In this document: one piece after another, positions 1 through 64,000 of the stretch
Layout of the letters: each line of letters opens with the position of its first letter
How positions within the stretch are numbered: the stretch's first letter is position 1
Source: Acidimicrobiales bacterium
GTDB lineage: Bacteria > Actinomycetota > Acidimicrobiia > Acidimicrobiales > SZUA-35
Length of the DNA stretch: 64,000 nt
Direction: 5' to 3'
NCBI GenBank assembly: GCA_965216675.1
Contig: CBDCGK010000004.1
Coordinates: forward strand, 3,150,061 to 3,214,060
Program-made: the position numbers and the translations under genes
The notes under the pieces: generated by a model
Seen by the model: only the letters and a program-made list of their open reading frames with translations
The model's database searches: none
What the model was told of the DNA's origin: nothing

Positions 1-68
1 GGTCGGCGTGCTGTCGAATTCGCGGACGAAGCTGAAGGCCTGCCGGGTCATGCCTCCATGATTGCGGT

Positions 69-227
69 TCAGTTGATCACCTCGATCAATTCGGCGCGGA
101 ATCGACGACTTGCCGGCGGGCCGGTCATCAGCGGTCGCAGGATCTCGCTGGAGCGGGTGAAGGCGTCCGACGCAAGACAGGCGTAGAAGGACGCCTCATC
201 GACCCACTCGTGAAGCACGGTGATCAC
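69..227 (-). pseudogene. possible remnant of an ABM (antibiotic-biosynthesis-monooxygenase-like) domain gene
   Basis: My own minus-strand translation reads ...TDPGSHRLGVRRVQPVITVLHEWVDEASFYACLASDAFTRSSEILRPLMTGPPASRRFRAELIEVIN*. The HEW-DEASF...S-AF pattern resembles the C-terminal half of ABM domains. An in-frame stop near 311 removes the expected N-terminal half, and the only start is GTG at 227. Confidence 0.2.
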
Positions 228-324
228 AGGCTGGACGCGACGGACCCCGAGTCGATGTGACCCGGGGTCCGTCTGGAGGAGCCCAATGCGGGCTCTCCCT
301 CTTGTGGGAGATCAGGCTGTGCGG

Positions 325-3300
325 CTAACAGACCTCGCCGTTGTTGTAGGCGTCGAGGAGAGCGGCGATCTCCAGTGCCAGTTGGCGGTCAGGGGACTTG
401 GACTTCGGTCCCAGGTACTGGCCGTCGCCCTCGAACCCGATCGAGGCGAGCAGTTCGTTGGCGTCGGCGATCGCCTGCGTCACCTCCGGGCAGACACTGG
501 CACCGGCGGCCACGTTGGCCTGGGCGGCGATGAGGTGGCTGGCCAGGTTGTAGGCGGCGTCGCTGGCCCGCTTGCGGTTGCGCTTGCCGTCCAGATCCCG
601 GCGATCGAGCAGCAGCCGACCGGTCTTGCAGTCGACGATCTCGAAGTCGCCGACCACCATCGGCAACACATCGTCGAGCAGGTAGAAGCCGGCGTCGGCC
701 CCACCGTTCCGTTCGGCGGTCCGGGCCTGGTTGCCGGGGCTACAGGTGGTCCAGTTCTTCCAGTAGCCCGGCGTCCGCTGGTCGCCACCGGGAGGCGGCA
801 CGTTGTCGACCCCGATCCCCAGGGTCTGACCCGGTTCGACGACGATGTCGACACACCAGGTGTCGTTGGAGGCGTTGGGGTCGGCGGCGTTCGGGTCGTA
901 GGGCGTGACCACCACGCCGTCGACCGTCCACTCGGTCGACCAACCGGCCGGCACGCCGGTCTCGCAAACGGTGTAGGTCTCACCGGCGATGAGCTTGGCC
1001 CCACCGAAGTCGAGCAGTGCCGGGGGTGTGGTGTCGGTGGTGCTGACCTCGGGACCGTCGAGTGTGAAGGTCCACTCGACCGTTGTCTCCTCCACCCCGT
1101 TGTTCAGCTTCAACAGCTCGACCATGCCCCGCTGGGTGTTGGTGAACACACAGGTCACGGTCTCACCGGCGGCGAGGTCGATGGCGTCGGGGTCGTTGCC
1201 GCCGTCACAGGTGGCGTCGGTGAGGTCCCAGCCGTCGATGTCGGCCTCGGACACCGAGTAGGTGCCGGGGTCGAGGTCGCCCGAGTCGTTGGTCTGCCCG
1301 TCGGACAGGTCGAAGTCGGCGCCCCACGACGGTGAGAACGTGAACACCTCCGTCGATCCGTCCGGGTCGGTCTGTTTCTCGACGACGATGTTGGCGTCGG
1401 CCTCGTTGACGAAGGTACAGATCACCGTCTCACCGGGGTTCAGGTCGATGGCTGCCGGGTTGCTTCCGTCGTCGCAGGTGGCCGACTTCAGCTCCCAGCC
1501 GTCGGGCACGGTCTCGGCGACCGAGTACGTTCCCCACGCGAGGAACCCGGAGTTGTTGGATTCCCCGTCGGCGAGCTGGAAGTCGGGCAAATAGTCGGTG
1601 CTGAAGGTGAAGGCCTCGAGGGAGCCGACCGGGTCGGTCTCCTTCTCGACGATGATCGTGCCCAACTGCTGGTTGGAGAAGGTGCAGGTCACGGTTTCAC
1701 CGGCGCCCAGTTCGATGGCCGACGCCGGGCTGCCGTCACTGCAGAGGGCGGTGACGAGCTCCCAGCCGTCGGGTACGTTCTCGGTGACCGAGTAGGTCCC
1801 GGGGTCGAGCGGGCCGGAGTCGTTCGAGTCGCCGTCGGCGAGTTGGAAGTCATCGCCGTAGTCCGACGAGAAGGTGAACAGCACCGGCGAGTCGCCGGGG
1901 TCGGTTTCCTTGATGATGACGATGTTGCCGCTCTGACGGTTGGTGAAGACGCAGTTGATGGTCTCCCCGGCCGTCAGGGTGAGGTCCGCTGGATCCTGGT
2001 CGTCGGTGCACTCGACGGACTCGAGGCTCCAACCGTCGGGCACGGTCTCGGAGACCGAGTAGTCGCCGGGGTCGAGGTCGCCGGAGTCCTCCTGCTGGCC
2101 GTCGGTGAGGGAGAAGCCGTCGATGTCCCAGCTGGCGGTGAAGTCGAACGCCACCGGTGAGCCGTCGGGGTCGGTCTGTTTCTCGACCACGATGTTGGCG
2201 TCGGCCTGATTGACGAACGTGCAGGTGACGACCTCACCGGCGGCCAGGTTGATGGCAGCCGGGTTGCTGCCGTCGTCGCAGGTGGCGGACTCCAGGTCCC
2301 AGCCGTCGGGCACGGTCTCGGTGACCGAGTAGAGGCCCGGGTCGAGTTCGCCCGAGTTGTTCGAACCGCCGTTGCCGAGCTCGAAGGAGGAGCCCCACGA
2401 CGGGGTGAAGGTGAACTCGTCGGTGGCGTCTGCCGGATCGGTGATCTTCTGGACGATGATGCCCGAGTCGGCCTCGTTGTAGAACGTGCAGGTCACGACG
2501 TCACCGGCCACAAGCTCGATCGACGACGGGTCGTCGCCGTTGTCACACTCGGCACCGGTCTGCTCCCAGCCGGCGGGGACGGTCTCGGAGACCGAGTAGG
2601 TGTCGGGCGGAAGGTCGCCGGAGTCGTTGGTGCCGTCGTCGGCGAGCTGGAAGCCGGGGCCGTAGTCGGTGCTGAAGTCGAACAGCTGGGCCGATCCGTC
2701 GGGGTCGGTCTGCTTCTCGACGATGATCTTCGAGTCCTGCTGGTTGAAGAAGGTGCAGGTGACCGTCTCCCCGGCCAGCAGGCCGATCGACGACGGGTCG
2801 TCGCCGTTGTCGCAGGTGGCGGATTCGAGCTCCCAGCCGGCGGGCACGTTCTCCGACACCGAGTAGGTGCCCGGGCCGATGTCACCGGAGTCGTCGCTGT
2901 CGCCGTTGCCGAGGGAGAACCCGGCGGAGTAGTTGGTGGTGAAGTCGAACTCGTCGGTGGCGTCGGCCGGATCGGTTTCCTTGACGACAATGATGTTGGC
3001 GTCGGCCTGGTTGAAGAACGTGCAGGTGACGATCTCGCCGGCTGACAGCTCGATCGCGTCCGGTTCGCTGCCGTCGCTGCAGACGACATCGGTCTGCTCC
3101 CAGCCGGCGGGGACGGTCTCGGAGACCGAGTAGGTGTCGGGCGGAAGGTCGCCGGAGTCGTTGGTGCCGTCGTCGGCGAGCTGGAAGCCGGGGCCGTAGT
3201 CGGTGCTGAAGTCGAACAGCTGGGCCGATCCGTCGGGGTCGGTCTGCTTCTCGACGATGATCTTCGAGTCCTTCTGGTTCACGAAGGTGCAGGTGACGGT

Positions 3301-4848
3301 CTCGCCGGCCTGCAGGCTGATGGCCGACGGATCACTGAGATCGTCGCAAGTGGCGGAGTCGAGGTCCCAGCCGTCGGGGACGGTCTCGGAGACCGAGTAG
3401 GTGCCGGGGTCGAGGTCGCCGGAGTCGTCGCTGTCGCCGTTGCCGAGGGAGAACCCGGCGGAGTAGTTGGTGGTGAAGTCGAACTCGTCGGTGGCGTCGG
3501 CCGGATCGGTTTCCTTGATCACGATGATGTTGGCGTCGGCCTGATTGATGAACGTGCAGGTGACGGTTTCGCCGGGGTCTAGATCGATGGTGGCGGGGTT
3601 GCTGCCGTCGTCGCAGGTGGCGTCGGTGAGGTCCCAGCCGTCGGGCACGATCTCGGCGACCGAGTAAGTGCCGGGAGGCAGCGGATCGGACGTGTTCGTG
3701 TCGCCGTTGCCGAGCTCGAAGTCGTCGCCCCAGCTCCGGTTGAAGGTGAAGCGGTCGGTCGAGGTGGCGGGATCGGTCTCCTTCTCGATGACGATGATGC
3801 CGGCCTGGGTGTTGTTGAACGTGCAGGTGACGGTCTCACCGGCCTGCAGGCTGATTGCCTCGACAGGGCTGCCGTCGTCGCACTCAGCCGACGACAGGGC
3901 CCAGCCGTCGGGCACGCTCTCGGAGACCTCGTAGGTGCCGGGGTCGATGTCGCCTGAGTCGTTGGACTGGCCGTCGGAAAGCTGGAAGCTGCCTGCGCCG
4001 TAGTCGGCGGTGAAGTCGAAGACCTGGGTCGAGCCGTCGGGGTCGGTCTCTTTCCGGATGATGATGTTCGAGTCGGCCTCGTTGACGAAGGTGCAGGTGA
4101 TGGTCTCGGCGATCTGGAGATCGATGGCGTCAATCGGGCTGCCGTCGTCGCAGGTGGCCGAGGTCAGATCCCAGCCGTCGGGTACGATCTCGGCCACCGA
4201 GTAGACACCGTCGTCGAGGCGTCCGCTGAGTTCGGTCTCACCGTCGGCAAGCGTGAAGCCGTCGGCGTCCCAGCTGGCGGTGAAGTCGAATTCGCCGTCC
4301 GATGGGGAGGGGTTGGTGACCTTCGCAATGATTATCTCGCCGGTGGTGACGGCGCAGAAACCGAAGTGGGTGACGTTCTGACCGTTCCCGCCGGTGACAT
4401 TGAGATCGGCGGTTGTTGTCGGTAGTGGTTCTTCGCCGAAGTCATAGCCGTTGAGGTCATTGCCGCCCAGGAAGGCGAACACGGCCTCGAACTGCAGCAG
4501 CTCCGGACTTCCGTCCTCGGTGATCGACACCACCCGGATGTCGTAGTCGTCGGCGGCCGAGGTCGACTCGATCCAGGTCAGCGTGTAGCCGGCCTCGGTC
4601 TTGGTAAGTGCTCCCTGGGAGTTGGTGGTGGCCGAACCCGTGGAGAACACGATGCCGGTCGTGCCGGGGTACTCCTCGTCGCAATAGGCCTGGATGGCCC
4701 CGTCATTCGGCTGCAGGTTCGGTGGCGGAATGATATTGGGGTCGGTGGCGGCCAGGGCGATACCGGCCATGGCGAGAATCGTCACCACGACCAGAGTCAC
4801 AAAGGTCACGGGCCGCAACGACCGAGTCTGTCGGGCGGATGTCATCAC
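325..4848 (-). CDS. large secreted/cell-surface tandem-repeat protein (SpaA/Cna-B/prealbumin-like beta-sandwich repeats), adhesin-like
   Basis: 1507-aa ORF with GGAGGG 9 nt upstream of the ATG. The N-terminal hydrophobic signal/anchor is LRPVTFVTLVVVTILAMAGIALAA. About 12 tandem ~88-aa repeats have the pattern GTYSVSEtVPDGW-L-SatCDDGS-P--I-L-aGETVTCTF-N...IIv-KeTDP, followed by one divergent repeat and a ~240-aa non-repeat C-terminal domain (TPGYWKNW...). No LPXTG motif. Confidence 0.8.
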   Translation of the reverse strand: MMTSARQTRSLRPVTFVTLVVVTILAMAGIALAATDPNIIPPPNLQPNDGAIQAYCDEEYPGTTGIVFSTGSATTNSQGALTKTEAGYTLTWIESTSAADDYDIRVVSITEDGSPELLQFEAVFAFLGGNDLNGYDFGEEPLPTTTADLNVTGGNGQNVTHFGFCAVTTGEIIIAKVTNPSPSDGEFDFTASWDADGFTLADGETELSGRLDDGVYSVAEIVPDGWDLTSATCDDGSPIDAIDLQIAETITCTFVNEADSNIIIRKETDPDGSTQVFDFTADYGAGSFQLSDGQSNDSGDIDPGTYEVSESVPDGWALSSAECDDGSPVEAISLQAGETVTCTFNNTQAGIIVIEKETDPATSTDRFTFNRSWGDDFELGNGDTNTSDPLPPGTYSVAEIVPDGWDLTDATCDDGSNPATIDLDPGETVTCTFINQADANIIVIKETDPADATDEFDFTTNYSAGFSLGNGDSDDSGDLDPGTYSVSETVPDGWDLDSATCDDLSDPSAISLQAGETVTCTFVNQKDSKIIVEKQTDPDGSAQLFDFSTDYGPGFQLADDGTNDSGDLPPDTYSVSETVPAGWEQTDVVCSDGSEPDAIELSAGEIVTCTFFNQADANIIVVKETDPADATDEFDFTTNYSAGFSLGNGDSDDSGDIGPGTYSVSENVPAGWELESATCDNGDDPSSIGLLAGETVTCTFFNQQDSKIIVEKQTDPDGSAQLFDFSTDYGPGFQLADDGTNDSGDLPPDTYSVSETVPAGWEQTGAECDNGDDPSSIELVAGDVVTCTFYNEADSGIIVQKITDPADATDEFTFTPSWGSSFELGNGGSNNSGELDPGLYSVTETVPDGWDLESATCDDGSNPAAINLAAGEVVTCTFVNQADANIVVEKQTDPDGSPVAFDFTASWDIDGFSLTDGQQEDSGDLDPGDYSVSETVPDGWSLESVECTDDQDPADLTLTAGETINCVFTNRQSGNIVIIKETDPGDSPVLFTFSSDYGDDFQLADGDSNDSGPLDPGTYSVTENVPDGWELVTALCSDGSPASAIELGAGETVTCTFSNQQLGTIIVEKETDPVGSLEAFTFSTDYLPDFQLADGESNNSGFLAWGTYSVAETVPDGWELKSATCDDGSNPAAIDLNPGETVICTFVNEADANIVVEKQTDPDGSTEVFTFSPSWGADFDLSDGQTNDSGDLDPGTYSVSEADIDGWDLTDATCDGGNDPDAIDLAAGETVTCVFTNTQRGMVELLKLNNGVEETTVEWTFTLDGPEVSTTDTTPPALLDFGGAKLIAGETYTVCETGVPAGWSTEWTVDGVVVTPYDPNAADPNASNDTWCVDIVVEPGQTLGIGVDNVPPPGGDQRTPGYWKNWTTCSPGNQARTAERNGGADAGFYLLDDVLPMVVGDFEIVDCKTGRLLLDRRDLDGKRNRKRASDAAYNLASHLIAAQANVAAGASVCPEVTQAIADANELLASIGFEGDGQYLGPKSKSPDRQLALEIAALLDAYNNGEVC
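2557..3545. repeat. intragenic tandem duplication with 534-nt register (two-repeat unit) inside the adhesin gene
   Basis: 2557-2745 is nearly identical to 3091-3279, and 2886-3010 to 3420-3545. The segments in between are clearly diverged. Confidence 0.85.
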
Positions 4849-5155
4849 TGAGGTCCCTCCTAGCGGGAGTGGGGCGGCGGGCGCGCCGGATCGGCGGTCG
4901 GCGACCGACGTTTGTCACTGCTTCGACGCGGACACCGGGCGAGTGCCGGTCGGGCGGCGTCGGCCTCCGGAACAGCAATCAATCGGTATCACCGTAGGAG
5001 AGTTGAGGCGGGTCGCCCGCTCCCCTCGTTGTCAGGCCCAGCACGGCGGATTGAGGATTGAGCTGGGCGCGACCGACGTTAGCCCTCACCGTCGAGTCCG
5101 ACAAGGGATTGGGTAGTTTGGATCAGTGCGTTCGTCGGTCGATCGCGCTAGTTGT

Positions 5156-5437
5156 TCAGGCCGTCTCGGCGTCGGGCGCCGCCGCGACAGGCTCGTCCTC
5201 CCAAACCTCAGCCGCCCCGCGGCGGGCGACGGTCCGGGCCACACCGGCCCCGACGCCCGAGACAATGGCCCAGGCCACGGCCTCGGTCCACGTCGATCGT
5301 CGGTCGGCCGGGTTGACCGGCGCGTCGCTCGGTCCGGGCCACAACGAAGCGAGGACTCGGCGGATCGCCATGGCGGCACCGGCGGCGACGAGACCGGCCG
5401 CCACTGACTGCAGTGTTGACGTTCGGTTTGAAGACAT
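5156..5437 (-). CDS. DUF4235-like small membrane protein
   Basis: 93 aa with the pattern AAGLVAAGAAMAIRRVL...W...TWTEAVAWAIVSGVGAGVARTVARRGAAEVW, typical of DUF4235. Lies 65 nt downstream of the patatin gene on the same strand. Confidence 0.5.
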   Translation of the reverse strand: MSSNRTSTLQSVAAGLVAAGAAMAIRRVLASLWPGPSDAPVNPADRRSTWTEAVAWAIVSGVGAGVARTVARRGAAEVWEDEPVAAAPDAETA

Positions 5438-5502
5438 TGATGTGAAGCCTTGCTCGTTGGGTCCGGTCGGCTGGGCCGCCTGTTGGTCAATCGGTCAGTC
5501 GG

Positions 5503-6921
5503 TCAGTCGGATAGGGGGTTGAGGCTCAGATCGGGTCCGGCGGCGGCGACCAGGATCCGCCCGATACGCCCGGCCAGGCGAAGTAGATGGGCGCGCCCGG
5601 TGAGATCGACGCCTGACAACCCGTCGTTGTCGAGGTTGGCCTCGCCCTTCCCGCTCAGCTCGTGTCGTTCCAGCCGGTCGCTGATCGCTCTGATGTCATC
5701 GGGGGCGATGCCGTGGCGTTGAAGCCCGCCGGGAATCCACGCCCGGGTCGACTCCCAGCCGAGGGCAAAGTCGCTCCGGCGGATCTCCTCACTGAGGAAG
5801 CCGCCGAAGGCGCCGATGAAATCGCCCGCCAAGAGGTCCGACACACCCTCGTCCCGCTCTCTCGAAAGCTCGAGCGGCGAGATCAATTCGACGTCGATCT
5901 GCTCCTTGTCGGCGACCCCGGCCAGGTGTTGGAGCAATAGCCGCACCTTGGCTTCGAGGTCGTCCGACGAGACAGCGGCCGTCGAATCGACCTCCGCGAT
6001 CAGTCGGTCGAGCGGATCGTGGACGTCGGTCGGCAAATGGGCAGTGAGCTCCTCGGCCACGGCTTCGATCATCTGCAGCCGCCTGTTCATCGAGGCCACT
6101 CCGCGCAGATCGTCCTGTAGAGCCTGGGTGGGGAGGATCGACAGCGACCGCCGGGCCCCGGCCAGCCACGACAGATCGACGTCGGGATCGTGCCAGGTCT
6201 CCGAGCCGGATGGCCCGGACGAGCGGGGATCGATCACGAGGTGCATCCGGGTTCCCTCGGCGGCGCCGGCTTGCCGGCGACCGAGTTGGACGACCCGGCC
6301 GATCGGTTCGGACTCGACGAGCCCGCCGTCGGTGTACCAGAGCGCGCCGGACTCGGGGAAGTTGGTGATGCCGTTGTCGAGGTAGCGTTGCCGGTCCTCG
6401 GACCGGTCGATCATGACCGGCGCGAACGCCCCCGGGTGCGACGCCGAGGCCAGCACGAAGTCGAGCGGAGCGCGCCCCTCGGGCTCGAAGAGCTGATCGA
6501 GGCCTCCACCCGGCTCGAGCACGAACTGGGCCCAATCGACGTAGGTGATGCCCTCGGCCTCGCTGTGGGCCGTCTCCACCGGATAGGTGAGACCGAGCAG
6601 GTTCGTCAGTCCGACGTGCACCGCGATCTGTTCCCCGGGAACGTCCTCGTCGGCTTCGTGATCGGCCAGGAAACCGCGGAACTCGCGGCGGAACTCGGTG
6701 AACCCGAGAGGTGAATCGGTGCGGTCGGCCCGGAGGGTGTCGACGTCGACCTCGTCGATCCACGCCCGGGGCAGGACCTCGGCGGGATCGAGTCCTTCGA
6801 CCATGCAGAAGGCGAACAGCATGGCCACGATCGATCCGGCCGACGCTCCGCCGACCGCGTCGATGTGCACCTCGTGGCCACGATCCCTCAGCTCCCGGAT
6901 CATCTCGCTGATGGCGCACAT
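5503..6921 (-). CDS. patatin-like phospholipase family protein (true 5' end probably upstream, up to ~7032)
   Basis: GxSxG nucleophile elbow in VGGASAGSIVAMLF. The same frame upstream of the listed ATG encodes ...ALRLTFTLPGSASLGAFQAGAM, the expected patatin beta1/oxyanion-loop region. The C-terminal ~300 aa carry no motif I recognise. Confidence 0.7.
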   Translation of the reverse strand: MCAISEMIRELRDRGHEVHIDAVGGASAGSIVAMLFAFCMVEGLDPAEVLPRAWIDEVDVDTLRADRTDSPLGFTEFRREFRGFLADHEADEDVPGEQIAVHVGLTNLLGLTYPVETAHSEAEGITYVDWAQFVLEPGGGLDQLFEPEGRAPLDFVLASASHPGAFAPVMIDRSEDRQRYLDNGITNFPESGALWYTDGGLVESEPIGRVVQLGRRQAGAAEGTRMHLVIDPRSSGPSGSETWHDPDVDLSWLAGARRSLSILPTQALQDDLRGVASMNRRLQMIEAVAEELTAHLPTDVHDPLDRLIAEVDSTAAVSSDDLEAKVRLLLQHLAGVADKEQIDVELISPLELSRERDEGVSDLLAGDFIGAFGGFLSEEIRRSDFALGWESTRAWIPGGLQRHGIAPDDIRAISDRLERHELSGKGEANLDNDGLSGVDLTGRAHLLRLAGRIGRILVAAAGPDLSLNPLSD

Positions 6922-7107
6922 CGCGCCGGCCTGAAAGGCCCCGAGCGACGCCGAACCGGGAAGCGTGAAGGTCAGGCGCAGCGCGTTGGTCGATGCGCTG
7001 TCATCGGATTCGTTGAAGAGGTTCCCACTGATGACCGTGGTGTGCCCGTCCCGGCCGGCCGCTAAACGTCGGCCGGCCGTTGTGGACCCCGCGCTATGGA
7101 CCCGGCG

Positions 7108-8316
7108 TTATGGAAGCGACACGTAGCCGTGTTTGGCCTTCCACAGGAAGTACTTCTCGAAGGCGATCTTCATCGCGTGGGCCTGCGGGCCGGGGATCAT
7201 GACGCTGTGTTTGCGGGGCGGGAGCATCTTGTCGGCCAGGATGATGACACCGTTGTTTCCGGCGTCCATCACGCAGACCGCCCCGATGTCGCCGAAGGTC
7301 TTGTGGGCGCTCGGCTCCTCGCCCCGGATCTGGGAGGCGATGTTCTTGGCCGCCACGTGGGCCTGCTGCTCGGTCGGGAACCCGGTCTTCGGGATGCCGA
7401 CCGGGTTGGCGGTGTGCCACGGCACCTCCACCGCGGCGGCGATACCGACGGCGTAGACGTTGTCGTGGGGCTCACTCTGATAGGTGTCACGCACTGGCAC
7501 GTAGCCTTTGTCGTCACTGATGTCGCTGGCTTTGCGGACCACGTCCTGGCCGACGAACGGCGGGATGATCATGGCATAGCCGAAGTCGAGGTTGCGGCCG
7601 TCGGCCAGCGCCACCCGACCATCGTCGACGTAGTCGATGCCGGTGTCGAGCACGGCCGAGATCTTCTCCTTCTTGAGGAACATCTCGAGCAGCGTCTCAC
7701 CGTGTTTGAGGCCGCCGATGCCGAAGTGGCCGAGTTCCGGCTCCGGTGACACGTAGGTCATCGGCACCCGCTTCTTGATGCCGTTGCGCCGGAGCTGGTG
7801 GCTGACGTTGAACAGGAACTCGTAGGCGGCGCCGAAACAACCGGCGCCCTGGGTGGCCCCGATCACGATCGGCCCGGGGTTCTCGAGGAACCGCTTCCAG
7901 CCTTCGCCGGCCTTGATCGCCTCCTCGAGGGTGGTGATGTTATAGGCGTTGCCCTCGGGTCCCAGGCCGGGGACGACATCGTGGTTGTTCTGGTACCCGG
8001 TGGCGATGACGAGGTAGTCGTAGTCGTAGGTGCCCTCGGGGGTCATGACCTGCTGGCGGTCGAGCAGGAGCTCGGTGGCCGGTGCGTGCACGAAGTCGAC
8101 GTCGTGGTTCTCGAACGTCGGGGCCACATCGAAGGTGATGTCGTCCGGGGTCCGTTTCCCGAACGGCAGCCAGATCAGCGAGGGGTTGAACAGGAATTGG
8201 TCCGATGGGGAGATGACGGTGACGTCAACGTCGCCGTCCAACTCGTTCTTCACCGAGATCGCGGCGGTCAGACCGCCGAAGTTGCTCCCGAGGACCACGA
8301 CCTTTTGACGGGACAT
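7108..8316 (-). CDS. FAD-dependent pyridine nucleotide-disulfide oxidoreductase, sulfide:quinone oxidoreductase-like
   Basis: MSRQKVVVLGSNFGGLTAA Rossmann GxGxxG motif at the N-terminus. GGAG lies 8 nt upstream of the ATG at 8316; the longer ORF start at 8382 is unlikely. Length (~402 aa) and conserved Cys contexts (GAGCFGAAYEF, GAVCVMDAG) fit SQR/NDH-2-like enzymes. Confidence 0.6.
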   Translation of the reverse strand: MSRQKVVVLGSNFGGLTAAISVKNELDGDVDVTVISPSDQFLFNPSLIWLPFGKRTPDDITFDVAPTFENHDVDFVHAPATELLLDRQQVMTPEGTYDYDYLVIATGYQNNHDVVPGLGPEGNAYNITTLEEAIKAGEGWKRFLENPGPIVIGATQGAGCFGAAYEFLFNVSHQLRRNGIKKRVPMTYVSPEPELGHFGIGGLKHGETLLEMFLKKEKISAVLDTGIDYVDDGRVALADGRNLDFGYAMIIPPFVGQDVVRKASDISDDKGYVPVRDTYQSEPHDNVYAVGIAAAVEVPWHTANPVGIPKTGFPTEQQAHVAAKNIASQIRGEEPSAHKTFGDIGAVCVMDAGNNGVIILADKMLPPRKHSVMIPGPQAHAMKIAFEKYFLWKAKHGYVSLP

Positions 8317-8415
8317 GACAGCGCTCCATTCTCTGGTTCTGCCGTCATTGTCGGTCGCGGGCCCCAAACCTTGTAGGGCCAAAGGACTCTCCGCCGGGAG
8401 CCGCCGGTCGAGCCG

Positions 8416-9510
8416 CTACAGCTCGACGACCTGCCCGGTGCGGATCGACTCATCGGCGGCCAATACGATCCGCATGCTGTTGATGACGTCGTTGAGGTGC
8501 CGATCGATGTCGTCCGTCTCGCCACTGTCCACATCGTCGATGGCCCCGGCGAACCACTCCTGCTCCCGACGGCAGAGGTCGTCGTGGGTCGGCTCGTCGT
8601 CGAAACGGATGATGTCGTCGGCCCGGCTCAACCTGCCGTCGGTGTCGAGATCGGCGTGGTGGTGGCGGATGGCATTGGTGACGGTGTGGTTGTCGACATC
8701 AGCCGACGCGGCCCCTCCCTCCTCCAGCCCCGAGTCGATCGAGACCGCACCCCTGGGTCCGACGACGTCCTTCACGAAGAACGCCGTCTCGCTCATCATC
8801 GGCCCCCAGCCCACCTCATACCAGCCGACCGAGCCGTCGGCGTAGCCCACCTGAAGCTGCCCGTAGTTGAACCGGCCGGGGGGAAGGTCGTCGGCGAGGC
8901 GGGCGGCGATGGCGTGGACCCGCACCGGTTCGGCCTCGGTCATCTGGTTCATGACGTCGACGTAATGCACCCCGCAGTCGACGATCGGCGACGTCGAGGC
9001 CATGATCGACTGGTGGGTGGCCCAGGCCTCGCCGTCACTCTGCTGGTTGAGGTTCATCCTCATCACCAGCGGCTTGCCCAGGGTGCGGGCCCGGACCACG
9101 AACTCCGCCCACGACGGGTGATGACGCAGGATGTAGCCGACCACCAGCGCCCGCTGCCTGTCGGCCGCCAGCGCAACCAGCTCCTCGGCTTCGGTCAGCG
9201 TGGCGGCCAACGGCTTCTCCACGAACACGTGACACCCGGCTTCCAGCGCCGCTCGGGTGTAGGGCACGTGACTTTCGGTGAACGAGGCGATCCCCACGGC
9301 GTCCGGCTGGGTGGCGGCCAGTGCCTCGTCGAAGTCGCGGAAGTGGGCAACGCCGCCCAGGTCGGCGGCCAGGTGGGCCCCGGAGTCACCCCTGGTGACG
9401 ACTCCACACAGCTCGAAGGCCTCGAGCTCGTGGTAGGCCCGGCCGTGCGAGCGGCCCATGTTGCCCGCCCCCACCAGCAGAACCCGAATCGGCGCTTGTT
9501 TCTCGGTCAT
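8416..9510 (-). CDS. Gfo/Idh/MocA family oxidoreductase
   Basis: N-terminus is MTEKQAPIRVLLVGAGNMGRSHGRAY (NAD(P)-binding Rossmann fold). AGGAG lies 7 nt upstream of the ATG at 9510. The 400-aa version of the ORF would translate intergenic tandem repeats. Confidence 0.75.
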   Translation of the reverse strand: MTEKQAPIRVLLVGAGNMGRSHGRAYHELEAFELCGVVTRGDSGAHLAADLGGVAHFRDFDEALAATQPDAVGIASFTESHVPYTRAALEAGCHVFVEKPLAATLTEAEELVALAADRQRALVVGYILRHHPSWAEFVVRARTLGKPLVMRMNLNQQSDGEAWATHQSIMASTSPIVDCGVHYVDVMNQMTEAEPVRVHAIAARLADDLPPGRFNYGQLQVGYADGSVGWYEVGWGPMMSETAFFVKDVVGPRGAVSIDSGLEEGGAASADVDNHTVTNAIRHHHADLDTDGRLSRADDIIRFDDEPTHDDLCRREQEWFAGAIDDVDSGETDDIDRHLNDVINSMRIVLAADESIRTGQVVEL

Positions 9511-9563
9511 CGGTCGACTCCTGTCTTGTCCGGCGCGGATCGGCGTCGTGGCCCGATCATCAG

Positions 9564-9593
9564 CGGCCCGGTCACCGGCGGCCCGGTCACCGG
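9564..9593. repeat. perfect 15-nt tandem duplication (CGGCCCGGTCACCGG x2), each unit containing the palindrome CCGGTcACCGG
   Basis: Read directly at 9564-9578 and 9579-9593. The two units can pair as an ~11-bp GC-rich hairpin downstream of nagB. Confidence 0.8.
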
Positions 9594-9655
9594 CGCGTTC
9601 GCGGGCGAAAGCGGTCAATTGTGGTCGTTGTCACCCGCGAACGCGCAGGGGGTTC

Positions 9656-9687
9656 GGCTAGATAGTGGCTAGATATGTGGCTAGATA
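9656..9687. promoter_or_regulatory. three direct repeats GGCTAGATA spaced 11 and 12 nt apart (candidate protein-binding array)
   Basis: Copies at 9656-9664, 9667-9675 and 9679-9687. This is an AT-richer island between the nagB stop and the Gfo-family gene, and the third copy contains the nagB TAG stop. Confidence 0.6.
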
Positions 9688-10472
9688 TTCTGCCAGTCGG
9701 GTTTGTTGGCGTAGGCGTGACGGTAGTAGTCGGCGTGCGTCAGCCCAACGGCGGCCGCCTCGTCGACCACGATGGTGGCACGAGGATGTAGCTGCAGCGC
9801 GGAGGCCGGCACCATGGCGGTCAGCGGACCCTCGACCGCCCGGGCGATCGGTTCGGCCTTCGACTCGCCGGTGGCCACCAGCACCAGGTGGCGGGCGTCG
9901 AGGATGGTGCCGATGCCCTGGGTGAGCACATGACGGGGGACGGCGTCGACGTCATCGTCGAAGAAGCGGGCGTTGTCGACCCTCGTGGTCTCGGTGAGGG
10001 TCTTCAGCCGGGTGCGGGAGCCGAGCGACGATGTCGGCTCGTTGAACCCGATGTGGCCGTCGCGCCCCACCCCCAGCAACTGGAGGTCGATACCGCCGGC
10101 TGCGGTGATGGCGGCCTCGTACCGATCAGGCGCCGTCTGCAGATCGGATTCGGAGCCGCTGCCGTCGGGGCCGTGCAGGCGGTCGGCGACCAGGTCGATG
10201 TGGTCCGTGAACTCCCGTTTGATGAACGCCCGGTACGACTCGGGATGGTCGGCGGGCAGACCGACGTACTCGTCGAGCAGGAACGCTCTGGTCGACGAGA
10301 AGCTGAGGCGACCCTCCCGACAGGCGGCGATCAGACGCTGATAGGTCGGCAGCGGCGAGCTGCCGGTGGCCAGGCCCAGCACGGGGTTGGGGTGTTCGGT
10401 CACGAGGCGCTCGATGGCCCCCGCCGCGACCTCGGCGGCGACGTCGGCGTCGGCGACTATGACAATTTCCAT
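9681..10472 (-). CDS. nagB: glucosamine-6-phosphate deaminase
   Basis: MEIVIVADADVAAEVAAGAIERLV...LGLATGSSPLPTYQRLI...GIDLQLLGVGRDGHIGFNEP, typical NagB/6-phosphogluconolactonase fold. Starts 4 nt after the nagA stop. Confidence 0.9.
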   Translation of the reverse strand: MEIVIVADADVAAEVAAGAIERLVTEHPNPVLGLATGSSPLPTYQRLIAACREGRLSFSSTRAFLLDEYVGLPADHPESYRAFIKREFTDHIDLVADRLHGPDGSGSESDLQTAPDRYEAAITAAGGIDLQLLGVGRDGHIGFNEPTSSLGSRTRLKTLTETTRVDNARFFDDDVDAVPRHVLTQGIGTILDARHLVLVATGESKAEPIARAVEGPLTAMVPASALQLHPRATIVVDEAAAVGLTHADYYRHAYANKPDWQNI

Positions 10473-10476
10473 GACA

Positions 10477-11664
10477 TCACGATCTCCATGAATCAGTGTG
10501 TTGTGGGTCGACAAGACGGTCGGTGGCGTGGTCGGCCAGATAGGCGATCGATCCGGCGCAGATCGTGGCGGCCACGGAACCGTCGGGCTCGAGTAGGACC
10601 ACGTCAGCCACCGCGCCGGGACGCAGGTGGCCACGCTCGGTGGCTCCGATGACGGTGGCCGGGGTGGTGGCCGCGGCGGTCACCGCCTCGTCGAGCGAGC
10701 AGCCGGTGAAGGCCATCGTGTTGCGCACCGCCTGATCCATGGTGAGGATGCTTCCGGCCAGGACCCCGGTCTCGGTGCGGACGCTGGTGGCGTCGGCGGT
10801 GACGGTGATCCCACCAAGTTCGTACCGTCCGGCGGGAAGACCCATTGCGCCGACGGCATCGGTCACCAGCACCACCCTCGCGGGGCCCTTGGCCCGCCAG
10901 GCGACCTTCACCATCAACGGGTCGACGTGGACGCCGTCGACGATCAAACCCACCGCCACCCGATCATCGGCCATGGCGGCACCGGCCAGGCCGGGTGCCC
11001 GGTGGCTCATCGGTCCCATGGCGTTGAACAGGTGGGTCACCATCGAGGACCCTGCGTCGAACCCGGCGAAGGCCTCGGCCGAGGTGGCCGTCGAATGACC
11101 GGCCGACACGGCGACGCCATCGGCGGTCAGCCGCTCGATGAGTTCGACGGCACCCGGCAGCTCCGGCGCGATCGTCACCAGGGCCACGCCGTTGGGTCGG
11201 GTCCAGCGGGCGGTGATCTCGGGGCTCGGCGCGACCAGGTGCTCGGGCGGGTGGGCTCCGGCTCGTTCGGGATTGAGCATCGGACCCTCGAAATGCAGTC
11301 CGAGTGGTTCGGCTCCCCGATGATCGGCCGGTCGTCGGCTGAGGGCGACCAGCGCGCGATCGGTCACCGTCGCCGGGGAGCTGATGACCGTGGGCAGAAA
11401 TGAGGTGACGCCGTGGCGGGGGAGCAGACGACCGAGCTCCCACATGGTTTCGGGCTCACCGGCCACGTCGAAACCGAACCCGCCGTTGATCTGGAGGTCG
11501 ACGAACCCGGGAGCGACCACCAGCCCGTCGGCGTCGATGGTGGCGATCGAATGGCCTCCATGGCCGTCGCCATCGACTATGCGGCCGTTGGCCACAAGGA
11601 CCGATCCGCCGCCCGTCGACATGCCACTGACGATTCGGAGCCCCTCCGGCACAGCGGTGGTCAC
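10477..11664 (-). CDS. nagA: N-acetylglucosamine-6-phosphate deacetylase
   Basis: VLVANGRIVDG...APGFVDLQINGGFGFDV...HFEGP...AGHS...THLFNAM motifs. The GTG at 11664 overlaps the kinase stop (GTGA); an alternative ATG lies at 11622. Confidence 0.88.
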   Translation of the reverse strand: MTTAVPEGLRIVSGMSTGGGSVLVANGRIVDGDGHGGHSIATIDADGLVVAPGFVDLQINGGFGFDVAGEPETMWELGRLLPRHGVTSFLPTVISSPATVTDRALVALSRRPADHRGAEPLGLHFEGPMLNPERAGAHPPEHLVAPSPEITARWTRPNGVALVTIAPELPGAVELIERLTADGVAVSAGHSTATSAEAFAGFDAGSSMVTHLFNAMGPMSHRAPGLAGAAMADDRVAVGLIVDGVHVDPLMVKVAWRAKGPARVVLVTDAVGAMGLPAGRYELGGITVTADATSVRTETGVLAGSILTMDQAVRNTMAFTGCSLDEAVTAAATTPATVIGATERGHLRPGAVADVVLLEPDGSVAATICAGSIAYLADHATDRLVDPQHTDSWRS

Positions 11665-12605
11665 AACCGCACCCCGTCCGCCACCAGCACGGCTCCGCCC
11701 GTGGCGGCCACCGGTCCGTCGGGCTTCAGGGAGATGCGGTCGGTCAGCGAGAGCGACCGCGCCAGCTCGGACCGGGTCGCAAGGTCGGCCACGCCATCGT
11801 GGATGACGGCCAGAAGCTGCTCGCCCAGCTCGGCGACGCCGCCACCGACCACGATCCGGCCGACATCGTAGGTGATGGTGAGCAGGTAGACCGCTGTGGC
11901 CAGATGACGGCCCAGTAGACGGCGAACTTCCAGGGCGTCGGGGTCGCCGCCGGCCGCCGCCTCGGTCAGGTGTCGAGCCGGTGCGAACCCGGGTGGGGTC
12001 GGCCACAGGCGCTCGATGGCTCGACCCGACGCCATCACTTCGAGGCAGCCGTTCAAACCGCATCGGCACCGGGGCCCTTGCGGATCGATGGGGAAGTGGC
12101 CGATCTCACCGGCGACGCCCGTGTGACCCCGTCGGAGACGGCCATCCAGAATGACACCGGCCGCCACCCCCGTTCCCAGGCTGAGATAGGCGAGGTCGGT
12201 GATCGCCGGGTCGATGAGTTGGCGGGCGCCGAGCGCGGCGACGTTGACGTCGTTGTCGACCCGGCAGCTCACGGAGAACACGTCGGCCACCTTGTCGGCC
12301 AGGTCGAGGGGTCGATTGCCGATACCGAGGTTGACGGCGGCTCGGACCAGACCCTGCTCGGCGTCGACGACACCGGGAACACCGATCCCGATTCCATCGA
12401 GCGGTAGGCGTCCGCTGTCGGCCCAGACCTGATCGACGATGTCGATGACCTGGCCGGCCAAGTGCTCATTGGGCCGGTCGATACCCGTCTCGGTCGCCAT
12501 CCGCGCCTCGGCCAACACGCCGAACCGGAGGTCGAAGGCGACGGCGTGGATCTTCGTCCCGCCGACGTCGATGCCGATCAACGCCCGATCGGATGTCGTC
12601 GTCAC
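11661..12605 (-). CDS. ROK family sugar kinase (GlcNAc kinase/glucokinase by context)
   Basis: LIGIDVGGTKIHAVAF ATP-binding motif and the ROK zinc motif GHFPIDPQGPRCRCGLNGCLE. Start chosen at GTG 12605, because the longer ORF overlaps the upstream permease. Confidence 0.85.
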   Translation of the reverse strand: MTTTSDRALIGIDVGGTKIHAVAFDLRFGVLAEARMATETGIDRPNEHLAGQVIDIVDQVWADSGRLPLDGIGIGVPGVVDAEQGLVRAAVNLGIGNRPLDLADKVADVFSVSCRVDNDVNVAALGARQLIDPAITDLAYLSLGTGVAAGVILDGRLRRGHTGVAGEIGHFPIDPQGPRCRCGLNGCLEVMASGRAIERLWPTPPGFAPARHLTEAAAGGDPDALEVRRLLGRHLATAVYLLTITYDVGRIVVGGGVAELGEQLLAVIHDGVADLATRSELARSLSLTDRISLKPDGPVAATGGAVLVADGVRL

Positions 12606-12642
12606 CGAAGGAATCGGGTCGACGGGTGTCGCCCGGGGTCGA

Positions 12643-13524
12643 TCACTTGATGGCACCGGCGGTGAGGCCGCCGAGGAACTGCCGGGAGAACAAGACATAG
12701 AGGATCACGATCGGCACCATCGCCAAGGTCAAGGCCGCCAACACAGCGTTCCAGTCGGACGCGAACTGCCCGAGGAAAGCCTGGGCTCCCAGGGTCACGG
12801 TCTTGGTGCCCTCGCTCGGAGCGAGGATCAACGGGAACCACAGGTCGTTCCACACCGGCATCATCGTGAACACGGCGACGGCCGCCATGCCCGGTCGGAC
12901 CAGCGGCATGATCAGCCCGAACACCCGGTACTCGCCTGCTCCGTCGACCCGGGCCGCCGCCTTGAGGTCTGATGGAACCTGGCGCATGAACTGGCTCATC
13001 AGGAACACCCCGAGCGGGATGCCCATCGCGGTGTAGACCAGGATCAGCGCCCACAAGGTGTTCACGAGCTTGAGCGACACCATCAGGTCGAGCAGGCTGA
13101 CCGTGCCGAGACGGATCGGGATCATGATGCCGATGGCCAGGTAGAGGCCGAGAAGCGTGTTGCCCGGGAAGTCGTACTCGGTGAGTGCGAACGCCGCCAT
13201 CGTCGAGAACAGCACCACCAGGAACAGCGAGGCGATGGTGACGATCAGGCTGTTGAGGAAGTACTGATCGAACGACGCCGTCTCCAGCACCGTCTGGTAG
13301 CCCTCCAGGTCGAACGTCTCGGCGGTCGGCAAGGTGAACGGCGAGTCGAAGATGGCCTTGCGGGACTTCATCGAGTTGGCGATGATCAACACGATCGGGC
13401 CGAGCGCCAGGAAGGTGTAGGCCAGCAGCACGGCATGCACGCCGAAGCCCGACCAGCGGATGGGCCTACGGGGCGAGGGCTGGGTGGAGGCCGATGTCGA
13501 TGAGGTCGAGGTTGAGGCGGTCAT
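12643..13524 (-). CDS. carbohydrate ABC transporter permease (CUT1, MalG-like)
   Basis: Six hydrophobic segments and an EAA-type loop (SDLKAAARVDGAGEYRVFGLIMPLVRPG). AAGAGGA RBS. Confidence 0.88.
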   Translation of the reverse strand: MTASTSTSSTSASTQPSPRRPIRWSGFGVHAVLLAYTFLALGPIVLIIANSMKSRKAIFDSPFTLPTAETFDLEGYQTVLETASFDQYFLNSLIVTIASLFLVVLFSTMAAFALTEYDFPGNTLLGLYLAIGIMIPIRLGTVSLLDLMVSLKLVNTLWALILVYTAMGIPLGVFLMSQFMRQVPSDLKAAARVDGAGEYRVFGLIMPLVRPGMAAVAVFTMMPVWNDLWFPLILAPSEGTKTVTLGAQAFLGQFASDWNAVLAALTLAMVPIVILYVLFSRQFLGGLTAGAIK

Positions 13525-13533
13525 GGTGTCCTC

Positions 13534-14547
13534 TTAAAGCTCGTAGGTCGTGACCCGGCGCTGCCAGGCGAAGGTGTACAGGAGCACACCGAGAAGGATG
13601 ATGAGGAACATGGCCGATGCCACCGTGGCTCCCATGGCCGGACTGCCGGCTTGCAGCTGATTGCCGAAGAAGCTGCGGTAGAAGAGCGTGCCCATGATGT
13701 CGGAGGCGAAGTCGGGTCCGGCCAGCGCGCCCTTGACGGTGAAGATCAGGTCGAAGGCGTTGAAGTTGGCGACGTAGGTCACGATCGTGATGATGCCGAG
13801 CATGGGCAGGATGAGCGGGAACGTGACCCGCCAGAAGATCTGCCATCCCGTTGCGCCGTCGACCCGGGCCGCCTCGATGAGGTCGACGGGGATGGCGATC
13901 AGCACGGCGTAGAAGAAGATCATCGGGATGCCGATGAACTGCCAGACCGAGATCAGCGACAGGGTCGGGAGCACGGTTTCGGCTTCGCCGAGCAGCGGGG
14001 TGTCGATGATGCCCCACAGGGGGCTGAGGATCTGGCGCCAGATGAAGCCGACGATCACCACCGACAACGTGGTCGGAATGAAGATCGCGGTGCGGTACAG
14101 GGACTGGCCCCGGATGCCCTGGGCGGTGAGCAGCACCGCCAGCAGCAGTCCGACCGGGTTCTGCACCAGGAAATGGAAGACGAAGAAGATGAAGTTGTTC
14201 TTGAGGGCCCGCCAGAACTGATCGGCCCACAGCGGATCGTTGAACAGCGTGTCGAAGTTGGCGAGCCCGACGTAGGACCCGGCGTCGTCGAACAGGCTGA
14301 GCCGCAGCGAATCGATCAGGGGGTAGACCATGAACAGGGTGTAGATGATGACCGCCGGGGCGAGGAACACGAGGATATGAGTGGGGAACCCGCCCGACAT
14401 CGCCGGTGAGGTTCGCCGCCGCCGCTTCGCCGCCCCGGCGGCGGGGACCCGGCGCTTGGGCGCTTCGGATCCCCGCTCGTCGGAAGCCGACTCGGGCGCT
14501 GATGTGGATGATGTCGCCTCGGTGGACGAAGCAGTTGTCTCGGTCAT
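13534..14547 (-). CDS. carbohydrate ABC transporter permease (CUT1, MalF-like)
   Basis: EAA loop IEAARVDGATGWQIFWRVTFPLILP with multiple TM segments. GGAG RBS; an alternative start lies at 14400. Confidence 0.88.
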   Translation of the reverse strand: MTETTASSTEATSSTSAPESASDERGSEAPKRRVPAAGAAKRRRRTSPAMSGGFPTHILVFLAPAVIIYTLFMVYPLIDSLRLSLFDDAGSYVGLANFDTLFNDPLWADQFWRALKNNFIFFVFHFLVQNPVGLLLAVLLTAQGIRGQSLYRTAIFIPTTLSVVIVGFIWRQILSPLWGIIDTPLLGEAETVLPTLSLISVWQFIGIPMIFFYAVLIAIPVDLIEAARVDGATGWQIFWRVTFPLILPMLGIITIVTYVANFNAFDLIFTVKGALAGPDFASDIMGTLFYRSFFGNQLQAGSPAMGATVASAMFLIILLGVLLYTFAWQRRVTTYEL

Positions 14548-14573
14548 CAGATCAGCTCCGATCGGTCGGCCGG

Positions 14574-15977
14574 TCAGCCGGCCGGGGTGTACCAGTTGTC
14601 GAGACCCTCCTGGAGCCGCTGCGTGGCGGCTTCGGGGGTGAGGTCACCGTTGAGCACGCCGGCGCTGGTGGCCCACAGCTCGTTCTCCAGGTTCGGCTCG
14701 CCCCGGGACAGGATCTGGTAGGAGTTGCGGATCGTCGACTCGCACTCGGTGCGCCACGACACGAACTCCTGAGCCACCGGATCGGTCAGCTCGACCGGGG
14801 TGTCCTGCAGGCTGAAGAAGCCGGGCAGGGCGTTGGCGTAGAGGCCGGCGAACTCCGGTGAGGCGACCCAGCTCAGGAAGGTGCGGGCGGCCTCGGCGTT
14901 CGGCGAAGCGGCGTTCAGGCCGATGCCGATGTCGGTGTGGTCGCTGATGTAGCAGGTGTCGCCCGAGGCCGGGACCGGCGGCTTGAACGCACCGAACTCG
15001 AAGTCGGCGTTCTCGTTGAACCCGGCGATCTCCCACGACCCGGTCGGGTAGATGGCGGCCTGGCCGAGCGTGAACAGGTTCTGGGCGTCGGTGTAGACCA
15101 CGGCCGAGGCTCCGTTGGGCAGGTACTCGGACCAGCGGGCCAGCGAGGCGAAGGTGTCGACGTAGGGCTGATCGGTCAGCTTGGCGTCACCGGCGATGAG
15201 GGCGTTGCGGCCGTCCTCGCCGTCCCAGTAGTTGGGGCCGATGTTCTGGAAGCCCATGGTGGCGGCCTCCCACTGATCGGCGGTGCCCATGCCCAGCGGG
15301 ATGTAGCTGCCGTCGGCGGCGATGGCGTCGAGCACGGCGAAGAACTCGTCCTCGGTCTCGGGAACCTCGAGGCCGAGTTCGTTGAAGGCGTCGACGTTGT
15401 ACATGAAGCCGTGGATGACCGAGGCCATGGGAACACAGAACGGGGTGGAGCCGTCATCGGTGATCCAGGCCGACTGGGCGACCGGGCTGAAGTTGTCGAT
15501 GCCGTCGAGGTCGGTCAGCGGGGCGAGGTGGCCCTGGTCGAACAGCTCGAGTGAAGCGTCGAACGGACGGCAGGTGATGATGTCGCCGGCGGTTCCGCCT
15601 TCGAGCCGGGTGGCGAGGGCGGCGTTGTAGTCGGCCGGGGGTGTGGGGCTGAACTCGACGTTGATGCCCGGGTTCTCGGCCTCGAAGGCCGGGATGATCT
15701 GGTCGTTCCAGATGGCCAGGTCGTCGCTGCGCCAGCTTTCGATGGTGACGGTGACGCCGTCACCTGAGTCGCCGTCGGATTCGGCGGCTTCACCGTCGTC
15801 TTCGGCCGCCTCGTCGTCGGAATCGTCGCCGGCGGTATCGCCGGAGTCGCCGCCATCGCTCGACTCGGCCGCCGAGTCGTCGTCAGCGGCTGTGTCGTCG
15901 CCGTCGTCGCCCCCGCAGGCCGACACGGCGAGCGCCAGTGCCAACAGCAGGGCAATCCATGAGATCAATCTCCGCAT
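14574..15977 (-). CDS. extracellular solute-binding lipoprotein of a sugar ABC transporter
   Basis: MRRLISWIALLLALALAVSACGG lipobox followed by an acidic linker and then a family-1 SBP body. AAGGGAG lies 7 nt upstream of the ATG at 15977. Confidence 0.88.
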   Translation of the reverse strand: MRRLISWIALLLALALAVSACGGDDGDDTAADDDSAAESSDGGDSGDTAGDDSDDEAAEDDGEAAESDGDSGDGVTVTIESWRSDDLAIWNDQIIPAFEAENPGINVEFSPTPPADYNAALATRLEGGTAGDIITCRPFDASLELFDQGHLAPLTDLDGIDNFSPVAQSAWITDDGSTPFCVPMASVIHGFMYNVDAFNELGLEVPETEDEFFAVLDAIAADGSYIPLGMGTADQWEAATMGFQNIGPNYWDGEDGRNALIAGDAKLTDQPYVDTFASLARWSEYLPNGASAVVYTDAQNLFTLGQAAIYPTGSWEIAGFNENADFEFGAFKPPVPASGDTCYISDHTDIGIGLNAASPNAEAARTFLSWVASPEFAGLYANALPGFFSLQDTPVELTDPVAQEFVSWRTECESTIRNSYQILSRGEPNLENELWATSAGVLNGDLTPEAATQRLQEGLDNWYTPAG

Positions 15978-15993
15978 TGCGGTTCTCCCTTTC

Positions 15994-16029
15994 GGTGTCT
16001 TCTGTGTCTTTGGTGTCTTCGGTGTCACT
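15994..16029. repeat. four tandem 9-mers (GGTGTCTTC/TGTGTCTTT/GGTGTCTTC/GGTGTCACT) in the 5' leader of the SBP gene
   Basis: Read directly. On the coding (minus) strand these are GTGACACC-GAAGACACC-AAAGACACA-GAAGACACC. Confidence 0.75.
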
Positions 16030-16042
16030 CTGACCACTTCAG

Positions 16043-16080
16043 AATCTTAGTATTGTCATTGAACAAACTAAGATTGTCAA
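16043..16080 (-). promoter_or_regulatory. candidate promoter/operator of the sugar operon: 9-bp inverted repeat AATCTTAGT-N15-ACTAAGATT abutting a TTGACA box
   Basis: AATCTTAGT at 16043-16051 and ACTAAGATT at 16067-16075. TTGACA (minus strand) at 16080-16075. This is a low-GC island between the ROK regulator and the SBP gene. Confidence 0.6.
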
Positions 16081-16134
16081 GGAGAAGTCGATGCTCAACA
16101 CGTCGCCGTGTGCCGCCCGCTGGTGTTCTTGCGC

Positions 16135-17340
16135 TCAGCTGCCGGGAGCGGCCCAGGGCAATCCGTAGTCGCGGTTGAGCACGACGGCCCCCGCCCCGAC
16201 CATGCTCAGCTCGTCACCTTCGGCTGCGACCACCCGGAGGTCCGGTCGCAAGGCCGGCAGCACCCGGGTCTCCAGCGACTGCGCCACCGCATCGGCCATC
16301 GGTTGAGCCGCCGCGCCGGGGTGCATGGCGATGGCCACCAGGGTGACGTCGAGGGCGTGGATCAAGAAGCTCACTGCCGTTGCGATCGCCTCGCCGGCCT
16401 CACCGACAACGTCGGCGACGGCGTCCGTCCCGTAGCGCTTCTCCAGGCCGTCGAGGTTCCAGTCGACCGACGGTGGACGACGGCCGACGAGGTTCCGGTA
16501 GATCATGGGCGACGATGCGATCGTCTCCAGGCAGCCGCGGTTTCCGCATCGACAGTCCGGGCCACCGAGATCGATCACGGAATGGCCGATCTCGCCGGCG
16601 GCCCGGTGGCTGCCGACGTGAACCCGGCCGTCGAGAATGATGCCGGCGCCGATACCGGTGCCGATCTGAATCAGAATGAGATCCGACACCGGCGGATCGT
16701 CGGCCGACGGCGAGCGAAGCAGGCGATCATACACGGCGACCGCTGTGGCCTGGGCGTCGTTGACCACCGTGACCGGCAGGTCCACCGCACGGTGGGTCAG
16801 CTCGGCCAGCCGATGATTGTGCCAGCCGAGGTTGGTGGCCTCGATGACCACCCCGTCGTCACTGATCACACCCGGCGAGGCGAGGCTCACGGCGGAGATC
16901 GGGTGGGGGCTTTCGTCGATCAGCGTCGCCAGCAGGTGTTCGAGATTGTCCTGATGGGCCGATCCGGATGGCGCGGCAAGGATGGGCCGCACCGGGTGCC
17001 CGGCCAGGTCGACCACCGTGCCCACGAAGGGGTCGGTACTGAGATCGGCCACGGCCAGATGGCGACCCGACCGGTTGAGTTCGATGAGCGTCGGCGGCTT
17101 GCCCCCGAGCGAAGGGCCCTGGCCGGCCTCGACCACGAGACCGTCGTCCATGAGGTCGCCGACCAGGGACGAGACCGTCGCCCTGGTCAGGCCGGTGGTC
17201 CTCGCCACCTCCGCCCGAGTCGTGGTGCCCCCGGCGGCGATGAGGCTGAGCACCGTTCTGAGGTTGCGGCGTTTGGTATCCGCCCGCCCGGCCTTGCGAT
17301 GCCCACGGCTCGACCGTTGGAGTGGGGGCGTACTTTGCAT
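16135..17340 (-). CDS. ROK family transcriptional regulator (NagC/Mlc-like)
   Basis: N-terminal wHTH NLRTVLSLIAAGGTTTRAEVARTTGLTRATVSSLVGDLMDDGLV plus a ROK sugar-binding body with GHSVIDLGGPDCRCGNRGCLE. The ATG at 17340 is chosen because its 5' flank is homologous to that of the paralogous regulator at 31108. Confidence 0.85.
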   Translation of the reverse strand: MQSTPPLQRSSRGHRKAGRADTKRRNLRTVLSLIAAGGTTTRAEVARTTGLTRATVSSLVGDLMDDGLVVEAGQGPSLGGKPPTLIELNRSGRHLAVADLSTDPFVGTVVDLAGHPVRPILAAPSGSAHQDNLEHLLATLIDESPHPISAVSLASPGVISDDGVVIEATNLGWHNHRLAELTHRAVDLPVTVVNDAQATAVAVYDRLLRSPSADDPPVSDLILIQIGTGIGAGIILDGRVHVGSHRAAGEIGHSVIDLGGPDCRCGNRGCLETIASSPMIYRNLVGRRPPSVDWNLDGLEKRYGTDAVADVVGEAGEAIATAVSFLIHALDVTLVAIAMHPGAAAQPMADAVAQSLETRVLPALRPDLRVVAAEGDELSMVGAGAVVLNRDYGLPWAAPGS

Positions 17341-17348
17341 GATCACTA

Positions 17349-17376
17349 AACTTACAGCGATGGACCGGCCTGTCAA
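17349..17376 (-). promoter_or_regulatory. predicted promoter of the ROK regulator (TTGACA-16 nt-TAAGTT), ATG 8 nt after the -10 box, no Shine-Dalgarno (leaderless-type)
   Basis: Minus-strand sequence cgTTGACAggCCGGTCCATcgctgTAAGTTtagtgatcATG. Confidence 0.5.
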
Positions 17377-17439
17377 CGATGCGTCGTCGCCCACCGGAAA
17401 TCCGCGCCGGGCCATTGGGCGTCACCCTAGGATTGTGCG

Positions 17440-18612
17440 GTGAACGACATCCGATCGGTGCTGATCTACAGCACGTACTTCGTCCTCACCGTCTCACTCG
17501 GCGTCGTGTTCGTGTTGCTCGAGGATCTGCAGTCGAGGCACGGACTCGCCGATTGGGAGATCGGGCTGATCGCCGGCACCGGGTTCGGTGCGGCACTGAT
17601 CGTGCAGACGATGCTGTCGCCGCTGGCCGATCGGGGGGTCAAGATACCGCTGGCCATCGCCGCATTGGGATCCGCCGTCGTGGGCCCGGTCGCTCTGGCC
17701 TACGGCTCGTCGACCCTGGTGTTGGCCGGTGGCCGGGGTCTGTCGGGTATCGGGCTCGGCCTGTTCGCGCTGCTGGCCCGCAAGGCGCTGATCGGACTCG
17801 ACGCCACCGGTGGTGGCGCCAAACTGGGGATGTTGCTGTCGGTCGCCGTGGCCGGCTTCATCTCCGGACCCTTCATCGGCTACCTGTTCGAACCGTGGGG
17901 ATTCGAGGCTCCGTTTCTCGCCGTCTCCATCGCCATCATGGTGGTAGGCGTGCCGGCGACCGTGGCCATCGTCCGGTCCGAGATCGCAGCGACACCGGTC
18001 GACTACAGCGTGCTCGGGGAACTCCTTCGACGACCTCGTGTTCAGGCCGCGGTGCTGGTGCAGTGCATCGTGTTGGGTTACGTCGGCGTCTTCGACGCCA
18101 TCGTCGACCGCTTCCTGACCGACCTTGGTGCCTCGACCGGGGATGTGGCCCGCGCCATCATGGTCGTCGGCTTCCCAATGCTGATCCTGCCTCGGATCGC
18201 CGGCAACAAGGCCGAAACCCTCGGCGGGACCAGCGTCATGCTGCCGGCCCTGTTGTGCCTGGTGCCGATCATGGTCGGCTACTCGCTGGTGCCAACGGCG
18301 CTGTGGTTCGCCGCCATCGGTTTCTTCCACGGGTCGGCCGAGTCGTTCGCCTCGATCAGCTCACAGGTGCTGGTGCTCGAGGTGACCGGTGCCGAGAAGG
18401 CCGCGGTGGGAACCGGCTTGCTCGACGCGGCGGGCTTGATCTCGGCTGCGGTGGCCGCCGGCCTGGCCCCGCTCGTCTACGGCGCGACCGGCCGGGGGCT
18501 GTTCGTGATCACCGCGGGGATCGGCGCGGTGGTGGCCGCCGCTGCGCTGTGGCGGATCCGCTACGCCGCCGAACTCGACCGGGTCGCACCCGCTTCGGCC
18601 TCCCCGGTTTGA
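17440..18612 (+). CDS. MFS transporter
   Basis: 390 aa with ~12 hydrophobic helices and a GTG start. The co-directional 414-aa ORF in the other frame is Arg-rich junk. Confidence 0.8.
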   Translation: MNDIRSVLIYSTYFVLTVSLGVVFVLLEDLQSRHGLADWEIGLIAGTGFGAALIVQTMLSPLADRGVKIPLAIAALGSAVVGPVALAYGSSTLVLAGGRGLSGIGLGLFALLARKALIGLDATGGGAKLGMLLSVAVAGFISGPFIGYLFEPWGFEAPFLAVSIAIMVVGVPATVAIVRSEIAATPVDYSVLGELLRRPRVQAAVLVQCIVLGYVGVFDAIVDRFLTDLGASTGDVARAIMVVGFPMLILPRIAGNKAETLGGTSVMLPALLCLVPIMVGYSLVPTALWFAAIGFFHGSAESFASISSQVLVLEVTGAEKAAVGTGLLDAAGLISAAVAAGLAPLVYGATGRGLFVITAGIGAVVAAAALWRIRYAAELDRVAPASASPV

Positions 18613-18648
18613 GTCCGACCTGACCGCACGGTCGCGGCACAGCCACGC

Positions 18649-18699
18649 CAACCGTGCCGGCCCCGGACCTCGTTTCCGGGGGCCGGGCTGGGCGCGGTT
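18649..18699. repeat. 51-nt direct repeat, copy A (contains hairpin CCCCGGA-N7-TCCGGGG)
   Basis: caaccgtgccggccccggacctcgtttccgggggccgggctgggcgcggtt. It aligns without gaps to 19729-19779. Confidence 0.75.
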
Positions 18700-18709
18700 G
18701 GGAGAGGCG

Positions 18710-19636
18710 TCAGCGGCAGCCAGGTCGAGCCGGAGCGAATCGTAGCGCCCGCACAGCATCAACGATCTCGCTCCAGCTGTTGGTGTACTGGTCCCAGGTG
18801 ACCCGCAGCGTTTGCCAGCCGTGGGCGGCGAGGCGCAGATCTCGTGAGCGGTCGGTCTGGAAGGCAGCAAGGTTGTGATGGTGCGCCACGCTGTCGAGTT
18901 CGAACGCCAGTCGATCAGTGACGTAGGCGGCGTCGACCTGCGCGATCAGTACGCCTTGCGGGTCGACCACTCGGTGTTCGAGAGACGGCCGGCCGAGGCC
19001 GTCCTCCTCGAGCTTGTCGGCGAACCAACGCCCCCATTCCGAGAGCGGGATCGTCGACTCGGCTCGGCGGGTGCGGAGTACCTCGGTGACGACTGAGGAA
19101 CCGGCGCGGCCGCGTTTGCTGAATCGCTCGAGCGCCTTGACGACCCTCTCGGATGTGGTGAGCCGGCGGCGCAGCGCTTCGTCGAGCAGTGCGTGCACCC
19201 CGGCTGGCGTCGTGCTCGCCGACATCGTGGCCACCGCCGATTCGACGGTCGGTACCGTGATCCCGCGACGATGGACGAGGGCCACGTGGTTGAGCGAGCG
19301 GGGTCGAATCACCTCGACGGTGACACAGGTCCGGCTCCCGGTCACCGCCACGACGGGCCGTGGCGGGTGAGGAGCGAGCTGCCACCACCCGATCGCCGAA
19401 GCGGCCCAGGGCACCCCTCCGAGCACTACACAGGAGGCGGCGAGCTGTGCCTCCGGGTCGTCCGCCGCCGAGGCGAGGAGGTAGGCACCGGGCGTCGGGG
19501 CTGGTATCCATTGTTGACGCTCGACCCGCCGCTTGACCTGTCGGGCGGTCATGCCGGCGTCGAGCGCTCGTCGTCTGAGGATGACACCGTGCTGGCGAAC
19601 AGCAGCTCGCTCGACGCGTTCCCGAGGTGATGACAT
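18710..19636 (-). CDS. DUF559 (Vsr-like endonuclease fold) protein with AbiEi_4-like N-terminal wHTH domain
   Basis: N-terminal part RQHGVILRRRALDAGMTARQVKRRVERQQWIPAPTPGAYLL. C-terminal part AYVTDRLAFELDSVAHHH...DRSRDLRLAAHGWQTLRVTWDQ. Start taken at MSSPRE (19636); the ORF track start is 19690. Confidence 0.7.
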   Translation of the reverse strand: MSSPRERVERAAVRQHGVILRRRALDAGMTARQVKRRVERQQWIPAPTPGAYLLASAADDPEAQLAASCVVLGGVPWAASAIGWWQLAPHPPRPVVAVTGSRTCVTVEVIRPRSLNHVALVHRRGITVPTVESAVATMSASTTPAGVHALLDEALRRRLTTSERVVKALERFSKRGRAGSSVVTEVLRTRRAESTIPLSEWGRWFADKLEEDGLGRPSLEHRVVDPQGVLIAQVDAAYVTDRLAFELDSVAHHHNLAAFQTDRSRDLRLAAHGWQTLRVTWDQYTNSWSEIVDAVRALRFAPARPGCR

Positions 19637-19728
19637 GGCGACTCCAACGTCGCTTGGCTGTACGAGGGAGCATCGGCTGCCGAGGTCCAAACTCTACGGG
19701 ACGGCCGTTTCGATCACACGTCGAGCGT

Positions 19729-19779
19729 CAACTGTGCCGGCCCCGGACCCCGTTTCCGGGGCCCCGCCCCGGCGCGGTT
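19729..19779. repeat. 51-nt direct repeat, copy B (hairpin GGCCCCGGA-N7-TCCGGGGCC)
   Basis: caactgtgccggccccggaccccgtttccggggccccgccccggcgcggtt. Roughly 43 of 51 positions are identical to copy A. Confidence 0.75.
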
Positions 19780-19833
19780 CAGCTGACAAGAGGCGCCCGG
19801 CGGACCGGGGAAGGCAATGGAGTATGAGGGCGA

Positions 19834-20805
19834 CTAGGAGAAGGCGGAGGAACGGCCGGTGGCTCGTCGCTGCATCCAGTCGCCGACCTGGTTCAACGCC
19901 AACACGGTCAACGTCAATGCCAGAGCAGGCCACAGCGCGGGCATGATCGTGACCCGGATGTCGGCCCGGGCCTCGTTGATCATGTTGCCCCACGACGCCT
20001 GCGGCGGTGGCACGCTCAGGCCGAGGAACGACAGTGATCCCTCGATCACGATGATGGCGGCTGCCGCGACGAGCGCATAGGCCATGAGCGTCGGCAGGAC
20101 GTTGGGGATGACCTCCCGGAACAGGATGGTCATCGGCCTCGTGCCGATGGCCCGGGCCGCGGTCACGAACTCCCGCTGTGACACCGCCAGCGAGGTGGCC
20201 CGAGCCACCCGGGTGTAGGGCGGAATCGACAGGAGGGCGATGACGAGGGCGATGACGGCAAGACTGCGGTTCTCCCACACCGACACGATGGCGAGCAACA
20301 GGACCAGCGCCGGGAAGGCCAGGATCACGTCGATCATGGCCATGATGACGGTTCCCCGCTTGCCCTTGACGTAGCCGGCATAGGAACCGAGAAGACCGCC
20401 GACGATGATGCCGGCCATCACCGCCGCCAGCGCCACGGTCAGCGACACCCACCCGCCGTGCAGGATCCGGGCGAAGATGTCGCGGCTCAGGTTGTCGGTG
20501 CCGAGGATGTTGGATCCACTCGGAGAATCCAGCCGGCTGGCCGTTCCGAACAGCGAACCCTGATAGAACGGGTCGGCCAGCGGCAGGGCCTGACCGAGCA
20601 GACTGTCGAGTTTGGCGTAGATGGCTCCACCGAAGATGAAGATCAGCCACACCGTCGAGATCTTGACCACAACCGGCATCGAGGCGAACGTGGCTTTGGC
20701 CCGGTCCCAGCGGGATTCGAGCGTGGCGATTTCGAGGGCTTCGACCTCGGCGTGATCTTCGGAGGGATCGACCGGTGGGGGAACCTTTTCGGTTCGAGCG
20801 TGCAT
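19834..20805 (-). CDS. peptide/nickel ABC transporter permease (DppC/OppC-like)
   Basis: TM-rich, with an OppC-type N-terminal region and the EAA loop REFVTAARAIGTRPMTILFREVIPNVLP. Confidence 0.85.
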   Translation of the reverse strand: MHARTEKVPPPVDPSEDHAEVEALEIATLESRWDRAKATFASMPVVVKISTVWLIFIFGGAIYAKLDSLLGQALPLADPFYQGSLFGTASRLDSPSGSNILGTDNLSRDIFARILHGGWVSLTVALAAVMAGIIVGGLLGSYAGYVKGKRGTVIMAMIDVILAFPALVLLLAIVSVWENRSLAVIALVIALLSIPPYTRVARATSLAVSQREFVTAARAIGTRPMTILFREVIPNVLPTLMAYALVAAAAIIVIEGSLSFLGLSVPPPQASWGNMINEARADIRVTIMPALWPALALTLTVLALNQVGDWMQRRATGRSSAFS

Positions 20806-20807
20806 CG

Positions 20808-21761
20808 TCAGCCCCTCCGGATCCGGGGATCGAGAATGAGGTACAGCAGGTCGACCACGGTGTTGATGACCACATAGGCGGTGGCGATGAACAACGTCAG
20901 ACCCTGGATCACGATGAAGTCACGCTGGAAGATGGCGGTGATCATTCGCAGGCCGAGTCCGGGCAGTGCGAACAGCTGCTCGATGACCACCGTGCCGCCG
21001 AGGAGGGCACCGATGTTGATGCCGACGATCGTGACCAGGCTCAGCGAGCTCGGCCGCAGAGCATGGCGGAACAGCGTGTAGCGGTTGGTGAGCCCCTTGG
21101 CTCGGGCCGACAGCACGAAGTCTTCCTTCAGGGTCTGGATCATGTCGGACCGGATCAACCGGGAGAAGAAGGCCATCTGGCCGAGCGCCAGCGCCGAGGC
21201 GGGAAGAATCGCAGTGCGGAGGTTGGCGATCAGCCCGTCCTCGCTGATCCGGTTCCACCCGGTCGACGGCAACAGGTTGGTCTTCACCGACAGCAGCCAG
21301 ATCAGGAACAGGCCGGCGATGAAGTTGGGGATCGACAGCGCCACCTGGACGGCCCCCGAGGAAATCTGATCGGCTTTCTGGCCTTCCTTGTAGGCGCCCA
21401 GGACCCCGATCGGCACGGCCAGGAACACCGCCAGCCCGACGGCCAGAACCGCCAGCTCCGCGGTCACGGGAATGCGGTCCTTGATGATGTCGATGACGGC
21501 CTGGTCGTTGACCAGCGAGCGGCCGAGATCACCTTGCAGGACGTCGCCCAGCCAGTTGGCATAGCGGATGGGGAGGGGATCGTCGAGGCCGAGTTCGAGA
21601 CGGAGCGCTTCGACGAACGCCTCATCACGAGGCGCGGTCGGCGGCAGGATGGCGTCGACCGGGTCGCCGGGCAGCAGCGCGGTCAACATGAACGTCATGA
21701 ATGAGACGGCCAACAATGTCGCAACCAATCTCGCCAATTTGAATGCGATGAACCTCGCCAA
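20808..21761 (-). CDS. peptide/nickel ABC transporter permease (DppB/OppB-like)
   Basis: MARFIAFKLARLVATLLAVSFMTFMLTALLPGDPV, a typical DppB N-terminus, and the EAA loop EDFVLSARAKGLTNRYTLFRHALRPS. Confidence 0.88.
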   Translation of the reverse strand: MARFIAFKLARLVATLLAVSFMTFMLTALLPGDPVDAILPPTAPRDEAFVEALRLELGLDDPLPIRYANWLGDVLQGDLGRSLVNDQAVIDIIKDRIPVTAELAVLAVGLAVFLAVPIGVLGAYKEGQKADQISSGAVQVALSIPNFIAGLFLIWLLSVKTNLLPSTGWNRISEDGLIANLRTAILPASALALGQMAFFSRLIRSDMIQTLKEDFVLSARAKGLTNRYTLFRHALRPSSLSLVTIVGINIGALLGGTVVIEQLFALPGLGLRMITAIFQRDFIVIQGLTLFIATAYVVINTVVDLLYLILDPRIRRG

Positions 21762-21825
21762 TCTCTACTCCTCCTTCCGCTCTTCTCAACATCGGTTTGT
21801 GTGACCAAGCCCGGGGTGGCGGGCG

Positions 21826-21858
21826 GTGAATGACGGGCCGTGTTGGCCCGTCATTCAC
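21826..21858. other. intercistronic stem-loop (14-bp perfect stem, 5-nt loop) between the SBP and permease genes
   Basis: gtgaatgacgggcc-gtgtt-ggcccgtcattcac. Confidence 0.7.
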
Positions 21859-21888
21859 GGCGAGCCCGTCACCCCGGGCGAACAAGCA

Positions 21889-23712
21889 TCAACCGAGATC
21901 CGTCCTCCACACCTCGGCCCAACGACCCTCGGCGTTCGGGAAGCCGACCCCCAATCCACCATCGGGCGTGTGCCAGCCGTTGAGGCCCTGGACCTCGGGA
22001 ATGGTGGCGATCATCGTCGCCGTGTGACCCGAGTAGTACATGGGCAGTTCCTCGGCCACCTTCAACATGATCGACTCGTACAGCGCCTTGCGCTCCTCGA
22101 AGTTGTCGGTGCGGATGGCGCCGATGGAGGCGGCGAACGCATCGCCGTCGAACCAGTTGGCGAGGTTCAGCGGCGACACCACACCGGGAACGCCGGCGGC
22201 CTCGGCCACTGCGGGAGAAGGCGGCGCGATCGCCGGTCCGATCTCGAGGGACGGATCCTGCTGCGAGCTCCAGCGCCAGCAGTGGATGCCGTGCTCGCCC
22301 ACGAAGTCGGGAGGCGTGCCGACCGCGGTGTTGATGTGGGTCTGCTGGTCGAAGTTCGTCAGTTCGACGTTGACGAGACCGGAGCTGGTCCAGAGCTGCT
22401 CCGACACCGCCATCGCGGCGATCAGACTCGGATCGGGTGGGCACGACAACTCGACGTCGATCGGCTCGCCGGCCGCCTTGCCGTCGGAACGCTCGGGATC
22501 GTCGATGTACTCCTGCAGGATGGCCTTGCCGCCCTCGAAGTCGAATTCGGGGTAGGCGTCGGCCACGGCCTGGGAGAACCAGGGGCTGTCCGGGGCGAAG
22601 AACTGGGTGCCGGGCAACGAGATGCCGGCTCCGCCGAGTGCCTCGATGGTGGCCTCCTGATTCGACATCGTGATGAGACCGCGGCGGACCCGCACGTCGT
22701 CGTAGGGTGGGACGGCGGTGTTGAACATGCCACCGCCGGCGTTGTTGCCCTGGAACTCGTAGAGCACGATTCCGTCGGCGGCGCGGGCGTCACGAATCGT
22801 GCTCTGGCGCAGCGACTGCATGGCGTCGACGGTGCCGGAGAGCAGCGAGTCGAGGCGGGTACCCTCATCGGGAATCGGGCGGAAGACCACCGAGTCCAGG
22901 TAGGGAAGCTGGTTGCCGTCGGGATCGCTCAGCCAGTAGTCGGGATTGCGGACCATCACGGTCTCGTTGTCGAGATCACGGTTCTCCACGGAGAACGGTC
23001 CGGTCCCGATGGGGGCCAGCGAGAAGCCGTCGGGATCGGCTGCTGCTGCCGCCGGTTCGAACACCATGCCCAGCGGAGCCCGGGTCAGGTACGACGGGAA
23101 TGCCGAGTTCGGCTGGCCGAGGGTGTAGGTGACGGTCAGCGCATCGGCGGCCTCGACCGACTGGAGACCCGAGGTGGTGAGGTGGCTGGTGGCCGCGGCG
23201 CCGGTCTGCTGAATGGGGAACATGTCGGCGATGGTTTGGGCCGTCAAGACCTCACCATTGTGGAAGACGACACCTTCGCGTAGCTTGACCGTCCAGACCG
23301 TGAAGTCCTCGTTCGACTCGAACGATTCGGCCAGCCAGGGCACCCACTGCTCATCGGGATCCTGCTCCAGCAGCTTGTCGTAGACCGAGGCCATCATGTT
23401 GTAGCAGGGTGAGGAGCAGGTGTCCTCCCACGGCCTCAATCCGACGGCTTCGGCTTCGAGGCCGACGGTCACGGTGCCGCCGTATTCACGCTCGGATTCG
23501 GTGTCCTCGACGATCTCGGTGTCGACGTCACCTTCGGCGACGTCACCGGCTTCGACGTCACCCGAGTCGTCGGATTCCTCGGCCGCCGATTCGTCGTCGG
23601 CTGCGGTGTCGCCGTCGTCGTCGGAGTCGCCGCCACAGGATGCCGCGACCAGGGCCAGGGCCAAGAGCAGGGCAAGGAGTCTCCCAAGCCCGAGTCTGTC
23701 TTTCAGTTTCAT
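21889..23712 (-). CDS. ABC transporter substrate-binding lipoprotein, family 5 (peptide/nickel type)
   Basis: MKLKDRLGLGRLLALLLALALVAASCGG lipobox, an acidic linker, then a family-5 SBP body. The longer ORF start (23943) overlaps the upstream ATPase gene. Confidence 0.88.
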   Translation of the reverse strand: MKLKDRLGLGRLLALLLALALVAASCGGDSDDDGDTAADDESAAEESDDSGDVEAGDVAEGDVDTEIVEDTESEREYGGTVTVGLEAEAVGLRPWEDTCSSPCYNMMASVYDKLLEQDPDEQWVPWLAESFESNEDFTVWTVKLREGVVFHNGEVLTAQTIADMFPIQQTGAAATSHLTTSGLQSVEAADALTVTYTLGQPNSAFPSYLTRAPLGMVFEPAAAAADPDGFSLAPIGTGPFSVENRDLDNETVMVRNPDYWLSDPDGNQLPYLDSVVFRPIPDEGTRLDSLLSGTVDAMQSLRQSTIRDARAADGIVLYEFQGNNAGGGMFNTAVPPYDDVRVRRGLITMSNQEATIEALGGAGISLPGTQFFAPDSPWFSQAVADAYPEFDFEGGKAILQEYIDDPERSDGKAAGEPIDVELSCPPDPSLIAAMAVSEQLWTSSGLVNVELTNFDQQTHINTAVGTPPDFVGEHGIHCWRWSSQQDPSLEIGPAIAPPSPAVAEAAGVPGVVSPLNLANWFDGDAFAASIGAIRTDNFEERKALYESIMLKVAEELPMYYSGHTATMIATIPEVQGLNGWHTPDGGLGVGFPNAEGRWAEVWRTDLG

Positions 23713-23734
23713 GATCTCCCCTTCTGAGTGATGG

Positions 23735-24778
23735 TTAGGATTCGTTGACTGGATGATGCAGCGCGACCGGGTTCGGCTGGGCCAGGACCTGGTCGACGTG
23801 GTGGCAGGCGACGAAGTGGTCGTCGCCGATGGATCGCATCTGCGGCTCCTCCGAGGTGCAGATGTCGGTGGCCAGTGGACATCGGGTCCGGAACCGGCAG
23901 CCGCTCGGCGGGTTGATCGGCGACGGCAGCTCCTCCTCGGCAACGAGGTCGGTGTCGAGCGGGGCCAGCGGATCGGGCACCGGAATCGACTCGAGGAGCA
24001 GCCGGGTGTAGGGGTGGGCCGGTCGGGTGTAGAGCTGGTCGGACTCCGACACCTCGCAGATCTTGCCGAGGTACATGACCGCGACTCGATCGCTGATGTT
24101 CTTGACCACCGCCAGATCGTGGGCGATGAACACGAGCGTCAGCCCGTATCGGTCCTTCAAGGACTCCAACATGTTCAGGATCTGGGCCTGCACGGAGACG
24201 TCGAGCGCTGACACGGGCTCGTCGCAGATGATCAACTTCGGCTCCATCACCAGTGCCCGGGCGATCGAGATCCGCTGACATTGGCCGCCGGAGAACTGGT
24301 GGGCCCGCTTGTGTCGGGCGCTGTCCGCGTCGATGCCGACGGCCTCGAGCAGTTCGCTGACCAGCGCCCACTGCTCGTCGGGGTCCTTCGGCCCCCAGAC
24401 CCGTAGCGGTTCGGCCACCACCTCACCGACCTCACGGCGAGGGTTGAGCGATGAGACCGGATCCTGGAAGATCATCTGCACGTCGGTGCGGCGCTGTCGC
24501 ATGTCCTCCGGGGGGAGGGCGGTGAGGTCCACGCCGTCGAGGGCGACGGCGCCCGACGTCGGACGGGGCAGCTGCAGGATGGCCCGGCCGGTCGACGACT
24601 TGCCGCATCCCGATTCGCCGACCAGGCCCAGGGTCTCGCCCTCGGCGATGTCGAGGCTGATGCCGCTGACGGCGTGCACGACCTGACCGCCTTTGGTCGG
24701 GAACTCGACGACGAGGTCCTCGATCCGCAGCAGCACGTCGTCTGCCGGACGGAGGTGGGCCTTCCCGGTGCCGGCCAT
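23735..24778 (-). CDS. ABC transporter ATP-binding protein (DppF/OppF-like)
   Basis: Walker A GESGCGKSS, signature FSGGQCQR, Walker B LIICDEPVSALD, and a C-terminal oligopeptide-type HPYTRLL domain. Confidence 0.9.
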   Translation of the reverse strand: MAGTGKAHLRPADDVLLRIEDLVVEFPTKGGQVVHAVSGISLDIAEGETLGLVGESGCGKSSTGRAILQLPRPTSGAVALDGVDLTALPPEDMRQRRTDVQMIFQDPVSSLNPRREVGEVVAEPLRVWGPKDPDEQWALVSELLEAVGIDADSARHKRAHQFSGGQCQRISIARALVMEPKLIICDEPVSALDVSVQAQILNMLESLKDRYGLTLVFIAHDLAVVKNISDRVAVMYLGKICEVSESDQLYTRPAHPYTRLLLESIPVPDPLAPLDTDLVAEEELPSPINPPSGCRFRTRCPLATDICTSEEPQMRSIGDDHFVACHHVDQVLAQPNPVALHHPVNES

Positions 24779-25920
24779 CAGTCGACCACCGCCCCGATCT
24801 CGGATTCGACCTCGGCCTCGAGGGCGGCCGCGGTCGTGGCCGCATCGTCGGTCTCCTCGGTGGCGTCGATCTCGCCGGCAGCGGCCAGCGTCTGGGTCAC
24901 CCCGTGGGCCAGGTTCTCCTGCCAGGCGTGTTTCGCCTCGTCACTGCCCACCGGGTACCAGCAGGCGAAGCTGTGGCCGCCGGTGGGGGCCGGCATCAGC
25001 GGCGGTTCCTCCTCCAGGCACCGAGGTTGCACGTAGGGGCAGCGGGGGGAGAACTTGCAGCCCAGCGGCGGGTTGATGAGGTCGGGAGGCCGCCCGACGA
25101 TGGCGCTCAACCGGGTGTGTTTCGGCTGGTCGATCTTGGGGATGGCCCGCAGCAGCGCCTCGGTGTAGGGGTGGCGGAGCGACTGGAAGAGCACCTGGGT
25201 CGGTGCCTTCTCCACGATCCGGCCGGCGTACATCACAGCGATGTCGTCGGTGCGCCCGGCGACCACGCCGAGGTCGTGGGTCACGAGCACCATCGTCATG
25301 TTCCGTTCCCGCTGCTGGTGGGCGAGCAGGTTGAGGATCTGGTGCTGGACGGTCACATCGAGCGCCGTCGTCGGCTCGTCGGCGAACAGCAGTTTGGGTG
25401 AGCAGGCCAGGGCGATGGCGATGCAGACCCGCTGCCGCATGCCGCCCGACAGCTCATGGGGATAGCTGTGGAAGCGGCGGTCGGCCTCGGGGATACGCAC
25501 GCTGCGCAGGAGGCCAATCGCTCGTTCCTTCGCTTCGCGTTTGCTCACGTCGAGGTGGTGCTCGACGTGTTCGGTGAGCTGTCGGCCGATGCGGACGACC
25601 GGGTTGAGCGACGTCATGGGGTTCTGGAAGACCATGGCGATCTCCTCACCCCAGATGTGGCGCATCTCGGCCGGGGGTTTGTCGAGCAGTTCCTCGCCTT
25701 GGTAACGGACCGACCCCGTGGTGGTGGCGTTGCCGCTGGTGTTGAGGCGCATGATCGAGCGCGACAGGACGGTTTTGCCGGATCCGGATTCGCCCACGAC
25801 CCCCAGGGTCCGACCTCGCGGAAGGCTCAGTGAGACCCCGTCGACAGCCTTGACAACGCCGACCCCGACGTCGAAATGGGTGCGCAGATCGTTGACCACG
25901 AGAAGGTCAGGCTCGGCCAT
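24778..25920 (-). CDS. ABC transporter ATP-binding protein (DppD/OppD-like) with acidic C-terminal tail
   Basis: Walker A GESGSGKT, signature LSGGMRQR, Walker [26 protein letters not shown] overlap with the next ATPase gene. Confidence 0.9.
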
Positions 25921-26069
25921 ATGGCTAACATGGGAACACATTGGTGTGACGGAGGTCAACTCGGTCGCAATCTTGCAATACAGGTCTCGATCCTTGCCGA
26001 CGCTCGCGTAGCGAGCGGGCGTTGTGAGACGGTTTTGCGTTCGGAACCGAGTGGTCGGAGGAGCATCAG

Positions 26070-26897
26070 ATGAGACTGGAGAACCAGGTTGCGGTGATCA
26101 CCGGCGGTGCCAACGGGATCGGTCGAGCCACAGCCATACGGTTCGCCGAGGAGGGCGCTGACGTCGTGATCGCCGACCTGTTGCCGGAGCCGGCGGCGGT
26201 GACGGTCGACGCCGTCGAGGCACTGGGCCGTCGGGCGATCAGCGTCGAGTTGGATGCGGCGAGTCGCGAGTCGAACGAGGCCATGGCCGAAGCGGCGATG
26301 GAGCGGTTCGGCCGGATCGACGTGGTGATGACGGCAGCCGGCATCAGCCACGGCGGCTACCGGAGCGGCGACATCGAGGCCGACCGCAAGATGATGCTCG
26401 GGCAGCTCGATTTCATCGAACAGCCCGCCCTGGCCTTCTGCGCCATCGAACTCGACGATTGGCAGCGGGTCATCGACGTCAACCTCACCGGAACGTTCCT
26501 GGCCATGCAGTCCTGTGCCCGGCGGATGATCGATGGCGGAATCGAGGGCCGGTTCATCACCATCGCCTCGATCGCGGCCAAGCACCCCGATGCCGGCCCG
26601 GTCGCCTACACCGCGTCGAAGGCCGCGGTGTGGATGCTGACCAAGAAATCGGCCCGGGTGCTCGCCCCGGCCGGCATCCGGGTCAACGCCATCGGGCCGG
26701 GATTCATCGCCACCAACATGACCGCCATGATCGACGATTTCGCCGATCGCAAGGACGCGCTCATGGCTCAGATTCCCCTGGGCCGGATGGGCGAACCCCG
26801 TGACATCGCCAACGCCGCTCTGTTCCTGGCATCGGACGAGTCGAGCTACATGACCGGCGAGATCCTCCACCCCGACGGCGGGTTCTTCACCGAATAG
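26070..26897 (+). CDS. SDR family oxidoreductase
   Basis: VAVITGGANGIGRATA (TGxxxGxG) and YTASKAAV (YxxxK). Confidence 0.88.
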   Translation: MRLENQVAVITGGANGIGRATAIRFAEEGADVVIADLLPEPAAVTVDAVEALGRRAISVELDAASRESNEAMAEAAMERFGRIDVVMTAAGISHGGYRSGDIEADRKMMLGQLDFIEQPALAFCAIELDDWQRVIDVNLTGTFLAMQSCARRMIDGGIEGRFITIASIAAKHPDAGPVAYTASKAAVWMLTKKSARVLAPAGIRVNAIGPGFIATNMTAMIDDFADRKDALMAQIPLGRMGEPRDIANAALFLASDESSYMTGEILHPDGGFFTE

Positions 26898-26910
26898 GCG
26901 TTCGCCGCAC

Positions 26911-26957
26911 GTCTGGTAGCAAAAAGCGAGGTCAGACCTCGCTTTTTGCTACCAGAC
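26911..26957. repeat. 47-nt perfect palindrome, member 1 of a conserved palindromic element family; bidirectional intrinsic-terminator-like
   Basis: gtctggtagcaaaaagcgaggtc-a-gacctcgctttttgctaccagac. The inner GC stem is flanked by A5/T5 tracts, and the element lies between convergent genes. Confidence 0.8.
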
Positions 26958-26971
26958 TTCGAGGAGTGGTT

Positions 26972-29900
26972 TCAGCGGCGGGTCCAGGTGCCGCCGGCGG
27001 CGTCGAGGTCGGCGACGACGGCGTCGAGGTCGGCGACGGCCGCGTCGAAACGCTCCCACCATGGACCGAACGCCTCCTCGGCCCGGTCGATCGCTGTGCG
27101 CTGGGTCTGGGTCGGCGGGCCGGTGGTGATCGCCCACGCCATCGACGCCGTGCGGCCGATCAGCTCGGTGATCGACGGCACGTCGGCCTCCGACAGACGC
27201 TCCCGCACCGGATCTCCAGTCAGCTCACGACCGAGCTGCTCGATCGACCGGTGGGCCGCCTCCGACCGTGTGATCAACGACGGATCGGCGGGCGGCGTTC
27301 GCCGAAGCGTCGACCGAATGTGTTTGATCCGCTCGCGGACGGCGTCGAGCTCCTTGCCGGCACCCATCACCGCTCGACCCAGCGCCTCCATCCTGTGGGT
27401 CAACGCCACGACATCAGCACGGTCGTCGAGCGTGCCGGCCAGCTCCGGCACCGGCTTCACATCGAACCACTCCGGTTCGGTCAGGGCCTCATAGCCATCG
27501 GCGGAGAGCACCGCGACCTCCATGGAGTAGCGGCCGGGCTCGACCAGCGGTCCTTCAGGGTCGCGGTCCCACGGCTCCCGGAATCCCGGATCCTCCCACC
27601 GAAGGGGTTGGATCGGCGACCGTCGCAGGTTCCAGGTCGTACGATGCAGGCCGGCCTTGGTCTCGCCGGCCACCATGGCGACCGGCTCGCCGTCAGCGTC
27701 ACGGACCGTGATCACGACGGCCGGGTCGGCCGTGACCCGTTCGGACCACAGCGTGTCGAGGTCGGGAACCGCAATATCGGTGAGGTCCCCGTCGGCCTGT
27801 TCGGACGCCTCCTTCTCGAGTTTGCGTCGGGCCTCGGCGGGTCCCACGACATCGTCGGGTAGAAGGTAGGTGGCCGTGGCCCCGAAGTCGGGATTGGTGG
27901 TGCGGAACGCGCTGGAACCGAGCGTCGGTTGCCCCACCGCCTGGGCGGTGAGCCGGGGCACGTACCACCAGGCATCCCGAACCGGAAACAGCACGGCGTC
28001 CTCACTGGCCGCCACCTCGGCGGTGAGAGCGCGGAGCGGGCTGTAGTCGTCGAGCACGTAGACTCCCCGGCCGAAGGTGGCGCCGATGAGGTCGTCGTCG
28101 CGCCGTTGCACGGCGAGGTCGCGGAACGAGATGGTCGGCACGTCGCCGGTCAACCGGTGCCAGGAGCCACCGCCGTCGACGCTCACATACAGGCCGTTCT
28201 CGGCTCCGGCGAACAGCAGGTCGGGGTTGACGTGGTCCTGCTCGATCGCCCAGACGATGACACCGTCGGGCAGCGCGCCCGCCCCCTGGCCCCGCATCGG
28301 CTGCCAGGTCTCACCCCGGTCGCGGCTCCGGAACACGTAGGGCGTGTAGTCGCCGTGCTTGTGGTCGTCGGCGGCGACGAACACCACGTCGGCGTCGTGC
28401 TCCGATGGGCGCACGGCGTTGATGAACGCGTCCTCCGGCAGCCCGGGTGGCGGCGTGGCGGCACGCCAGGTTGCACCGCCGTCGTCGGTGATGTGGATTC
28501 GCCCGTCGTCGGTGCCGGCGTAGACGAGGCCGTCGACCACCGGTGACTCGCCGAGGCAGCTGACCGTCGAGTAGAGCGACATCGCCATGTGGTCATAGAG
28601 CGAATCGACGCTCGGTACGGCACCGAACGACGGCAGCTCGTAGCGGTTGCGGTCGGTGGTGAGGTCGCCGCTGATCGCCGTCCACGAGTTGCCCCGGTCG
28701 TCGGATCGCCACACCCGTTGGGAGGCGACGTAGATTCGACCCGGCGCATGACGGCTGACCACGATCGGGCAGTCCCAGTTCCATCGCTCGGGCGGGTCGT
28801 CGGGGCCCGCCAGCGGCCGAATGTCGACCCGCTCCCCAGTGCGACGGTTGTGGCGCACCACGTTGCCGACCTGCCATTCCAGATAGCAGATGTCGGGGTC
28901 GTCCGGGTCGAAGGCGGTGTGGTAACCGTCGGCCCCGAGCGGCACCGTCCAATCCTGGTTGCGGACGCCGTCGATGTTGGTGGTGCGGGTCGGTCCGTAG
29001 AGGGTGCCGAGGTCCTGGGCACCGGCCAACACGTTGGTGAACGGAAGCGAGTCGTCGACAGCGATCCGGTAGAACTGCGAGATCGACAGGTTCGGGAAGT
29101 GCCGGAACGTGGTGCCCTCGTCGAAGGTCTCGTAGAGGCCGGCGTCGGTGCCGACGAGGAGGTGATCGGCGTCGACCGGATCGATCCACACCACATGGTT
29201 GTCGGAGTGCTTGTTGGTGCCGGACTCGAGGTGGCCGAAGGTCCTGCCGCCGTCTCGGGTGACGTGGAGGAACACGTCGACCTGGTACACCCGATCGGGG
29301 TCGGTGTCCGAGGCGAAGATCTCCTGGTAGTAGTGGGGTCCGGTGCCGCCGGAGATGTAGCTGTTCTGCTTCGACCAGCTCTCGCCCCGGTCGTCGGAGC
29401 GATAGAAGCCCCGCTCCTTCTCATTGGCCTCGATCGTGGCGTAGACCCGGTCGGGGTCGGCCGCAGTGACGGCCAGGCCGATCTTGCCCATGTCGCCCTT
29501 CGGGAGGCCCTCGGTGATCCGCCGCCAGGTGTCCCCGCCGTCGGTCGAGGTGTGAATACCGGACCCGGATCCGCCGCCGAGGAAGGTGGCCACGTGGCGG
29601 CGGCGCTGATAGGAGGCGGCGTAGAGGGTGTCGGGGTCGTCGGGGGCGAAGCACACCTTGGTGACGCCGGTGTCGTCGTCGATCCGTAGGGCGGCGGTCC
29701 AGGTGGCGCCGCCGTCGGTGGTCTTGTAGACGCCCCGGTCGCCGCCGGACGACCACAGCGGGCCTTCGGCGGCGACGTACACGGTGTCGCCGTCGCGGGG
29801 GTCGACGAGGATGGCGCCGATGTGTTCGGAGTGTTCGAGCCCGACGTGTTCCCAGGTGATACCGCCGTTTCGGCTCCGGTAGACACCGGATCCCCAGGCC

Positions 29901-30220
29901 ACGTGGCGACCACTCACTGCTTCGCCGGTCCCGACCCAGACGGTGTCGGGCCGGGACGGGTCGAGGGTCACACAGCCTATGGAGAACGAGGGCTGGTCGT
30001 CGAAGACCGGGGTCCAGGTGGTGCCGGCATTGGTGGTCTTCCACACACCGCCCGAGCCGACTGCGACATACCACGTCGACGGGCGGCGTGGATCGACGGC
30101 GAGGTCGGCGATGCGTCCACCCATGAACGCCGGTCCGATGGAACGGAGTTTCAGTTGGTCAAGGGCGTCGGCCAGTGGGTTCGGTGTCTGCTCGGTCGGG
30201 TCACCGGGGGTCTCAGGCAT
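26972..30220 (-). CDS. BNR/Asp-box repeat protein, sortilin/VPS10-like double beta-propeller
   Basis: 1082 aa with at least 10 Asp-box motifs: TTNAGTTW, SRNGGITW, TTDGGATW, STDGGDTW, SDDRGESW, TRDGGRTF, SDDRGNSW, TDDGGATW, SRDRGETW, SVDGGGSW. No obvious signal peptide. Confidence 0.8.
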   Translation of the reverse strand: MPETPGDPTEQTPNPLADALDQLKLRSIGPAFMGGRIADLAVDPRRPSTWYVAVGSGGVWKTTNAGTTWTPVFDDQPSFSIGCVTLDPSRPDTVWVGTGEAVSGRHVAWGSGVYRSRNGGITWEHVGLEHSEHIGAILVDPRDGDTVYVAAEGPLWSSGGDRGVYKTTDGGATWTAALRIDDDTGVTKVCFAPDDPDTLYAASYQRRRHVATFLGGGSGSGIHTSTDGGDTWRRITEGLPKGDMGKIGLAVTAADPDRVYATIEANEKERGFYRSDDRGESWSKQNSYISGGTGPHYYQEIFASDTDPDRVYQVDVFLHVTRDGGRTFGHLESGTNKHSDNHVVWIDPVDADHLLVGTDAGLYETFDEGTTFRHFPNLSISQFYRIAVDDSLPFTNVLAGAQDLGTLYGPTRTTNIDGVRNQDWTVPLGADGYHTAFDPDDPDICYLEWQVGNVVRHNRRTGERVDIRPLAGPDDPPERWNWDCPIVVSRHAPGRIYVASQRVWRSDDRGNSWTAISGDLTTDRNRYELPSFGAVPSVDSLYDHMAMSLYSTVSCLGESPVVDGLVYAGTDDGRIHITDDGGATWRAATPPPGLPEDAFINAVRPSEHDADVVFVAADDHKHGDYTPYVFRSRDRGETWQPMRGQGAGALPDGVIVWAIEQDHVNPDLLFAGAENGLYVSVDGGGSWHRLTGDVPTISFRDLAVQRRDDDLIGATFGRGVYVLDDYSPLRALTAEVAASEDAVLFPVRDAWWYVPRLTAQAVGQPTLGSSAFRTTNPDFGATATYLLPDDVVGPAEARRKLEKEASEQADGDLTDIAVPDLDTLWSERVTADPAVVITVRDADGEPVAMVAGETKAGLHRTTWNLRRSPIQPLRWEDPGFREPWDRDPEGPLVEPGRYSMEVAVLSADGYEALTEPEWFDVKPVPELAGTLDDRADVVALTHRMEALGRAVMGAGKELDAVRERIKHIRSTLRRTPPADPSLITRSEAAHRSIEQLGRELTGDPVRERLSEADVPSITELIGRTASMAWAITTGPPTQTQRTAIDRAEEAFGPWWERFDAAVADLDAVVADLDAAGGTWTRR

Positions 30221-30504
30221 CGCCCCATCTCAGCACGGCGTTGGGGTCGATGCCAGGGACCTCGCCGTCGGCGTGTCAGCGGCCGCGTTCGCAGGTCAGT
30301 TCGGGGGAGTCACTCGATGGGCTGGCACCCTCTGGTTGTTCAACGTCTTAGCGAATTGGGGGCCGAGGCGCTGCCGGGATCTGGTTCGGCTTGCTCTTGG
30401 AAGCGGCCGACGAGCAGCCGTTCCGTGCGGTTCCGGAGGGGCAGTGGCCCAGTCGACGGTGCCGCCGTCTCCGACCTCGACCGGTCCGTCGCCTCGCGGC
30501 ACGC

Positions 30505-30909
30505 TCAGGATGTGAACGGCTGTCGCCAAGCGGGCGGTGGCTCTGATCGTTCGGTCACCCAGTGCTCGACGCCCGACTCGATCAGGCCACCGACCACCCG
30601 GTAGAAGCCGGCGCACCAGAACGTGACTTCATGATTGTCTGCGCCGTCGTCGACACCGTGGTCGTCGCGGTGTCTGACTCGCACCTGGGCGGCGACTCGA
30701 TCCCCGTCAGCGATGGTCTCCACGACCTCGATGGTCCAGCCCTCCGGATAGGCGCGGTTCATAGCCAGGAAATTGCCGCCGTCGAAGTGTTCGCCGGTCT
30801 CGGTGAACTCGATGTGCACGTCGGGCGACAGCAGCGCAGCGGCGCCGTTCCAGTCGCGGGCCTGCATCCGCTCGAAGAACTCTCGAACCACGCCGGCGGT
30901 GGATTCCAT
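30505..30909 (-). CDS. SnoaL/NTF2-like fold protein
   Basis: 134 aa beginning VVREFFERMQARDWNGAAALLSPDVHIEF..., typical of SnoaL-like domains. Confidence 0.55.
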   Translation of the reverse strand: MESTAGVVREFFERMQARDWNGAAALLSPDVHIEFTETGEHFDGGNFLAMNRAYPEGWTIEVVETIADGDRVAAQVRVRHRDDHGVDDGADNHEVTFWCAGFYRVVGGLIESGVEHWVTERSEPPPAWRQPFTS

Positions 30910-31005
30910 AATGAGGACGATACCGACAACCCGGTCATGGCCGGGCGGCGAGGCCGTACCGGCCCGCCAACCACGTGGGTTGGAGCCCGAACCACAGATC
31001 CTGAT

Positions 31006-31051
31006 TCTCGTAGCAAAGAGCGAGGTTCTGCCTCGCTTTTTGCTACCAGAC
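31006..31051. repeat. palindromic element family member 2 (degenerate: 2-3 arm mismatches)
   Basis: tctcgtagcaaagagcgagg-ttctg-cctcgctttttgctaccagac. It lies in a divergent promoter region, not at a gene end. Confidence 0.75.
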
Positions 31052-31058
31052 GTCGAGG

Positions 31059-31107
31059 GCCGACGTTCTCCTTGACAACCGGTCCATGCATAGTTAGTTT
31101 AGTAAAC
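31059..31107 (+). promoter_or_regulatory. predicted promoter/operator of the second ROK regulator (TTGACA-18 nt-TAGTTT, ATG 7 nt after the -10 box, no SD) with palindrome GTTTAgTAAAC
   Basis: cgacgTTCTCCTTGACAaCCGGTCCATgcatagtTAGTTTagtaaacATG. It shares TTCTCCTTGACAA with the 16.08-kb promoter, and shares CCGGTCCAT and AGTTTAGT-A-CATG with the 17.35-kb promoter. Confidence 0.55.
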
Positions 31108-32259
31108 ATGCAAACAGGGACGAGGGGGCAGGCCCGCTGCGACACGACGCCGAAAAAGGCGTCTCGGACCCATTCGAAGGCCCACAACCTTCGAATGCTC
31201 CTACAGGTCATCGCCGATCAAGGCTCCATCAGCCGGGCCGACCTCGCCCGGGCCACCGGCCTGACCCGGGCGTCGGTGTCGACCCTGATGGCCGAACTGG
31301 TCGACAACCGCTGGGTCACCGAAGCCGGGCCCGGTGAGTCGGCCGGCTCGTCAGGCGGTAAACGTCCCACGCTGCTCGAACTCGACCGGACCAGTCGCGA
31401 CATCATCGTGATGGACCTGAGCACCCGTCCCCTGAGCGGGGTCGTCGTCGACATCGCGGGTACACCCCGTTTCGAGGCGATCCTCGAGCCGGTCGAGACC
31501 GACGACACCGGTGCCGTGGCCGCCGCCTCGATCGCCAAGCTCACCGCTCGGCTCCTCGACCGCTGCGAGGGCGAGCTACTGGGCGTCGGTGTCGCCTGTC
31601 CGGGTGTGATCGATCACGAAGGCCGCGTCGTCGAGTCGGTCCCGCTCGGATGGCATGATTTCGATCTCGCCGGCTGTATCCGCAGCGTCGGCGCGGAATC
31701 CGACGACCGTCGGATACAGGGCCCACCCATCCAGATCATCAACGACGCCCAGGCGGTGGCCCTGGCCATTCATCGGCGGCAGGCCCCGGACTCGGAGCCC
31801 GATTCAGTGTCCCGGCCCGCCGCCGACCTCGTGGCCGTTCGGGTGGCCTTCGGTGTCGGCGCCGGCGTGGTGCTCGGCGGCCGGCTTCACCTCGGTCCGC
31901 ACCGGGCGGCCGGTGAGATCGCACCGCTGGTCAAAGCGCTGATGGGCCGACCCATCACCGATCCGCTCGACGTCGACGCCGACGACGCCGTGGTCGCCAC
32001 CCCGGAACTGGGCACGGCCATCGGGTCGGCCTCCGGGCATCTGGCCAACGTGCTCGACATCGCCACGGTCTATGTCGCCGTACCAAGCGCCGGACTGAAC
32101 CCGGCGTTCGAGGAGGCCGCTCGGGCCGCGGCCGACGAAGCCGTGCTCTCCGCCCTCCGCCCGGAACTCCACCTTGGCGCCGTGGCCGACGACGGCCTGG
32201 CCCTCCACGGCGCGGCCGCCTACCTGCTCCAAACCGAAACCGGGCTCGTCGCGGGCTGA
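31108..32259 (+). CDS. ROK family transcriptional regulator (paralog of 16135..17340)
   Basis: wHTH NLRMLLQVIADQGSISRADLARATGLTRASVSTLMAELVDNRWV followed by a ROK body. The ORF-track start at 30562 overlaps the opposite-strand gene and the intergenic region. Confidence 0.85.
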   Translation: MQTGTRGQARCDTTPKKASRTHSKAHNLRMLLQVIADQGSISRADLARATGLTRASVSTLMAELVDNRWVTEAGPGESAGSSGGKRPTLLELDRTSRDIIVMDLSTRPLSGVVVDIAGTPRFEAILEPVETDDTGAVAAASIAKLTARLLDRCEGELLGVGVACPGVIDHEGRVVESVPLGWHDFDLAGCIRSVGAESDDRRIQGPPIQIINDAQAVALAIHRRQAPDSEPDSVSRPAADLVAVRVAFGVGAGVVLGGRLHLGPHRAAGEIAPLVKALMGRPITDPLDVDADDAVVATPELGTAIGSASGHLANVLDIATVYVAVPSAGLNPAFEEAARAAADEAVLSALRPELHLGAVADDGLALHGAAAYLLQTETGLVAG

Positions 32260-32334
32260 CAGTCGAACCGGTTCCAATCCCACCACCTCTGCGCACCCTT
32301 CCCAAGAAAGAGTCCTGAGAAAGAGAGAGAAGAC

Positions 32335-33801
32335 ATGAAGGTACCGAAACTGCTTCCAGTACTGCTCGTACTGGTCCTGTTCCTGGCGGCGTGTGCCAAC
32401 AGCGAAGACACCGCAACCGACACCGACGACGGCGCCGATACCGAGGAGACGACCGAGTCGACCGCGGCGGCCGACGACGGCGACGACACCGACGGCGATG
32501 ATGCCGGGGGCGATGAAGGTGACGATGCGGCCGCCGTCGAGGCGTCGACACCCTACGAGCACCTGAACCGCGCCCTGGCCGGCGAGTTCGACGGCACCGA
32601 GGTCGAAATCCTCGGCCAATGGGTCGAGACCGAAGCCGACGGTTTCGACGCCGCCCTGGCCCAACTCGAGGAGGCGTCCGGCATCACCATCAACTACGAG
32701 GGCGTCACCGACTACGAGACCGTGCTCACCGTGCGCGTCGACGGCGGCAACGCCCCCGACCTGGCCCAGATCGCCCAACCCGGACTTATGCGCACCTTCG
32801 CCTCCGAAGGCCAAATCGTGCCCGTGTCGGACTGGATCAACACCGACCAGCTCAACAACGACTACATCAGCTCCTTCATCGACCTGGCGTCGTACGAGGG
32901 CGACATCTACGGCGTGTTCTACAAGGCCGACGTGAAGTCCATCGTGTGGTACCCGGTGCAGGCCTTCGCCGACGCCGGCTACGAAATCCCCGAGACCTGG
33001 GACGACCTCGTCGCCCTGTCCGATCAGATCGTGGCCGACGGTAACGGCAACCCCTGGTGCATCTCGGTCGAGCACAGCGACTTCTCCGGCTGGGTGGCCA
33101 CCGACTGGCTGGAGGATGTGCTCCTGCGCACGGCCGACCCGTCGGTCTATGACCAATGGGTCAACCACGAGATCGCCTTCGATGACCCGGAGATCCTGGA
33201 GGCGGCCGACTATGTGAAAGAGATCTGGTTCACCGACGACTATGTGTTCGGCGGCAACACCGGCATCAACTCGATCTGGGTCGGCGACACTCAGACACCG
33301 ATGTTCGACGAGGCCGGACCGCAGTGCTGGATGCACAAGCAGGCGGCGTGGATCCCCGGCTTCTGGCCCAAGGACGCCAACGAGGAGCCACTGTTCGAAC
33401 CGGGCGTCGACAGCTCCTTCTTCTACTTCCCCCCGATCGAAGCGGAGTACGGTTCTCCGGCCCTCGGCGGCGGTGACCAGTTCGTGATGTTCAACGACCG
33501 CCCCGAGGTCCGGGCCGTTCTCGAGTTCCTCGCCACCCCCGAGGGGGCCAAAGGCTGGATCGATGTCGGCGGGTTCCTGTCGCCGAACCAGAGCACACCG
33601 CTCGACTGGTACACCCAGTATCCGCAGACCGATCTGGCCGCCATTCTCAACGAGGCCACGACCTTCCGGTTCGACGCCTCCGACACCATGCCGGCCGAGG
33701 TCGGCAACGGCACCTTCCTGACCGGCATGGTCGACTGGGTGTCGGCCAACGGTGAAGGCACCGACCAGGTGTTCGCCGACATCGAGGCGAGCTGGCCCTA
33801 G
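32335..33801 (+). CDS. extracellular solute-binding lipoprotein of a sugar ABC transporter
   Basis: MKVPKLLPVLLVLVLFLAACANSED lipobox, an acidic linker, and a family-1 SBP body. Confidence 0.88.
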   Translation: MKVPKLLPVLLVLVLFLAACANSEDTATDTDDGADTEETTESTAAADDGDDTDGDDAGGDEGDDAAAVEASTPYEHLNRALAGEFDGTEVEILGQWVETEADGFDAALAQLEEASGITINYEGVTDYETVLTVRVDGGNAPDLAQIAQPGLMRTFASEGQIVPVSDWINTDQLNNDYISSFIDLASYEGDIYGVFYKADVKSIVWYPVQAFADAGYEIPETWDDLVALSDQIVADGNGNPWCISVEHSDFSGWVATDWLEDVLLRTADPSVYDQWVNHEIAFDDPEILEAADYVKEIWFTDDYVFGGNTGINSIWVGDTQTPMFDEAGPQCWMHKQAAWIPGFWPKDANEEPLFEPGVDSSFFYFPPIEAEYGSPALGGGDQFVMFNDRPEVRAVLEFLATPEGAKGWIDVGGFLSPNQSTPLDWYTQYPQTDLAAILNEATTFRFDASDTMPAEVGNGTFLTGMVDWVSANGEGTDQVFADIEASWP

Positions 33802-33952
33802 GCCGGGAAGCCGGTAGCAAACCTTCTCCCTTCACCGCCCGGCTGGTGGGCTTCCACCGAGGCACACCGGCCGGGCGGTCCTTGTCCTGACAGCATCTTC
33901 GTGACTGTCCTCACCTGACCTGGCGCGGGCCGATGGCGAAAGGATCGAGCAC

Positions 33953-35164
33953 ATGACGAGCACCATCGACACGACCACCGAACCGACCGTCGACCCGCCG
34001 GTGACCGGGCGCTCCGCGCGGTCCGGTCGACCGCTGACCGGGCCGCTCGCCGCAGTCGCCGTCCTGATCGGGCTGGCCGTCGCGGCCAGGATCAGCCTCC
34101 GCAACCTCACCGACGCCGACGGGGCCGGAGAGCTCATGGCCGGGCTCTACGATCTGATCGGGCTCGGCGGGCAGGCCGACGCCATCCGCGACCGGGGCCT
34201 CCAGCCGCTCCCGGCCACCCTGATCACCCTCCTGTGGGCCCTGGTGCTCGGCTCGGTCGGAATCTGGGCCTTGTACTGGGCGCTCAACACCCTGGTCGAT
34301 ACGCTCGGATCGAGGTGGGGTGAACGTGTCCGACCCTACGCGTACATTGCACCGGCCGTGGCCATGCTCGGGTTCTACCTCGTCTACCCGCTCGTGGCGA
34401 CCGTCTACTTCAGCCTCACCCTCGACGACGGCCCGGCCAACTTCTCGAACCTCGTCGCCGACCCCGAAGTTCAGCGAGCGCTTGTCAACAACCTGATCTG
34501 GCTCGTGGTCGCCACCGGGGGGAGTGTGGCCCTCGGCCTCGTCATCGCCCAGCTCTTCGACCGGGTCAAGCGGGAGGCGCTGGCCAAGACGTTCGTCTTC
34601 CTCCCCCTGGCGCTGTCGATGGTCGGGGCCAGCGTCATCTGGCGCTTCATGTACATCTGGCGGCCCGAGGGCCAGCCGCAGATCGGCTTGATCAACTCGA
34701 TCGTGACGTCGCTCGGCATCCCGCCGATCTCGCTGTTGCAGGAGGTGCCGGTCAACACCTTCGCCCTGATCGCCATCATGGTGTGGCTCCAGACCGGCTT
34801 CGCCATGGTCATCCTGTCGGCCGCCATCAAGGGCGTCGGGTCGGAGCTGCTGGAAGCGGCCCGGATCGACGGCGCCAACGAGTTCCAGGTGTTCACCAAG
34901 ATCATCATCCCGTCGATCCGGGGAAGCATCATCACGGTGGCCACCACCATCGCCATCGCGGTGCTGAAGGTGTTCGACATCGTGTTCGTGATGACCGGCG
35001 GCCGCTTCGAGACCGAGGTGATGGCCAACCGCATGTTCTCCCAGATGTTCAAGTTCCGGAGCTTCGGTTTGGCCAGCGCCACGGCCGTGACCCTGTTCGC
35101 CATGGTCATCCCCATCATGGTCCTCAACATCCGCAACTTCCGCCGTCAGGAGCTGGAACGATGA
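33953..35164 (+). CDS. carbohydrate ABC transporter permease (MalF-like)
   Basis: TM-rich, with the EAA loop LEAARIDGANEFQVFTKIIIPSIRG. Confidence 0.88.
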   Translation: MTSTIDTTTEPTVDPPVTGRSARSGRPLTGPLAAVAVLIGLAVAARISLRNLTDADGAGELMAGLYDLIGLGGQADAIRDRGLQPLPATLITLLWALVLGSVGIWALYWALNTLVDTLGSRWGERVRPYAYIAPAVAMLGFYLVYPLVATVYFSLTLDDGPANFSNLVADPEVQRALVNNLIWLVVATGGSVALGLVIAQLFDRVKREALAKTFVFLPLALSMVGASVIWRFMYIWRPEGQPQIGLINSIVTSLGIPPISLLQEVPVNTFALIAIMVWLQTGFAMVILSAAIKGVGSELLEAARIDGANEFQVFTKIIIPSIRGSIITVATTIAIAVLKVFDIVFVMTGGRFETEVMANRMFSQMFKFRSFGLASATAVTLFAMVIPIMVLNIRNFRRQELER

Positions 35165-36021
35165 GCAGATTCGATCCCACCACGCTACGACGATTTCCCC
35201 TCCAGGCGGCCACGGTGCTGATCGTGGTGTTGTGGTCGCTGCCGACGACCGGCCTGCTGATCAGCTCGTTCCGCCCGCAGGGCGATGTCGCCACCACCGG
35301 CTGGTGGTCGGCGCTGGCCCACCCGTTCGAGACCTCGACCTGGACGATGGCCAACTACGAGGGGGTCCTCAACGCCGGTGGCCTCTGGCGGGCGTTCGGC
35401 AACAGCATCGTCATCTCGATCCCGGCCACCGTGATCCCGATCACCGTCGCCGCGTTCGCCGCCTACGCATTTGCCTGGATGAAGTTCCCCGGACGCCAAT
35501 TGCTGTTCTCGTCGGTCGTGCTGTTGCTGGTGGTTCCGCTGCAGATGACGCTGGTGCCGCTGCTGCGGATCTACACTCGGGCCGACCTGGGCGGCACCTA
35601 CGTCGGCACCTGGCTGGCCCACGCCTCGTTCGGTCTGCCACTCGCCGTCTACCTGCTCTACAACTACATCTCGTCGCTCCCGTCCGAGCTGATGGAGTCG
35701 GCGCGGATCGACGGAGCATCCCACTATGACATCTTCCGCAGACTCGTGATCCCGCTCTCGTTCCCCGCGCTGGCGTCGTTCGCCATCTTCCAGTTCCTGT
35801 GGGTGTGGAACGATCTTCTGGTCAGCCTCGTCTTCCTCGGCACCGACTCCGAGGTGGCCACGCTGACCGCCCGGCTGAACGAGCTGGTCGGCTCCCGGGG
35901 TGAGGCCTGGCACATCCTGACCGCCGGTGCGTTCGTCTCGATGGCCATCCCGCTTGTGGTGTTCCTGTCGCTCCAGCGGTTCTTCGTGCGCGGCCTGCTC
36001 GCCGGCTCGGTGAAGGGCTGA
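35161..36021 (+). CDS. carbohydrate ABC transporter permease (MalG-like)
   Basis: MSRFDPTTLRRFPLQAATVLIVVLW... and the EAA loop MESARIDGASHYDIFRRLVIPLSFP. ATGA overlap with the upstream permease. Confidence 0.88.
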   Translation: MSRFDPTTLRRFPLQAATVLIVVLWSLPTTGLLISSFRPQGDVATTGWWSALAHPFETSTWTMANYEGVLNAGGLWRAFGNSIVISIPATVIPITVAAFAAYAFAWMKFPGRQLLFSSVVLLLVVPLQMTLVPLLRIYTRADLGGTYVGTWLAHASFGLPLAVYLLYNYISSLPSELMESARIDGASHYDIFRRLVIPLSFPALASFAIFQFLWVWNDLLVSLVFLGTDSEVATLTARLNELVGSRGEAWHILTAGAFVSMAIPLVVFLSLQRFFVRGLLAGSVKG

Positions 36022-36023
36022 GC

Positions 36024-37592
36024 GTGGTCGACGAGCAGTTCCACATCGTCGATCGCTCCATGTTGTGGGGGTTCGACGGCACCGACGTGCCGTCGTTGCT
36101 GGTCGAGCGAATGCAGGCGGGCCTGCTGTCGGGCATCACCCTCTTCCGCTACTTCAACTCGTTGACCAAGGCCGTGGCCGCGGAGGTGGTGGCGGAGCTG
36201 GGAGACACCGTCGACGGCCTGCCGTTGCTCATCGCGGTCGACCAGGAGGCCGGTCAGCTCCGCGGTGTCGCCGACACCGTGCCCTTCGCCGGCAACCTCG
36301 CGCTCGGAGCGGTCGACGACGTCGGGCTCACCGAAGCGGTCGGCGACATGATCGGCCGGGAGCTGCGCTCGGTCGGGATCACCATGAACTACTCCCCGGT
36401 GGCCGACGTGATGAGCCGCCCCGGGAACCCGTCGCTCGGCATCCGGTCGTTCGGCTCCGACCCCGGTCGGGTGGCCGACCACACCGCGGCGTTGGTGCGA
36501 GGCCTGCGCCGGGGCGGTGTGCTGACGGTGGCCAAACACTTCCCGGGCAAAGGTGAGGCGCAGTCCGATCCCCATCACGACCTACCGGTGCTCGACGTGG
36601 ACGTCGTCCGCCTCGAGGCCATCGACCTGCCGCCGTTCCGCGCCGCGGTGGATGCCGGGGTCGACGCCGTGATGGTCGGTCACTATGCGCTACCCGGCCT
36701 GCACGATGGACGGGAGGATCTGCCGGCGTCGGTGTCGCCCGCCGTTGTCGAGGGGATGCTGCGCCGCGATCTGGGTTTCGGTGGCCTCGCCATCACCGAC
36801 GCCCTCGACATGGGCTCACTGGCCCAGGGGGCCGGGTCGCTGATCGAGGCCGTCGGGGCGCTGCGAGCGTCGGTCGATCTGCTCTTGTGCGCAGCCGACA
36901 TCGATCGGGCCGAGGAGCTGTCGTCCGGTCTCCGCCTTGCGTACAGCCGTGGTCTGCTCACTCCGGAGGCGGTCGCCGGCGGTCACGCCCGCATCCAGCG
37001 GGCCCGCATCGCGCTGGCGTCGTTGACGGTCCCGGCCCACGATGCCGCCGAGGCGGTGGCGCTTGCCGACGACTTGGCTCGGCGAGCCGTCACGTTGGTT
37101 CGCGACGAGGTCGGCTTGATCCCGGTTGCCGGTGGCAGCCGGGTGGCGTCGATCATGGTCGAGCCCACGGATCTGACACCGGCGGAGACCTCGTCGCACG
37201 AGCCGCCCGGCCTGGCGGCGGCGTTGTCGAGGCGGTTCGACGTCGCCCACGATGTGGTGGTGCCCCCCGAGCCTTCGGGTGACGACGTCGAGCGGGCAGT
37301 GGCCGCGGCGGCCGATGCCGATGTCGCCGTCGTCGGCACGATCACTGCCCGGAAGGCACAGGGCGATCTCGTACGGGCCGTCCAAGACGTGGCTCCCACG
37401 ATCACCGTGGCGCTGCGTACGCCGTTCGACCTCTCGCTCTACCCGTCCTCCTCGACCCACGTCTGCACCTACGGCCTGCTCGAACCCTCGCTCCATGCGC
37501 TGGCCGACGCCCTTGCCACCGGATCGGCGCCGGGTCGGCTGCCCTGCCCCATCGGCGAACTCCACCCCCGAGGCCACGGCCTCCCCCGCTGA
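36024..37592 (+). CDS. glycoside hydrolase family 3 protein (beta-N-acetylhexosaminidase/beta-glucosidase-like)
   Basis: GH3 N-terminal domain motifs: LIAVDQEAGQL, NYSPVADV, KHFPGKGEAQSDPHHDLPV. The GTG start is 2 nt after the permease stop. Confidence 0.82.
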   Translation: MVDEQFHIVDRSMLWGFDGTDVPSLLVERMQAGLLSGITLFRYFNSLTKAVAAEVVAELGDTVDGLPLLIAVDQEAGQLRGVADTVPFAGNLALGAVDDVGLTEAVGDMIGRELRSVGITMNYSPVADVMSRPGNPSLGIRSFGSDPGRVADHTAALVRGLRRGGVLTVAKHFPGKGEAQSDPHHDLPVLDVDVVRLEAIDLPPFRAAVDAGVDAVMVGHYALPGLHDGREDLPASVSPAVVEGMLRRDLGFGGLAITDALDMGSLAQGAGSLIEAVGALRASVDLLLCAADIDRAEELSSGLRLAYSRGLLTPEAVAGGHARIQRARIALASLTVPAHDAAEAVALADDLARRAVTLVRDEVGLIPVAGGSRVASIMVEPTDLTPAETSSHEPPGLAAALSRRFDVAHDVVVPPEPSGDDVERAVAAAADADVAVVGTITARKAQGDLVRAVQDVAPTITVALRTPFDLSLYPSSSTHVCTYGLLEPSLHALADALATGSAPGRLPCPIGELHPRGHGLPR

Positions 37593-37605
37593 GCTCAACT
37601 CACGG

Positions 37606-37652
37606 TTCTGGTAGCAAAAGGCGAGGTGGAACCTCGCCTTTTGCTACCAAAC
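37606..37652. repeat. palindromic element family member 3 (18-bp perfect stem, compensatory change relative to member 1)
   Basis: ttctggtagcaaaaggcgaggt-gga-acctcgccttttgctaccaaac. The right arm supplies the last codons and the TAG stop of the MocR gene. Confidence 0.8.
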
Positions 37653-39110
37653 GTCGTTGGTGACGGCGATTCGGGCGAGAGCATCGGCGAACTCGACGGA
37701 GGCCGCCTCGCCGGTGGCAGCGAAGGAGGCGACAAGACCCGGCGGGCCGGGCGTGAGCCGGTAGCGGGACAGTGGTGGCACGTCGATCCCCGCCGCCAGC
37801 AGCGTCTCGGAGACGGCGCGATCGTCGATACCGTCGGGAAGGAGGACGGTGACGTGGAGGCCGCCGGCGGCACCGACGGTTGTCGCTCCGGGCACGTCGT
37901 CCAGCGCGGTGATCATGGCGCGCCGCCGCTTCCGGTAGGTTCGCCGCCTCGATCGGACGATGCGATCGTAGGCGCCGGAGGTGAGAAGATCGGCCAGCGC
38001 GTGCTGCTGGACGGCATCGGGGGTCACGAACTCATGGCGCAGTCTCGCCCCGACCCGCTCGGCCACCCCTGTCGGAAGATGAAGCCACCCGATCCGCAGG
38101 CCCGGCGCCAGGGTCTTCGACACCGAACCGGTGTGGGCGGTCACCTCGGGGGCGATGCCGGCAACGGCCCCGACCGGCTGACGGTCGTAGCGGAACTCGG
38201 CGTCGTAGTCGTCCTCCACGATGAGCCGACCGGGTTGCGAGCGGGCCCAGGTCACCAGCTCGTGACGGCGCTCGGGCGACAGCACACCGCCAAGTGGGTA
38301 CTGGTGGGCGGGCGTCACGACCACGATGTCGGCGTCGACCCGCTCGAGGCGGTCGGTTCTGATTCCCTGGTCGTCGACCGGCACCGGCACCAGCTCGGCA
38401 CCCGCGGCTCGCAGGGCGTCCCACTGGGTATAGGCCCCGGGGTCCTCGACCGCCACCCGAGCCGATCCCGCCGCGGCGACCCGATCGGCGACGAGTAACC
38501 GAAGCGATGCACTCACCCCGGTGGTGATCAGCACCCGGGCAGGGTCGGTGCCGATGGCGCGGGTGCGGGCCAGGTGAGCGGCCACGGCTTCACGCAGAAT
38601 CGGTGCGCCGGTGCCGTCGCTGTAGCCGAGCTCGGCCACCGGCATCGTGGTCAGCGCCGCATTCAGACTGCGGCGCCACTCCCGGACGGGAAAGGCGACG
38701 AGATCGGGCAGGCCTGGTTGGAGGTCGATGTGGATCGGTGGCGAGACGCCGACCTGCAACCGGTCGGCCGTGCCGCCTCCTCCCTCCGACCGTTCGGCCG
38801 TCACGTCTCCGGTCCGTTCGGTCGGCGCAGCGTCGATGGGCCGAGGGGCGACCCGGGTGCCGTCGCCGGCCCGGGCCGTCAGGTAACCCTCGGCATTCAA
38901 CTGGTCGTAAGCGTCGACCACCACGTTGCGGGCCCAACCCAGTTCCGAGGCAAGAGCCCGGGTCGAGGGCAGCCGATCGCCGGCGGTGAGACGCCCTATC
39001 CGAATGGTGTCCCGGAGCGCCGCCTGCAATCGGAGCGACTTGGTCGGCTCGGGTCGGTCCCCCAGCTCGAGGAAGAGGCGGGTCATCGATGGACCCGTCG
39101 AACGAGCCAC
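37644..39110 (-). CDS. MocR/PdxR-type regulator (GntR wHTH fused to a PLP-dependent aminotransferase-like domain)
   Basis: LPSTRALASELGWARNVVVDAYDQLNAEGYL (GntR HTH) and SVSKTLAPGLRIGWL (PLP lysine context). Confidence 0.85.
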   Translation of the reverse strand: MARSTGPSMTRLFLELGDRPEPTKSLRLQAALRDTIRIGRLTAGDRLPSTRALASELGWARNVVVDAYDQLNAEGYLTARAGDGTRVAPRPIDAAPTERTGDVTAERSEGGGGTADRLQVGVSPPIHIDLQPGLPDLVAFPVREWRRSLNAALTTMPVAELGYSDGTGAPILREAVAAHLARTRAIGTDPARVLITTGVSASLRLLVADRVAAAGSARVAVEDPGAYTQWDALRAAGAELVPVPVDDQGIRTDRLERVDADIVVVTPAHQYPLGGVLSPERRHELVTWARSQPGRLIVEDDYDAEFRYDRQPVGAVAGIAPEVTAHTGSVSKTLAPGLRIGWLHLPTGVAERVGARLRHEFVTPDAVQQHALADLLTSGAYDRIVRSRRRTYRKRRRAMITALDDVPGATTVGAAGGLHVTVLLPDGIDDRAVSETLLAAGIDVPPLSRYRLTPGPPGLVASFAATGEAASVEFADALARIAVTNDVW

Positions 39111-39156
39111 GAATGGATCTGTACAAACGGTTCCACATGCGCCAGATTAGAGGACC

Positions 39157-41206
39157 ATGAGCGATGCCACCAGCCCGACGACCACCGTGACCGGGTCGTG
39201 TCACCATGACTGCCCCGACACCTGTATGTGGGTCGTCGAGGTCGACGACGGCCGGGCGGTGAGCCTGCGGGGCGCGGAGGACCACCCGGTCACCGCCGGC
39301 CAGCTGTGTCCGAAGGTCAACCGGTTCCTCGACCGGGTCTACCACCCTGACCGGCTCCTCCACCCGCTGCGCCGGGTCGGGCCGAAGGGATCCGGTGAGT
39401 ACGAGCCGATCGGCTGGGACGAGGCGCTCGACGAGATCGCCGGCCGTCTCGGCGCCTTCCGAGACGCCGGTCGGGCCGACGCCGTGCTGCAGTTCTCCTT
39501 CGACGGCACCCAGGGGGTGATCCAGAAGGGCATCCTGGCCGATCGGTTCTTCGACGCCTTCGGAGCCAGCGACATCCGGCGGCACCTGTGCGGCACCACC
39601 GCCTGGCTCGGCGCGGCCGACGTGTACGGCACGCCCTACGGCATCGACCCCGAGCTGCTGGACCGGGCTCAGACCATCGTGTTGTGGGGCACCGACACGA
39701 TGTTGACCAACCGCCACCTGTGGCCGATCATCGAACGGGCCCGATCGGCAGGCGCCGTTGTCGTCGTGATCGATCCGGTTCGGTCCGCCACCGCCCAGCG
39801 AGGTGATGAGCACCTCCAGGTTCGGCCCGGCACCGACGTCGCCCTCGTGCTGTCACTGGTCCACGTCCTCGACCGGGACGGCCTACTCGACCACGACTGG
39901 CTGGCCGACCACACCTCCGGCTGGGCCGAGCTGCACTCGTCGGCGCAACCGTGGACGCCGGAGCGGGCCGCGGCCGAGACCGGCATCGCCGCCGAGCGTA
40001 TCGAGTGGCTGGCCCACCGGCTGGCCCGATCGAGACCGGCCGCCATCCGCACCCTCGTCGGACCCGAGCACCGACGCAACGGCCGCGAGATCATGCGGGC
40101 CACGGCCATGCTCTCCGCGGTGACCGGGGCGTGGCGCGACGCCGGTGGCGGGCTGGCCCGGTCGACCCAGGTCTATTTCGAGACCGCACTCAACTACCCG
40201 ACCGACCGACCGGAGCGTCGCCGGTTCAACATGGCCCGCCTCGGCCAGATCCTCACCGACCCCGATCTCGACCCGCCGATCGAGGCGCTGGTGGTCCACA
40301 ACTCGAATCCGGCGGTCATCGTGCCCGACCAGAATCGGATCGTGACCGGGCTCGAACGCAACGACCTGTTCACCGTCGTCATCGAGCAGTTCATGACCGA
40401 CACCGCCCGCTACGCCGATGTCGTGCTGCCGGCCACCACCCAGATCGAACACCTCGACCTCGGCATCGCCTGGGGCCACCTCTACCTGTCGCTCAACCAG
40501 CCGGCCGTCGCCCCCCTGGGTGAGGCCCTGCCCAACACCGAGATCTTCCGACGGCTCGCCGCCCGTCTCGGGCTCGCCGCCCCCGGCCTGGCCGACAGCG
40601 ACGAGGCCCTCATCCGCGAACTGCTCGACACCGACCATCCGTGGACCGAGGGCATCACCTACGAGCTGCTCGCACAAGACGGCTGGGCCCGGCTCCGCAT
40701 CCCCACCGACCACCGACCCTATGTCGACGCCGAACCCCGACACCGCCGACGGCCGGCTGCAGCTCGGAGCCCTCGATCATCAACCGGGCTCGGCCGGGCC
40801 GCAGCCGGTTGACGGCTCCGGCTCCCGCCGACCGCTCGGTTTGATCAGCCGCAAGCAGCACCCGAAGTTCCTCAACGCCAACTACGGCGGGTTCGCCGAG
40901 CACCTCCCGAACCCGCCGGAGCCCCGGATCGACATCCACCCCGTCGACGCCGAGGTTCGTGGTGTGGCCGACGGAGCCGCGGTGCGGGTCCACAACGAAC
41001 TGGGCAGCCTGACCCTCACCGCCCGCATCAGCACCGACACCCAACCGGGGCTGGTGACGATCCCGTTCGGCTGGTGGCACGGCGCCACGCCGGAGAACCG
41101 TGGTGTCAACGCACTGACCCGAACGACGCTGCCGCCCGATGAGGAGGGGTCGGCGTTCTTCCACGACACCACCGTCGACGTCGAGCCGATCGGAGGTGGG
41201 TCGTGA
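39157..41206 (+). pseudogene. molybdopterin (MopB superfamily) oxidoreductase, reading frame interrupted by a +1 frame change at ~40700-40745
   Basis: N-terminal [4Fe-4S] motif CHHDCPDTC...C and a molybdopterin oxidoreductase body in ORF 39157..40812. The C-terminal molybdopterin-binding barrel (DGRLQLGAL...RIDIHPVDAEVRGVADGAAVRVHNELGSLTLTARISTDTQPGLVTIPFGWW) continues in ORF 40418..41206, one nt out of register. Confidence 0.8.
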
Positions 41207-42039
41207 CCGCGCCAACCCGCCCAGGTGGCGCCTTCCGCTCCCGCCCGACCCGCCACGCCGGTGTCCGGGAACACGGTGACTGGCGAATCAAGTGGTACGA
41301 GATCACGCTCGACGGCACACCGATCGCCCCGCCCGTCGTCGACGCGGCCCGCCGGTTGGTCGACGACGTGTGCCGGAACGTGCCGCCGACCGATGGGCTC
41401 GGACTCGGCTTCGTCGTGGTGCACCACGGCGCCGAGTCGGTCTGGCTGTTGCTCGACCGCTGGGAGGGCGACATCGTGAACCAGCACACCTGGTCGGCCG
41501 GGTTGGATGACCCTTCCGCCTTCACCCCGGTACCACCCGGCGGACCCACGGCCTGCGTGTGGGAGCTGGTCGTCCACAGCCACGAGCGCGACGCTCTCGT
41601 CCGTCACATCCTCGACCCGCTCGACGGGCCGGATGCCGACGCCTACCTGGGCAACGTCGCCGCCCCGGAGGCACCGGATGCGACGCAGCGGCGGGTCGAG
41701 CTGATCGAGACGTTCAACCGGGCCTGGTACGCCGGTGACGTCGACACGCTGATGGCCTTGCTGTCCGACGCCCCGGTCTACCGGCCGTCGGCTCCGGCGA
41801 GGCCCGGTTTCGAGTACCGGGGACGAGACGAGGTGCGGGCCGGATTCGCCGCGGTGATGGCGGCCGAACAGGCCGCTGCGGTGGCCGCTCCCGGTACCGC
41901 CAACGCCGTCGACGCTCGGATCGAAGTCCACGGCGATCGGGCGATCTCATACTGGCGTTACGGCGACGTCGACGGCATCGACGTGTGGACCTTTCACGGC
42001 GACCGGATTGCGGTCAAGGACGCCTACCGGAAGGCGTGA
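41203..42039 (+). CDS. hypothetical protein: unknown N-terminal half plus SnoaL/NTF2-like C-terminal half
   Basis: GTGA start/stop overlap with the molybdoenzyme. The C-terminal part (RRVELIETFNRAWYAGDVDTLMALLSDAPVY...) is SnoaL-like. The N-terminal part (WRIKWYEITLDG...FVVVHHGAESVWLLLDRW) carries no motif I recognise. Confidence 0.55.
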   Translation: MTAPTRPGGAFRSRPTRHAGVREHGDWRIKWYEITLDGTPIAPPVVDAARRLVDDVCRNVPPTDGLGLGFVVVHHGAESVWLLLDRWEGDIVNQHTWSAGLDDPSAFTPVPPGGPTACVWELVVHSHERDALVRHILDPLDGPDADAYLGNVAAPEAPDATQRRVELIETFNRAWYAGDVDTLMALLSDAPVYRPSAPARPGFEYRGRDEVRAGFAAVMAAEQAAAVAAPGTANAVDARIEVHGDRAISYWRYGDVDGIDVWTFHGDRIAVKDAYRKA

Positions 42040-42055
42040 GTTCCCCGTCGCCTTG

Positions 42056-42170
42056 CAACCGCCGATCCACCCCCGAACTTTTGGACGCTCGCGCCCCACC
42101 AGGGGGACGTCAGAAGGCAAAAGCTTGGGTTTAGGGGGACGTCGGCTTCCAAAAGTTCGGGGGGCGGTTG
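42056..42170. other. 115-nt imperfect long hairpin with internal direct repeats AGGGGGACGTC x2 (possible structured RNA or terminator)
   Basis: Outer stem caaccgcc (42056-42063)/ggcggttg (42163-42170). Inner stem ccccgaacttttgga (42071-42085)/tccaaaagttcgggg (42148-42162). Direct repeats at 42101-42111 and 42133-42143. Confidence 0.6.
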
Positions 42171-42201
42171 GGGCGGCGCGGGGTGCGGAGGGGCGGCTGG
42201 G

Positions 42202-42942
42202 TCAGATCCAGGCCAACACCGCTTCCATCGGCCACGGCGCCCGTTGGAGCTCGACGGCGTCGACCAACAGCTCGGCGTAGCGCTGACCCCGGCGGGCCTT
42301 GGCCTGGATGAATCGGCGCAGTTGCTGTTCGACGGGGCGGCCCCGCCATTCCGGCTGGCGCTGCAGGGTATGAAACGACCCGAGTTCGCCCTGAGCCTCG
42401 ACGATGATCAGCACCCGCTCGGAGCCGACGGCCCGGATCAGCTCGTCCTCCAGATCCTCGACACAGACGTGGAAACCGATCCGGGCCAGATCGCCGACGG
42501 TCGGCACCGGACCGATTTCGCTCCGGTCGACCGCTCGACGCACCGTTTCGGCGGCATCGGCATCACACAAGCCGGCGACGTCAAGCCCTCGACCTCCCGG
42601 CCCGAGGTCGGCCACAAACCGGCCGACTGCCTGAGCCCCGCCCACCGGGAGGATCACGACACCCTCGGCAGCCAGATCACGGCTGCGTCGCCGGGCCAAC
42701 GTCTCGACGGCGATTTGGTCGGTCACCCCTTCGACGAGGATCACGGCTTCGGTGGCGTCACCGACGAGGTCCAGCGCTCTGGCGGTGGCCCGCTCGGGGG
42801 CTCCCGGTCCGTGGGGGTAGCCGGCCGGCGGGCGTGGCCGCGACTGTGACTGTGGCCGCCGCCGCGACTGCGAGTGCGGGCGGCGTGGCCCGGAATCGGC
42901 GTCGTCTGGACCCTGGACCTCCATGAGGTCAGGGTGGCTCAT
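42202..42942 (-). CDS. stand-alone Toprim domain protein (OLD-family nuclease C-terminal-like)
   Basis: AVILVEGVTDQIAVETL (Toprim Glu motif) ... VAGLCDADAAE (DxD motif). The N-terminus is low-complexity Arg/Pro/Ser/Gln-rich. No ABC ATPase domain. Confidence 0.6.
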   Translation of the reverse strand: MSHPDLMEVQGPDDADSGPRRPHSQSRRRPQSQSRPRPPAGYPHGPGAPERATARALDLVGDATEAVILVEGVTDQIAVETLARRRSRDLAAEGVVILPVGGAQAVGRFVADLGPGGRGLDVAGLCDADAAETVRRAVDRSEIGPVPTVGDLARIGFHVCVEDLEDELIRAVGSERVLIIVEAQGELGSFHTLQRQPEWRGRPVEQQLRRFIQAKARRGQRYAELLVDAVELQRAPWPMEAVLAWI

Positions 42943-42976
42943 CGACGCACCGCCGTCGAGCGAATTTGGGTGGGCG

Positions 42977-44170
42977 TCAGGTCTGGTGCGGCTCGAACGG
43001 GAGGTCGCTGATCACCGCCGGGCGGCGACCGTCGGGGGTCTCGATCTCCACCTCGGTGCCCGCCTCCCACCAGCCCCGCTCCATCATCGCCAGTGCGATC
43101 CCGTGCCGGAAGGTCGGCGACCAGGTGGCCGAGGTGACGGCACCGATGGGCTCACCACCGCCTACCGGTTCCACCGGCCAGCGGTGGCGGACGGTACCGA
43201 CCTCGTCGGCGTCGAACAGCAGGCCCATCATGCGCCGCTGCGGCCCCTCGTCCCGCACCCGGCGAAGGGCGTCACGGCCGAGGAAGTCGATGTCGGCATC
43301 GAGGTGGCAGAAGGATTCGAGACGGCATTCGAGCGGGTTATTGGCCACGGTGGCGTCGTTGCCGTAGGAGAGCAGGCCGCCCTCGATGCGCTCGATCAGG
43401 TTCGGGCACCCGGGCCCGACGTCGAGGTCGGCTCCGGCCTCGAACAGGGTGTCCCACAGCGGCTCGGCCAGGTCGGGGCGATCGAGGTAGATCTCGAACC
43501 CGCCCTGCTTGCTCCACCCGGTGCGGGCGGCCAGGAACTCGTGGCCCATGAACTCGACGGGGGCGAAGCGGAAGAAGCCGATGTCGTGGACGGATTCACC
43601 GAACACCCGGGCCACGAGTTCGTCGGCCTTCGGTCCCTGAACGGCCAGCGGGAACACGTCAGGTTCGAACACCTGAACGGCGAGGTCCATGCCCTGGACG
43701 AGTCCGGCCACCCAAAGGCTCATGTCGAGATCGGCGATCGACAGCCAGAAACGATCCTCGGCCAGCTTCAGGATGACCGGGTCGTTGAGCAGCCCACCGG
43801 CGGCGTCGGTCATCGGGGCGTAGAGGCAGCGGCCGGGAGCGGCCTTCGACAGGTCACGGGGGGTGAGGAGCTGCGCGAGGCGGGCGGCGTCGGGGCCGAC
43901 GATCTCGACCTGTCGCTGACACGACACGTCCCACACCTGCACGTGTTCCTTGAGGTGCCGGTAGTCGTCTTCGAGAGAGCGGAACGCGGTGGGCAACAGC
44001 ATGTGGTTGTACACCGTGTAGCCCGTCACACCGGCCGCCTCGACCCGGTTGGAGAACGGGGTGCTTCGCACTCGGAGATTGGGGGACAGGACGGGTGAGG
44101 GAGCGGGAGCCGGCCGGGTCGGAACCGGCACCTCGTCGCCGTTGCGAGGGGCGAGAACTGGAGCAGCCAT
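42977..44170 (-). CDS. aminomethyltransferase family protein (GcvT/DmdA-like, folate-dependent)
   Basis: RSTPFSNRVEAAGVTGYTVYNHMLLPTAFRSLEDDYRHLKEHVQVWDVSCQRQVEIVGPDA...LNDPVILKLAEDRFWLSIAD, a GcvT-fold N-terminal region. The ATG at 44170 is preferred over the ORF-track start at 44272. Confidence 0.75.
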   Translation of the reverse strand: MAAPVLAPRNGDEVPVPTRPAPAPSPVLSPNLRVRSTPFSNRVEAAGVTGYTVYNHMLLPTAFRSLEDDYRHLKEHVQVWDVSCQRQVEIVGPDAARLAQLLTPRDLSKAAPGRCLYAPMTDAAGGLLNDPVILKLAEDRFWLSIADLDMSLWVAGLVQGMDLAVQVFEPDVFPLAVQGPKADELVARVFGESVHDIGFFRFAPVEFMGHEFLAARTGWSKQGGFEIYLDRPDLAEPLWDTLFEAGADLDVGPGCPNLIERIEGGLLSYGNDATVANNPLECRLESFCHLDADIDFLGRDALRRVRDEGPQRRMMGLLFDADEVGTVRHRWPVEPVGGGEPIGAVTSATWSPTFRHGIALAMMERGWWEAGTEVEIETPDGRRPAVISDLPFEPHQT

Positions 44171-44271
44171 GTTTCGAACTCTACGATTGGCCGTTGATAA
44201 GGAACAGTGAAATGTAAGAATGTTGAATAGAGGATGTTTATGACCTCTCCGCCTGTCCGTCATCGGCCGCA

Positions 44272-45165
44272 ATGGACCTGAAGATCCGCCACCTGGAGGT
44301 TTTCCAGGCGGTCTACGAGACCGGCTCGGTGACCGCGGCGGCCCAGCGGTTGCACTGCACGCAACCGGCGGTCAGCGTCGCCCTGGCCAAGTTCGAGGAC
44401 CAGCTCGGAATGCGATTGTTCGAACGCAGCCGGGGCCGGTTCGCCGCCACCCCCGAGGCCGACGTGCTCTATGTCGAGGTGGAACGTGGTCTGCTCGGGT
44501 TCGCCCGCATCGTGGGCAAGGCCGAGGAGCTGCGGGCCGGGTCGGTGCAGCATCTACGGGTCGGCGTCGACGGCTCGCCCGCGATCCGACTGTTGCCCGC
44601 GGTCGTGGCCCAGTTCCTGAGCGACAACCCCGACGTGTCGGTCGACATCTCGCCTCGACCGTCGGCCGAGGTGGTCGACTGGATCGGATCCCGGCTGCTC
44701 GACCTCGGTCTGGTGGAGACGCCACTCGACGCACCCGGCGTCGAGTACGAACCGTTCACCCAGGCTTGCGTCGCCCTCGTTCCGGTCGACCATCCGCGGG
44801 CCGGTGAGCCGGTGCTCACCCCGGCCCTGCTCGACGGGTTCGCGGTGGTCGGCTGCTCCGAACGCCACCCGATCGACACCCAACTGGAGACGGCGTTCAC
44901 CGACGCCGGCGCGTACTTGAACTGTGTGGTGCGGGGCTACTACTTCGCCACGGCCCGCAACCTGGCCCGCTGCGGTGCCGGCGTCGCCTTCGTCGACTCG
45001 CTCAACGCCGACATCGGCGTCGACGACGGCCTGGTGGCCATCCCGTTCGAGCCCACCATCCACTACGAGCAGGCGCTCGTCTACCCGGCCCAGCCCGGAC
45101 CCGGCGCCCTGGTCTCGGACCTACTCGACCGATTGCGGACCGCCCTCGAACCGCACGTGGTGTGA
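44272..45165 (+). CDS. LysR family transcriptional regulator
   Basis: MDLKIRHLEVFQAVYETGSVTAAAQRLHCTQPAVSVALAKFEDQLGMRLFER. Divergent from the GcvT-like gene across a 100-nt AT-rich region. Confidence 0.9.
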   Translation: MDLKIRHLEVFQAVYETGSVTAAAQRLHCTQPAVSVALAKFEDQLGMRLFERSRGRFAATPEADVLYVEVERGLLGFARIVGKAEELRAGSVQHLRVGVDGSPAIRLLPAVVAQFLSDNPDVSVDISPRPSAEVVDWIGSRLLDLGLVETPLDAPGVEYEPFTQACVALVPVDHPRAGEPVLTPALLDGFAVVGCSERHPIDTQLETAFTDAGAYLNCVVRGYYFATARNLARCGAGVAFVDSLNADIGVDDGLVAIPFEPTIHYEQALVYPAQPGPGALVSDLLDRLRTALEPHVV

Positions 45166-45168
45166 CAC

Positions 45169-45780
45169 TCAGCGCTTGGCCAGCCCCTGCATGAACATCG
45201 ATGTGAACTGCTCCACCCGAAGATCGAGATCGGGGCCGACGGTGCGAGAGGGTTCCTCATCGGCACCGGTCTTGCAGTGCAGCATGGCGAGACCGTGCAC
45301 GGCCGACCAGATGAGGACCGAGGCGGCTTCGACGTCGAGGTCCGGGTTGTGGTCCTCGGCGACGGCGGTGACGATGCTCTCCAGGTGCCCGTACGCTCGG
45401 GCGGAGGCCTCGATGAGCTCCGGGTTGGTCGTGTCGACCAGTTCGTCGGTCCACATCACGGCGAAGTGGCCGATCTGGTTGACGGCGACGCCGACGTAGG
45501 CTTTGCCCATCGCCGTCATACGTTCCACGGGATCGTCGATGCCGGCGACTGCCGACTCGAACGCCCGGCACAGGTCCTGGAAGCCCTCGATGGCGACGGC
45601 GGTGAGAAGGCCCCGGGAGTCGCCGAAGTGGTGAGCCGGTGCGGCATGGGAGACCCCGGCCCGACGGGCGACCTCGCGCAGGCTGAAGCCGGCCGGTCCC
45701 CGCTCGGCGACGAGTTCGACGGTGGCCGTTCGTAGTGCGGTCGGGAGATCGCCGTGATGGTAGGTGGTCGCTGCGTTCAT
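45169..45780 (-). CDS. TetR/AcrR family transcriptional regulator
   Basis: YHHGDLPTALRTATVELVAERGPAGFSLREVARRAGVSHAAPAHHF. Start taken at MNAATTY (45780; alternative 45807), because the ORF-track start at 45858 lies inside the operator repeats. Confidence 0.85.
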   Translation of the reverse strand: MNAATTYHHGDLPTALRTATVELVAERGPAGFSLREVARRAGVSHAAPAHHFGDSRGLLTAVAIEGFQDLCRAFESAVAGIDDPVERMTAMGKAYVGVAVNQIGHFAVMWTDELVDTTNPELIEASARAYGHLESIVTAVAEDHNPDLDVEAASVLIWSAVHGLAMLHCKTGADEEPSRTVGPDLDLRVEQFTSMFMQGLAKR

Positions 45781-45832
45781 AGGAGATGTGGGCCTGACGG
45801 GTGACATGACGCCTCCAAGGCTGACAACGACG

Positions 45833-45936
45833 TTGACACTGTCCGTTGACACTGTCAAGTTTTTCGGACTCAGGTCTTGACAGTGGCAACATCTCTGCGT
45901 AGGGTTTCGATCTTACCACTGGAAACTTGACACTGG
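45833..45936. promoter_or_regulatory. TetR/MMPL divergent control region with four TTGACA(C/G)TG repeats, one forming the palindrome TTGACAcTGTCAA
   Basis: ttgacactgtc 45833-45843; ttgacactgtcaa 45846-45858; ttgacagtgg 45877-45886; ttgacactgg 45927-45936. Confidence 0.65.
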
Positions 45937-45978
45937 CAATATCCACGAGACGCGAACCGGATCAAACAGGTAGGACCC

Positions 45979-48828
45979 ATGAAGAGACCACCGCACACAG
46001 ACGCCACCGCCGGCACCGGTCAGCGGCCGACGAGAACCAGCAGGATCGTCGAGACCCTGGCCACCCACACCGGGCTCCTGGTCGCGGCGGTTCTCGTCGC
46101 CACCGCCGTCTTGACCGTGCCCTTCCTCACCATGGCCCCGACCGAGTCGGCCTCGACCGAGCCGACCGGTGACGTGTTCACGGCCCGGGACCGGATCGAC
46201 GAATCCTTTGTCTCGACCGTGCACCCGACCTTCCTCATCCTCGAGCACACGTCGGGCGACATCCTGACCGTCCAGGCCCTGTCCAGCCTGCTGGCCGCCG
46301 AGAACGACTTGCGTTCCCATCCCGAGTTCGGCTCGACGTTGATCAGCTACGTCGACCCCGACACCACGATCGAAGTCGACGGTGTCATCTCCATCGCCGA
46401 CCTCGTCGAGGCCGAACTCCGGAACCAGTCCATCGACGGTATGGCCGCCGCCACCGACGCCGATGTCAAGCGGATCGGCTCGGCGATCATCGACGAGCTC
46501 GGCGAACGATCCGAGCTGCTCGGCATCTCCGCCCGGTCGACCCGGTCGGACGACGGCTGGACCGTACCCGCCGTCTCGCTCCTCGTTCTGTCCGACAACG
46601 AGGCACTCGGCTTCGGGAACGTCTCGGTTGCCCTCGGCGGCGACACGGAGGTCGAGGAGTTCGATCGGGACATCCAGGAGGTGTTCCGAGTCGACGGCTG
46701 GCAGGCCAACGGCGTCGCCATCGACGTCAACCTGACCTCCCGGGAACAGGGTGCCGTGGCCGGACCATTCATCGGCTTCACCATCCTGGCCGTCCTCCTT
46801 CTGGTCGGTCTCACATTCCGGAGCTACTGGGTTCTCGCCACCGTCAGCGCCTCCTTCCTCCTCCTCATCGTCTGGCTGAAGGGCGTCTCCAACCTGATCG
46901 GCCTGAAGGACGATCTCGTCCTGTCACTCATCGTGCCGGTGGCGATGATCAGCTTCGGCGTCGACTTCGCCTTCCACGCCGTCGGCCGCTACCGGGAGGA
47001 GCGAGCCGAAGGTCACCCGGCGTCGAGAGCGAGCGTGGCCGGCCTCACCGCGGTGTCCGGTGCGCTGTTCCTGGCGCTGATCTCCGACACGTCCGCTTTC
47101 CTGGCCAACCTCACCTCCGGTATCGAGTCGATCAACCAGTTCGGCATCGGCGCCGCCATTGCGCTCGTGTCCGCCTATCTCCTCCTCGGCATCGTGGTTC
47201 CGCTGGTCGTCGCCCGACTGGAGGCCGACGTTCCGTTGCCCACCGAGGGGCGCCGCTCCACGCTGCTGCGCACGTTGGGATCGTTCGGTACCGCGGGGCT
47301 GACGATGGCCTCGGTGCTGATGCTGGTCTACGTCAGCCCTGCCATCGGTATCGGGCTGACAGTAGCGACCTTGCTGTTCGGGCTCCTGGTGCCGTTTCTG
47401 GTCAGCCGTCGCCGACCCGGACCTCGGGTTGGCGACACTGGATCCGGCGACGGCTCACAGGTCGCCGCGGGGCGGTTGGCCGGCCGTGTCGGATCCGCGG
47501 TTCGAGCCTTGGCCGAACGACGCCGGATCGTACTGCCGGTCGCCCTCCTGGTGACCGCCGGCATGGCGAGCCTCGCCGTGCAGGTTCCGGCGGAGTTCGA
47601 TGTCGAGGACTTCTTCAGCGGTGACACTGACTTCGTGGTTGGTCTCGATCAGCTCGATACCCACGTCGGCGACCGGGGTGGGGAGCCGGCGATCATCTAT
47701 CTCGAAGGCGATCTCACCGACCCCGACAGACTGAGCCTGGTCGCCGGCCGTATCGAGGAGATCCGAGGCCTCGACACGCCGTCGCTCGCTCGAGATGACG
47801 ACGGCCGGGTCACGATCGACACGGGCGTCTTCGAGATCTTCGCACGCGCTCTCGACAGCGAGATCATGCCCATCCTCGTAGCCGACCGGACCGGCGTGAT
47901 CCTCAGCGACGGCAACGCCGACGGAATTCCCGACACCCGTGAGCAGATCGAGGCCCTGCTCGCCGTGGTCGGCGAGACGGGCATCCCGCTCGATGGGGAG
48001 AGGCTTCTGGTCACGCCTGACCAGGTCAACACCGTCGTGCAGATCAGTCCACGCGAGGACGAACCGGACCGGGCCGTTCTGCAGCTCGGCGTCGTCGACA
48101 GCCGGGCTCAGGAGTCGGTGACCGCCACCCGCGATGCGCTCGAACCCGTCGTGACAGCCATGTCGGCCGATCTCGACAACACCTTCGTGGAGGTCACCGG
48201 CAGCGCACTGGTCCGGGAGGCGTCGCTGGCGGGAACGAACCGGGCCCTGCAGCTGTCGCTTCCGCTGTCGGTGGTGCTCTGCTTGATCATCGCCACCGTC
48301 TTCCTCCGCTCCATCCGCTACGGTGTGGCTGCGGTCATCCCGATCCTGATGGTGGTGGCCTGGCTCTACGGGTTCATGTACCTCGCCGGATACGCCATCA
48401 ACATCGTCACCGCCACCATCGCCGCCGTGTCGATCGGGATCGGTATCGATTTCGCCATCCATTACATCGTGCGGTTCCGGGAGGAGCTGGCCGGTCGGGC
48501 CGACCGGCTGGCTGCGGCCCAGGCCGCGGGTGAGGGGACCGGGACCGCGCTGGTGGCCTCCGCGATCAGCTCGGCCGTCGGCTTCGGCATCCTGGCCTTC
48601 GCCCCGATGCCGCTGTTCGCGGCCTACGGTTTGCTGACGGCACTCATGATCACCATGGCGCTGATCGCCACACTCACCGTCCTCCCCGGTGTGTTGGTGA
48701 TCGCGTCGAATGGGGCGTTGGGTGATCGGTCGATCGGGTCCCGCGCTTCGTCGGTCGACGTGGACGCCGCATACCACAGCCCCGACGATCGCATGGTGCA
48801 GGTGACGACCGGTGGCACGGTACCGTGA
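45979..48828 (+). CDS. MMPL/RND-superfamily membrane transporter
   Basis: 949 aa with two blocks of ~6 TM helices, each preceded by a large soluble loop, which is typical MMPL architecture. Confidence 0.8.
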   Translation: MKRPPHTDATAGTGQRPTRTSRIVETLATHTGLLVAAVLVATAVLTVPFLTMAPTESASTEPTGDVFTARDRIDESFVSTVHPTFLILEHTSGDILTVQALSSLLAAENDLRSHPEFGSTLISYVDPDTTIEVDGVISIADLVEAELRNQSIDGMAAATDADVKRIGSAIIDELGERSELLGISARSTRSDDGWTVPAVSLLVLSDNEALGFGNVSVALGGDTEVEEFDRDIQEVFRVDGWQANGVAIDVNLTSREQGAVAGPFIGFTILAVLLLVGLTFRSYWVLATVSASFLLLIVWLKGVSNLIGLKDDLVLSLIVPVAMISFGVDFAFHAVGRYREERAEGHPASRASVAGLTAVSGALFLALISDTSAFLANLTSGIESINQFGIGAAIALVSAYLLLGIVVPLVVARLEADVPLPTEGRRSTLLRTLGSFGTAGLTMASVLMLVYVSPAIGIGLTVATLLFGLLVPFLVSRRRPGPRVGDTGSGDGSQVAAGRLAGRVGSAVRALAERRRIVLPVALLVTAGMASLAVQVPAEFDVEDFFSGDTDFVVGLDQLDTHVGDRGGEPAIIYLEGDLTDPDRLSLVAGRIEEIRGLDTPSLARDDDGRVTIDTGVFEIFARALDSEIMPILVADRTGVILSDGNADGIPDTREQIEALLAVVGETGIPLDGERLLVTPDQVNTVVQISPREDEPDRAVLQLGVVDSRAQESVTATRDALEPVVTAMSADLDNTFVEVTGSALVREASLAGTNRALQLSLPLSVVLCLIIATVFLRSIRYGVAAVIPILMVVAWLYGFMYLAGYAINIVTATIAAVSIGIGIDFAIHYIVRFREELAGRADRLAAAQAAGEGTGTALVASAISSAVGFGILAFAPMPLFAAYGLLTALMITMALIATLTVLPGVLVIASNGALGDRSIGSRASSVDVDAAYHSPDDRMVQVTTGGTVP

Positions 48829-48861
48829 AGTGAGGCGCCGCCGTGCGATACGCTCCACAGG

Positions 48862-49908
48862 GTGAGCGAACCGCTGCTCGACGTCGACGGTCTCGTCACC
48901 CGGTTCCGAACGGCCGACGGTGTGGTCCATGCCGTCAACGGCGTCTCGTTTCAGGTGCACGCAGGTGAGACGGTCGGAGTGGTCGGCGAGAGCGGTTCCG
49001 GCAAGTCGGTCACGATGCTGTCGCTGGTCGGGCTCATCCGCAGCCCGCCAGGCAGCGTCGAAGGGGGAACAGCCCGATTCCGGTCCGACGACGCGCCCGT
49101 CGACCTGCTGCAGCTCGGCAACGACGGCCTCCGTCGAATCCGTGGCGACGAGATCGGGATCGTGTTCCAGGATCCGAGCGAGTCGCTCAACCCGGTGATG
49201 ACGGTGGGCCGCCAGATCACCGAGTCGTTGCGTCAGCCCCGAGGCGGTCGGCGCCTCGGTCGGCGAACGGCCCGGACGAAGGCGATCGACCTGCTGCGCC
49301 GGGTTGGCATCGCCGACCCCGAAAGACGATTCGACAGCTACCCCCATGAGCTGTCGGGCGGCATGCGTCAGCGGGCGGTCATCGCCATCGCGCTGGCCGG
49401 CGATCCGTCGCTGATCATCGCCGATGAGCCGACCACTGCACTGGACGTCACCGTCCAGGCCCAGATCCTCGATTTGATGAAGCAGCTCCAGGTCGAGCGG
49501 AACCTGGCCATGGTCTGGGTCAGCCACGATCTGGGTGTGGTGGCCGCTATCGCCGACCGGGTCCTGGTGCTGTACGCGGGCACGGTGGTGGAATCGGCGT
49601 CGGTCGAAGAACTCTTCGAGCGACCCCAGCACCCCTACACCCGCGCTCTGCTGGCCGCGCTGCCCAGCCACGAGGACGCCGGCCAGCCCTTACGGGCCAT
49701 CCCCGGTGCGCCACCCAGCCTGGCTGCCGAGCCGACGTCGTGCCCCTTCGCCGAGCGGTGCGCCCACGTGTTCGATCGGTGCCGGATCCAGCGGCCCGGA
49801 CTGGCCGAGGTCGCGCCCGGCCACCAGGTCGCCTGCTTCTGGGACATCGACGGCGACCGTCTCCGAGACGACGTGCCGGTGGCATCGACCCGGGCATTCG
49901 TGCCGTGA
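48862..49908 (+). CDS. orphan ABC transporter ATP-binding protein (OppD/DppD-like)
   Basis: Walker A GESGSGKS, signature LSGGMRQR, Walker [21 protein letters not shown] oligopeptide-type C-terminus. GTG start. No adjacent permease or SBP. Confidence 0.88.
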   Translation: MSEPLLDVDGLVTRFRTADGVVHAVNGVSFQVHAGETVGVVGESGSGKSVTMLSLVGLIRSPPGSVEGGTARFRSDDAPVDLLQLGNDGLRRIRGDEIGIVFQDPSESLNPVMTVGRQITESLRQPRGGRRLGRRTARTKAIDLLRRVGIADPERRFDSYPHELSGGMRQRAVIAIALAGDPSLIIADEPTTALDVTVQAQILDLMKQLQVERNLAMVWVSHDLGVVAAIADRVLVLYAGTVVESASVEELFERPQHPYTRALLAALPSHEDAGQPLRAIPGAPPSLAAEPTSCPFAERCAHVFDRCRIQRPGLAEVAPGHQVACFWDIDGDRLRDDVPVASTRAFVP

Positions 49909-49921
49909 GCGGAGCCGACCT

Positions 49922-52000
49922 TTGACCCGGCCCGCCACGCACGCCGTCCGCACCGTCGAACACACCTGGATCGAACTGGCCGACGGCGCCCGCCTGAGCG
50001 CCCGGCTGCGGCTACCCGTCGACCCCGATCCGGGGCCCGTGCCCGCCGTGGTCGAATACATCCCGTATCGCAAGGACGACGGCACGCTGCTGCGCGACAA
50101 CCGCCAGCACCACCACCTGGCCGCCCGCGGCTACGCCATGGTTCGGGTCGACATTCGAGGCTCGGGCGACTCAGACGGCGCCCTCCGCGGCGAGTACCTG
50201 GCCACCGAGCTGAGCGACGGCGTCGAGGTCATCGACTGGATAAGCCGCCAGCCGTGGTGCGACGGGCGGGTCGCCATCATGGGCATTTCATGGGGAGGGT
50301 TCAACGCCCTCCAGATCGCAGCGCTGCAACCCCCGGCGCTGGCCGCGGCGGTGGCCGTGGCCGCCACCGACGACCGCTTCGCCACCGACGTGCACTACAT
50401 CGGCGGCTGCGTGCTGGCCGCCGACATGGCGGGCTGGTCGGCGACCATGGCCTGCTTCAACGCCCGCCCGTCGACCCCCCGGATCGTGGCCGCGGCCGAC
50501 GGCATCCATGTGGCGGAGTGGCGGGACCGGTGGCTGCACCGGCTCGAACAGACACCGATCTTCGTGCACGACTGGCTCACCCACCAGCGTCGAGACGGGT
50601 TCTGGGAACACGGATCGGTGTGCGAGGACTACTCGGCCATCCGCTGCCCGGTGATGACCGTGGGCGGGTGGGCCGACGGCTACACCGACACCGTGTTACG
50701 CCTCGCAGCGGGGCTGAGCGTCCCGTACCGGGCGATCGTCGGGCCGTGGTCACACAACTACCCGTTCGTCGGCGTGCCCGGACCCAACATCGACTTCATC
50801 GGCGAGGTCGTCGACTTCTTCGACCGCCACCTGGGTGCCCACGGCAGCACCGAGGCCGGGATCCAGCCGGACTCGACCTGGGAGGCGGAGCCGGTGCGGA
50901 TCTGGATGCAGGATCACGTCACCCCGGCGCCCTCCTACCTCGGACGCCCCGGACGCTGGATCGCCGAGCCGTCGTGGCCATCGCCCAACGTGTCGACGCA
51001 GTCCCGGTGGTTGACAGCCGACCGGCGGCTGACCGCCGACCAGCCGGCCGGGCCGGGTGAGACGATCAGTGGCGGCAACCCCCTGACCGCGGGCCTGCAT
51101 CAGGGCAACTGGTGGGGCTACGCCGCACCGGGACAGCTCCCGACCGATCAGCGGCTCGCCCCCGATCCGGCCTTCCGCTTCGATGGTGAGCCGGTCGACC
51201 GGGCCGTTGATCTGGTCGGGATCGCCGAGTTGCGGCTGCGGGTGGCGGCCGACGCCCCGGTGGCCCAGGTCGCGGCCCGACTGTGCGATGTCGCCCCCGA
51301 CGGATCGATGCTGCAGATCAGCCGAGGGGTGTTGAACCTCACCCATCGACACGGCCACGCCGACCCGGAGCCGTTGGTGCCCGGGGAACCGGTCGACGTC
51401 ACGGTCGTGCTCGACGGTATGGCCCACCGGCTGCCGGCCGGTCACCACCTGAGCCTGCTCATCACGTCCAGCCTCTGGCCGTTGGTGTGGCCGTCGCCGA
51501 CCGACGTCGTGTTGACCCTCGAACCCGGTCCCGGCTGCGAACTCCGGCTACCGGTGCGCACCGAACCGGTCGACGCCTCGGCGACCGGACCCGCACCCTT
51601 CGGCGAACCGGCCATGGCCGACGACCAGGCCGAGATCACGGCCCCGGCGACCTCCGCCCGCATCATCACGACCGACGCCACCACGGGCACCGTCACCGTG
51701 ACCGACCACGACGACGCCGGCACCATCACCTTCGACGACCACCGCACCGCCATGTCATCGACGGCCACCGACACCTGGACCATCACCCTCGGCGACCCGT
51801 TGAGCGCCCGCGTCACCTGCGACCGAACCTGGTCGGTGGCGTGGCCCGAGGAGTCGACGGCGGTTGCCGTGGAGACGAGCTCGGACATGTGGTGCGACGC
51901 CACCCACTTCCACACCCGTGACATCGTGACCGCCCACCTCCAGAACGAGGTCGTCTTCAGTCGCACCTACGAGTCCTCCGCTCCCCGGGACCATCAGTAG
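49922..52000 (+). CDS. CocE/NonD family hydrolase (X-Pro dipeptidyl-peptidase S15-like alpha/beta hydrolase)
   Basis: PAVVEYIPYRKDD...GYAMVRVDIRGSGDSDG...VAIMGISWGGF (GxSxG). TTG start with GGAG 6 nt upstream, 13 nt after the ATPase stop. The ORF-track start at 49535 overlaps the ATPase gene. Confidence 0.8.
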   Translation: MTRPATHAVRTVEHTWIELADGARLSARLRLPVDPDPGPVPAVVEYIPYRKDDGTLLRDNRQHHHLAARGYAMVRVDIRGSGDSDGALRGEYLATELSDGVEVIDWISRQPWCDGRVAIMGISWGGFNALQIAALQPPALAAAVAVAATDDRFATDVHYIGGCVLAADMAGWSATMACFNARPSTPRIVAAADGIHVAEWRDRWLHRLEQTPIFVHDWLTHQRRDGFWEHGSVCEDYSAIRCPVMTVGGWADGYTDTVLRLAAGLSVPYRAIVGPWSHNYPFVGVPGPNIDFIGEVVDFFDRHLGAHGSTEAGIQPDSTWEAEPVRIWMQDHVTPAPSYLGRPGRWIAEPSWPSPNVSTQSRWLTADRRLTADQPAGPGETISGGNPLTAGLHQGNWWGYAAPGQLPTDQRLAPDPAFRFDGEPVDRAVDLVGIAELRLRVAADAPVAQVAARLCDVAPDGSMLQISRGVLNLTHRHGHADPEPLVPGEPVDVTVVLDGMAHRLPAGHHLSLLITSSLWPLVWPSPTDVVLTLEPGPGCELRLPVRTEPVDASATGPAPFGEPAMADDQAEITAPATSARIITTDATTGTVTVTDHDDAGTITFDDHRTAMSSTATDTWTITLGDPLSARVTCDRTWSVAWPEESTAVAVETSSDMWCDATHFHTRDIVTAHLQNEVVFSRTYESSAPRDHQ

Positions 52001-52054
52001 GTCAACCCATCATCGAGTGACACCGCCCAGTGAGGATCCAGCAAGGAACAGCTC

Positions 52055-53638
52055 ATGACCGACTCGCCTCGATCGACCGTCGTCATCTCCATCGACGCCG
52101 TGGCCCCCCGCTACGTCACGCCCGACACGATGCCCAACCTCGTGGCGCTCGGGCGAGCCGGTGCGGCCTGCTACCGGGCCCGTACCGTCAACCCGCCGAT
52201 CACCATGCCGGCCCACATCTCACTGCTTCGGGGAATCGATCCGTCCGTCCACGGTGTGCTCGACAACACCGCAACGACCCTGACCCCCGAAGCGGCGGCC
52301 GTGCCGACGTTCCTGGAACGGGTACGGCGAGACGCCGGGCTCGACACCGCGTCGGTGGTGTCGTGGGCGCCCATGGATGCCGCCGTCGATCGGGGTGCCG
52401 TCTCGACGAGAATGTTGTTCGACGACGGCTACAACCCCGACATCGACGACGTGATCGTCGACCGTCTCATCGAGCTGGTGACCGGGGGCCGACACGGCGT
52501 GATCTTCGGCTACCTCATCGCCCCCGACCTGGCCGGTCACGACCACGGGTGGGGGAGCAACCGGTACCTCGAGGCGCTGCGGCGGGTCGACGCCGCCTTC
52601 GGACGGTTGGCCACAGCGTGTGGACCCGACGACACCCTGATCGTCACCACCGACCACGGTGGGCTCGGCACCGACCACGGGGTCGACCGGCCCGAGGACA
52701 TGGAGATCTTCGTGGCCGCCCGCTCGCCGCTCGTGGCGCCGGGCTCGATCTGGTCGTCGGCCTCGATCCTCGACGTGGCCCCGACGGTGGCCGAGCTGAG
52801 TTCGGTCGACCCGCATCCGGCTTGGCGGGGAACCTCGCTGCTCGGACGGGAACGCCGCCTGGTCGACGTGTTGGGCGGCCTGGTCGACGACATGGCGGCG
52901 CACACCTACGGCGAGCGGGTCACGATGCGCGACCACGCCCTGCAAACCGCGTCCAACGCCCGAGCGGTCGGCGCCTCGTCGTCGATGATCGCCGCCGCGC
53001 TGTTGCACGACATCGGTCACCTGACCGATGACGCCGGAGCATGGGGTCTGCCCGACCACGCCGAGGAGGCGGGGAGGATGTGGCAGGCGTTGTTGCCACC
53101 GGAGGTGGTGGAGCCGATCCGGCTGCACGTGGCGGCCAAACGGTGGCTGGTGGCCAACGACCCCGACTACCGCGCCCGGTTGAGCGAGGCCTCGCTGGTG
53201 ACCCTGGACCAGCAGGGCGGCCCGTTCGACGCCATCGAGTCGACTGCGTTCCTGGCCCGCCCGTTCGCCGCCGAGGCCATCGAGCTGCGACGCTGGACGA
53301 CGGCGGCAAGCGGATCGAGGCCGACGGCTCACCGGCCCCGACGCCGACGCTCGATGAACTGCTGCCGTACGTCGAGGAGGCCCTGGCCACCGGTTCCGGA
53401 GATTCGGTCTCGGCCACGTGGGCCCGCGACGCCTGCCGGTGCGAGCTGTGCCGAGACCCGGGCAACGACCAGCACCTCCTCGACCCCGATGACCTCGACG
53501 GGTGGCGGACCGTCGCCGTCGATCGCTCCGCCGATCCGACCGTGGTCGTGGTTCGACGCGGGGCCGACGAGCACCGGTGCCGGATTCCGGCGGCGGCCTG
53601 GAGAGACGGCCATGCCGGTGAAGCTGCCACCGGTATGA
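52055..53638 (+). CDS. segment 1 of an interrupted reading frame: NPP/type I phosphodiesterase (alkaline-phosphatase superfamily) domain fused to a PhnZ/TmpB-like HD-domain oxygenase; sense ends at ~53296, the remainder of the ORF is out-of-frame junk
   Basis: NPP domain: VVISIDAVAPRY, PPITMPAHISLLRGIDPSVHGVLDN (Thr nucleophile context), TTDHGGLGTDHG. HD domain: HTYGERVTMRDHALQTA...AAALLHDIGH...IRLHVAAKRWL...LDQQGG...AIELRRW. Confidence 0.75.
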   Translation: MTDSPRSTVVISIDAVAPRYVTPDTMPNLVALGRAGAACYRARTVNPPITMPAHISLLRGIDPSVHGVLDNTATTLTPEAAAVPTFLERVRRDAGLDTASVVSWAPMDAAVDRGAVSTRMLFDDGYNPDIDDVIVDRLIELVTGGRHGVIFGYLIAPDLAGHDHGWGSNRYLEALRRVDAAFGRLATACGPDDTLIVTTDHGGLGTDHGVDRPEDMEIFVAARSPLVAPGSIWSSASILDVAPTVAELSSVDPHPAWRGTSLLGRERRLVDVLGGLVDDMAAHTYGERVTMRDHALQTASNARAVGASSSMIAAALLHDIGHLTDDAGAWGLPDHAEEAGRMWQALLPPEVVEPIRLHVAAKRWLVANDPDYRARLSEASLVTLDQQGGPFDAIESTAFLARPFAAEAIELRRWTTAASGSRPTAHRPRRRRSMNCCRTSRRPWPPVPEIRSRPRGPATPAGASCAETRATTSTSSTPMTSTGGGPSPSIAPPIRPWSWFDAGPTSTGAGFRRRPGETAMPVKLPPV

Positions 53639-54504
53639 CCGGCGACGGGTCGGCGGCACAATCGGGGCCCGACGAACGCACCGTCCGTTGGGATCGCGAC
53701 ACGATGAAAGCGGCGACCGACGCCTGGGTCGATCACGGCTCGGACGGTTGGATCGATCGGGCCGCCGTCGCCGTCGACCGCTACGGTCTCGCCGTGCTGA
53801 CCGGCGTGTCGACCGAACCCGGCACCGTGCTGACGGTGGCCGAGGACCTCGGGTTCGTACGGGTCACCAACTACGGCGACCTGTTCGACGTACGCAACGA
53901 ACCGCAACCCGAGAACCTGGCCTACACCTCGGTGGGGCTGCCACTGCACACCGACAACCCGTACCGGCAGCCGTGCCCGTCTGTGCAGCTCCTGCACTGT
54001 CTGCGGCCCGCCGACGAGGGCGGCGGCTCCGTGCTCGTCGACGGCTTCGAGGCGGCCGATCGGTTGCGATCCGGTGATCCGGCGGCCTTCGCCACCCTCG
54101 CCGCGACGCCGGTCCGGTTCCGGTTCCACAGCGAGGGTGGCGGAGGCGACAGCGACGATTCCTGGGTCGACCTGCAAGCGCAACGCACGATCATCGAGGT
54201 CGATCCGACCGGCCGGGTGAGAGCGGTCAACGTCAACCACCGGAGCATGGAGGCACCCGTTCGCGGTCCGGGCGTCGACGAGTTCTACCGGGCCTACCTC
54301 CGGTTCCATCGGCTTCTGGCCGAACCGGAGCTTGCCCTCGAACTGACGATGGCGGCCGGCGAGTTGATCGTTTTCGACAACCGCCGGGTCCTTCACGCCC
54401 GAACCGCGTTCGACACGTCGTCGGCCCGCCACCTCCAGGGCTGCTACATCGACATCGACGCCCTGCGGTCCCGGGCCCGCTGCGCAACCTCGGTCATGTC
54501 ATGA
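53297..54504 (+). CDS. segment 2 of the same interrupted frame: end of the HD domain followed directly by a gamma-butyrobetaine-hydroxylase/TmpA/PhnY-like Fe(II)/2-oxoglutarate dioxygenase
   Basis: This frame (ORF track 53041..54504) reads (W)DDGGKRIEADGSPAPTPTLDELLPYVEEAL, then ATWARDACRCELC (CxCxxC zinc module), then the TauD core LPLHTDNPY...GGGSVLVDG...VFDNRRVLHAR. No stop and no plausible start codon lies between the HD tail and the dioxygenase. Confidence 0.75.
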
Positions 54505-55299
54505 GATCGGCCACTGGATCTCGGTGAGGATCTCGTCGGGCTCCACCGTGGTCGGGTCATTGAGGTAGATCTCGCGTGGCGGACCGGCGAACTGGTGACC
54601 GTGCTCCTGCACCCAACCAGTGAGTGTGTGGTAGGCCGGTGACACCTGGTCGTACGGGCCCTTGTGGATCGTGGTGGCCATGGCTGCACCGTCGAGCCTC
54701 CGCGCCCGCACATCACCGACCGGTTCGATGAGTTCGGCGACCGGGAAGCAGATCTCGATGTCGCCGTCGGTTTCGTCGTCGATGACGTCGTGGAAGATCA
54801 CGAACGGCGGTCCGGCCGGCGGTCCGCCGAGTGCAGCACCGACCTGGCCGAACCCACCGGCCAGGTCCGTGGCGATCGAAGCCAGATCGGTGTGGATACG
54901 CAGCGAGGCCACGTTGATGGTCGGGACTTCCTTCACGGTCACGGTGTAGGGCATGATCGACTCCTTGTTCTCGATGAGGCGTCGGAGGTAGGCGAGCATG
55001 CGTTGCTGGTCGGCCAGGCGGGCTTCGAGCCGCTCCCGGTGGGTGTCGAGATGCTTCTGGATGATCTCGGGGTCGTCGTTGTCCAGAACGACGTGGATCT
55101 CATCCAGCGGCATGTCGATCGATCGCAACGTGCGGATCGCCTCAGCCGTGTTTGCCTGCGACAGCCGGTAGTAGCGATACCCGGACTGCTGGTCGACCTG
55201 TGCCGGTCGCAGCAGGCCTATCTCGTCGTAGTGGCGAAGCGCCTTGACGGACAGTCGGGTCATGGCGGAGAACCGCCCGATCGGAACCAACTCGTTCAT
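54499..55299 (-). CDS. MerR family regulator with GyrI-like effector-binding domain
   Basis: MNELVPIGRFSAMTRLSVKALRHYDEIGLLRPAQVDQQSGYRYY. AAAGGAG lies 9 nt upstream of the ATG at 55299. Confidence 0.88.
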   Translation of the reverse strand: MNELVPIGRFSAMTRLSVKALRHYDEIGLLRPAQVDQQSGYRYYRLSQANTAEAIRTLRSIDMPLDEIHVVLDNDDPEIIQKHLDTHRERLEARLADQQRMLAYLRRLIENKESIMPYTVTVKEVPTINVASLRIHTDLASIATDLAGGFGQVGAALGGPPAGPPFVIFHDVIDDETDGDIEICFPVAELIEPVGDVRARRLDGAAMATTIHKGPYDQVSPAYHTLTGWVQEHGHQFAGPPREIYLNDPTTVEPDEILTEIQWPIS

Positions 55300-55393
55300 G
55301 CTCACCAACTCCTTTCCTCTTCACGTTCGGGTTTGCTTTCGGGGACCATGCTCGGGTCTCCCGTTACCGGAGAGTCAAGAGGCTTTCGTGACG

Positions 55394-56464
55394 TCACCTG
55401 CTGAGGGCGATGATCCGGCCGGCCACATGGTCGGTGAGCAGCACCTGGTCGCCGTCGACGGTCAAGTGCTGGGGATGTTCGGCCACCGTGGATGCGACGC
55501 TGTAGGTGCCCTCGCCGGCAGCCGGACCGGACCCGGTCGACACCGCCACCACCTGACCCTCGTTCCACAGCGCCACCAACAACACCTCGGGATCCCACGG
55601 TGCCGCCACCACCGATGTGGGAGTGGCGCCCGCCGGGAACACGGCCAACGGTCGAGGCTTGGTGGCGCAGTCCTGCTCGGTGCCGCCGTATTCGATCACG
55701 ACTCGGTTATCGCCCACACATCGGGGCCAGCCGTGATCGGCGCCGGGCGTGACCGGCACCAGTTCGTCGAGTGGCCGTTCACCGTCGTAGCGGCCGTCAC
55801 CGATCTCAGTCGTGTAGAGGGTGCCATCGGCGGTGTCGCCGCCACCGTCTTCGCCGCCGGTGCGGACCTGGGCATAGGCGTGTTTGAATCCGGTGGCCAC
55901 CTCCGTGATCCGGCCGTCGGCCGTCACCGCCCACAGTGTCCCCGACCCCGGCGTCGGGGTGCCGTCGACCTCGAGCCGGCCCGAGGTGTCGTAGAGCAAC
56001 CGGTCGCCGTCGACCGTGAGCGTGCCCTCCGATCGTCCGTTGGTGGGAAGGTCGTCGGCCACCACCACCCGGTCGGAGCCGTCGACCGCTCCGCCGATCG
56101 GCCCCCGGGTCAGCCGGTCGCGTTCCATCACCCACAGGTCACCGGCGAACAGTGCGATACCGGTGGGCTTGTCGAGACCGACGAGGATCACCTCGGGCCC
56201 GGCACCGGGGTCATCGGGGTCGAGCCGCACCACCTGACCCGTCCCGTCGTCCTCCCCGCCGGCCAGCTGGGCCAGCCACCAGGAGCCGTCGTCGGCCACC
56301 ACCAGTTGGGTCGGCCCGGCGAGGCCGGTCACCAGCACCACCTCGTTGAGTGAGCCGGTGACGTCATCGTGGGATCCGGTGTCGTCGGCGACACAACCGG
56401 TGGCCAGAGCGATGACAACCGCGGCGACCATCGACCGGCGGAGGAACGGAACCATGGTCGACAA
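55394..56464 (-). CDS. beta-propeller lipoprotein, PQQ-dependent sugar (sorbosone/glucose) dehydrogenase-like
   Basis: Signal peptide plus lipobox VVIALATGC. Repeated propeller-like strands and a DELVPVTPGADHGWPRC motif resembling the GSDH family. The start may instead be the ATG at 56455. Confidence 0.5.
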   Translation of the reverse strand: MSTMVPFLRRSMVAAVVIALATGCVADDTGSHDDVTGSLNEVVLVTGLAGPTQLVVADDGSWWLAQLAGGEDDGTGQVVRLDPDDPGAGPEVILVGLDKPTGIALFAGDLWVMERDRLTRGPIGGAVDGSDRVVVADDLPTNGRSEGTLTVDGDRLLYDTSGRLEVDGTPTPGSGTLWAVTADGRITEVATGFKHAYAQVRTGGEDGGGDTADGTLYTTEIGDGRYDGERPLDELVPVTPGADHGWPRCVGDNRVVIEYGGTEQDCATKPRPLAVFPAGATPTSVVAAPWDPEVLLVALWNEGQVVAVSTGSGPAAGEGTYSVASTVAEHPQHLTVDGDQVLLTDHVAGRIIALSR

Positions 56465-56501
56465 CCGTACCGCCCGCCACCTCCACCGTTAGCCTGACCC
56501 G

Positions 56502-56879
56502 ATGGACACCAACGACCGCCCGACCATCACCGTGCCCGAAACCGACCCACCCACCGAACTCGTCATCGAGGATCTCGTCGTCGGCGACGGAACCGAGGCG
56601 GTGGCCGGGGCTCAGGTCAACGTCGACTACGTCGGTGTCGCCTGGAGCACGGGCGCCGAGTTCGACGCCTCATGGAACCGGGGTGAACCGCTGCCGTTCA
56701 CCCTCGGTGTCGGTCAGGTGATCTCCGGCTGGGATCAGGGAGTGGCCGGGATGCGCGTCGGCGGTCGCCGTCGCATCACGATCCCGCCCGACATGGCCTA
56801 CGGGGCGGCCGGCGCCGGTGGTGTCATCGGCCCCAACGAGACCTTGATCTTCACCTGCGACCTGCGCTCGATCGGCTAG
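56502..56879 (+). CDS. FKBP-type peptidyl-prolyl cis-trans isomerase
   Basis: VNVDYVGVAWSTGAEFDASWNRGEPLPFTLGVGQVISGWDQGVAGMRVGGRRRITIPPDMAYG. Confidence 0.9.
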   Translation: MDTNDRPTITVPETDPPTELVIEDLVVGDGTEAVAGAQVNVDYVGVAWSTGAEFDASWNRGEPLPFTLGVGQVISGWDQGVAGMRVGGRRRITIPPDMAYGAAGAGGVIGPNETLIFTCDLRSIG

Positions 56880-57511
56880 ACGACCGTCGCCTCGGCAGGG
56901 CCGTCCGGGGCCTGCCGACGGCCTGAGCGGAGGAACCGGCGCAGGCTTCCGACGGTTCGTCTGGCGAACCGGTAGAGCCACACCAGGAACACCAGCAGCA
57001 GGATCGTCACCACCACGGCGATCCCGGCTGCGATCCACGGATACTGAAACGCCAGCACCATCAAGCCCATCACCGACAGGTCCTCGGTGATGCTCAGCGC
57101 GATGTTGCTGAACGGTTCCGGGCTGGTGTTGACCAGCGCCCGGAGGCCGGCCTTGCTGGTGTGACTGGTGAGCGCCCCGGCGCCGGTGAGCAGCGTGAGC
57201 ACGGTGGTGACCGCCGGATCGCCGTCGGGTAGGACGTTGAGGGCGATGAGCATGGCCCCGGCCGGTCGGACAAAGGTGTGGATCACGTCCCACGTGTTGT
57301 CGACGTAGGGCACCTTGTCGGCCGCGAACTCCACCGCGGCCAGCAGGGCCGATACGATCAGCACCGGCCACGACCCGAGCGTGTCGAGCGAGTCGGGCAC
57401 GTACTCCGCGACCCAACCCAGCCGCACCAGCAGTCCGGTGACGAAAACGGTCAGGTAGAGGTTGACCCCGGCCGCCAGACCGAGGGGCCCGAGAAAGACG
57501 AGCGGATCCAC
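56876..57511 (-). CDS. DUF4126 family membrane protein
   Basis: GLAAGVNLYLTVFVTGLL...EFAADKVPYVDNTWDVIHTFVRPAGAMLIA, the characteristic ADK-P-vD...RP-aG pattern. Confidence 0.6.
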   Translation of the reverse strand: MDPLVFLGPLGLAAGVNLYLTVFVTGLLVRLGWVAEYVPDSLDTLGSWPVLIVSALLAAVEFAADKVPYVDNTWDVIHTFVRPAGAMLIALNVLPDGDPAVTTVLTLLTGAGALTSHTSKAGLRALVNTSPEPFSNIALSITEDLSVMGLMVLAFQYPWIAAGIAVVVTILLLVFLVWLYRFARRTVGSLRRFLRSGRRQAPDGPAEATVV

Positions 57512-57647
57512 GACTTCATCCTACGCTCGCCAGGCATGGGCCGAACCGCTGGGCCCCAACCGCCAGAACCCGCCCGGACACCTCCCGTTCTGGTGTGCGG
57601 GTTGATCGGTAGCGATCACCGGGCACCCCAGAACGGTGCGGTCAGGG

Positions 57648-58583
57648 TCAGGAGGCGTCGTCTGAGTAGGTGGCGAGCTGGGGCCGGCGGTCGATGAAGA
57701 CCTCGGGGTCCGAGAGCTGGCGGATCATCACCGGCATGAACTCGGCGAACGCCGCGGCGATGCTCGGCGACGCCGGGATGCAGTCGTCGCGCATCTCCTC
57801 GTGCAGCGCGGGCAGGTTGTGGTAGGGAACCAGCGGGAACATGTGGTGTTCGACGTGGTAGTTCATGTTGAGGTACACGAACCGGCTGATCGGGTTCATG
57901 TAGACGGTTCGGCTGTTGAGTCGGTGATCGAGGACGTTGTCGGCCAGGCCGCCGTGCTGGGTCAGCCCGGTCATCAGGTGGTGCCACGCCCCGTACATGC
58001 GGGGGAGACCGATCACCATCAACGGCAGGATCGAATCGACGACGAAACACGCCGCGACCGTGAGGGCGTAGATCACCAGCCAGATGCGGGCCACCCGGTA
58101 CACCTTGGGCTGTTCGGAGGCGGGGACGTAGTCGGCTTCGTCGTCGGTCAGCCGGCCGGTGGCGTGGCGGACGATGGTCCGCAGCGATTCGGGCACGTCG
58201 AAGACGCCCACGAAGTTGGGGACGATCTTCCACAGCTTGGGGGGACGCATGGCCACGATCTCCGGGTCGCGTCCGACGATGATCGTGTCGGTGTGATGGC
58301 GGGTGTGGCTCCACCGCCAAGCCGTCGGGTTGCGCATCATGCAGAAGCAGGCGATCTGGTAGACGACCTCGTTCATCCACGGTGTCCTGAACGCGGTCCG
58401 GTGCCCGGCCTCGTGCCATCGGGCGTCGCTACCCGACCCGTAGAGCACCCCGTAACAGAAGAACGCGGCGAGGGAGATCCACCAGTTGTCGCCCCAGAAG
58501 ACCACGCCGACGGTGGCGAAGACGATCATCAGGCCGAGCCACAGCACCGTGTCGATGATGGCCCGGCGGTCGGAGCGCCGCAT
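57648..58583 (-). CDS. membrane fatty-acid desaturase family protein (intact portion; the 5' end up to 58708 is out of register)
   Basis: Histidine boxes HEAGH, HTRHH, HVEHH. An ATG with a strong RBS at 58708 opens a different frame encoding MATIVRDYSLNGPDSAAAVEAG. Confidence 0.8.
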   Translation of the reverse strand: MRRSDRRAIIDTVLWLGLMIVFATVGVVFWGDNWWISLAAFFCYGVLYGSGSDARWHEAGHRTAFRTPWMNEVVYQIACFCMMRNPTAWRWSHTRHHTDTIIVGRDPEIVAMRPPKLWKIVPNFVGVFDVPESLRTIVRHATGRLTDDEADYVPASEQPKVYRVARIWLVIYALTVAACFVVDSILPLMVIGLPRMYGAWHHLMTGLTQHGGLADNVLDHRLNSRTVYMNPISRFVYLNMNYHVEHHMFPLVPYHNLPALHEEMRDDCIPASPSIAAAFAEFMPVMIRQLSDPEVFIDRRPQLATYSDDAS

Positions 58584-58747
58584 CAGCTCCTTCAGACGCT
58601 CTGCGGGGAATCGGCGTCTGATACCAGTCGGCCTGGACGATGACCGGCCTCGACCGCGGCCGCGCTGTCGGGCCCGTTCAGCGAATAGTCGCGGACGATG
58701 GTTGCCATCGCAGGCTCCTTCCCACGTCGCTCGTCGTAACCTACATC

Positions 58748-59989
58748 ATGGCCCAAAGTCGCCGGAGGTTCGAAGCCAGCCGTCGCCCCTCCGGATCCCC
58801 CGGCCCTGGGCGTCGGTCGGAACCGCCGAACGTCTCCAATGCCATGCTGGCCCGCCTCACCGGAGCGAAGGCCACCACGAACTCCGCGTTCCGTTGGGTG
58901 GCGTTCTTCCTGCCGACGCTGTCGACGGCGTTCGGGGCGACGACGGCGCAACTCACCGCCGTGCTCGGCATCGGCGAGATGGCGGGCCTGAGCAGCCTGG
59001 CCGTCGGACGGCACCTCGACCGGGGGCGGGAACGGTTCGTGCTGCTCGCGGCGCTCACGCTGGCCGCCGTCGGGTCGTTGGTGGCGCTCATCGGCAGCTT
59101 CGCAGCATTCGCCGCCGCCTACTTCCTCATCATGCTCGGAGTGTCGTTCGTGACCGTCGGCGGCCACACCTACCTGAGCCGCCGGGTGCGGTACGCCCGC
59201 CGGGCCCGGGTGATCGGCCTGTTCGAGACGTCGTGGGCCATGGGATTGCTCGTCGGGGCGCCCGTCGCCGCGCTGCTGATCGGCTGGTTCGGGTGGCGGG
59301 GTCCGTTCGTTTTCTTCGCTGCGGCGTCGGCGGTCATGCTCGCCGTTCTGCGGACCGCCGAGGACAACTCGGTCGTTCTCGACGACGTCGGCGGCCACGG
59401 TGCGACCCACCGCTTCACCGGTCGGGCATGGCTGCTGGTCGCCGCCTCGGCTGCCGTCGCGATAACCGGGCTGGCCACGGCGGTCATCGCCGGGACCTGG
59501 CTGAACGAGGCGTTCGCGGTGTCGACCGGTGGCGTCGGGTTGGTGGCCATGGCATTCGGAGCGGCGGAGCTGACGGCATCGTCGACCTCCGCGGCCATTG
59601 CCGACCGGATCGGCCCGGTGCGGGCCACGCAGATGGCCCTCGTGGTCACGATGGTCGGTCTGTTGGTGATGACCCGAGCCGGGTCGTCGCTCCCGATCGG
59701 TGCCGTCGGTCTGCTGCTCTTCTTCGTCGGCTTCGAGTTCGCCATCGTGACCTCGTTCTCGTTCGTCAGCGAAGCCCAGCCAGCCGCTCGAGGCCGTGTG
59801 CTGGCGCTCAACACGGCGGTCGGCACCGTGATACGAGGCATCGGTATCGCGGCGAGCGGTGTACTCTACGAGCGGTTCGGGATCGACGGGCCGGTGATGC
59901 TGTCGGCGGCCACGGCGATCACTGCGCTGGCGCTGCTGGCGGTTGCCGGCCGCAACACAAAGCCAAAGGTCGAGGTGACGACACGATGA
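58748..59989 (+). CDS. MFS transporter
   Basis: ~12 TM helices, divergent from the desaturase gene. The ATG at 58748 is preferred to the ORF-track start at 58640. Confidence 0.75.
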   Translation: MAQSRRRFEASRRPSGSPGPGRRSEPPNVSNAMLARLTGAKATTNSAFRWVAFFLPTLSTAFGATTAQLTAVLGIGEMAGLSSLAVGRHLDRGRERFVLLAALTLAAVGSLVALIGSFAAFAAAYFLIMLGVSFVTVGGHTYLSRRVRYARRARVIGLFETSWAMGLLVGAPVAALLIGWFGWRGPFVFFAAASAVMLAVLRTAEDNSVVLDDVGGHGATHRFTGRAWLLVAASAAVAITGLATAVIAGTWLNEAFAVSTGGVGLVAMAFGAAELTASSTSAAIADRIGPVRATQMALVVTMVGLLVMTRAGSSLPIGAVGLLLFFVGFEFAIVTSFSFVSEAQPAARGRVLALNTAVGTVIRGIGIAASGVLYERFGIDGPVMLSAATAITALALLAVAGRNTKPKVEVTTR

Positions 59990-60789
59990 GCGGGATTCTC
60001 GAACGGGATCGGCACGCGCGAGGATACGCGCGGTCCGAAGCCGACGTGGTGCAGGCAATGGCGCGGTCGGTGCTCGACAGCGATTATCACGCCAACGGAT
60101 ACACCACACGGGCCCAGGCCGACCGGCTGGGCGAGGTGCTCGACCTCGAACCGGATCACCTGCTGCTCGACGTCGGCTCGGGTGCCGGCTGGCCCGGACT
60201 CTACCTGGCCGACCGCCACGGGTGCCGAGTGGTGACCGTCGACCCGGTCACGGCCGGTGTGTCGACCGCCCATCGCCGGATCGTGGCCGACGCCATGAGC
60301 GAGCGGGCCTGGGCCGTCGTCGGGGCCGCCCAGAACCTGCCGTTGCGACCGGGTTCGGTCGACGCCGCCGTCCACACCGACGTCATGTGTTGACTGCGCC
60401 GCAAGCTCTCCGTGCTGAGGGCGATCAGGCGGACACTCAAACGGGGTGGACCGATGGCGTTCCTCACCATCGAACCCGATGCCGACCTGACACCGCCGCA
60501 GCGGCGCAAGGCCGGTCGCATCGGCCCGCCGGGGGTGTTGGTGCCCACGTCGTATCCGAGCCTGCTGCGCAGCGCCGGGTTCGTCGGCACCGACGTCGTT
60601 GACGTCACCGCCGAGTACAGAACGACCCAGCAGGCGAAGATCGACGAGATGGAACGGCACCGCGACGATCTGGTCGAGCTCGCCGGGGTCGAGGAGTTCA
60701 CCGAGAGTCGTCGCAATCGGCGGCGGACCATCGAGGCGATCGACGCGGGGCTGCTCCGCCGCCGCCTCTATGTCTCACACCGTCGCTGA
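59986..60789 (+). pseudogene. class I SAM-dependent methyltransferase with an in-frame TGA at 60391-60393
   Basis: ATGA overlap with the MFS stop. SAM motif I LLLDVGSGAGWPGLYLA. ORF 60412..60789 is in the same frame and supplies the post-motif region LRAIRRTLKRGGPMAFLTIEP. Only one stop codon separates the two halves. Confidence 0.7.
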
Positions 60790-60939
60790 CGTCGCGGCGA
60801 GCGGATCACCCGTCGAACCGGCGCCGAGGTAAGGGATCCGACAACCTTGCGTGCAGAGCCGGTTAACGGTCCAGAGGGATTGACGGGCATCCCTGTAGGG
60901 TGCCGGGCGAAGCACAAACTCTGGCGGGGCGGAAGGGTA

Positions 60940-61524
60940 ATGATGACGGTGTTCGCCAGGCGTCTCCTCGGAGGCGGAGCAATGGCCGTGACTGTTCTGG
61001 CCGGATCGCTGATGCTGTCCTCGGTGGTCAACGCCGCGGGCCATGTCAAGTATCGGGGCGAGTTCGGGGCGGAGTTCCCGGTCGTCGACACGGCAACCGG
61101 TGAGCTGGTCGAGAACCCGGCCTACGATCCCGGTGTCACCGGGCGGGTACACATGAAGGTCGGGTTGGAGTCGACGAAGGTCAGTGTCGAGGTCGAGGGA
61201 CTCGATCCGGAGCTGGTTTACGGCTCGCACCTCCACGACCGTCGTTGTGCTGATGGTGGCGGTGGCCACTATCAGGACGAGGTCGGCGGCCCCGTGGACA
61301 GCGTCAACGAGATCTGGTTGAGTTCGTTCGAGACCGGTTTCGGCATCCTGGGCGCCGCGCCCATGGCCGAGGCCAGCGGAGCTGCCGACTGGGCGGCCAG
61401 GACGACAAGCGCCGACTCCACCAATGCCCTCTCCGTCGTCATCCACGCTCCGGGCGGTGCCCGTATCGCCTGCGCCGACCTCGTCGTCAGGGGCGGTCGC
61501 CCGGGCGTCGCAAACGGTCGCTGA
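60940..61524 (+). CDS. secreted Cu/Zn-superoxide-dismutase-like fold protein (Cu-site histidines present, Zn-site incomplete)
   Basis: Signal peptide MMTVFARRLLGGGAMAVTVLAGSLMLSSVVNAAG; SHLHDRRCADGGGGHY...LSVVIHAPGGARIACADL. GGAAGGG RBS. Confidence 0.45.
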   Translation: MMTVFARRLLGGGAMAVTVLAGSLMLSSVVNAAGHVKYRGEFGAEFPVVDTATGELVENPAYDPGVTGRVHMKVGLESTKVSVEVEGLDPELVYGSHLHDRRCADGGGGHYQDEVGGPVDSVNEIWLSSFETGFGILGAAPMAEASGAADWAARTTSADSTNALSVVIHAPGGARIACADLVVRGGRPGVANGR

Positions 61525-61675
61525 CCGCCCGGGCGGTTCGATGTGGGTGAACCGGCGGCGTTCTCGGTCAATCGCTTGCGAAGCCTGAATAATCGTCTGC
61601 GGAGCCTGAACCCGGTCGGCTATAACTGAAATGACGGCCTTGTCGGCCGTCGTCAACCATCATCGGAGGGAAGCC

Positions 61676-63382
61676 GTGAAGAACGATGACGCCGACGTCG
61701 TGGTGCTCGGATCGGGCCTGGCCGGCTCCATGCTGGCGACCATTCTCGCCCGCCAAGGCTGCCGGGTCGCCATGATCGAGCGGGGGCGCCATCCCCGGCT
61801 GGCCATCGGGGAGTCGCTGGTTCCGGCCTCGGCGATGCTGTTCTGGTATCTCGGCCGCAAGTACGACGTGCCGGAGATCGCCACGCTGGCCCACCTTGAT
61901 TCGGTCTCGCGAAACGTGGCGCCGACCTCCGGCGTGAAACGGGGTTTCAGCTACGTCTACCACCGGCCCGGTCGGGAACGTGTGGTTCCCGAGGAGTCGA
62001 GCCTGTTCGTCGGGCCGCTCCAGCCGGTCTTCCGGGAGAGTCAGCTCTACCGCCAAGATGTCGATCACCACCTGGTTCGCACTGCCGTCGCCTACGGCGT
62101 CGAGTATCGGGACGAGACCACCGTGACCGGAATCGAGATCGACGGCGACGGGGCGAGGATCACGGTCGACGACGGTTCGGAACTCACCGCCCGCTACGTC
62201 GTCGACGCATCCGGGCGGCACTCGGTGCTGGCATCCACCTATGGACTGCGCGAGGAGCCGACCCGGCTCCGTCACCACTCTCGGACCATCTTCACCCATA
62301 TGACCGACGTCCGGCCGTTCGAACAGGTCGAGCCCGGCTCGGAGGGCAAGCGGGTGTCCGACAGCTTCTCGAAAGGCACCCTCCACCACGTCTTCGACGG
62401 AGGCTGGTTCTGGGTCATTCCGTTCGACAACCATCACCTCTCGGAGAGCAACCTCGTCAGCGTCGGACTGACGCTTGACAGCCGCCGCTTTCCCCGTGAC
62501 GAGTCGATCGAGCCGGAAAAGGAGTTCGCCTCCTGGGTGGAACGGTTCCCGGTGATCGAGCGTCATCTCGGGCCCGCCCAGGCGGCTCGACCGTTCGTCG
62601 GCACCGACCGCATTCAGTACTCGTCGTCCACGTCGGTCGGTGACCGGTTCCTGTTGCTCCAGCACGCCTACGGCTTCATCGATCCACTCTTCTCGCGGGG
62701 GATCTGGCGGTCACAGGAGGCGGTCGACGTCGTGGTCCAGGAGTTGTTGCAGGCCCTGGCCGACGACGACCTGTCCGCCGAACGTTTTGCCGCAGTCGAC
62801 CGGATGCAGCAGGCCATGCTCGACGACAACGACCAGATGGTGCACAACGCCTACCGGTCGATGGTCGACTACCACACGTGGACGGCCTGGCTGCGGATCT
62901 GGTTCGCGGATGAGTTCATGACCACCATGCCACTGTTGGCCGCCACCTTCCGCTGTGTGGCCGAGGGCGATCTGTCGGCATACGATCGAATGAGGGGCGA
63001 CCGCCGTCCGGCCACGGGGTTCTCCTACTCGGCCGACCTCCAGCACCAGATCGACGAAGCCGAGCGAGACCTCGACCGTTTCGAAGCGGGTGAGCTGTCG
63101 GCCACGAAGGTCCGGCAACGGATTTCGGCTCGGCTCGCCGCCACCGACTATCTGCCCCACAACCTTCTCGACTTCGAGGACCCGTGGCTGTTCGGTATGG
63201 ATATGACGCCCCCGAATCTGGCCCGCCTCTTGTGGTGGGCGCACCGTCGAGCCCCCGACGCACTACGCCGGGAACTGTTCGACTTCAGCGTGCCGCAACT
63301 GCTCAAATGGCAGCTGCTCGATGCTCTGCCCGGCGGTCGGCTGAAGCGCGATCACTACGGGAACGTCGTGCCCCAGGTCTGA
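61676..63382 (+). CDS. FAD-dependent halogenase-like oxidoreductase
   Basis: DVVVLGSGLAGSMLA (GxGxxG), AIGESLVP, and GGWFWVIPF (the WxWxIP motif of flavin-dependent halogenases). GTG at 61676 has GGAGG 6 nt upstream; an alternative ATG lies at 61631. Confidence 0.65.
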   Translation: MKNDDADVVVLGSGLAGSMLATILARQGCRVAMIERGRHPRLAIGESLVPASAMLFWYLGRKYDVPEIATLAHLDSVSRNVAPTSGVKRGFSYVYHRPGRERVVPEESSLFVGPLQPVFRESQLYRQDVDHHLVRTAVAYGVEYRDETTVTGIEIDGDGARITVDDGSELTARYVVDASGRHSVLASTYGLREEPTRLRHHSRTIFTHMTDVRPFEQVEPGSEGKRVSDSFSKGTLHHVFDGGWFWVIPFDNHHLSESNLVSVGLTLDSRRFPRDESIEPEKEFASWVERFPVIERHLGPAQAARPFVGTDRIQYSSSTSVGDRFLLLQHAYGFIDPLFSRGIWRSQEAVDVVVQELLQALADDDLSAERFAAVDRMQQAMLDDNDQMVHNAYRSMVDYHTWTAWLRIWFADEFMTTMPLLAATFRCVAEGDLSAYDRMRGDRRPATGFSYSADLQHQIDEAERDLDRFEAGELSATKVRQRISARLAATDYLPHNLLDFEDPWLFGMDMTPPNLARLLWWAHRRAPDALRRELFDFSVPQLLKWQLLDALPGGRLKRDHYGNVVPQV

Positions 63383-63431
63383 CGGTCGCTGCCGCGCTGG
63401 CCACAATGGTGGGGTGGCTTACGTCCCCATC

Positions 63432-64000
63432 GTGCTGACCGATCGGCACGTGCTGCATCTCGACCGTCACTCGATCGCGGTCAACAAGGAGGCCGGCTGG
63501 CCGGTCCACGCCACCCGGGACCCGAACCGACCGCATCTACAGGCGGCGGTGGCCGAATGGTCGGCCCGGCGATCGGACGGTTCCTCGGCTGGGGGGCCGG
63601 ACGACGAACCGGCGGTGGAACCCGCGGTCGTGCACCGTCTCGACGTGTGGACCTCGGGCGTGGTGCTGCTGGCCCGCACGACCGACGCCCGCCGGGAACT
63701 CACCCGGTTGTTCGAGCGGCGGGAGGTGGAGAAGCTGTACGAGGCGACGTGTGTCGACGGTCCGTCGGATGACACGGGCGAGCTTCGTCACCATCTGGCC
63801 AAGAAGCGGGAGCGGGGTCGAGATGTGATGCGCTCGGTGCGAAGCGGCGGCAAGGTGGCGATCACCCGGTACGAGGTCGTCGGTCGGAGCGACGGATTGG
63901 CCGCGGTCCGGTTGGTTCCCGAGACCGGGCGAACCCACCAGCTGCGGGTCCAGACCGCACTCGACGGCTGGCCGATCCTCGGAGATCCGCTGTACGGCGA
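63432..64000 (+). CDS. RluA family pseudouridine synthase (3' end beyond the window)
   Basis: My own translation from GTG 63432: VLTDRHVLHLDRHSIAVNKEAGWPVH...VVHRLDVWTSGVVLLARTTDARRELTRLFERREVEKLY...ETGRTHQLRVQTALDGWPILGDPLYG. Not in the ORF track because the frame runs off the window. Confidence 0.8.
   Translation, partial: MLTDRHVLHLDRHSIAVNKEAGWPVHATRDPNRPHLQAAVAEWSARRSDGSSAGGPDDEPAVEPAVVHRLDVWTSGVVLLARTTDARRELTRLFERREVEKLYEATCVDGPSDDTGELRHHLAKKRERGRDVMRSVRSGGKVAITRYEVVGRSDGLAAVRLVPETGRTHQLRVQTALDGWPILGDPLYG

Follow-up and report, generated by a model that had tools for sequence, protein, structure and literature searches.

We found that three palindromic sequences, lying within 11 kb of the window (the whole 64-kb stretch of DNA analysed here), are probably members of a GTAG-tagged, double-foot REP family in uncultured Acidimicrobiia of a marine/sediment lineage. 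Both a GTAG...CTAC double foot and REPs lying in-frame within genes have been described before (PMC6006769), and the GTAG foot, stem sub-families and gene-end position, among other features, are published REP properties (PMC3733652). The repeat thus belongs to an element type already known; it leaves the understanding of REPs unchanged and adds a member to them.

Anatomy of the repeat

A preliminary description of this DNA had reported three copies of a conserved palindromic element of about 47 nt, and we recovered all three at their reported positions. The arm motif GGTAGCAAAARGCGAGG, with up to three mismatches, matched six times in the window against a mean of 0.08 in 100 dinucleotide-preserving shuffles, none of which (0/100) reached six. 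The palindrome is conserved as described, but the unit is longer, ~53-55 nt, and consists of two 25-nt half-sites and a 3-nt loop, measuring 37 nt from foot to foot. A covariance model built from 19 copies detected no further copy within the 64-kb window.

Copy 1, described as perfect, is a full 53-nt unit (26908..26960, 80.2 bits by the covariance model; no strand is assigned to any of the three). Its palindrome at 26911-26957 has 23-nt arms without mismatch and a gap of 1 nt. GTAG at 26916-26919 and CTAC at 26949-26952 form its feet, and between them the core runs from an A-tract (26921-26925) through the GC stem and loop (26926-26942) to a T-tract (26943-26947). The predicted RNA fold has -43.8 kcal/mol on the plus strand and -42.9 kcal/mol on the minus strand (z = -8.3 and -8.0). 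The copy lies between a convergent gene pair, a short-chain dehydrogenase (SDR) gene (26070..26897, plus strand; Pfam adh_short_C2, 3.5e-62), whose TAG stop is 18 nt before GTAGC, and a BNR/sortilin-repeat protein gene (26972..30220, minus strand; Pfam Sortilin-Vps10/BNR), whose TGA stop is 19 nt from the other foot.

Copy 2 (31002..31054, 67.3 bits by the covariance model) is degenerate, as had been noted: its left arm, CGTAGCAAAGAGCGAGG, has two mismatches, while the right arm is unbroken, and the two strands fold at -36.4 and -34.1 kcal/mol. It occupies a divergent 5'-5' intergenic region with a gene end on neither side, upstream of the start of a SnoaL-like gene (30505..30909, minus strand; Pfam SnoaL_2) that diverges from the gene of a ROK-family regulator with a MarR-type HTH and a ROK domain (31108..32259, plus strand; Pfam ROK, MarR_2). 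The latter is the first gene of a sugar ABC/GH3 operon, and its putative promoter, with a promoter-like TTGACA hexamer, lies ~20 nt downstream of the copy.

Copy 3 (37603..37655, 72.8 bits) is complete and belongs to the G-C sub-family (AAAAG/CTTTT). Its stem is perfect, as first described, and we now place the palindrome at 37609-37649, with 19-nt arms without mismatch and a gap of 3 nt; the strands fold at -40.6 and -42.5 kcal/mol. The genes on its two sides are convergent. One is a glycoside hydrolase family 3 gene (36024..37592, plus strand; Pfam Glyco_hydro_3, 2.6e-56), the last of the sugar operon, with its TGA stop 18 nt before GTAGC; the other encodes a GntR/MocR-family PLP-dependent regulator (37644..39110, minus strand; Pfam GntR and Aminotran_1_2). 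The CTA at 37644-37646 in the right arm is the TAG stop of this minus-strand gene, whose reading frame ends in …GAC GTT TGG TAG, codons that coincide with the copy's outer foot and GTAG (gap -4). The C-terminal tails of MocR orthologues vary in length and sequence, so that a comparison of orthologues cannot tell whether copy 3 encodes the tail.

With positions numbered from the G of GTAGC, the half-site runs from -8 to +16 and reads [C/G]AAG[T/A][C/T]T[T/G]GTAGCAAAA[A/G]GCGAGG[T/C], and beyond -8 its information content is at background level. The stem of 13 bp, C-AAAA(A/G)-GCGAGG-(T/C), leads into the 3-nt loop and is followed by the complementary arm, CTAC and the outer foot. This outer foot, CAAGWYT(T/G), stands just outside GTAG; its 6 nt are conserved in sequence yet unpaired in about half of the copies. 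The earlier statement that sequence as well as structure is conserved holds from -8 to +16. The conserved right flank ACCARACKTCG is real as well; it is not confined to the right side but is the outer foot, present on both. Its conservation is accounted for neither by termination nor by simple hairpin recognition.

GTAG is invariant in 42/42 half-sites, 38 of which were ascertained with a GTAG-containing pattern; the other four (L128:1222 and L097:7332) were found by the covariance model. Since the search pattern fixed alignment columns 15-30 and 36-51 in 19 of the 21 copies, the invariance of these columns is partly built in. Nearly all copies pair columns 13-31 with columns 35-53, and covariation was seen at 24:42 (A-U in 11, G-C in six), 31:35 (U-A in nine, C-G in five) and 14:52 (U-A in 11, G-C in three). 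These compensatory stem changes define sub-families of the repeat. CT precedes the foot in 27/42 half-sites.

A perfect dyad whose half-sites are conserved in sequence, with no need for their outer parts to pair, might also be expected of a 2 x 25-bp palindrome bound by a dimeric protein that regulates or organises the genes beside it. Such a site could be an operator on DNA, or could bind a nucleoid protein or a recombinase, for example as recombination sites bracketing the sugar operon. Copies 2 and 3 flank this operon, which is present or absent among relatives, and copy 2 is directly upstream of a promoter-like site. However, most copies are flanked by 3' ends of unrelated genes and are not at promoters, the compensatory changes keep an intramolecular pairing that a duplex-DNA site does not need, and no recombinase gene was found nearby. 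Furthermore, locus L134 has the same operon without a copy, indicating that the operon can be present without them. We consider a protein-binding site of this kind highly improbable. The ROK promoter block is conserved in the window and in L134, and the upstream element occurs in the window only. Copies 2 and 3 as a mobile module round the sugar operon were rejected because the L134 operon has no copies.

Two further site types were discarded. An integron attC site, marked by R''/R' core sites (RYYYAAC ... GTTRRRY), extrahelical bases, co-oriented cassette arrays and an intI gene close by, does not fit, for conserved AAC/GTT cores are lacking at the ends and the stems are perfect; in addition, most copies are between convergent chromosomal genes, and the window has no integrase gene. 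A dif/Xer site was rejected on anatomy and position.

Dispersal and insertion sites

The family comprises 21 non-redundant copies, three in the window and 18 on 14 other loci (12 metagenome contigs and two MAG contigs) of related marine/sediment Acidimicrobiia. The strict full two-arm pattern matched on 16 metagenome contigs, and one Acidimicrobiia MAG, from a sister organism, carries the repeat on at least two of its contigs. When a 16-mer arm pattern was run over a 596-Gb genome collection, 2/115 loci were real among the matches listed, and the rest were chance single-arm hits. A covariance model from the copies had been proposed in the preliminary description; the model, built from 19 copies, added two diverged ones, L128:1222 and L097:7332. 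In L097 the second copy lies 94 nt beyond an intact one and has lost its A/T tracts. The source genome shows three copies in 64 kb, all within 11 kb, and one 2.9-kb contig carries three; copy number per genome is possibly modest.

The preliminary description had named two outcomes that would refute its reading: a lack of further copies genome-wide, or copies confined to this region as a local duplication with no 3'-end signal. Additional copies are present in the genome of a sister organism and in metagenomes. The flanks of the 21 copies are unrelated beyond -8, and their neighbours are unrelated housekeeping or metabolic genes. Similarity extends only ~8 nt outside GTAGC, into unrelated gene surroundings, and the copies did not arise by duplication of a local segment.

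The host was placed in Acidimicrobiia by the names of its TruA and DnaE2 homologues. TruA of the element-bearing locus L119 shares 83% identity with the TruA encoded on the 5.17-Mb contig that contains the window and ~70% with those of MAGs named Acidimicrobiales/Acidimicrobiia. Distribution among relatives is patchy: eight loci of the closest relatives (~124 kb, partly syntenic with the window, orthologous sites included) contained no copies. At one orthologous site, in L141, we found a decayed or sister palindrome that matches 34/51 informative columns; elsewhere in the relatives' DNA no stretch scores above 31. Rfam 15 gave only noise-level miRNA and snoRNA matches over the region, and the plasmid, phage and viral collections held nothing similar to the repeat. 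A single plasmid match spans only the generic core AAAAAGCGAGG...CCTCGCTTTTT.

Comparison of filled and empty sites pointed to insertion. In four orthologues TruA ends in ...LWQVDY(PD/PE/DN), while in L119 it ends in ...LWQVDYEGYRPAHVL, the stop being the TAG of the arm; judged by sequence, this tail, longer by 7-9 residues, looks like an insertion. In L124 a unit lies in-frame inside dnaE2 and is encoded as KSGSKKRGDTSLFATNLG, with GC3 of 0.85-0.91 on each side, and in six homologues the linker at the insertion point is 3-6 residues long. The dnaE2 insert of P0245 was rejected as a copy, for it is a Ser/Gly-rich stretch and not a palindrome. A palindrome in L138 was not taken as a second family, as only one instance was found in the DNA examined.

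Copies are concentrated at gene ends. The TAG of the arm serves as the stop codon in at least six genes. The spacing from stop to repeat is -4 in five cases and otherwise 10-39 nt, mostly 10-23 nt, with a mode of 18-19. Eight of the 14 classifiable copies occupy convergent junctions, compared with 16% in the background (p = 5e-4), and several copies are upstream of gene starts.

Dispersal, restriction to one lineage, presence or absence at orthologous sites and inverted-repeat ends would also suit a MITE dependent on a DDE transposase, and a dispersed REP/MITE-like repeat, or a specific recognition site, is what the preliminary description had deduced from the shared outer GGTAGC/GCTACC arms and flank. 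The dispersed, REP-like part of this reading stands, with a double-foot REP architecture. At none of the boundaries between 16 and 31 nt from the axis were 2-5-bp direct repeats in excess, and this lack of target-site duplications disfavours a MITE. The 55-nt unit is a single hairpin with a 3-nt loop and has no internal segment between terminal repeats; a transposase gene was absent from the window and from the element-bearing contigs examined; and the plasmid, phage and viral collections were without similar sequence. A MITE is therefore a very unlikely reading.

In Neisseria and Haemophilus, DNA-uptake sequences are often arranged downstream of genes in inverted pairs that form terminators, and the present palindromes could in principle be such pairs doubling as terminators. 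However, uptake sequences are ~10-12 nt long, whereas the conserved half-site here has 25 nt. Isolated half-sites are absent from the window (0, even with three mismatches), the repeat density is far below that of uptake sequences, and we know of no natural competence in this lineage. We give this explanation almost no credence.

Predicted termination at gene ends

The preliminary description had likened the core to a bidirectional intrinsic terminator, and our predictions agree: A5, GC stem and T5 follow one another, and stable folds are predicted on both strands. Across the family the order A5/A4G, GCGAGG(Y), 3-nt loop, (R)CCTCGC and T5/CT4 is the canonical form of an L-shaped bidirectional terminator, with RNA folds on both strands at -34 to -44 kcal/mol (z = -4.8 to -9.5). 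Among the window's 44 gene 3' ends, a strong hairpin with a T-run occurs only at the four that adjoin copies 1 and 3. Since no other gene end in the window has a hairpin-plus-U-tract structure, termination in both directions is plausible, as judged from predicted structure and position. The copies are absent from the output of a consensus terminator scan, probably owing to the T-run being taken up into the maximal stem. With 4-5 U the U-tract is short, and in the complete hairpin it pairs with the A-tract. A further caution comes from TRIT, the analogous Tuberculosis Rho-independent terminator motif of Mycobacterium: each predicted terminator class there, TRIT among them, overlapped Term-seq 3' ends at only 2-4% (bioRxiv 10.1101/2022.06.01.494293).

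On RNA, the core would act as an intrinsic terminator in both directions, with UUUU(U)GCU immediately after a GC hairpin of 7-9 bp. In read-through transcripts the full 19-25-bp hairpin may serve as a structure that protects the 3' end or is processed by RNase. Such a terminator or 3'-end role would account for the retention of copies at gene ends and their decay at other sites. Decay away from gene ends is seen in copy 2, in its divergent promoter region, and in the second L097 copy.

These observations raise the question of whether the copies are host terminators and not mobile DNA at all. They would then form a sequence-conserved bidirectional class like TRIT of Mycobacterium, with a dedicated RNA- or DNA-binding factor that recognises the GUAGC/foot motif, and local evolution or gene conversion, not transposition, would give rise to the copies. 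The exclusive occurrence of hairpin-plus-U-tract structures at these copies among the window's gene ends, their narrow position after the stop and enrichment at convergent junctions would all be expected, and an outer foot conserved in sequence and not in pairing fits recognition by a protein. TRIT is a precedent from the same phylum: it is reported to be a palindrome conserved in sequence and structure, mostly bidirectional, found at a narrow distance from gene termini and overlapping the coding end (Gardner et al. 2011, PMC3152330). Most of the stable gene-end structures are motif copies, the sequence conservation is unexplained, and the authors proposed a factor that binds the motif.

However, copies in-frame in dnaE2, in a divergent promoter region and upstream of gene starts are not in terminator positions. 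The same junctions in the closest relatives have unrelated hairpins or overlapping genes, and a motif missing there counts against a factor-dependent terminator class, which would be expected to be shared. The insertion-like TruA tail of 7-9 residues that ends in the element, and GTAG/CTAC feet, which are the signature of REPs (PMC3733652, PMC6006769), also argue against host terminators, which we regard as unlikely. TRIT was reported to be restricted to Mycobacterium, unlike the Acidimicrobiia repeat, and is not described as GTAG-tagged or insertion-polymorphic; the comparison is by description only.

A REP origin and a terminator function might be combined. In this tentative scenario, which we think unlikely in its entirety, the repeat is a self-propagating portable terminator: a REP hairpin evolved into a bidirectional terminator with stop codons and is spreading and replacing older gene-end hairpins, in a lineage otherwise without U-tract terminators. 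It would be driven by an undescribed actinobacterial RAYT or by a RAYT-independent route, and TRIT might be an element of the same kind.

Proposed spread and relation to known REPs

As a REP family, the repeat would spread through single-stranded hairpins processed by a host-encoded HUH/Y1 RAYT (TnpA_REP) enzyme. Such an enzyme would recognise the GTAG foot and stem and cut at a nearby CT; cleavage by TnpA_REP at CT requires GTAG (PMC8266576). Either strand would be a possible substrate, because both carry a GTAG foot. No RAYT gene was found in ~300 kb, a tiny fraction of each genome, with an E. coli RayT phmmer search and an HUH/Y-motif regex, a search of low power in that it used one distant probe and a stricter regex missed even the E. 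coli control. The word 'Actinobacteria' is absent from the text of three REP/RAYT papers (PMC2817692, PMC3733652, PMC6006769), and no paper in the literature searched joined REPIN, RAYT and Actinobacteria. A RAYT driver in Actinobacteria is thus an extrapolation.

The closest known system is that of the double-foot long REPs of TnpA_REP subclass 2.4, or RAYT group 4 (Quentin et al. 2018, PMC6006769), whose main hosts are Cyanobacteria and Bacteroidetes (PMC6006769). Like these, the present repeat has a 5' GT[AG]G foot and a 3' C[TC]AC on one hairpin with a long stem, multiple dispersed copies and in-frame insertions within genes. It differs in the A5/T5 stem tracts that make a canonical bidirectional terminator, in the extra 6-nt motif outside the foot, in its Acidimicrobiia host and in showing no cognate tnpA_REP within the ~300 kb searched.

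It also shares with the GTAG REP super-family (Di Nocera et al. 2013, PMC3733652; Nunvar et al. 2010, PMC2817692) a [T/G]GTAG(C) head abutting the stem, sub-families set apart by complementary stem changes, and patchy distribution among relatives. In both, most copies lie between convergent or unidirectional ORFs less than 20 bp from 3' ends, genes can take their TAG stop codon from the GTAG terminus, and intragenic copies occur in DnaE2 and tRNA pseudouridine synthase genes. GTAG REPs have a 6-13-bp stem and a 2-3-nt loop, as in the S. maltophilia example GGTAGCGCCGGGCCATGCCCGGCG (PMC3733652; PMC2817692). In the 24 described GTAG families, however, GTAG is unpaired and at one end only, whereas here it is paired and at both ends; and the unit, which spans 37 nt between the feet and ~55 nt once the outer motif is included, is longer than the 20-40 bp of GTAG REPs.

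The REP/BIME elements of E. coli are likewise extragenic palindromes with a GTAG foot (PMC6006769, PMC3733652); they stabilise RNA 3' ends, are sometimes terminators and are RayT substrates (PMC6006769, PMC3733652). Their stems are bulged and imperfect and have no U-tract, in contrast to the perfect or near-perfect hairpins with A/T tracts found here, and they form BIME clusters of alternating orientation, whereas the present units are single.

A GTAG double-foot family in Acidimicrobiia would widen the range of REPs to Actinomycetota. Almost all REP studies concern Proteobacteria, with some on Cyanobacteria and Bacteroidetes. It would also be a selfish-looking repeat equipped with both a stop codon and a complete predicted two-way terminator, and its spread would therefore rewire gene ends directly. 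Among the genes affected, TruA appears to have gained a tail, the MocR-family gene and others stop inside the repeat, and DnaE2 carries an 18-residue loop. These findings suggest a possible link to the unexplained sequence conservation of TRIT. In practice, the units may serve as landmarks for gene-end annotation and could flag spurious C-terminal extensions in the MAGs of this lineage.

The repeat unit and its pairing

The preliminary description had reported three palindromes in the window, and all three were confirmed where it placed them. Their units lie at 26908-26960 (copy 1), 31002-31054 (copy 2) and 37603-37655 (copy 3), with copies 1 and 3 between convergent genes and copy 2 in a divergent region upstream of a ROK regulator gene. 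The perfect arms measure 23 nt in copy 1 and 19 nt in copy 3, and the left arm of copy 2 has two mismatches. Allowing up to three mismatches, the arm motif occurs six times in the window, against 0.08 expected from dinucleotide-preserving shuffles, and a covariance model detected no further copies in the 64 kb. The elements are about 50% G+C, compared with 67.6% for the window.

To define the extent of the unit, 42 half-sites from 21 non-redundant copies were stacked, the right halves being reverse-complemented. We found that the half-site is conserved from -8 to +16, counted from the G of GTAGC, as [C/G]AAG[T/A][C/T]T[T/G]-GTAGC-AAAA[A/G]-GCGAGG-[T/C], and that conservation falls to background level outside -8. 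The unit therefore consists of two 25-nt halves and a 3-nt loop, about 53-55 nt in all, so that the original estimate of about 47 nt was too short. The flank first described as conserved on the right is indeed conserved; it is the outer foot, which the left side carries as well.

Pairs were counted on a 19-copy alignment, in which the inner helix (columns 13-31 versus 35-53) is nearly always paired. Compensatory changes occur at positions left free by the search pattern: 24:42 (A-U in 11 copies, G-C in 6), 31:35 (U-A in 9, C-G in 5) and 14:52 (U-A in 11, G-C in 3). The outer foot (columns 7-12 versus 54-59) keeps its sequence, yet is unpaired in about half of the copies, and its variants GTC, GAT, CTC and GAC assort independently between left and right sides. 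Nineteen of the 21 copies were found with a pattern that fixed columns 15-30 and 36-51, so that the invariance of these columns is in part an effect of ascertainment; both copies found by the model (L128:1222 and L097:7332, on contigs from related Acidimicrobiia) retain GTAG and GCGAGG.

A dispersed family at gene ends

The view that the palindromes are a dispersed repeat was borne out by the recovery of 21 non-redundant copies, including copies on related Acidimicrobiia contigs, next to unrelated genes. Among the 115 loci listed for a loose pattern in a public collection, two were true two-arm copies, both in one Acidimicrobiia MAG from San Francisco Bay sediment. In metagenomes, a strict two-arm pattern matched 16 contigs, which come from JGI sediment projects and from an ENA marine assembly, and the total was reached after duplicates were removed and model matches added. 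The 2.9-kb contig L128 carries three copies and L097 two, 94 nt apart. Genes flanking the copies encode aldehyde dehydrogenase, a TPP enzyme, acyl-CoA dehydrogenase, choline kinase, enoyl-CoA hydratase, TruA, DnaE2 and others, and are mutually unrelated. The phage, plasmid and viral collections held nothing similar, Rfam gave no match, and no orthologue was common to the window and the element-bearing contigs.

Some local features were also seen. The L128 copies fall within 1.9 kb (495-2347), where each of three successive genes is followed by one; the two middle genes appear to be accessory (by eye, DUF1963/YwqG-type and AbiEi/DUF559-type), the AbiEi/DUF559-like one being about 30% identical to window ORF 18719-19597 (-). 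To the immediate left of a copy, at L121:156-200, is a run of three tandem ~17-nt repeats (gcacagcgcaagattt) that include the outer foot motif.

TruA from the element-bearing locus L119 shares 83% identity with a protein on the 5,169,313-bp contig that bears the window's MocR gene, 77% with its orthologue in a 5.39-Mb genome and about 70% with those of MAGs named Acidimicrobiales or Acidimicrobiia. DnaE2 homologues place the host likewise, under names that include Ilumatobacteraceae and Microthrixaceae. Eight loci of the closest relatives, about 124 kb (three syntenic with the window and five truA loci), contain no copy. Its distribution is therefore patchy and restricted to a lineage, and the family has not been fixed at these gene ends since ancient times.

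When ORFs with GC3 support are used, a stop codon precedes at least 20 of the 42 half-sites. Measured to the G of GTAG, its distance spans a narrow range: -4 (five times), 10, 15, 16, 18 (three times), 19 (four times), 21, 22, 23, 31 and 39 nt. At -4 the TAG inside GTAGC serves as the gene's stop codon, as for the window MocR-family gene at copy 3 and, on a looser ORF call (GC3 0.75), both convergent ORFs of L123. Eight of the 21 copies are convergent, five unidirectional, one divergent (window copy 2) and one intragenic; two adjoin one gene end with the other side unknown, and four lie near a gene start or contig edge. Convergent contexts make up 8 of 14 classifiable copies versus 16% of window junctions (p = 5e-4). 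Read toward the element, the flanks from -9 to -30 are mildly C-rich, with C in 25-27 of 42 half-sites at -30, -17, -10 and -9, which might come from the composition of the coding strand or from a rut-like bias.

Filled and empty sites

In four orthologues without the element, TruA ends in LWQVDY(PD/PE/DN) before the stop codon. The L119 protein ends in LWQVDYEGYRPAHVL, and its terminal CAC GTC TTG TAG is the element's outer foot plus GTAG. The convergent gene downstream of truA is orthologous in L119 and the relatives' loci L135 and L138, but what separates the two genes differs: L119 carries the family element and L138 an unrelated perfect palindrome of 19 bp, and in L135 the genes overlap. 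The L138 palindrome, a single instance (9053-9093; also L139:1340-1380), TTCCTGAACGATCCGCGCA / TGCGCGGATCGTTCAGGAA, has C-rich and G-rich outer flanks, and its right arm holds the convergent gene's stop codon.

At L124:2328-2392, a family unit lies in-frame within the error-prone polymerase gene dnaE2 (identified by Pfam and source names), with a GC3 of 0.85-0.91 on either side. It encodes KSGSKKRGDTSLFATNLG, 18 added residues between the conserved TAGAFDCF and RR.ALWEAGA blocks, at a site where six homologues have a linker of 3-6 residues. An 81%-identical dnaE2 orthologue has a palindrome at this site too, likewise in frame (L141:1211-1275, CCCGCAAGAATTTCGACAAAAAGCG...CGCCTGGTGCAGAAATTCTTGCGGG). 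This palindrome and the family have the outer foot in common, and some of the core; the GTAG feet and T-tract are absent. It agrees with the family at 34 of the 51 informative columns. Elsewhere on the plus strand, neither the relatives' loci nor the window offers a stretch that scores above 31, and in the null drawn from both strands the only such score is that of its reverse complement. Judged by its sequence, the L141 palindrome is a putative decayed or sister element.

The window and the relative's locus L134 share a conserved ROK promoter block, and copy 2 lies just upstream of it only in the window. No target-site duplication was found at any assumed boundary.

The AT-rich promoter/operator-like block upstream of the ROK regulator gene (31073-31115; conserved in L134) contains TTGACA, a 16-nt spacer, TAGTTT and a small palindrome, GTTTAGTAAAC. 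Copies 2 and 3 bracket a ROK-SBP-permease-permease-GH3 sugar operon (31108-37592); L134 has the same operon without copies, and in L133 the operon is absent and the MocR gene abuts a BNR gene. The three copy-bearing window junctions hold other accessory genes in relatives, OLD-TOPRIM in L134 and DUF222 in L133.

Terminator shape and relation to known REPs

The core, A5 (or A4G), GCGAGG(Y), a 3-nt loop, (R)CCTCGC and T5 (or CT4), has the textbook A-tract/GC stem/T-tract layout of a bidirectional intrinsic terminator, which the preliminary description had said it resembles. The three window copies fold as RNA on both strands at -34 to -44 kcal/mol (z -4.8 to -9.5). In a survey of 44 window gene 3' ends, a strong hairpin with a T-run was present only at the four that adjoin copies 1 and 3; the other strong gene-end hairpins have GC-rich stems without U-tracts. 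Such hairpins follow genes at 239-273, the 3' end of 17440-18612, 21818-21866 and 33834-33879 (-35 to -42 kcal/mol in 50-nt windows), and stem-only hairpins appear to be this organism's usual gene-end structures. From its shape, the element may act as a bidirectional terminator. The mycobacterial terminator motif TRIT is analogous, and it cautions against assuming termination: by Term-seq in M. tuberculosis, predicted-terminator classes including TRITs overlap mapped 3' ends at 2-4% each (bioRxiv 10.1101/2022.06.01.494293). Operator-like inverted repeats, AT-rich or imperfect, lie at 16037-16081, beside a ROK regulator and sugar ABC operon, and at 45845-45890, beside a TetR gene divergent from an MMPL transporter gene.

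The REP-like reading offered at the outset is supported by a match to published traits of GTAG-tagged and double-foot repetitive extragenic palindromes (REPs). GTAG-tagged REPs have a terminal GTAG, stems of 6-13 bp and loops of 2-3 nt, with sub-families that differ by complementary stem changes. They are found chiefly between ORFs in convergent or unidirectional arrangement, at <20 bp from 3' ends, donate TAG stop codons from their GTAG termini, occur within genes, explicitly those for DnaE2 and tRNA pseudouridine synthase, and are distributed patchily among relatives (PMC3733652). The element agrees with this description point by point and resembles the S. maltophilia REP head GGTAGC-GCCGGGC-CAT-GCCCGGC-G (PMC2817692). 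Its paired GTAG at both ends is no departure from REPs: long 'double foot' REPs carry 5' GT[AG]G and 3' C[TC]AC, have reported in-frame insertions and go with TnpA_REP subclass 2.4 (RAYT group 4), scattered over several phyla (PMC6006769). TnpA_REP, the cognate transposase, acts on single-stranded REP hairpins, depends on GTAG and cuts at CT (PMC8266576). In the present family, a CT stands before the foot in 27 of 42 half-sites. A weak search of about 300 kb found no RAYT gene.

Collectively, these data are best read as a new REP family in Acidimicrobiia, of the known GTAG double-foot type, whose hairpin doubles as a bidirectional terminator-like structure and whose copies supply stop codons to adjoining genes.

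Follow-up and report, generated by a model that had tools for sequence, protein, structure and literature searches.

A probable mosaic of three gene units in an Acidimicrobiales genome, including a three-domain NPP-HD-2OG gene with a plausible role in phosphonate breakdown

Positions 45169-54504 of the 64-kb stretch of DNA analysed here (the window) are probably a mosaic, in which three units with separate histories lie packed head to tail on the same strand: a TetR-MMPL repressor-exporter pair, the remnant of an OppD-S15 operon, and an NPP-HD-2OG gene, hereafter the fusion gene (Table 1). The initial annotation had described these genes as a possible single pathway. We confirm the gene identities, strands and gaps of 33, 13 and 54 nt that it reported, with identical gene starts in a public protein collection, as well as its statement that canonical phn (C-P lyase) and phnWX genes are absent from the window, at least by Pfam annotation of the large open reading frames (ORFs). 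A four-gene TetR-controlled pathway is not supported, as MMPL, OppD and S15 do not hold up as parts of a joint route; of the proposed phosphonate pathway the final step alone, carried by the three-domain gene, stands as plausible from its sequence.

Table 1. Features of the block and its upstream context (positions in the window)
Feature	Position	Strand	Basis
DmdA-type aminomethyltransferase (context)	42977..44272	-	NCBIfam DMSP demethylase 541.9 bits, cut-off 410
LysR regulator (context)	44272..45165	+	Pfam; 82% identical to LysR of locus L090
TetR-family repressor (module 1)	45169..45858	-	Pfam TetR_N 35.9 bits, TetR_C_33 43.4 bits
Three candidate palindromic operators	45846-45858, 45877-45889, 45927-45939		TTGACAnTG(T/G)CAA, 13 nt
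MMPL/HAE3-type RND transporter (module 1)	45979..48828	+	Pfam MMPL 88.2 bits
OppD-type ABC ATPase, putative OppABCDF remnant (module 2)	48862..49908	+	ABC_tran + oligo_HPY
CocE/NonD (peptidase S15) serine hydrolase (module 2)	49922..52000	+	Peptidase_S15 216.6 bits, PepX_C 137.6 bits
NPP (alkaline-phosphatase superfamily) phosphodiesterase domain (module 3)	52055..52849	+	Pfam Phosphodiest 85.4 bits
HD-domain diiron oxygenase, TmpB/PhnZ-like (module 3)	52850..53328	+	TmpB 6npa, PhnZ 4mlm matches
Frame break, 1-nt deletion, GG vs GGG in orthologues	53294..53296	+	DNA alignment with L090, L002, L003, L001
BBOX/TmpA-like Fe(II)/2-oxoglutarate hydroxylase domain (module 3, second frame)	53383..54504	+	TmpA 6npb match

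The first unit recurs on its own. Of 76 related metagenomic loci, 31 have a divergent TetR gene upstream of their MMPL homologue, and in none of these 31 is the pair followed by OppD, S15 or the fusion gene. The TTGACA repeats noted earlier between TetR and MMPL are indeed present as three 13-nt palindromes; their consensus matches three times in the 64 kb, always within the TetR-MMPL gap, against 0.10 matches expected by chance, and 12 of 29 related loci carry the palindrome in this gap and nowhere else. TetR control of the MMPL gene is very probable: the conservation of these sites suggests that TetR would bind the three predicted palindromes in the shared gap, repress the transporter until a ligand arrives and probably repress its own gene as well. 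This arrangement of divergent repressor and transporter around a shared operator-bearing gap, conserved in relatives, is the same as in the TetR-regulated MMPL/RND exporter pairs of Actinomycetota, although the window transporter, while in the HAE3/MMPL group, scores under the NCBIfam subfamily cut-offs (144 bits with HAE3). It is 80% identical to the MMPL protein of locus L098, where the context is different. In 6 of the 7 loci examined, the next gene downstream of MMPL is convergent or lies more than 380 nt away; the exception is L097, where an ORF on the same strand directly adjoins MMPL.

How this pair came to stand before OppD can be read from locus L090. There, LysR is directly 5′ of OppD: its stop lies 10 nt from an OppD start codon that, like its sequence context (GTGAGCGAACCGCTGCTC), is shared with the window, and TetR-MMPL is not between them. 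Comparison of the two junctions indicates that, in the window, 3.7 kb carrying TetR-MMPL has been cleanly inserted where the LysR stop would otherwise adjoin the OppD start. It is very improbable that the block is one TetR operon, as first proposed, in which MMPL, OppD, S15 and the fusion gene acquire a phosphonate-bearing lipid, peptide or ester, S15 de-acylates it, NPP frees the head group, and the 2OG and HD domains extract phosphate. The close, co-directional spacing, the position of the operators 5′ of the first gene (MMPL) and the credible phosphonate connection of the fusion gene would fit such an operon, but the MMPL-OppD adjacency is unique to the window (0 of 76 related MMPL loci), no fusion locus examined has an adjacent same-strand MMPL gene, and the operators are restricted to the region upstream of MMPL. 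The TetR-MMPL pair, moreover, is a separate conserved unit, OppD-S15 derives from a different operon and is found without the fusion gene, and RND/MMPL transporters act in export rather than uptake. Conservation of the neighbourhood, which the initial annotation had named as decisive, thus fails for the four-gene block. Because the genes are tightly spaced and no intrinsic terminator, significant hairpin or Rfam element was found between the four of them, read-through co-transcription from the MMPL promoter may nonetheless occur.

The second unit is, by sequence comparison, a remnant of a dmdA/LysR-associated OppABCDF operon. This operon (OppABCDF-S15-BBOX-like-SDR-HAD) is intact in Ilumatobacteraceae, and in loci L169 and L170 the order is LysR, dmdA-like (minus strand), OppA, B, C, D, F, S15, GBBH-like, SDR and HAD. 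The window OppD is 65% identical to that of the complete L169 operon, and the S15, GCV_T and LysR proteins are 53%, 63% and 58% identical to their L169/L170 counterparts; relative to L169, the window has lost OppABCF, the BBOX-like gene, SDR and HAD. The S15 orthologue follows OppD in L003, L088 and L090 and OppF in L169/L170, and the DmdA-type gene adjoins the Opp-S15 cluster in L003, L088, L090 and L169, making it a conserved partner. Like the OppABCDF/DppABCDF importers, the window ATPase combines ABC_tran with the oligo_HPY C-terminal region, with its best scores against OppD and DppD models, and its L169 orthologue belongs to a full OppABCDF set, whereas the window, L003, L088 and L090 keep OppD alone beside S15, with OppA, B, C and F missing at the locus. 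Its description as an orphan holds within approximately 20 kb, where no permease or binding protein is found, but not for the window as a whole: the minus strand at ~19.8-26.0 kb encodes an entire Opp-type system, which includes a separate OppD and OppF. The S15 hydrolase scores 206.9 bits with TIGR00976, over the cut-off of 66.3. Since both genes are still under purifying selection (dN/dS 0.23-0.39 for OppD and 0.21-0.37 for S15), their products are probably functional.

S15 lies directly 5′ of the fusion gene in five of six close-clade loci (window, L002, L003, L004 and L090) with gaps of 8-54 nt, the two genes of L003 overlapping or standing 8 nt apart, and in L090 LysR, OppD, a BBOX-like gene, S15 and the fusion gene are all co-directional. 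Because the ancestral Opp-S15 operon also contains a BBOX/TmpA-like hydroxylase (227 bits to the TmpA model), a functional link between the second and third units via quaternary-ammonium substrates is possible. The same three observations would suit a smaller operon, in which LysR-linked OppD, S15 and the fusion gene form one functional unit in this clade and TetR-MMPL is an unrelated insertion; after import of an onium or phosphonate conjugate, S15 would remove its acyl or peptidyl group, leaving a product for the fusion protein to mineralise. We consider this unlikely, given that OppD-S15 occurs without the fusion gene in L088 (where MerR is directly 3′ of it), L169 and L170, that OppA, B, C and F, the other components of the importer, are absent here, and that no biochemical link between OppD-S15 and the fusion is known. 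Conversely, the fusion gene lacks OppD-S15 in L001 and in all distant members; it usually stands alone, as in L001 and L085-L087, and nine distant species representatives share no neighbour family besides the fusion itself. We therefore retain the reading of separate histories.

The fusion gene had been described as a single NPP-HD-2OG frame. As deposited, it instead consists of two overlapping ORFs in different frames, one with Phosphodiest and HD (52055-53638) and one TauD/BBOX-like (53041-54504). Third-position GC (GC3) changes frame at about 53296, and one G is missing there from the window (CGCT-GGACGAC) as compared with four intact orthologues (CGCTGGGACGAC). The break falls inside the last helix of the HD domain, and the reconstructed 816-aa protein aligns without gaps across ELRRWDDGGK. 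A molybdopterin oxidoreductase gene at ~40.73 kb, 12.5 kb upstream, is also broken (+/-1 nt). A homopolymer error in the long reads seems to us a likelier cause of the deletion than true pseudogenisation. Somewhat unlikely, yet the strongest of the alternatives considered here, is that the fusion gene has truly become a pseudogene, within a region decaying as a whole (relic OppD, split molybdopterin oxidoreductase, truncated OLD-like gene), which would leave the block here without a phosphonate function. All that the deposited genome encodes is a truncated 527-aa product (P0005), the 2OG domain has no in-frame start after the break, and both the second broken gene and the losses relative to L169 would be in keeping with decay. 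However, both breaks are +/-1 changes within G/C runs, two further long-read metagenome-assembled copies of the fusion gene are broken at different sites, and selection is not relaxed 3′ of the break, where pN/pS (0.33-0.44) equals that of intact pairs (0.32-0.47); the purifying selection on OppD and S15 likewise speaks against regional decay.

Reconstructed across the break, the fusion belongs to a widespread, uncharacterised three-domain family with more than 100 full-length relatives, mostly from Acidimicrobiia. Relatives with E <1e-10 number 212, and the best 120 of these are nearly all 700-930 aa long with both Phosphodiest and TauD. The best solved-structure matches of the 2OG and HD parts are TmpA (6npb, E 1e-61) and TmpB (6npa, E 4e-29 to 3e-28; PhnZ 4mlm, E 9e-22), the 2-(trimethylammonio)ethylphosphonate (TMAEP) hydroxylase and (R)-1-hydroxy-TMAEP oxygenase of Leisingera caerulea, which work by hydroxylation followed by cleavage (PMC10574752, PMC8177086). 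In the family alignment, the six diiron ligands (H294, H318, D319, H335, H358, D415) are invariant, as are the facial triad and 2OG-binding Arg (H632, D634, H781, R792), shared with TmpA, a Zn-type site (C461, C463, C466, H507), and the equivalents of the phosphonate-binding N187 and R288 of TmpA (PMC9296572). The domain order is reversed relative to TmpA/TmpB, with HD preceding 2OG and an additional NPP domain at the N terminus; the relatives in Kitasatospora, Streptomyces and many others are encoded separately, tmpA first and tmpB second.

Further differences from TmpA/TmpB bear on the substrate. The gating loop reads Y-G-E, one residue shorter than the Y-x-x-E of TmpB and also than that of PhnZ, a His occupies the TmpA N287 position, and the BBOX-type Cys3His site, missing in TmpA, is kept. 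Together with precedents for 2OG/HD cascades on non-phosphonate substrates (PMC12186529), and with scores below both NCBIfam equivalog cut-offs (TmpA 314 bits, cut-off 400; TmpB 128 bits, cut-off 300), these features could indicate a carnitine- or betaine-like alpha-hydroxy acid, cleaved at a C-C bond as by SmaO/SmaX, with another role for the NPP domain. We find this quite unlikely: the diiron site retains its six ligands, in contrast to the atypical single-iron SmaX (PMC12186529), the TmpA match (212 bits) is well over BBOX (131 bits) and TmpB scores above PhnZ, the phosphonate-binding residues are invariant, and the fused phosphodiesterase domain points to a phosphorus-containing substrate. 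A phosphonate thus remains the preferred substrate class, but because the equivalog cut-offs are missed it may differ from TMAEP.

As outlined in PMC10574752, PhoF of Fonsecaea multimorphosa, a fungal PhnY-PhnZ fusion, likewise joins an oxidative-route 2OG hydroxylase and an HD oxygenase in one polypeptide. The family described here, by contrast, is bacterial, TmpA/TmpB-like and extended by a third, hydrolytic NPP domain. PhoF reportedly has two domains and acts on 2-AEP and 3-aminopropylphosphonate. The AlphaFold model of the NPP domain has a pLDDT of 96, with Xanthomonas NPP as the top Foldseek matches (TM ~0.8, probability 1.0), and the Xac NPP active site, with its Thr nucleophile, Asn and bimetal ligands, is matched in the alignment by D14, T50, N71, D158, H162, D200 and H201. 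Unlike in Xanthomonas NPP/ENPP, which share the fold, the core is much shorter (265 vs ~380 aa), is fused to cytoplasmic oxygenases and leaves no space for a signal peptide, because the metal ligand D14 lies in the first strand. Within the alkaline-phosphatase superfamily, the phosphodiesterases ENPP6 and ENPP7 are phosphocholine-releasing, and the analogy with these enzymes is only a lead. Since the NPP active site is intact, release by NPP followed by oxidative extraction of phosphorus is a reasonable reading for this one gene.

In conclusion, the fusion most likely represents a one-protein, three-step route, with each step assigned by homology. The NPP domain would act first, hydrolysing an esterified phosphonocholine-type head group (a quaternary 2-aminoethylphosphonate); hydroxylation of C1 by the 2OG domain would follow, and the diiron HD domain would then cleave the C-P bond, yielding phosphate and glycine betaine.

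In our analysis, the block at 45169-54504 is best explained as a mosaic of three units: a TetR-MMPL pair, a pair formed by OppD and a CocE/NonD (peptidase S15) hydrolase, and a three-domain NPP-HD-2OG gene, here called the fusion. The initial annotation had instead proposed a single TetR-controlled four-gene pathway for phosphonate acquisition. It gives the gene set and the gaps (33, 13 and 54 nt) correctly, and the same starts appear in the public protein collection. Conservation of the neighbourhood across relatives, the test set beforehand, was not found. Scanning metagenomes with the MMPL protein gave 78 loci, 76 of them with an MMPL hit, and in none of the 76 is MMPL followed by OppD, S15 or the fusion, so that the MMPL-OppD-S15-fusion order is not conserved; likewise no fusion has an adjacent same-strand MMPL gene, and TetR-MMPL is an insertion relative to the related locus L090. 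As one phosphonolipid operon, the four genes would have represented a novel pathway architecture; their arrangement is instead shown to be a chance juxtaposition and not a unit to carry forward. Signals between the genes neither separate nor join the units: a terminator and promoter scan found no terminator-like sites between block genes and, in the TetR gap, a single weak minus-strand promoter-like match, the three intergenic gaps fold no better than shuffles and hold no significant hairpin, and no Rfam elements were found in 42-57 kb. The G+C of the window is 65-71%, its closest database relatives, among them a cluster mate at 90% or more identity, are labelled Acidimicrobiia, and many related contigs come from marine metagenomes. 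Together with the DMSP demethylase gene, this suggests an Acidimicrobiia host from a marine or sediment habitat.

Features of the window and of related loci (L numbers), with position, strand and remarks
Feature	Position	Strand	Remarks
Surface protein	325-4848	-	1507 aa, ~12 SpaA-type prealbumin-fold repeats
Patatin-like phospholipase	5503-6921	-	adjoins SpaA-repeat surface protein
Complete Opp/Dpp-type system	19834-25959	-	own D and F subunits
Second permease of this system	around 19870-20529	-	
Permease of this system	20808-21761	-	
Family-5 binding protein	21889-23943	-	
OppF	23735-24778	-	
OppD	24778-25959	-	
Molybdopterin oxidoreductase	39157-41197	+	split in two frames; 1-nt insertion in C-rich run, near 40718-40734
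Short ORF with only OLD-like TOPRIM domain	42202-42942	-	246 aa; between SnoaL and dmdA
DmdA-type DMSP demethylase (GCV_T family)	42977-44272	-	541.9 bits vs equivalog cut-off 410
TetR	45169-45858	-	ORF listing and Pfam scans
MMPL/RND transporter	45979-48828	+	ORF listing and Pfam scans
ABC ATPase with oligopeptide-type C-terminal region (OppD)	48862-49908	+	ORF listing and Pfam scans
Peptidase-S15/PepX_C (CocE/NonD) hydrolase	49922-52000	+	ORF listing and Pfam scans
Phosphodiest+HD frame of fusion	start 52055		ORF listing and Pfam scans
TauD frame of fusion	end 54504		ORF listing and Pfam scans
MerR/GyrI-like regulator	54499-55308	-	convergent with fusion, 6-nt overlap with its stop
Conserved 356-aa protein	55394-56464	-	no Pfam hit; weak ScyD/ScyE-like match; FKBP next
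L169/L170 (Ilumatobacteraceae) cluster	1-12676		LysR, dmdA-like GCV_T(-), OppA, OppB, OppC, OppD, OppF, S15, GBBH-like/TauD, SDR, HAD
L090 cluster			GCV_T(-), LysR, OppD, GBBH-like, S15, fusion
L003 cluster			GCV_T(-), OppD, S15, fusion
L088 cluster			GCV_T(-), OppD, S15, MerR(-); no fusion
Luciferase-like monooxygenase	L085 5758-6759; L087 3617-4609; L012 7910-8968		

The TetR-MMPL gap holds three 13-nt palindromes, TTGACAnTG(T/G)CAA, which are the sole matches in the 64-kb window (0.10 expected); these operator candidates sit upstream of the MMPL gene only. Of 29 related loci, 12 have the same palindrome between TetR and MMPL and nowhere else. A divergent TetR homologue lies immediately upstream of MMPL in 31 of the 76 loci, and these include nearly all loci of at least 50% identity that have upstream sequence. 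Of seven loci compared on the 3′ side, six have a next gene that either converges on MMPL or lies over 380 nt away; in the seventh, L097, a same-strand ORF directly follows. In L090, 10 nt separate the LysR stop from the OppD start, whose sequence (GTGAGCGAACCGCTGCTC) is identical to that of the window, and in the window TetR and MMPL occupy exactly this interval. This clean junction, together with the conserved TetR-MMPL pairing, argues for an autonomous repressor-transporter pair that was either inserted here or deleted in L090. The transporter passes Pfam PF03176 in two stretches (88.2 bits against a cut-off of 20.5) and falls under the NCBIfam HAE3 and MMPL subfamily cut-offs. RND/MMPL proteins are exporters, with which a role in acquisition fits poorly. 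An assignment of TetR as BetI was rejected, the match being weak and limited to the HTH region (39 bits against a cut-off of 201).

OppD had been described as an orphan. This is correct for its surroundings, where OppF, permeases and a family-5 binding protein are missing, but the window also carries a complete Opp system at 19.8-26 kb, whose subunits could act as its partners. The OppD of the window is 65% identical to that of L169 and only 41% to L169 OppF, S15 of L169/L170 is 53% identical to the window's, and GCV_T, LysR and S15 of the window are also orthologous to L169 genes. Given this orthology to a full operon, the “orphan” ATPase is a surviving part of a defined catabolic operon of the Opp type, and its dN/dS of 0.23-0.39, similar to S15 and the fusion, indicates that it is not decaying; its isolation is thus explicable as selective retention of a relic. 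The OppD-S15 pair of the window descends from the L169/L170 cluster, which looks like an apparently complete, uncharacterised operon for uptake and catabolism of an onium-type conjugate. Two features suggest that the ancestral operon handles methylated onium compounds: a BBOX/TmpA-like hydroxylase, which scores 227 bits (under the cut-off) with the TmpA model, and the adjacent DmdA. In L003, L088, L090 and L169/L170 alike, the dmdA-type gene lies divergently beside the Opp-S15 cluster, a conserved arrangement. The S15 protein itself has thousands of relatives, passes TIGR00976 (206.9 bits against 66.3) with Peptidase_S15 and PepX_C domains, and in translation has GISWG as its GxSxG nucleophile motif.

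L090 has, between OppD and S15 (6881-7900), a BBOX/TmpA-like gene of only 339 aa that matches the 366-position TmpA model over positions 7-274 alone and may be a decaying copy; the window is without this gene, and its OppD and S15 are 13 nt apart. We also considered, and rejected, OppD as a PhnK/PhnL-type C-P lyase ATPase. PhnK scores 137 bits against a cut-off of 303, OppD/DppD models exceed 320 bits, and the protein is clearly orthologous to the OppD of a complete Opp operon.

For the last gene, the NPP, HD and 2OG domains of the initial annotation were confirmed, but they do not form a single frame: two overlapping ORFs, 52055-53638 and 53041-54504, lie in different frames, and third-position GC changes frame near 53296. 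When G53296 is used twice, an 816-aa protein results that aligns over its full length with 19 relatives, through ELRRWDDGGK; in the DNA, L090, L002, L003 and L001 carry CGCTGGGACGAC in place of the window's CGCT-GGACGAC. The deposited annotation holds only a 527-aa truncated product (P0005), and two related proteins, P0034 (466 aa) and P0112 (694 aa), are also annotated as partial fusion products. The break probably stems from an assembly error, a true pseudogene being the less likely reading. An assembly error is favoured because a +/-1 break in a C run likewise interrupts the molybdopterin oxidoreductase gene at ~40.73 kb, because two fusion copies in long-read MAGs (L012 and L013) are broken at different positions, and because pN/pS past the break (0.33-0.44 against relatives) matches that of intact pairs (0.32-0.47). 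We count among these reasons that no in-frame start for the 2OG domain follows the break, so a real deletion would entail loss of that domain. A programmed frameshift was rejected, as no slippery motif is present, orthologues keep a single frame and other copies are broken elsewhere. The breaks in L012 (~10774-10783) and L013 (~11176-11182), from hosts assigned to a Ca. Poriferisodalis sp. and an uncultured Acidimicrobiales bacterium, leave both copies in two frames at sites unlike the window's. The break in the molybdopterin oxidoreductase gene, the second in the window, lies within 13 kb of that in the fusion; orthologues of 678 aa are intact in the two loci compared, L001 and L088. Frame breaks in long-read MAGs can mimic, or conceal, domain fusions.

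Among proteins of solved structure, the reconstructed protein best matches TmpA (E 1e-61, far better than BBOX), TmpB (E 3e-28, better than PhnZ) and Xanthomonas NPP. The TmpA model NF049936 remains the top model at 314.3 bits, short of its 400 cut-off, with gamma-butyrobetaine dioxygenase at 268 bits; Phn-HD TIGR03276 (156.5 against 214.6 bits), TmpB NF049941 (128.5 against 300) and Pfam HD (19.6 against 22) also stay under their cut-offs. These matches put the domains inside the TmpA/TmpB and NPP families, though not as equivalogs. Residues are numbered on the 816-aa protein. In the 2OG domain, the facial triad HxD...H and the 2OG-binding Arg correspond to H632, D634, H781 and R792, invariant in 20 members and aligned to 6npb. 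Aromatic positions Y607, F611 and Y624 are conserved, and we take their equivalents to form the trimethylammonium cage in BBOX-type enzymes. The six diiron ligands of the HD domain (H294, H318, D319, H335, H358 and D415) show no variation and align with their counterparts in 6npa and 4mlm, and a Cys3His motif is invariant in the family. Among the phosphonate-binding residues of TmpA, N187, N287 and R288 (PMC9296572), N187 and R288 correspond to the invariant N621 and R730, and N287 to H729 in the window, which is Asn in several other fusion members. Of the substrate-gating loop, YxxE in TmpB/PhnZ (PMC8177086), the Tyr and Glu are invariant (Y285 and E287), but they are spaced as Y-G-E, one residue shorter than the Y-L-G-E of TmpB.

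The NPP domain passes Pfam PF01663 (85.4 bits against 23), has an AlphaFold pLDDT of 96 and finds Xac NPP and NPP/ENPP structures in Foldseek. Its nucleophile and metal ligands, D14, T50, N71, D158, H162, D200, H201 and H208, are invariant, and the first seven align with the Xac NPP active site (Thr nucleophile, bimetal site), where we take the equivalents to be D54, T90, N111, D210, H214, D257 and H258. Since metal ligand D14 lies in the first strand and leaves no room for a signal peptide, the enzyme is cytoplasmic.

The reconstructed protein has 212 relatives at E <1e-10, and the best 120 of these are almost all 700-930 aa long with Phosphodiest and TauD domains, HD or not. Most hosts belong to Acidimicrobiia (from sea and soil), Ilumatobacteraceae or Ca. 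Poriferisodalis, and a few to Proteobacteria. The HD domain and 2OG hydroxylase are fused in over 100 relatives and encoded side by side in at least 60 other loci; in Kitasatospora, Streptomyces and Alphaproteobacteria, the relatives are unfused neighbouring genes, TauD before HD. Where the sources name the family at all, it is only as “TauD/TfdA family dioxygenase” or “HD domain-containing protein”, and the literature searched, mostly that outside subscription journals, describes no NPP-HD-2OG fusion or PhnZ/TmpB-linked phosphonolipid phosphodiesterase. The three-domain family is large and unannotated. Its gene stands alone in L001 and L085-L087, and among nine species representatives no neighbour family is common to more than three loci. 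S15 precedes the fusion only in the close clade (at least 69% identity), in five of six loci, and a weaker S15/OppD-fusion link within the window's clade appears doubtful to us.

The sole recurrent neighbour in distant loci is a luciferase-like monooxygenase, 2-6 kb upstream of the fusion in three of nine and not adjacent to it. On the other side, the MerR/GyrI-like regulator, the 356-aa protein and FKBP form a trio that is syntenic in L002-L004 and L088, with the fusion present or not. The OLD-like ORF beside dmdA is absent from syntenic relatives and may be a defence-gene remnant.

The phosphonate reading of the initial annotation loses its four-gene form and keeps only the internal logic of the last gene. 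TmpA hydroxylates C1 of 2-(trimethylammonio)ethylphosphonate, and TmpB splits the C-P bond to yield phosphate and glycine betaine (PMC10574752, PMC8177086). In the fusion, the NPP domain would hydrolyse an ester of a quaternary phosphonate and feed the oxygenases, the putative substrate being a phosphonocholine-type head group. Non-phosphonate 2OG/HD cascades do exist, but the known example, SmaX, is without the diiron ligand set (PMC12186529), whereas the HD domain of the fusion has it complete. Going beyond the demonstrated domain identities, conserved catalytic residues and stand-alone distribution of the family, we tentatively advance a reading that is possible, though on balance unlikely: NPP-TmpB-TmpA may be an undescribed, complete one-polypeptide pathway that mineralises esterified quaternary phosphonates (phosphonolipid or glycerophosphono-diester head groups of the phosphonocholine type), yielding phosphate and glycine betaine, and may have been recruited in the window's clade beside S15 and the OppD remnant, which would handle an acylated or conjugated precursor.

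In conclusion, the family joins a phosphodiesterase to a TmpA/TmpB-type pair for oxidative C-P cleavage. If the NPP domain does feed the oxygenases, the TmpA/TmpB route would in nature start from phosphonate esters and not from free TMAEP, which would bear on the recycling of phosphonolipid phosphorus in the sea. If the proposed pathway is true, marine Acidimicrobiia, including sponge-associated Ca. Poriferisodalis, would obtain phosphorus directly from phosphonolipid debris, and carbon and nitrogen via betaine.
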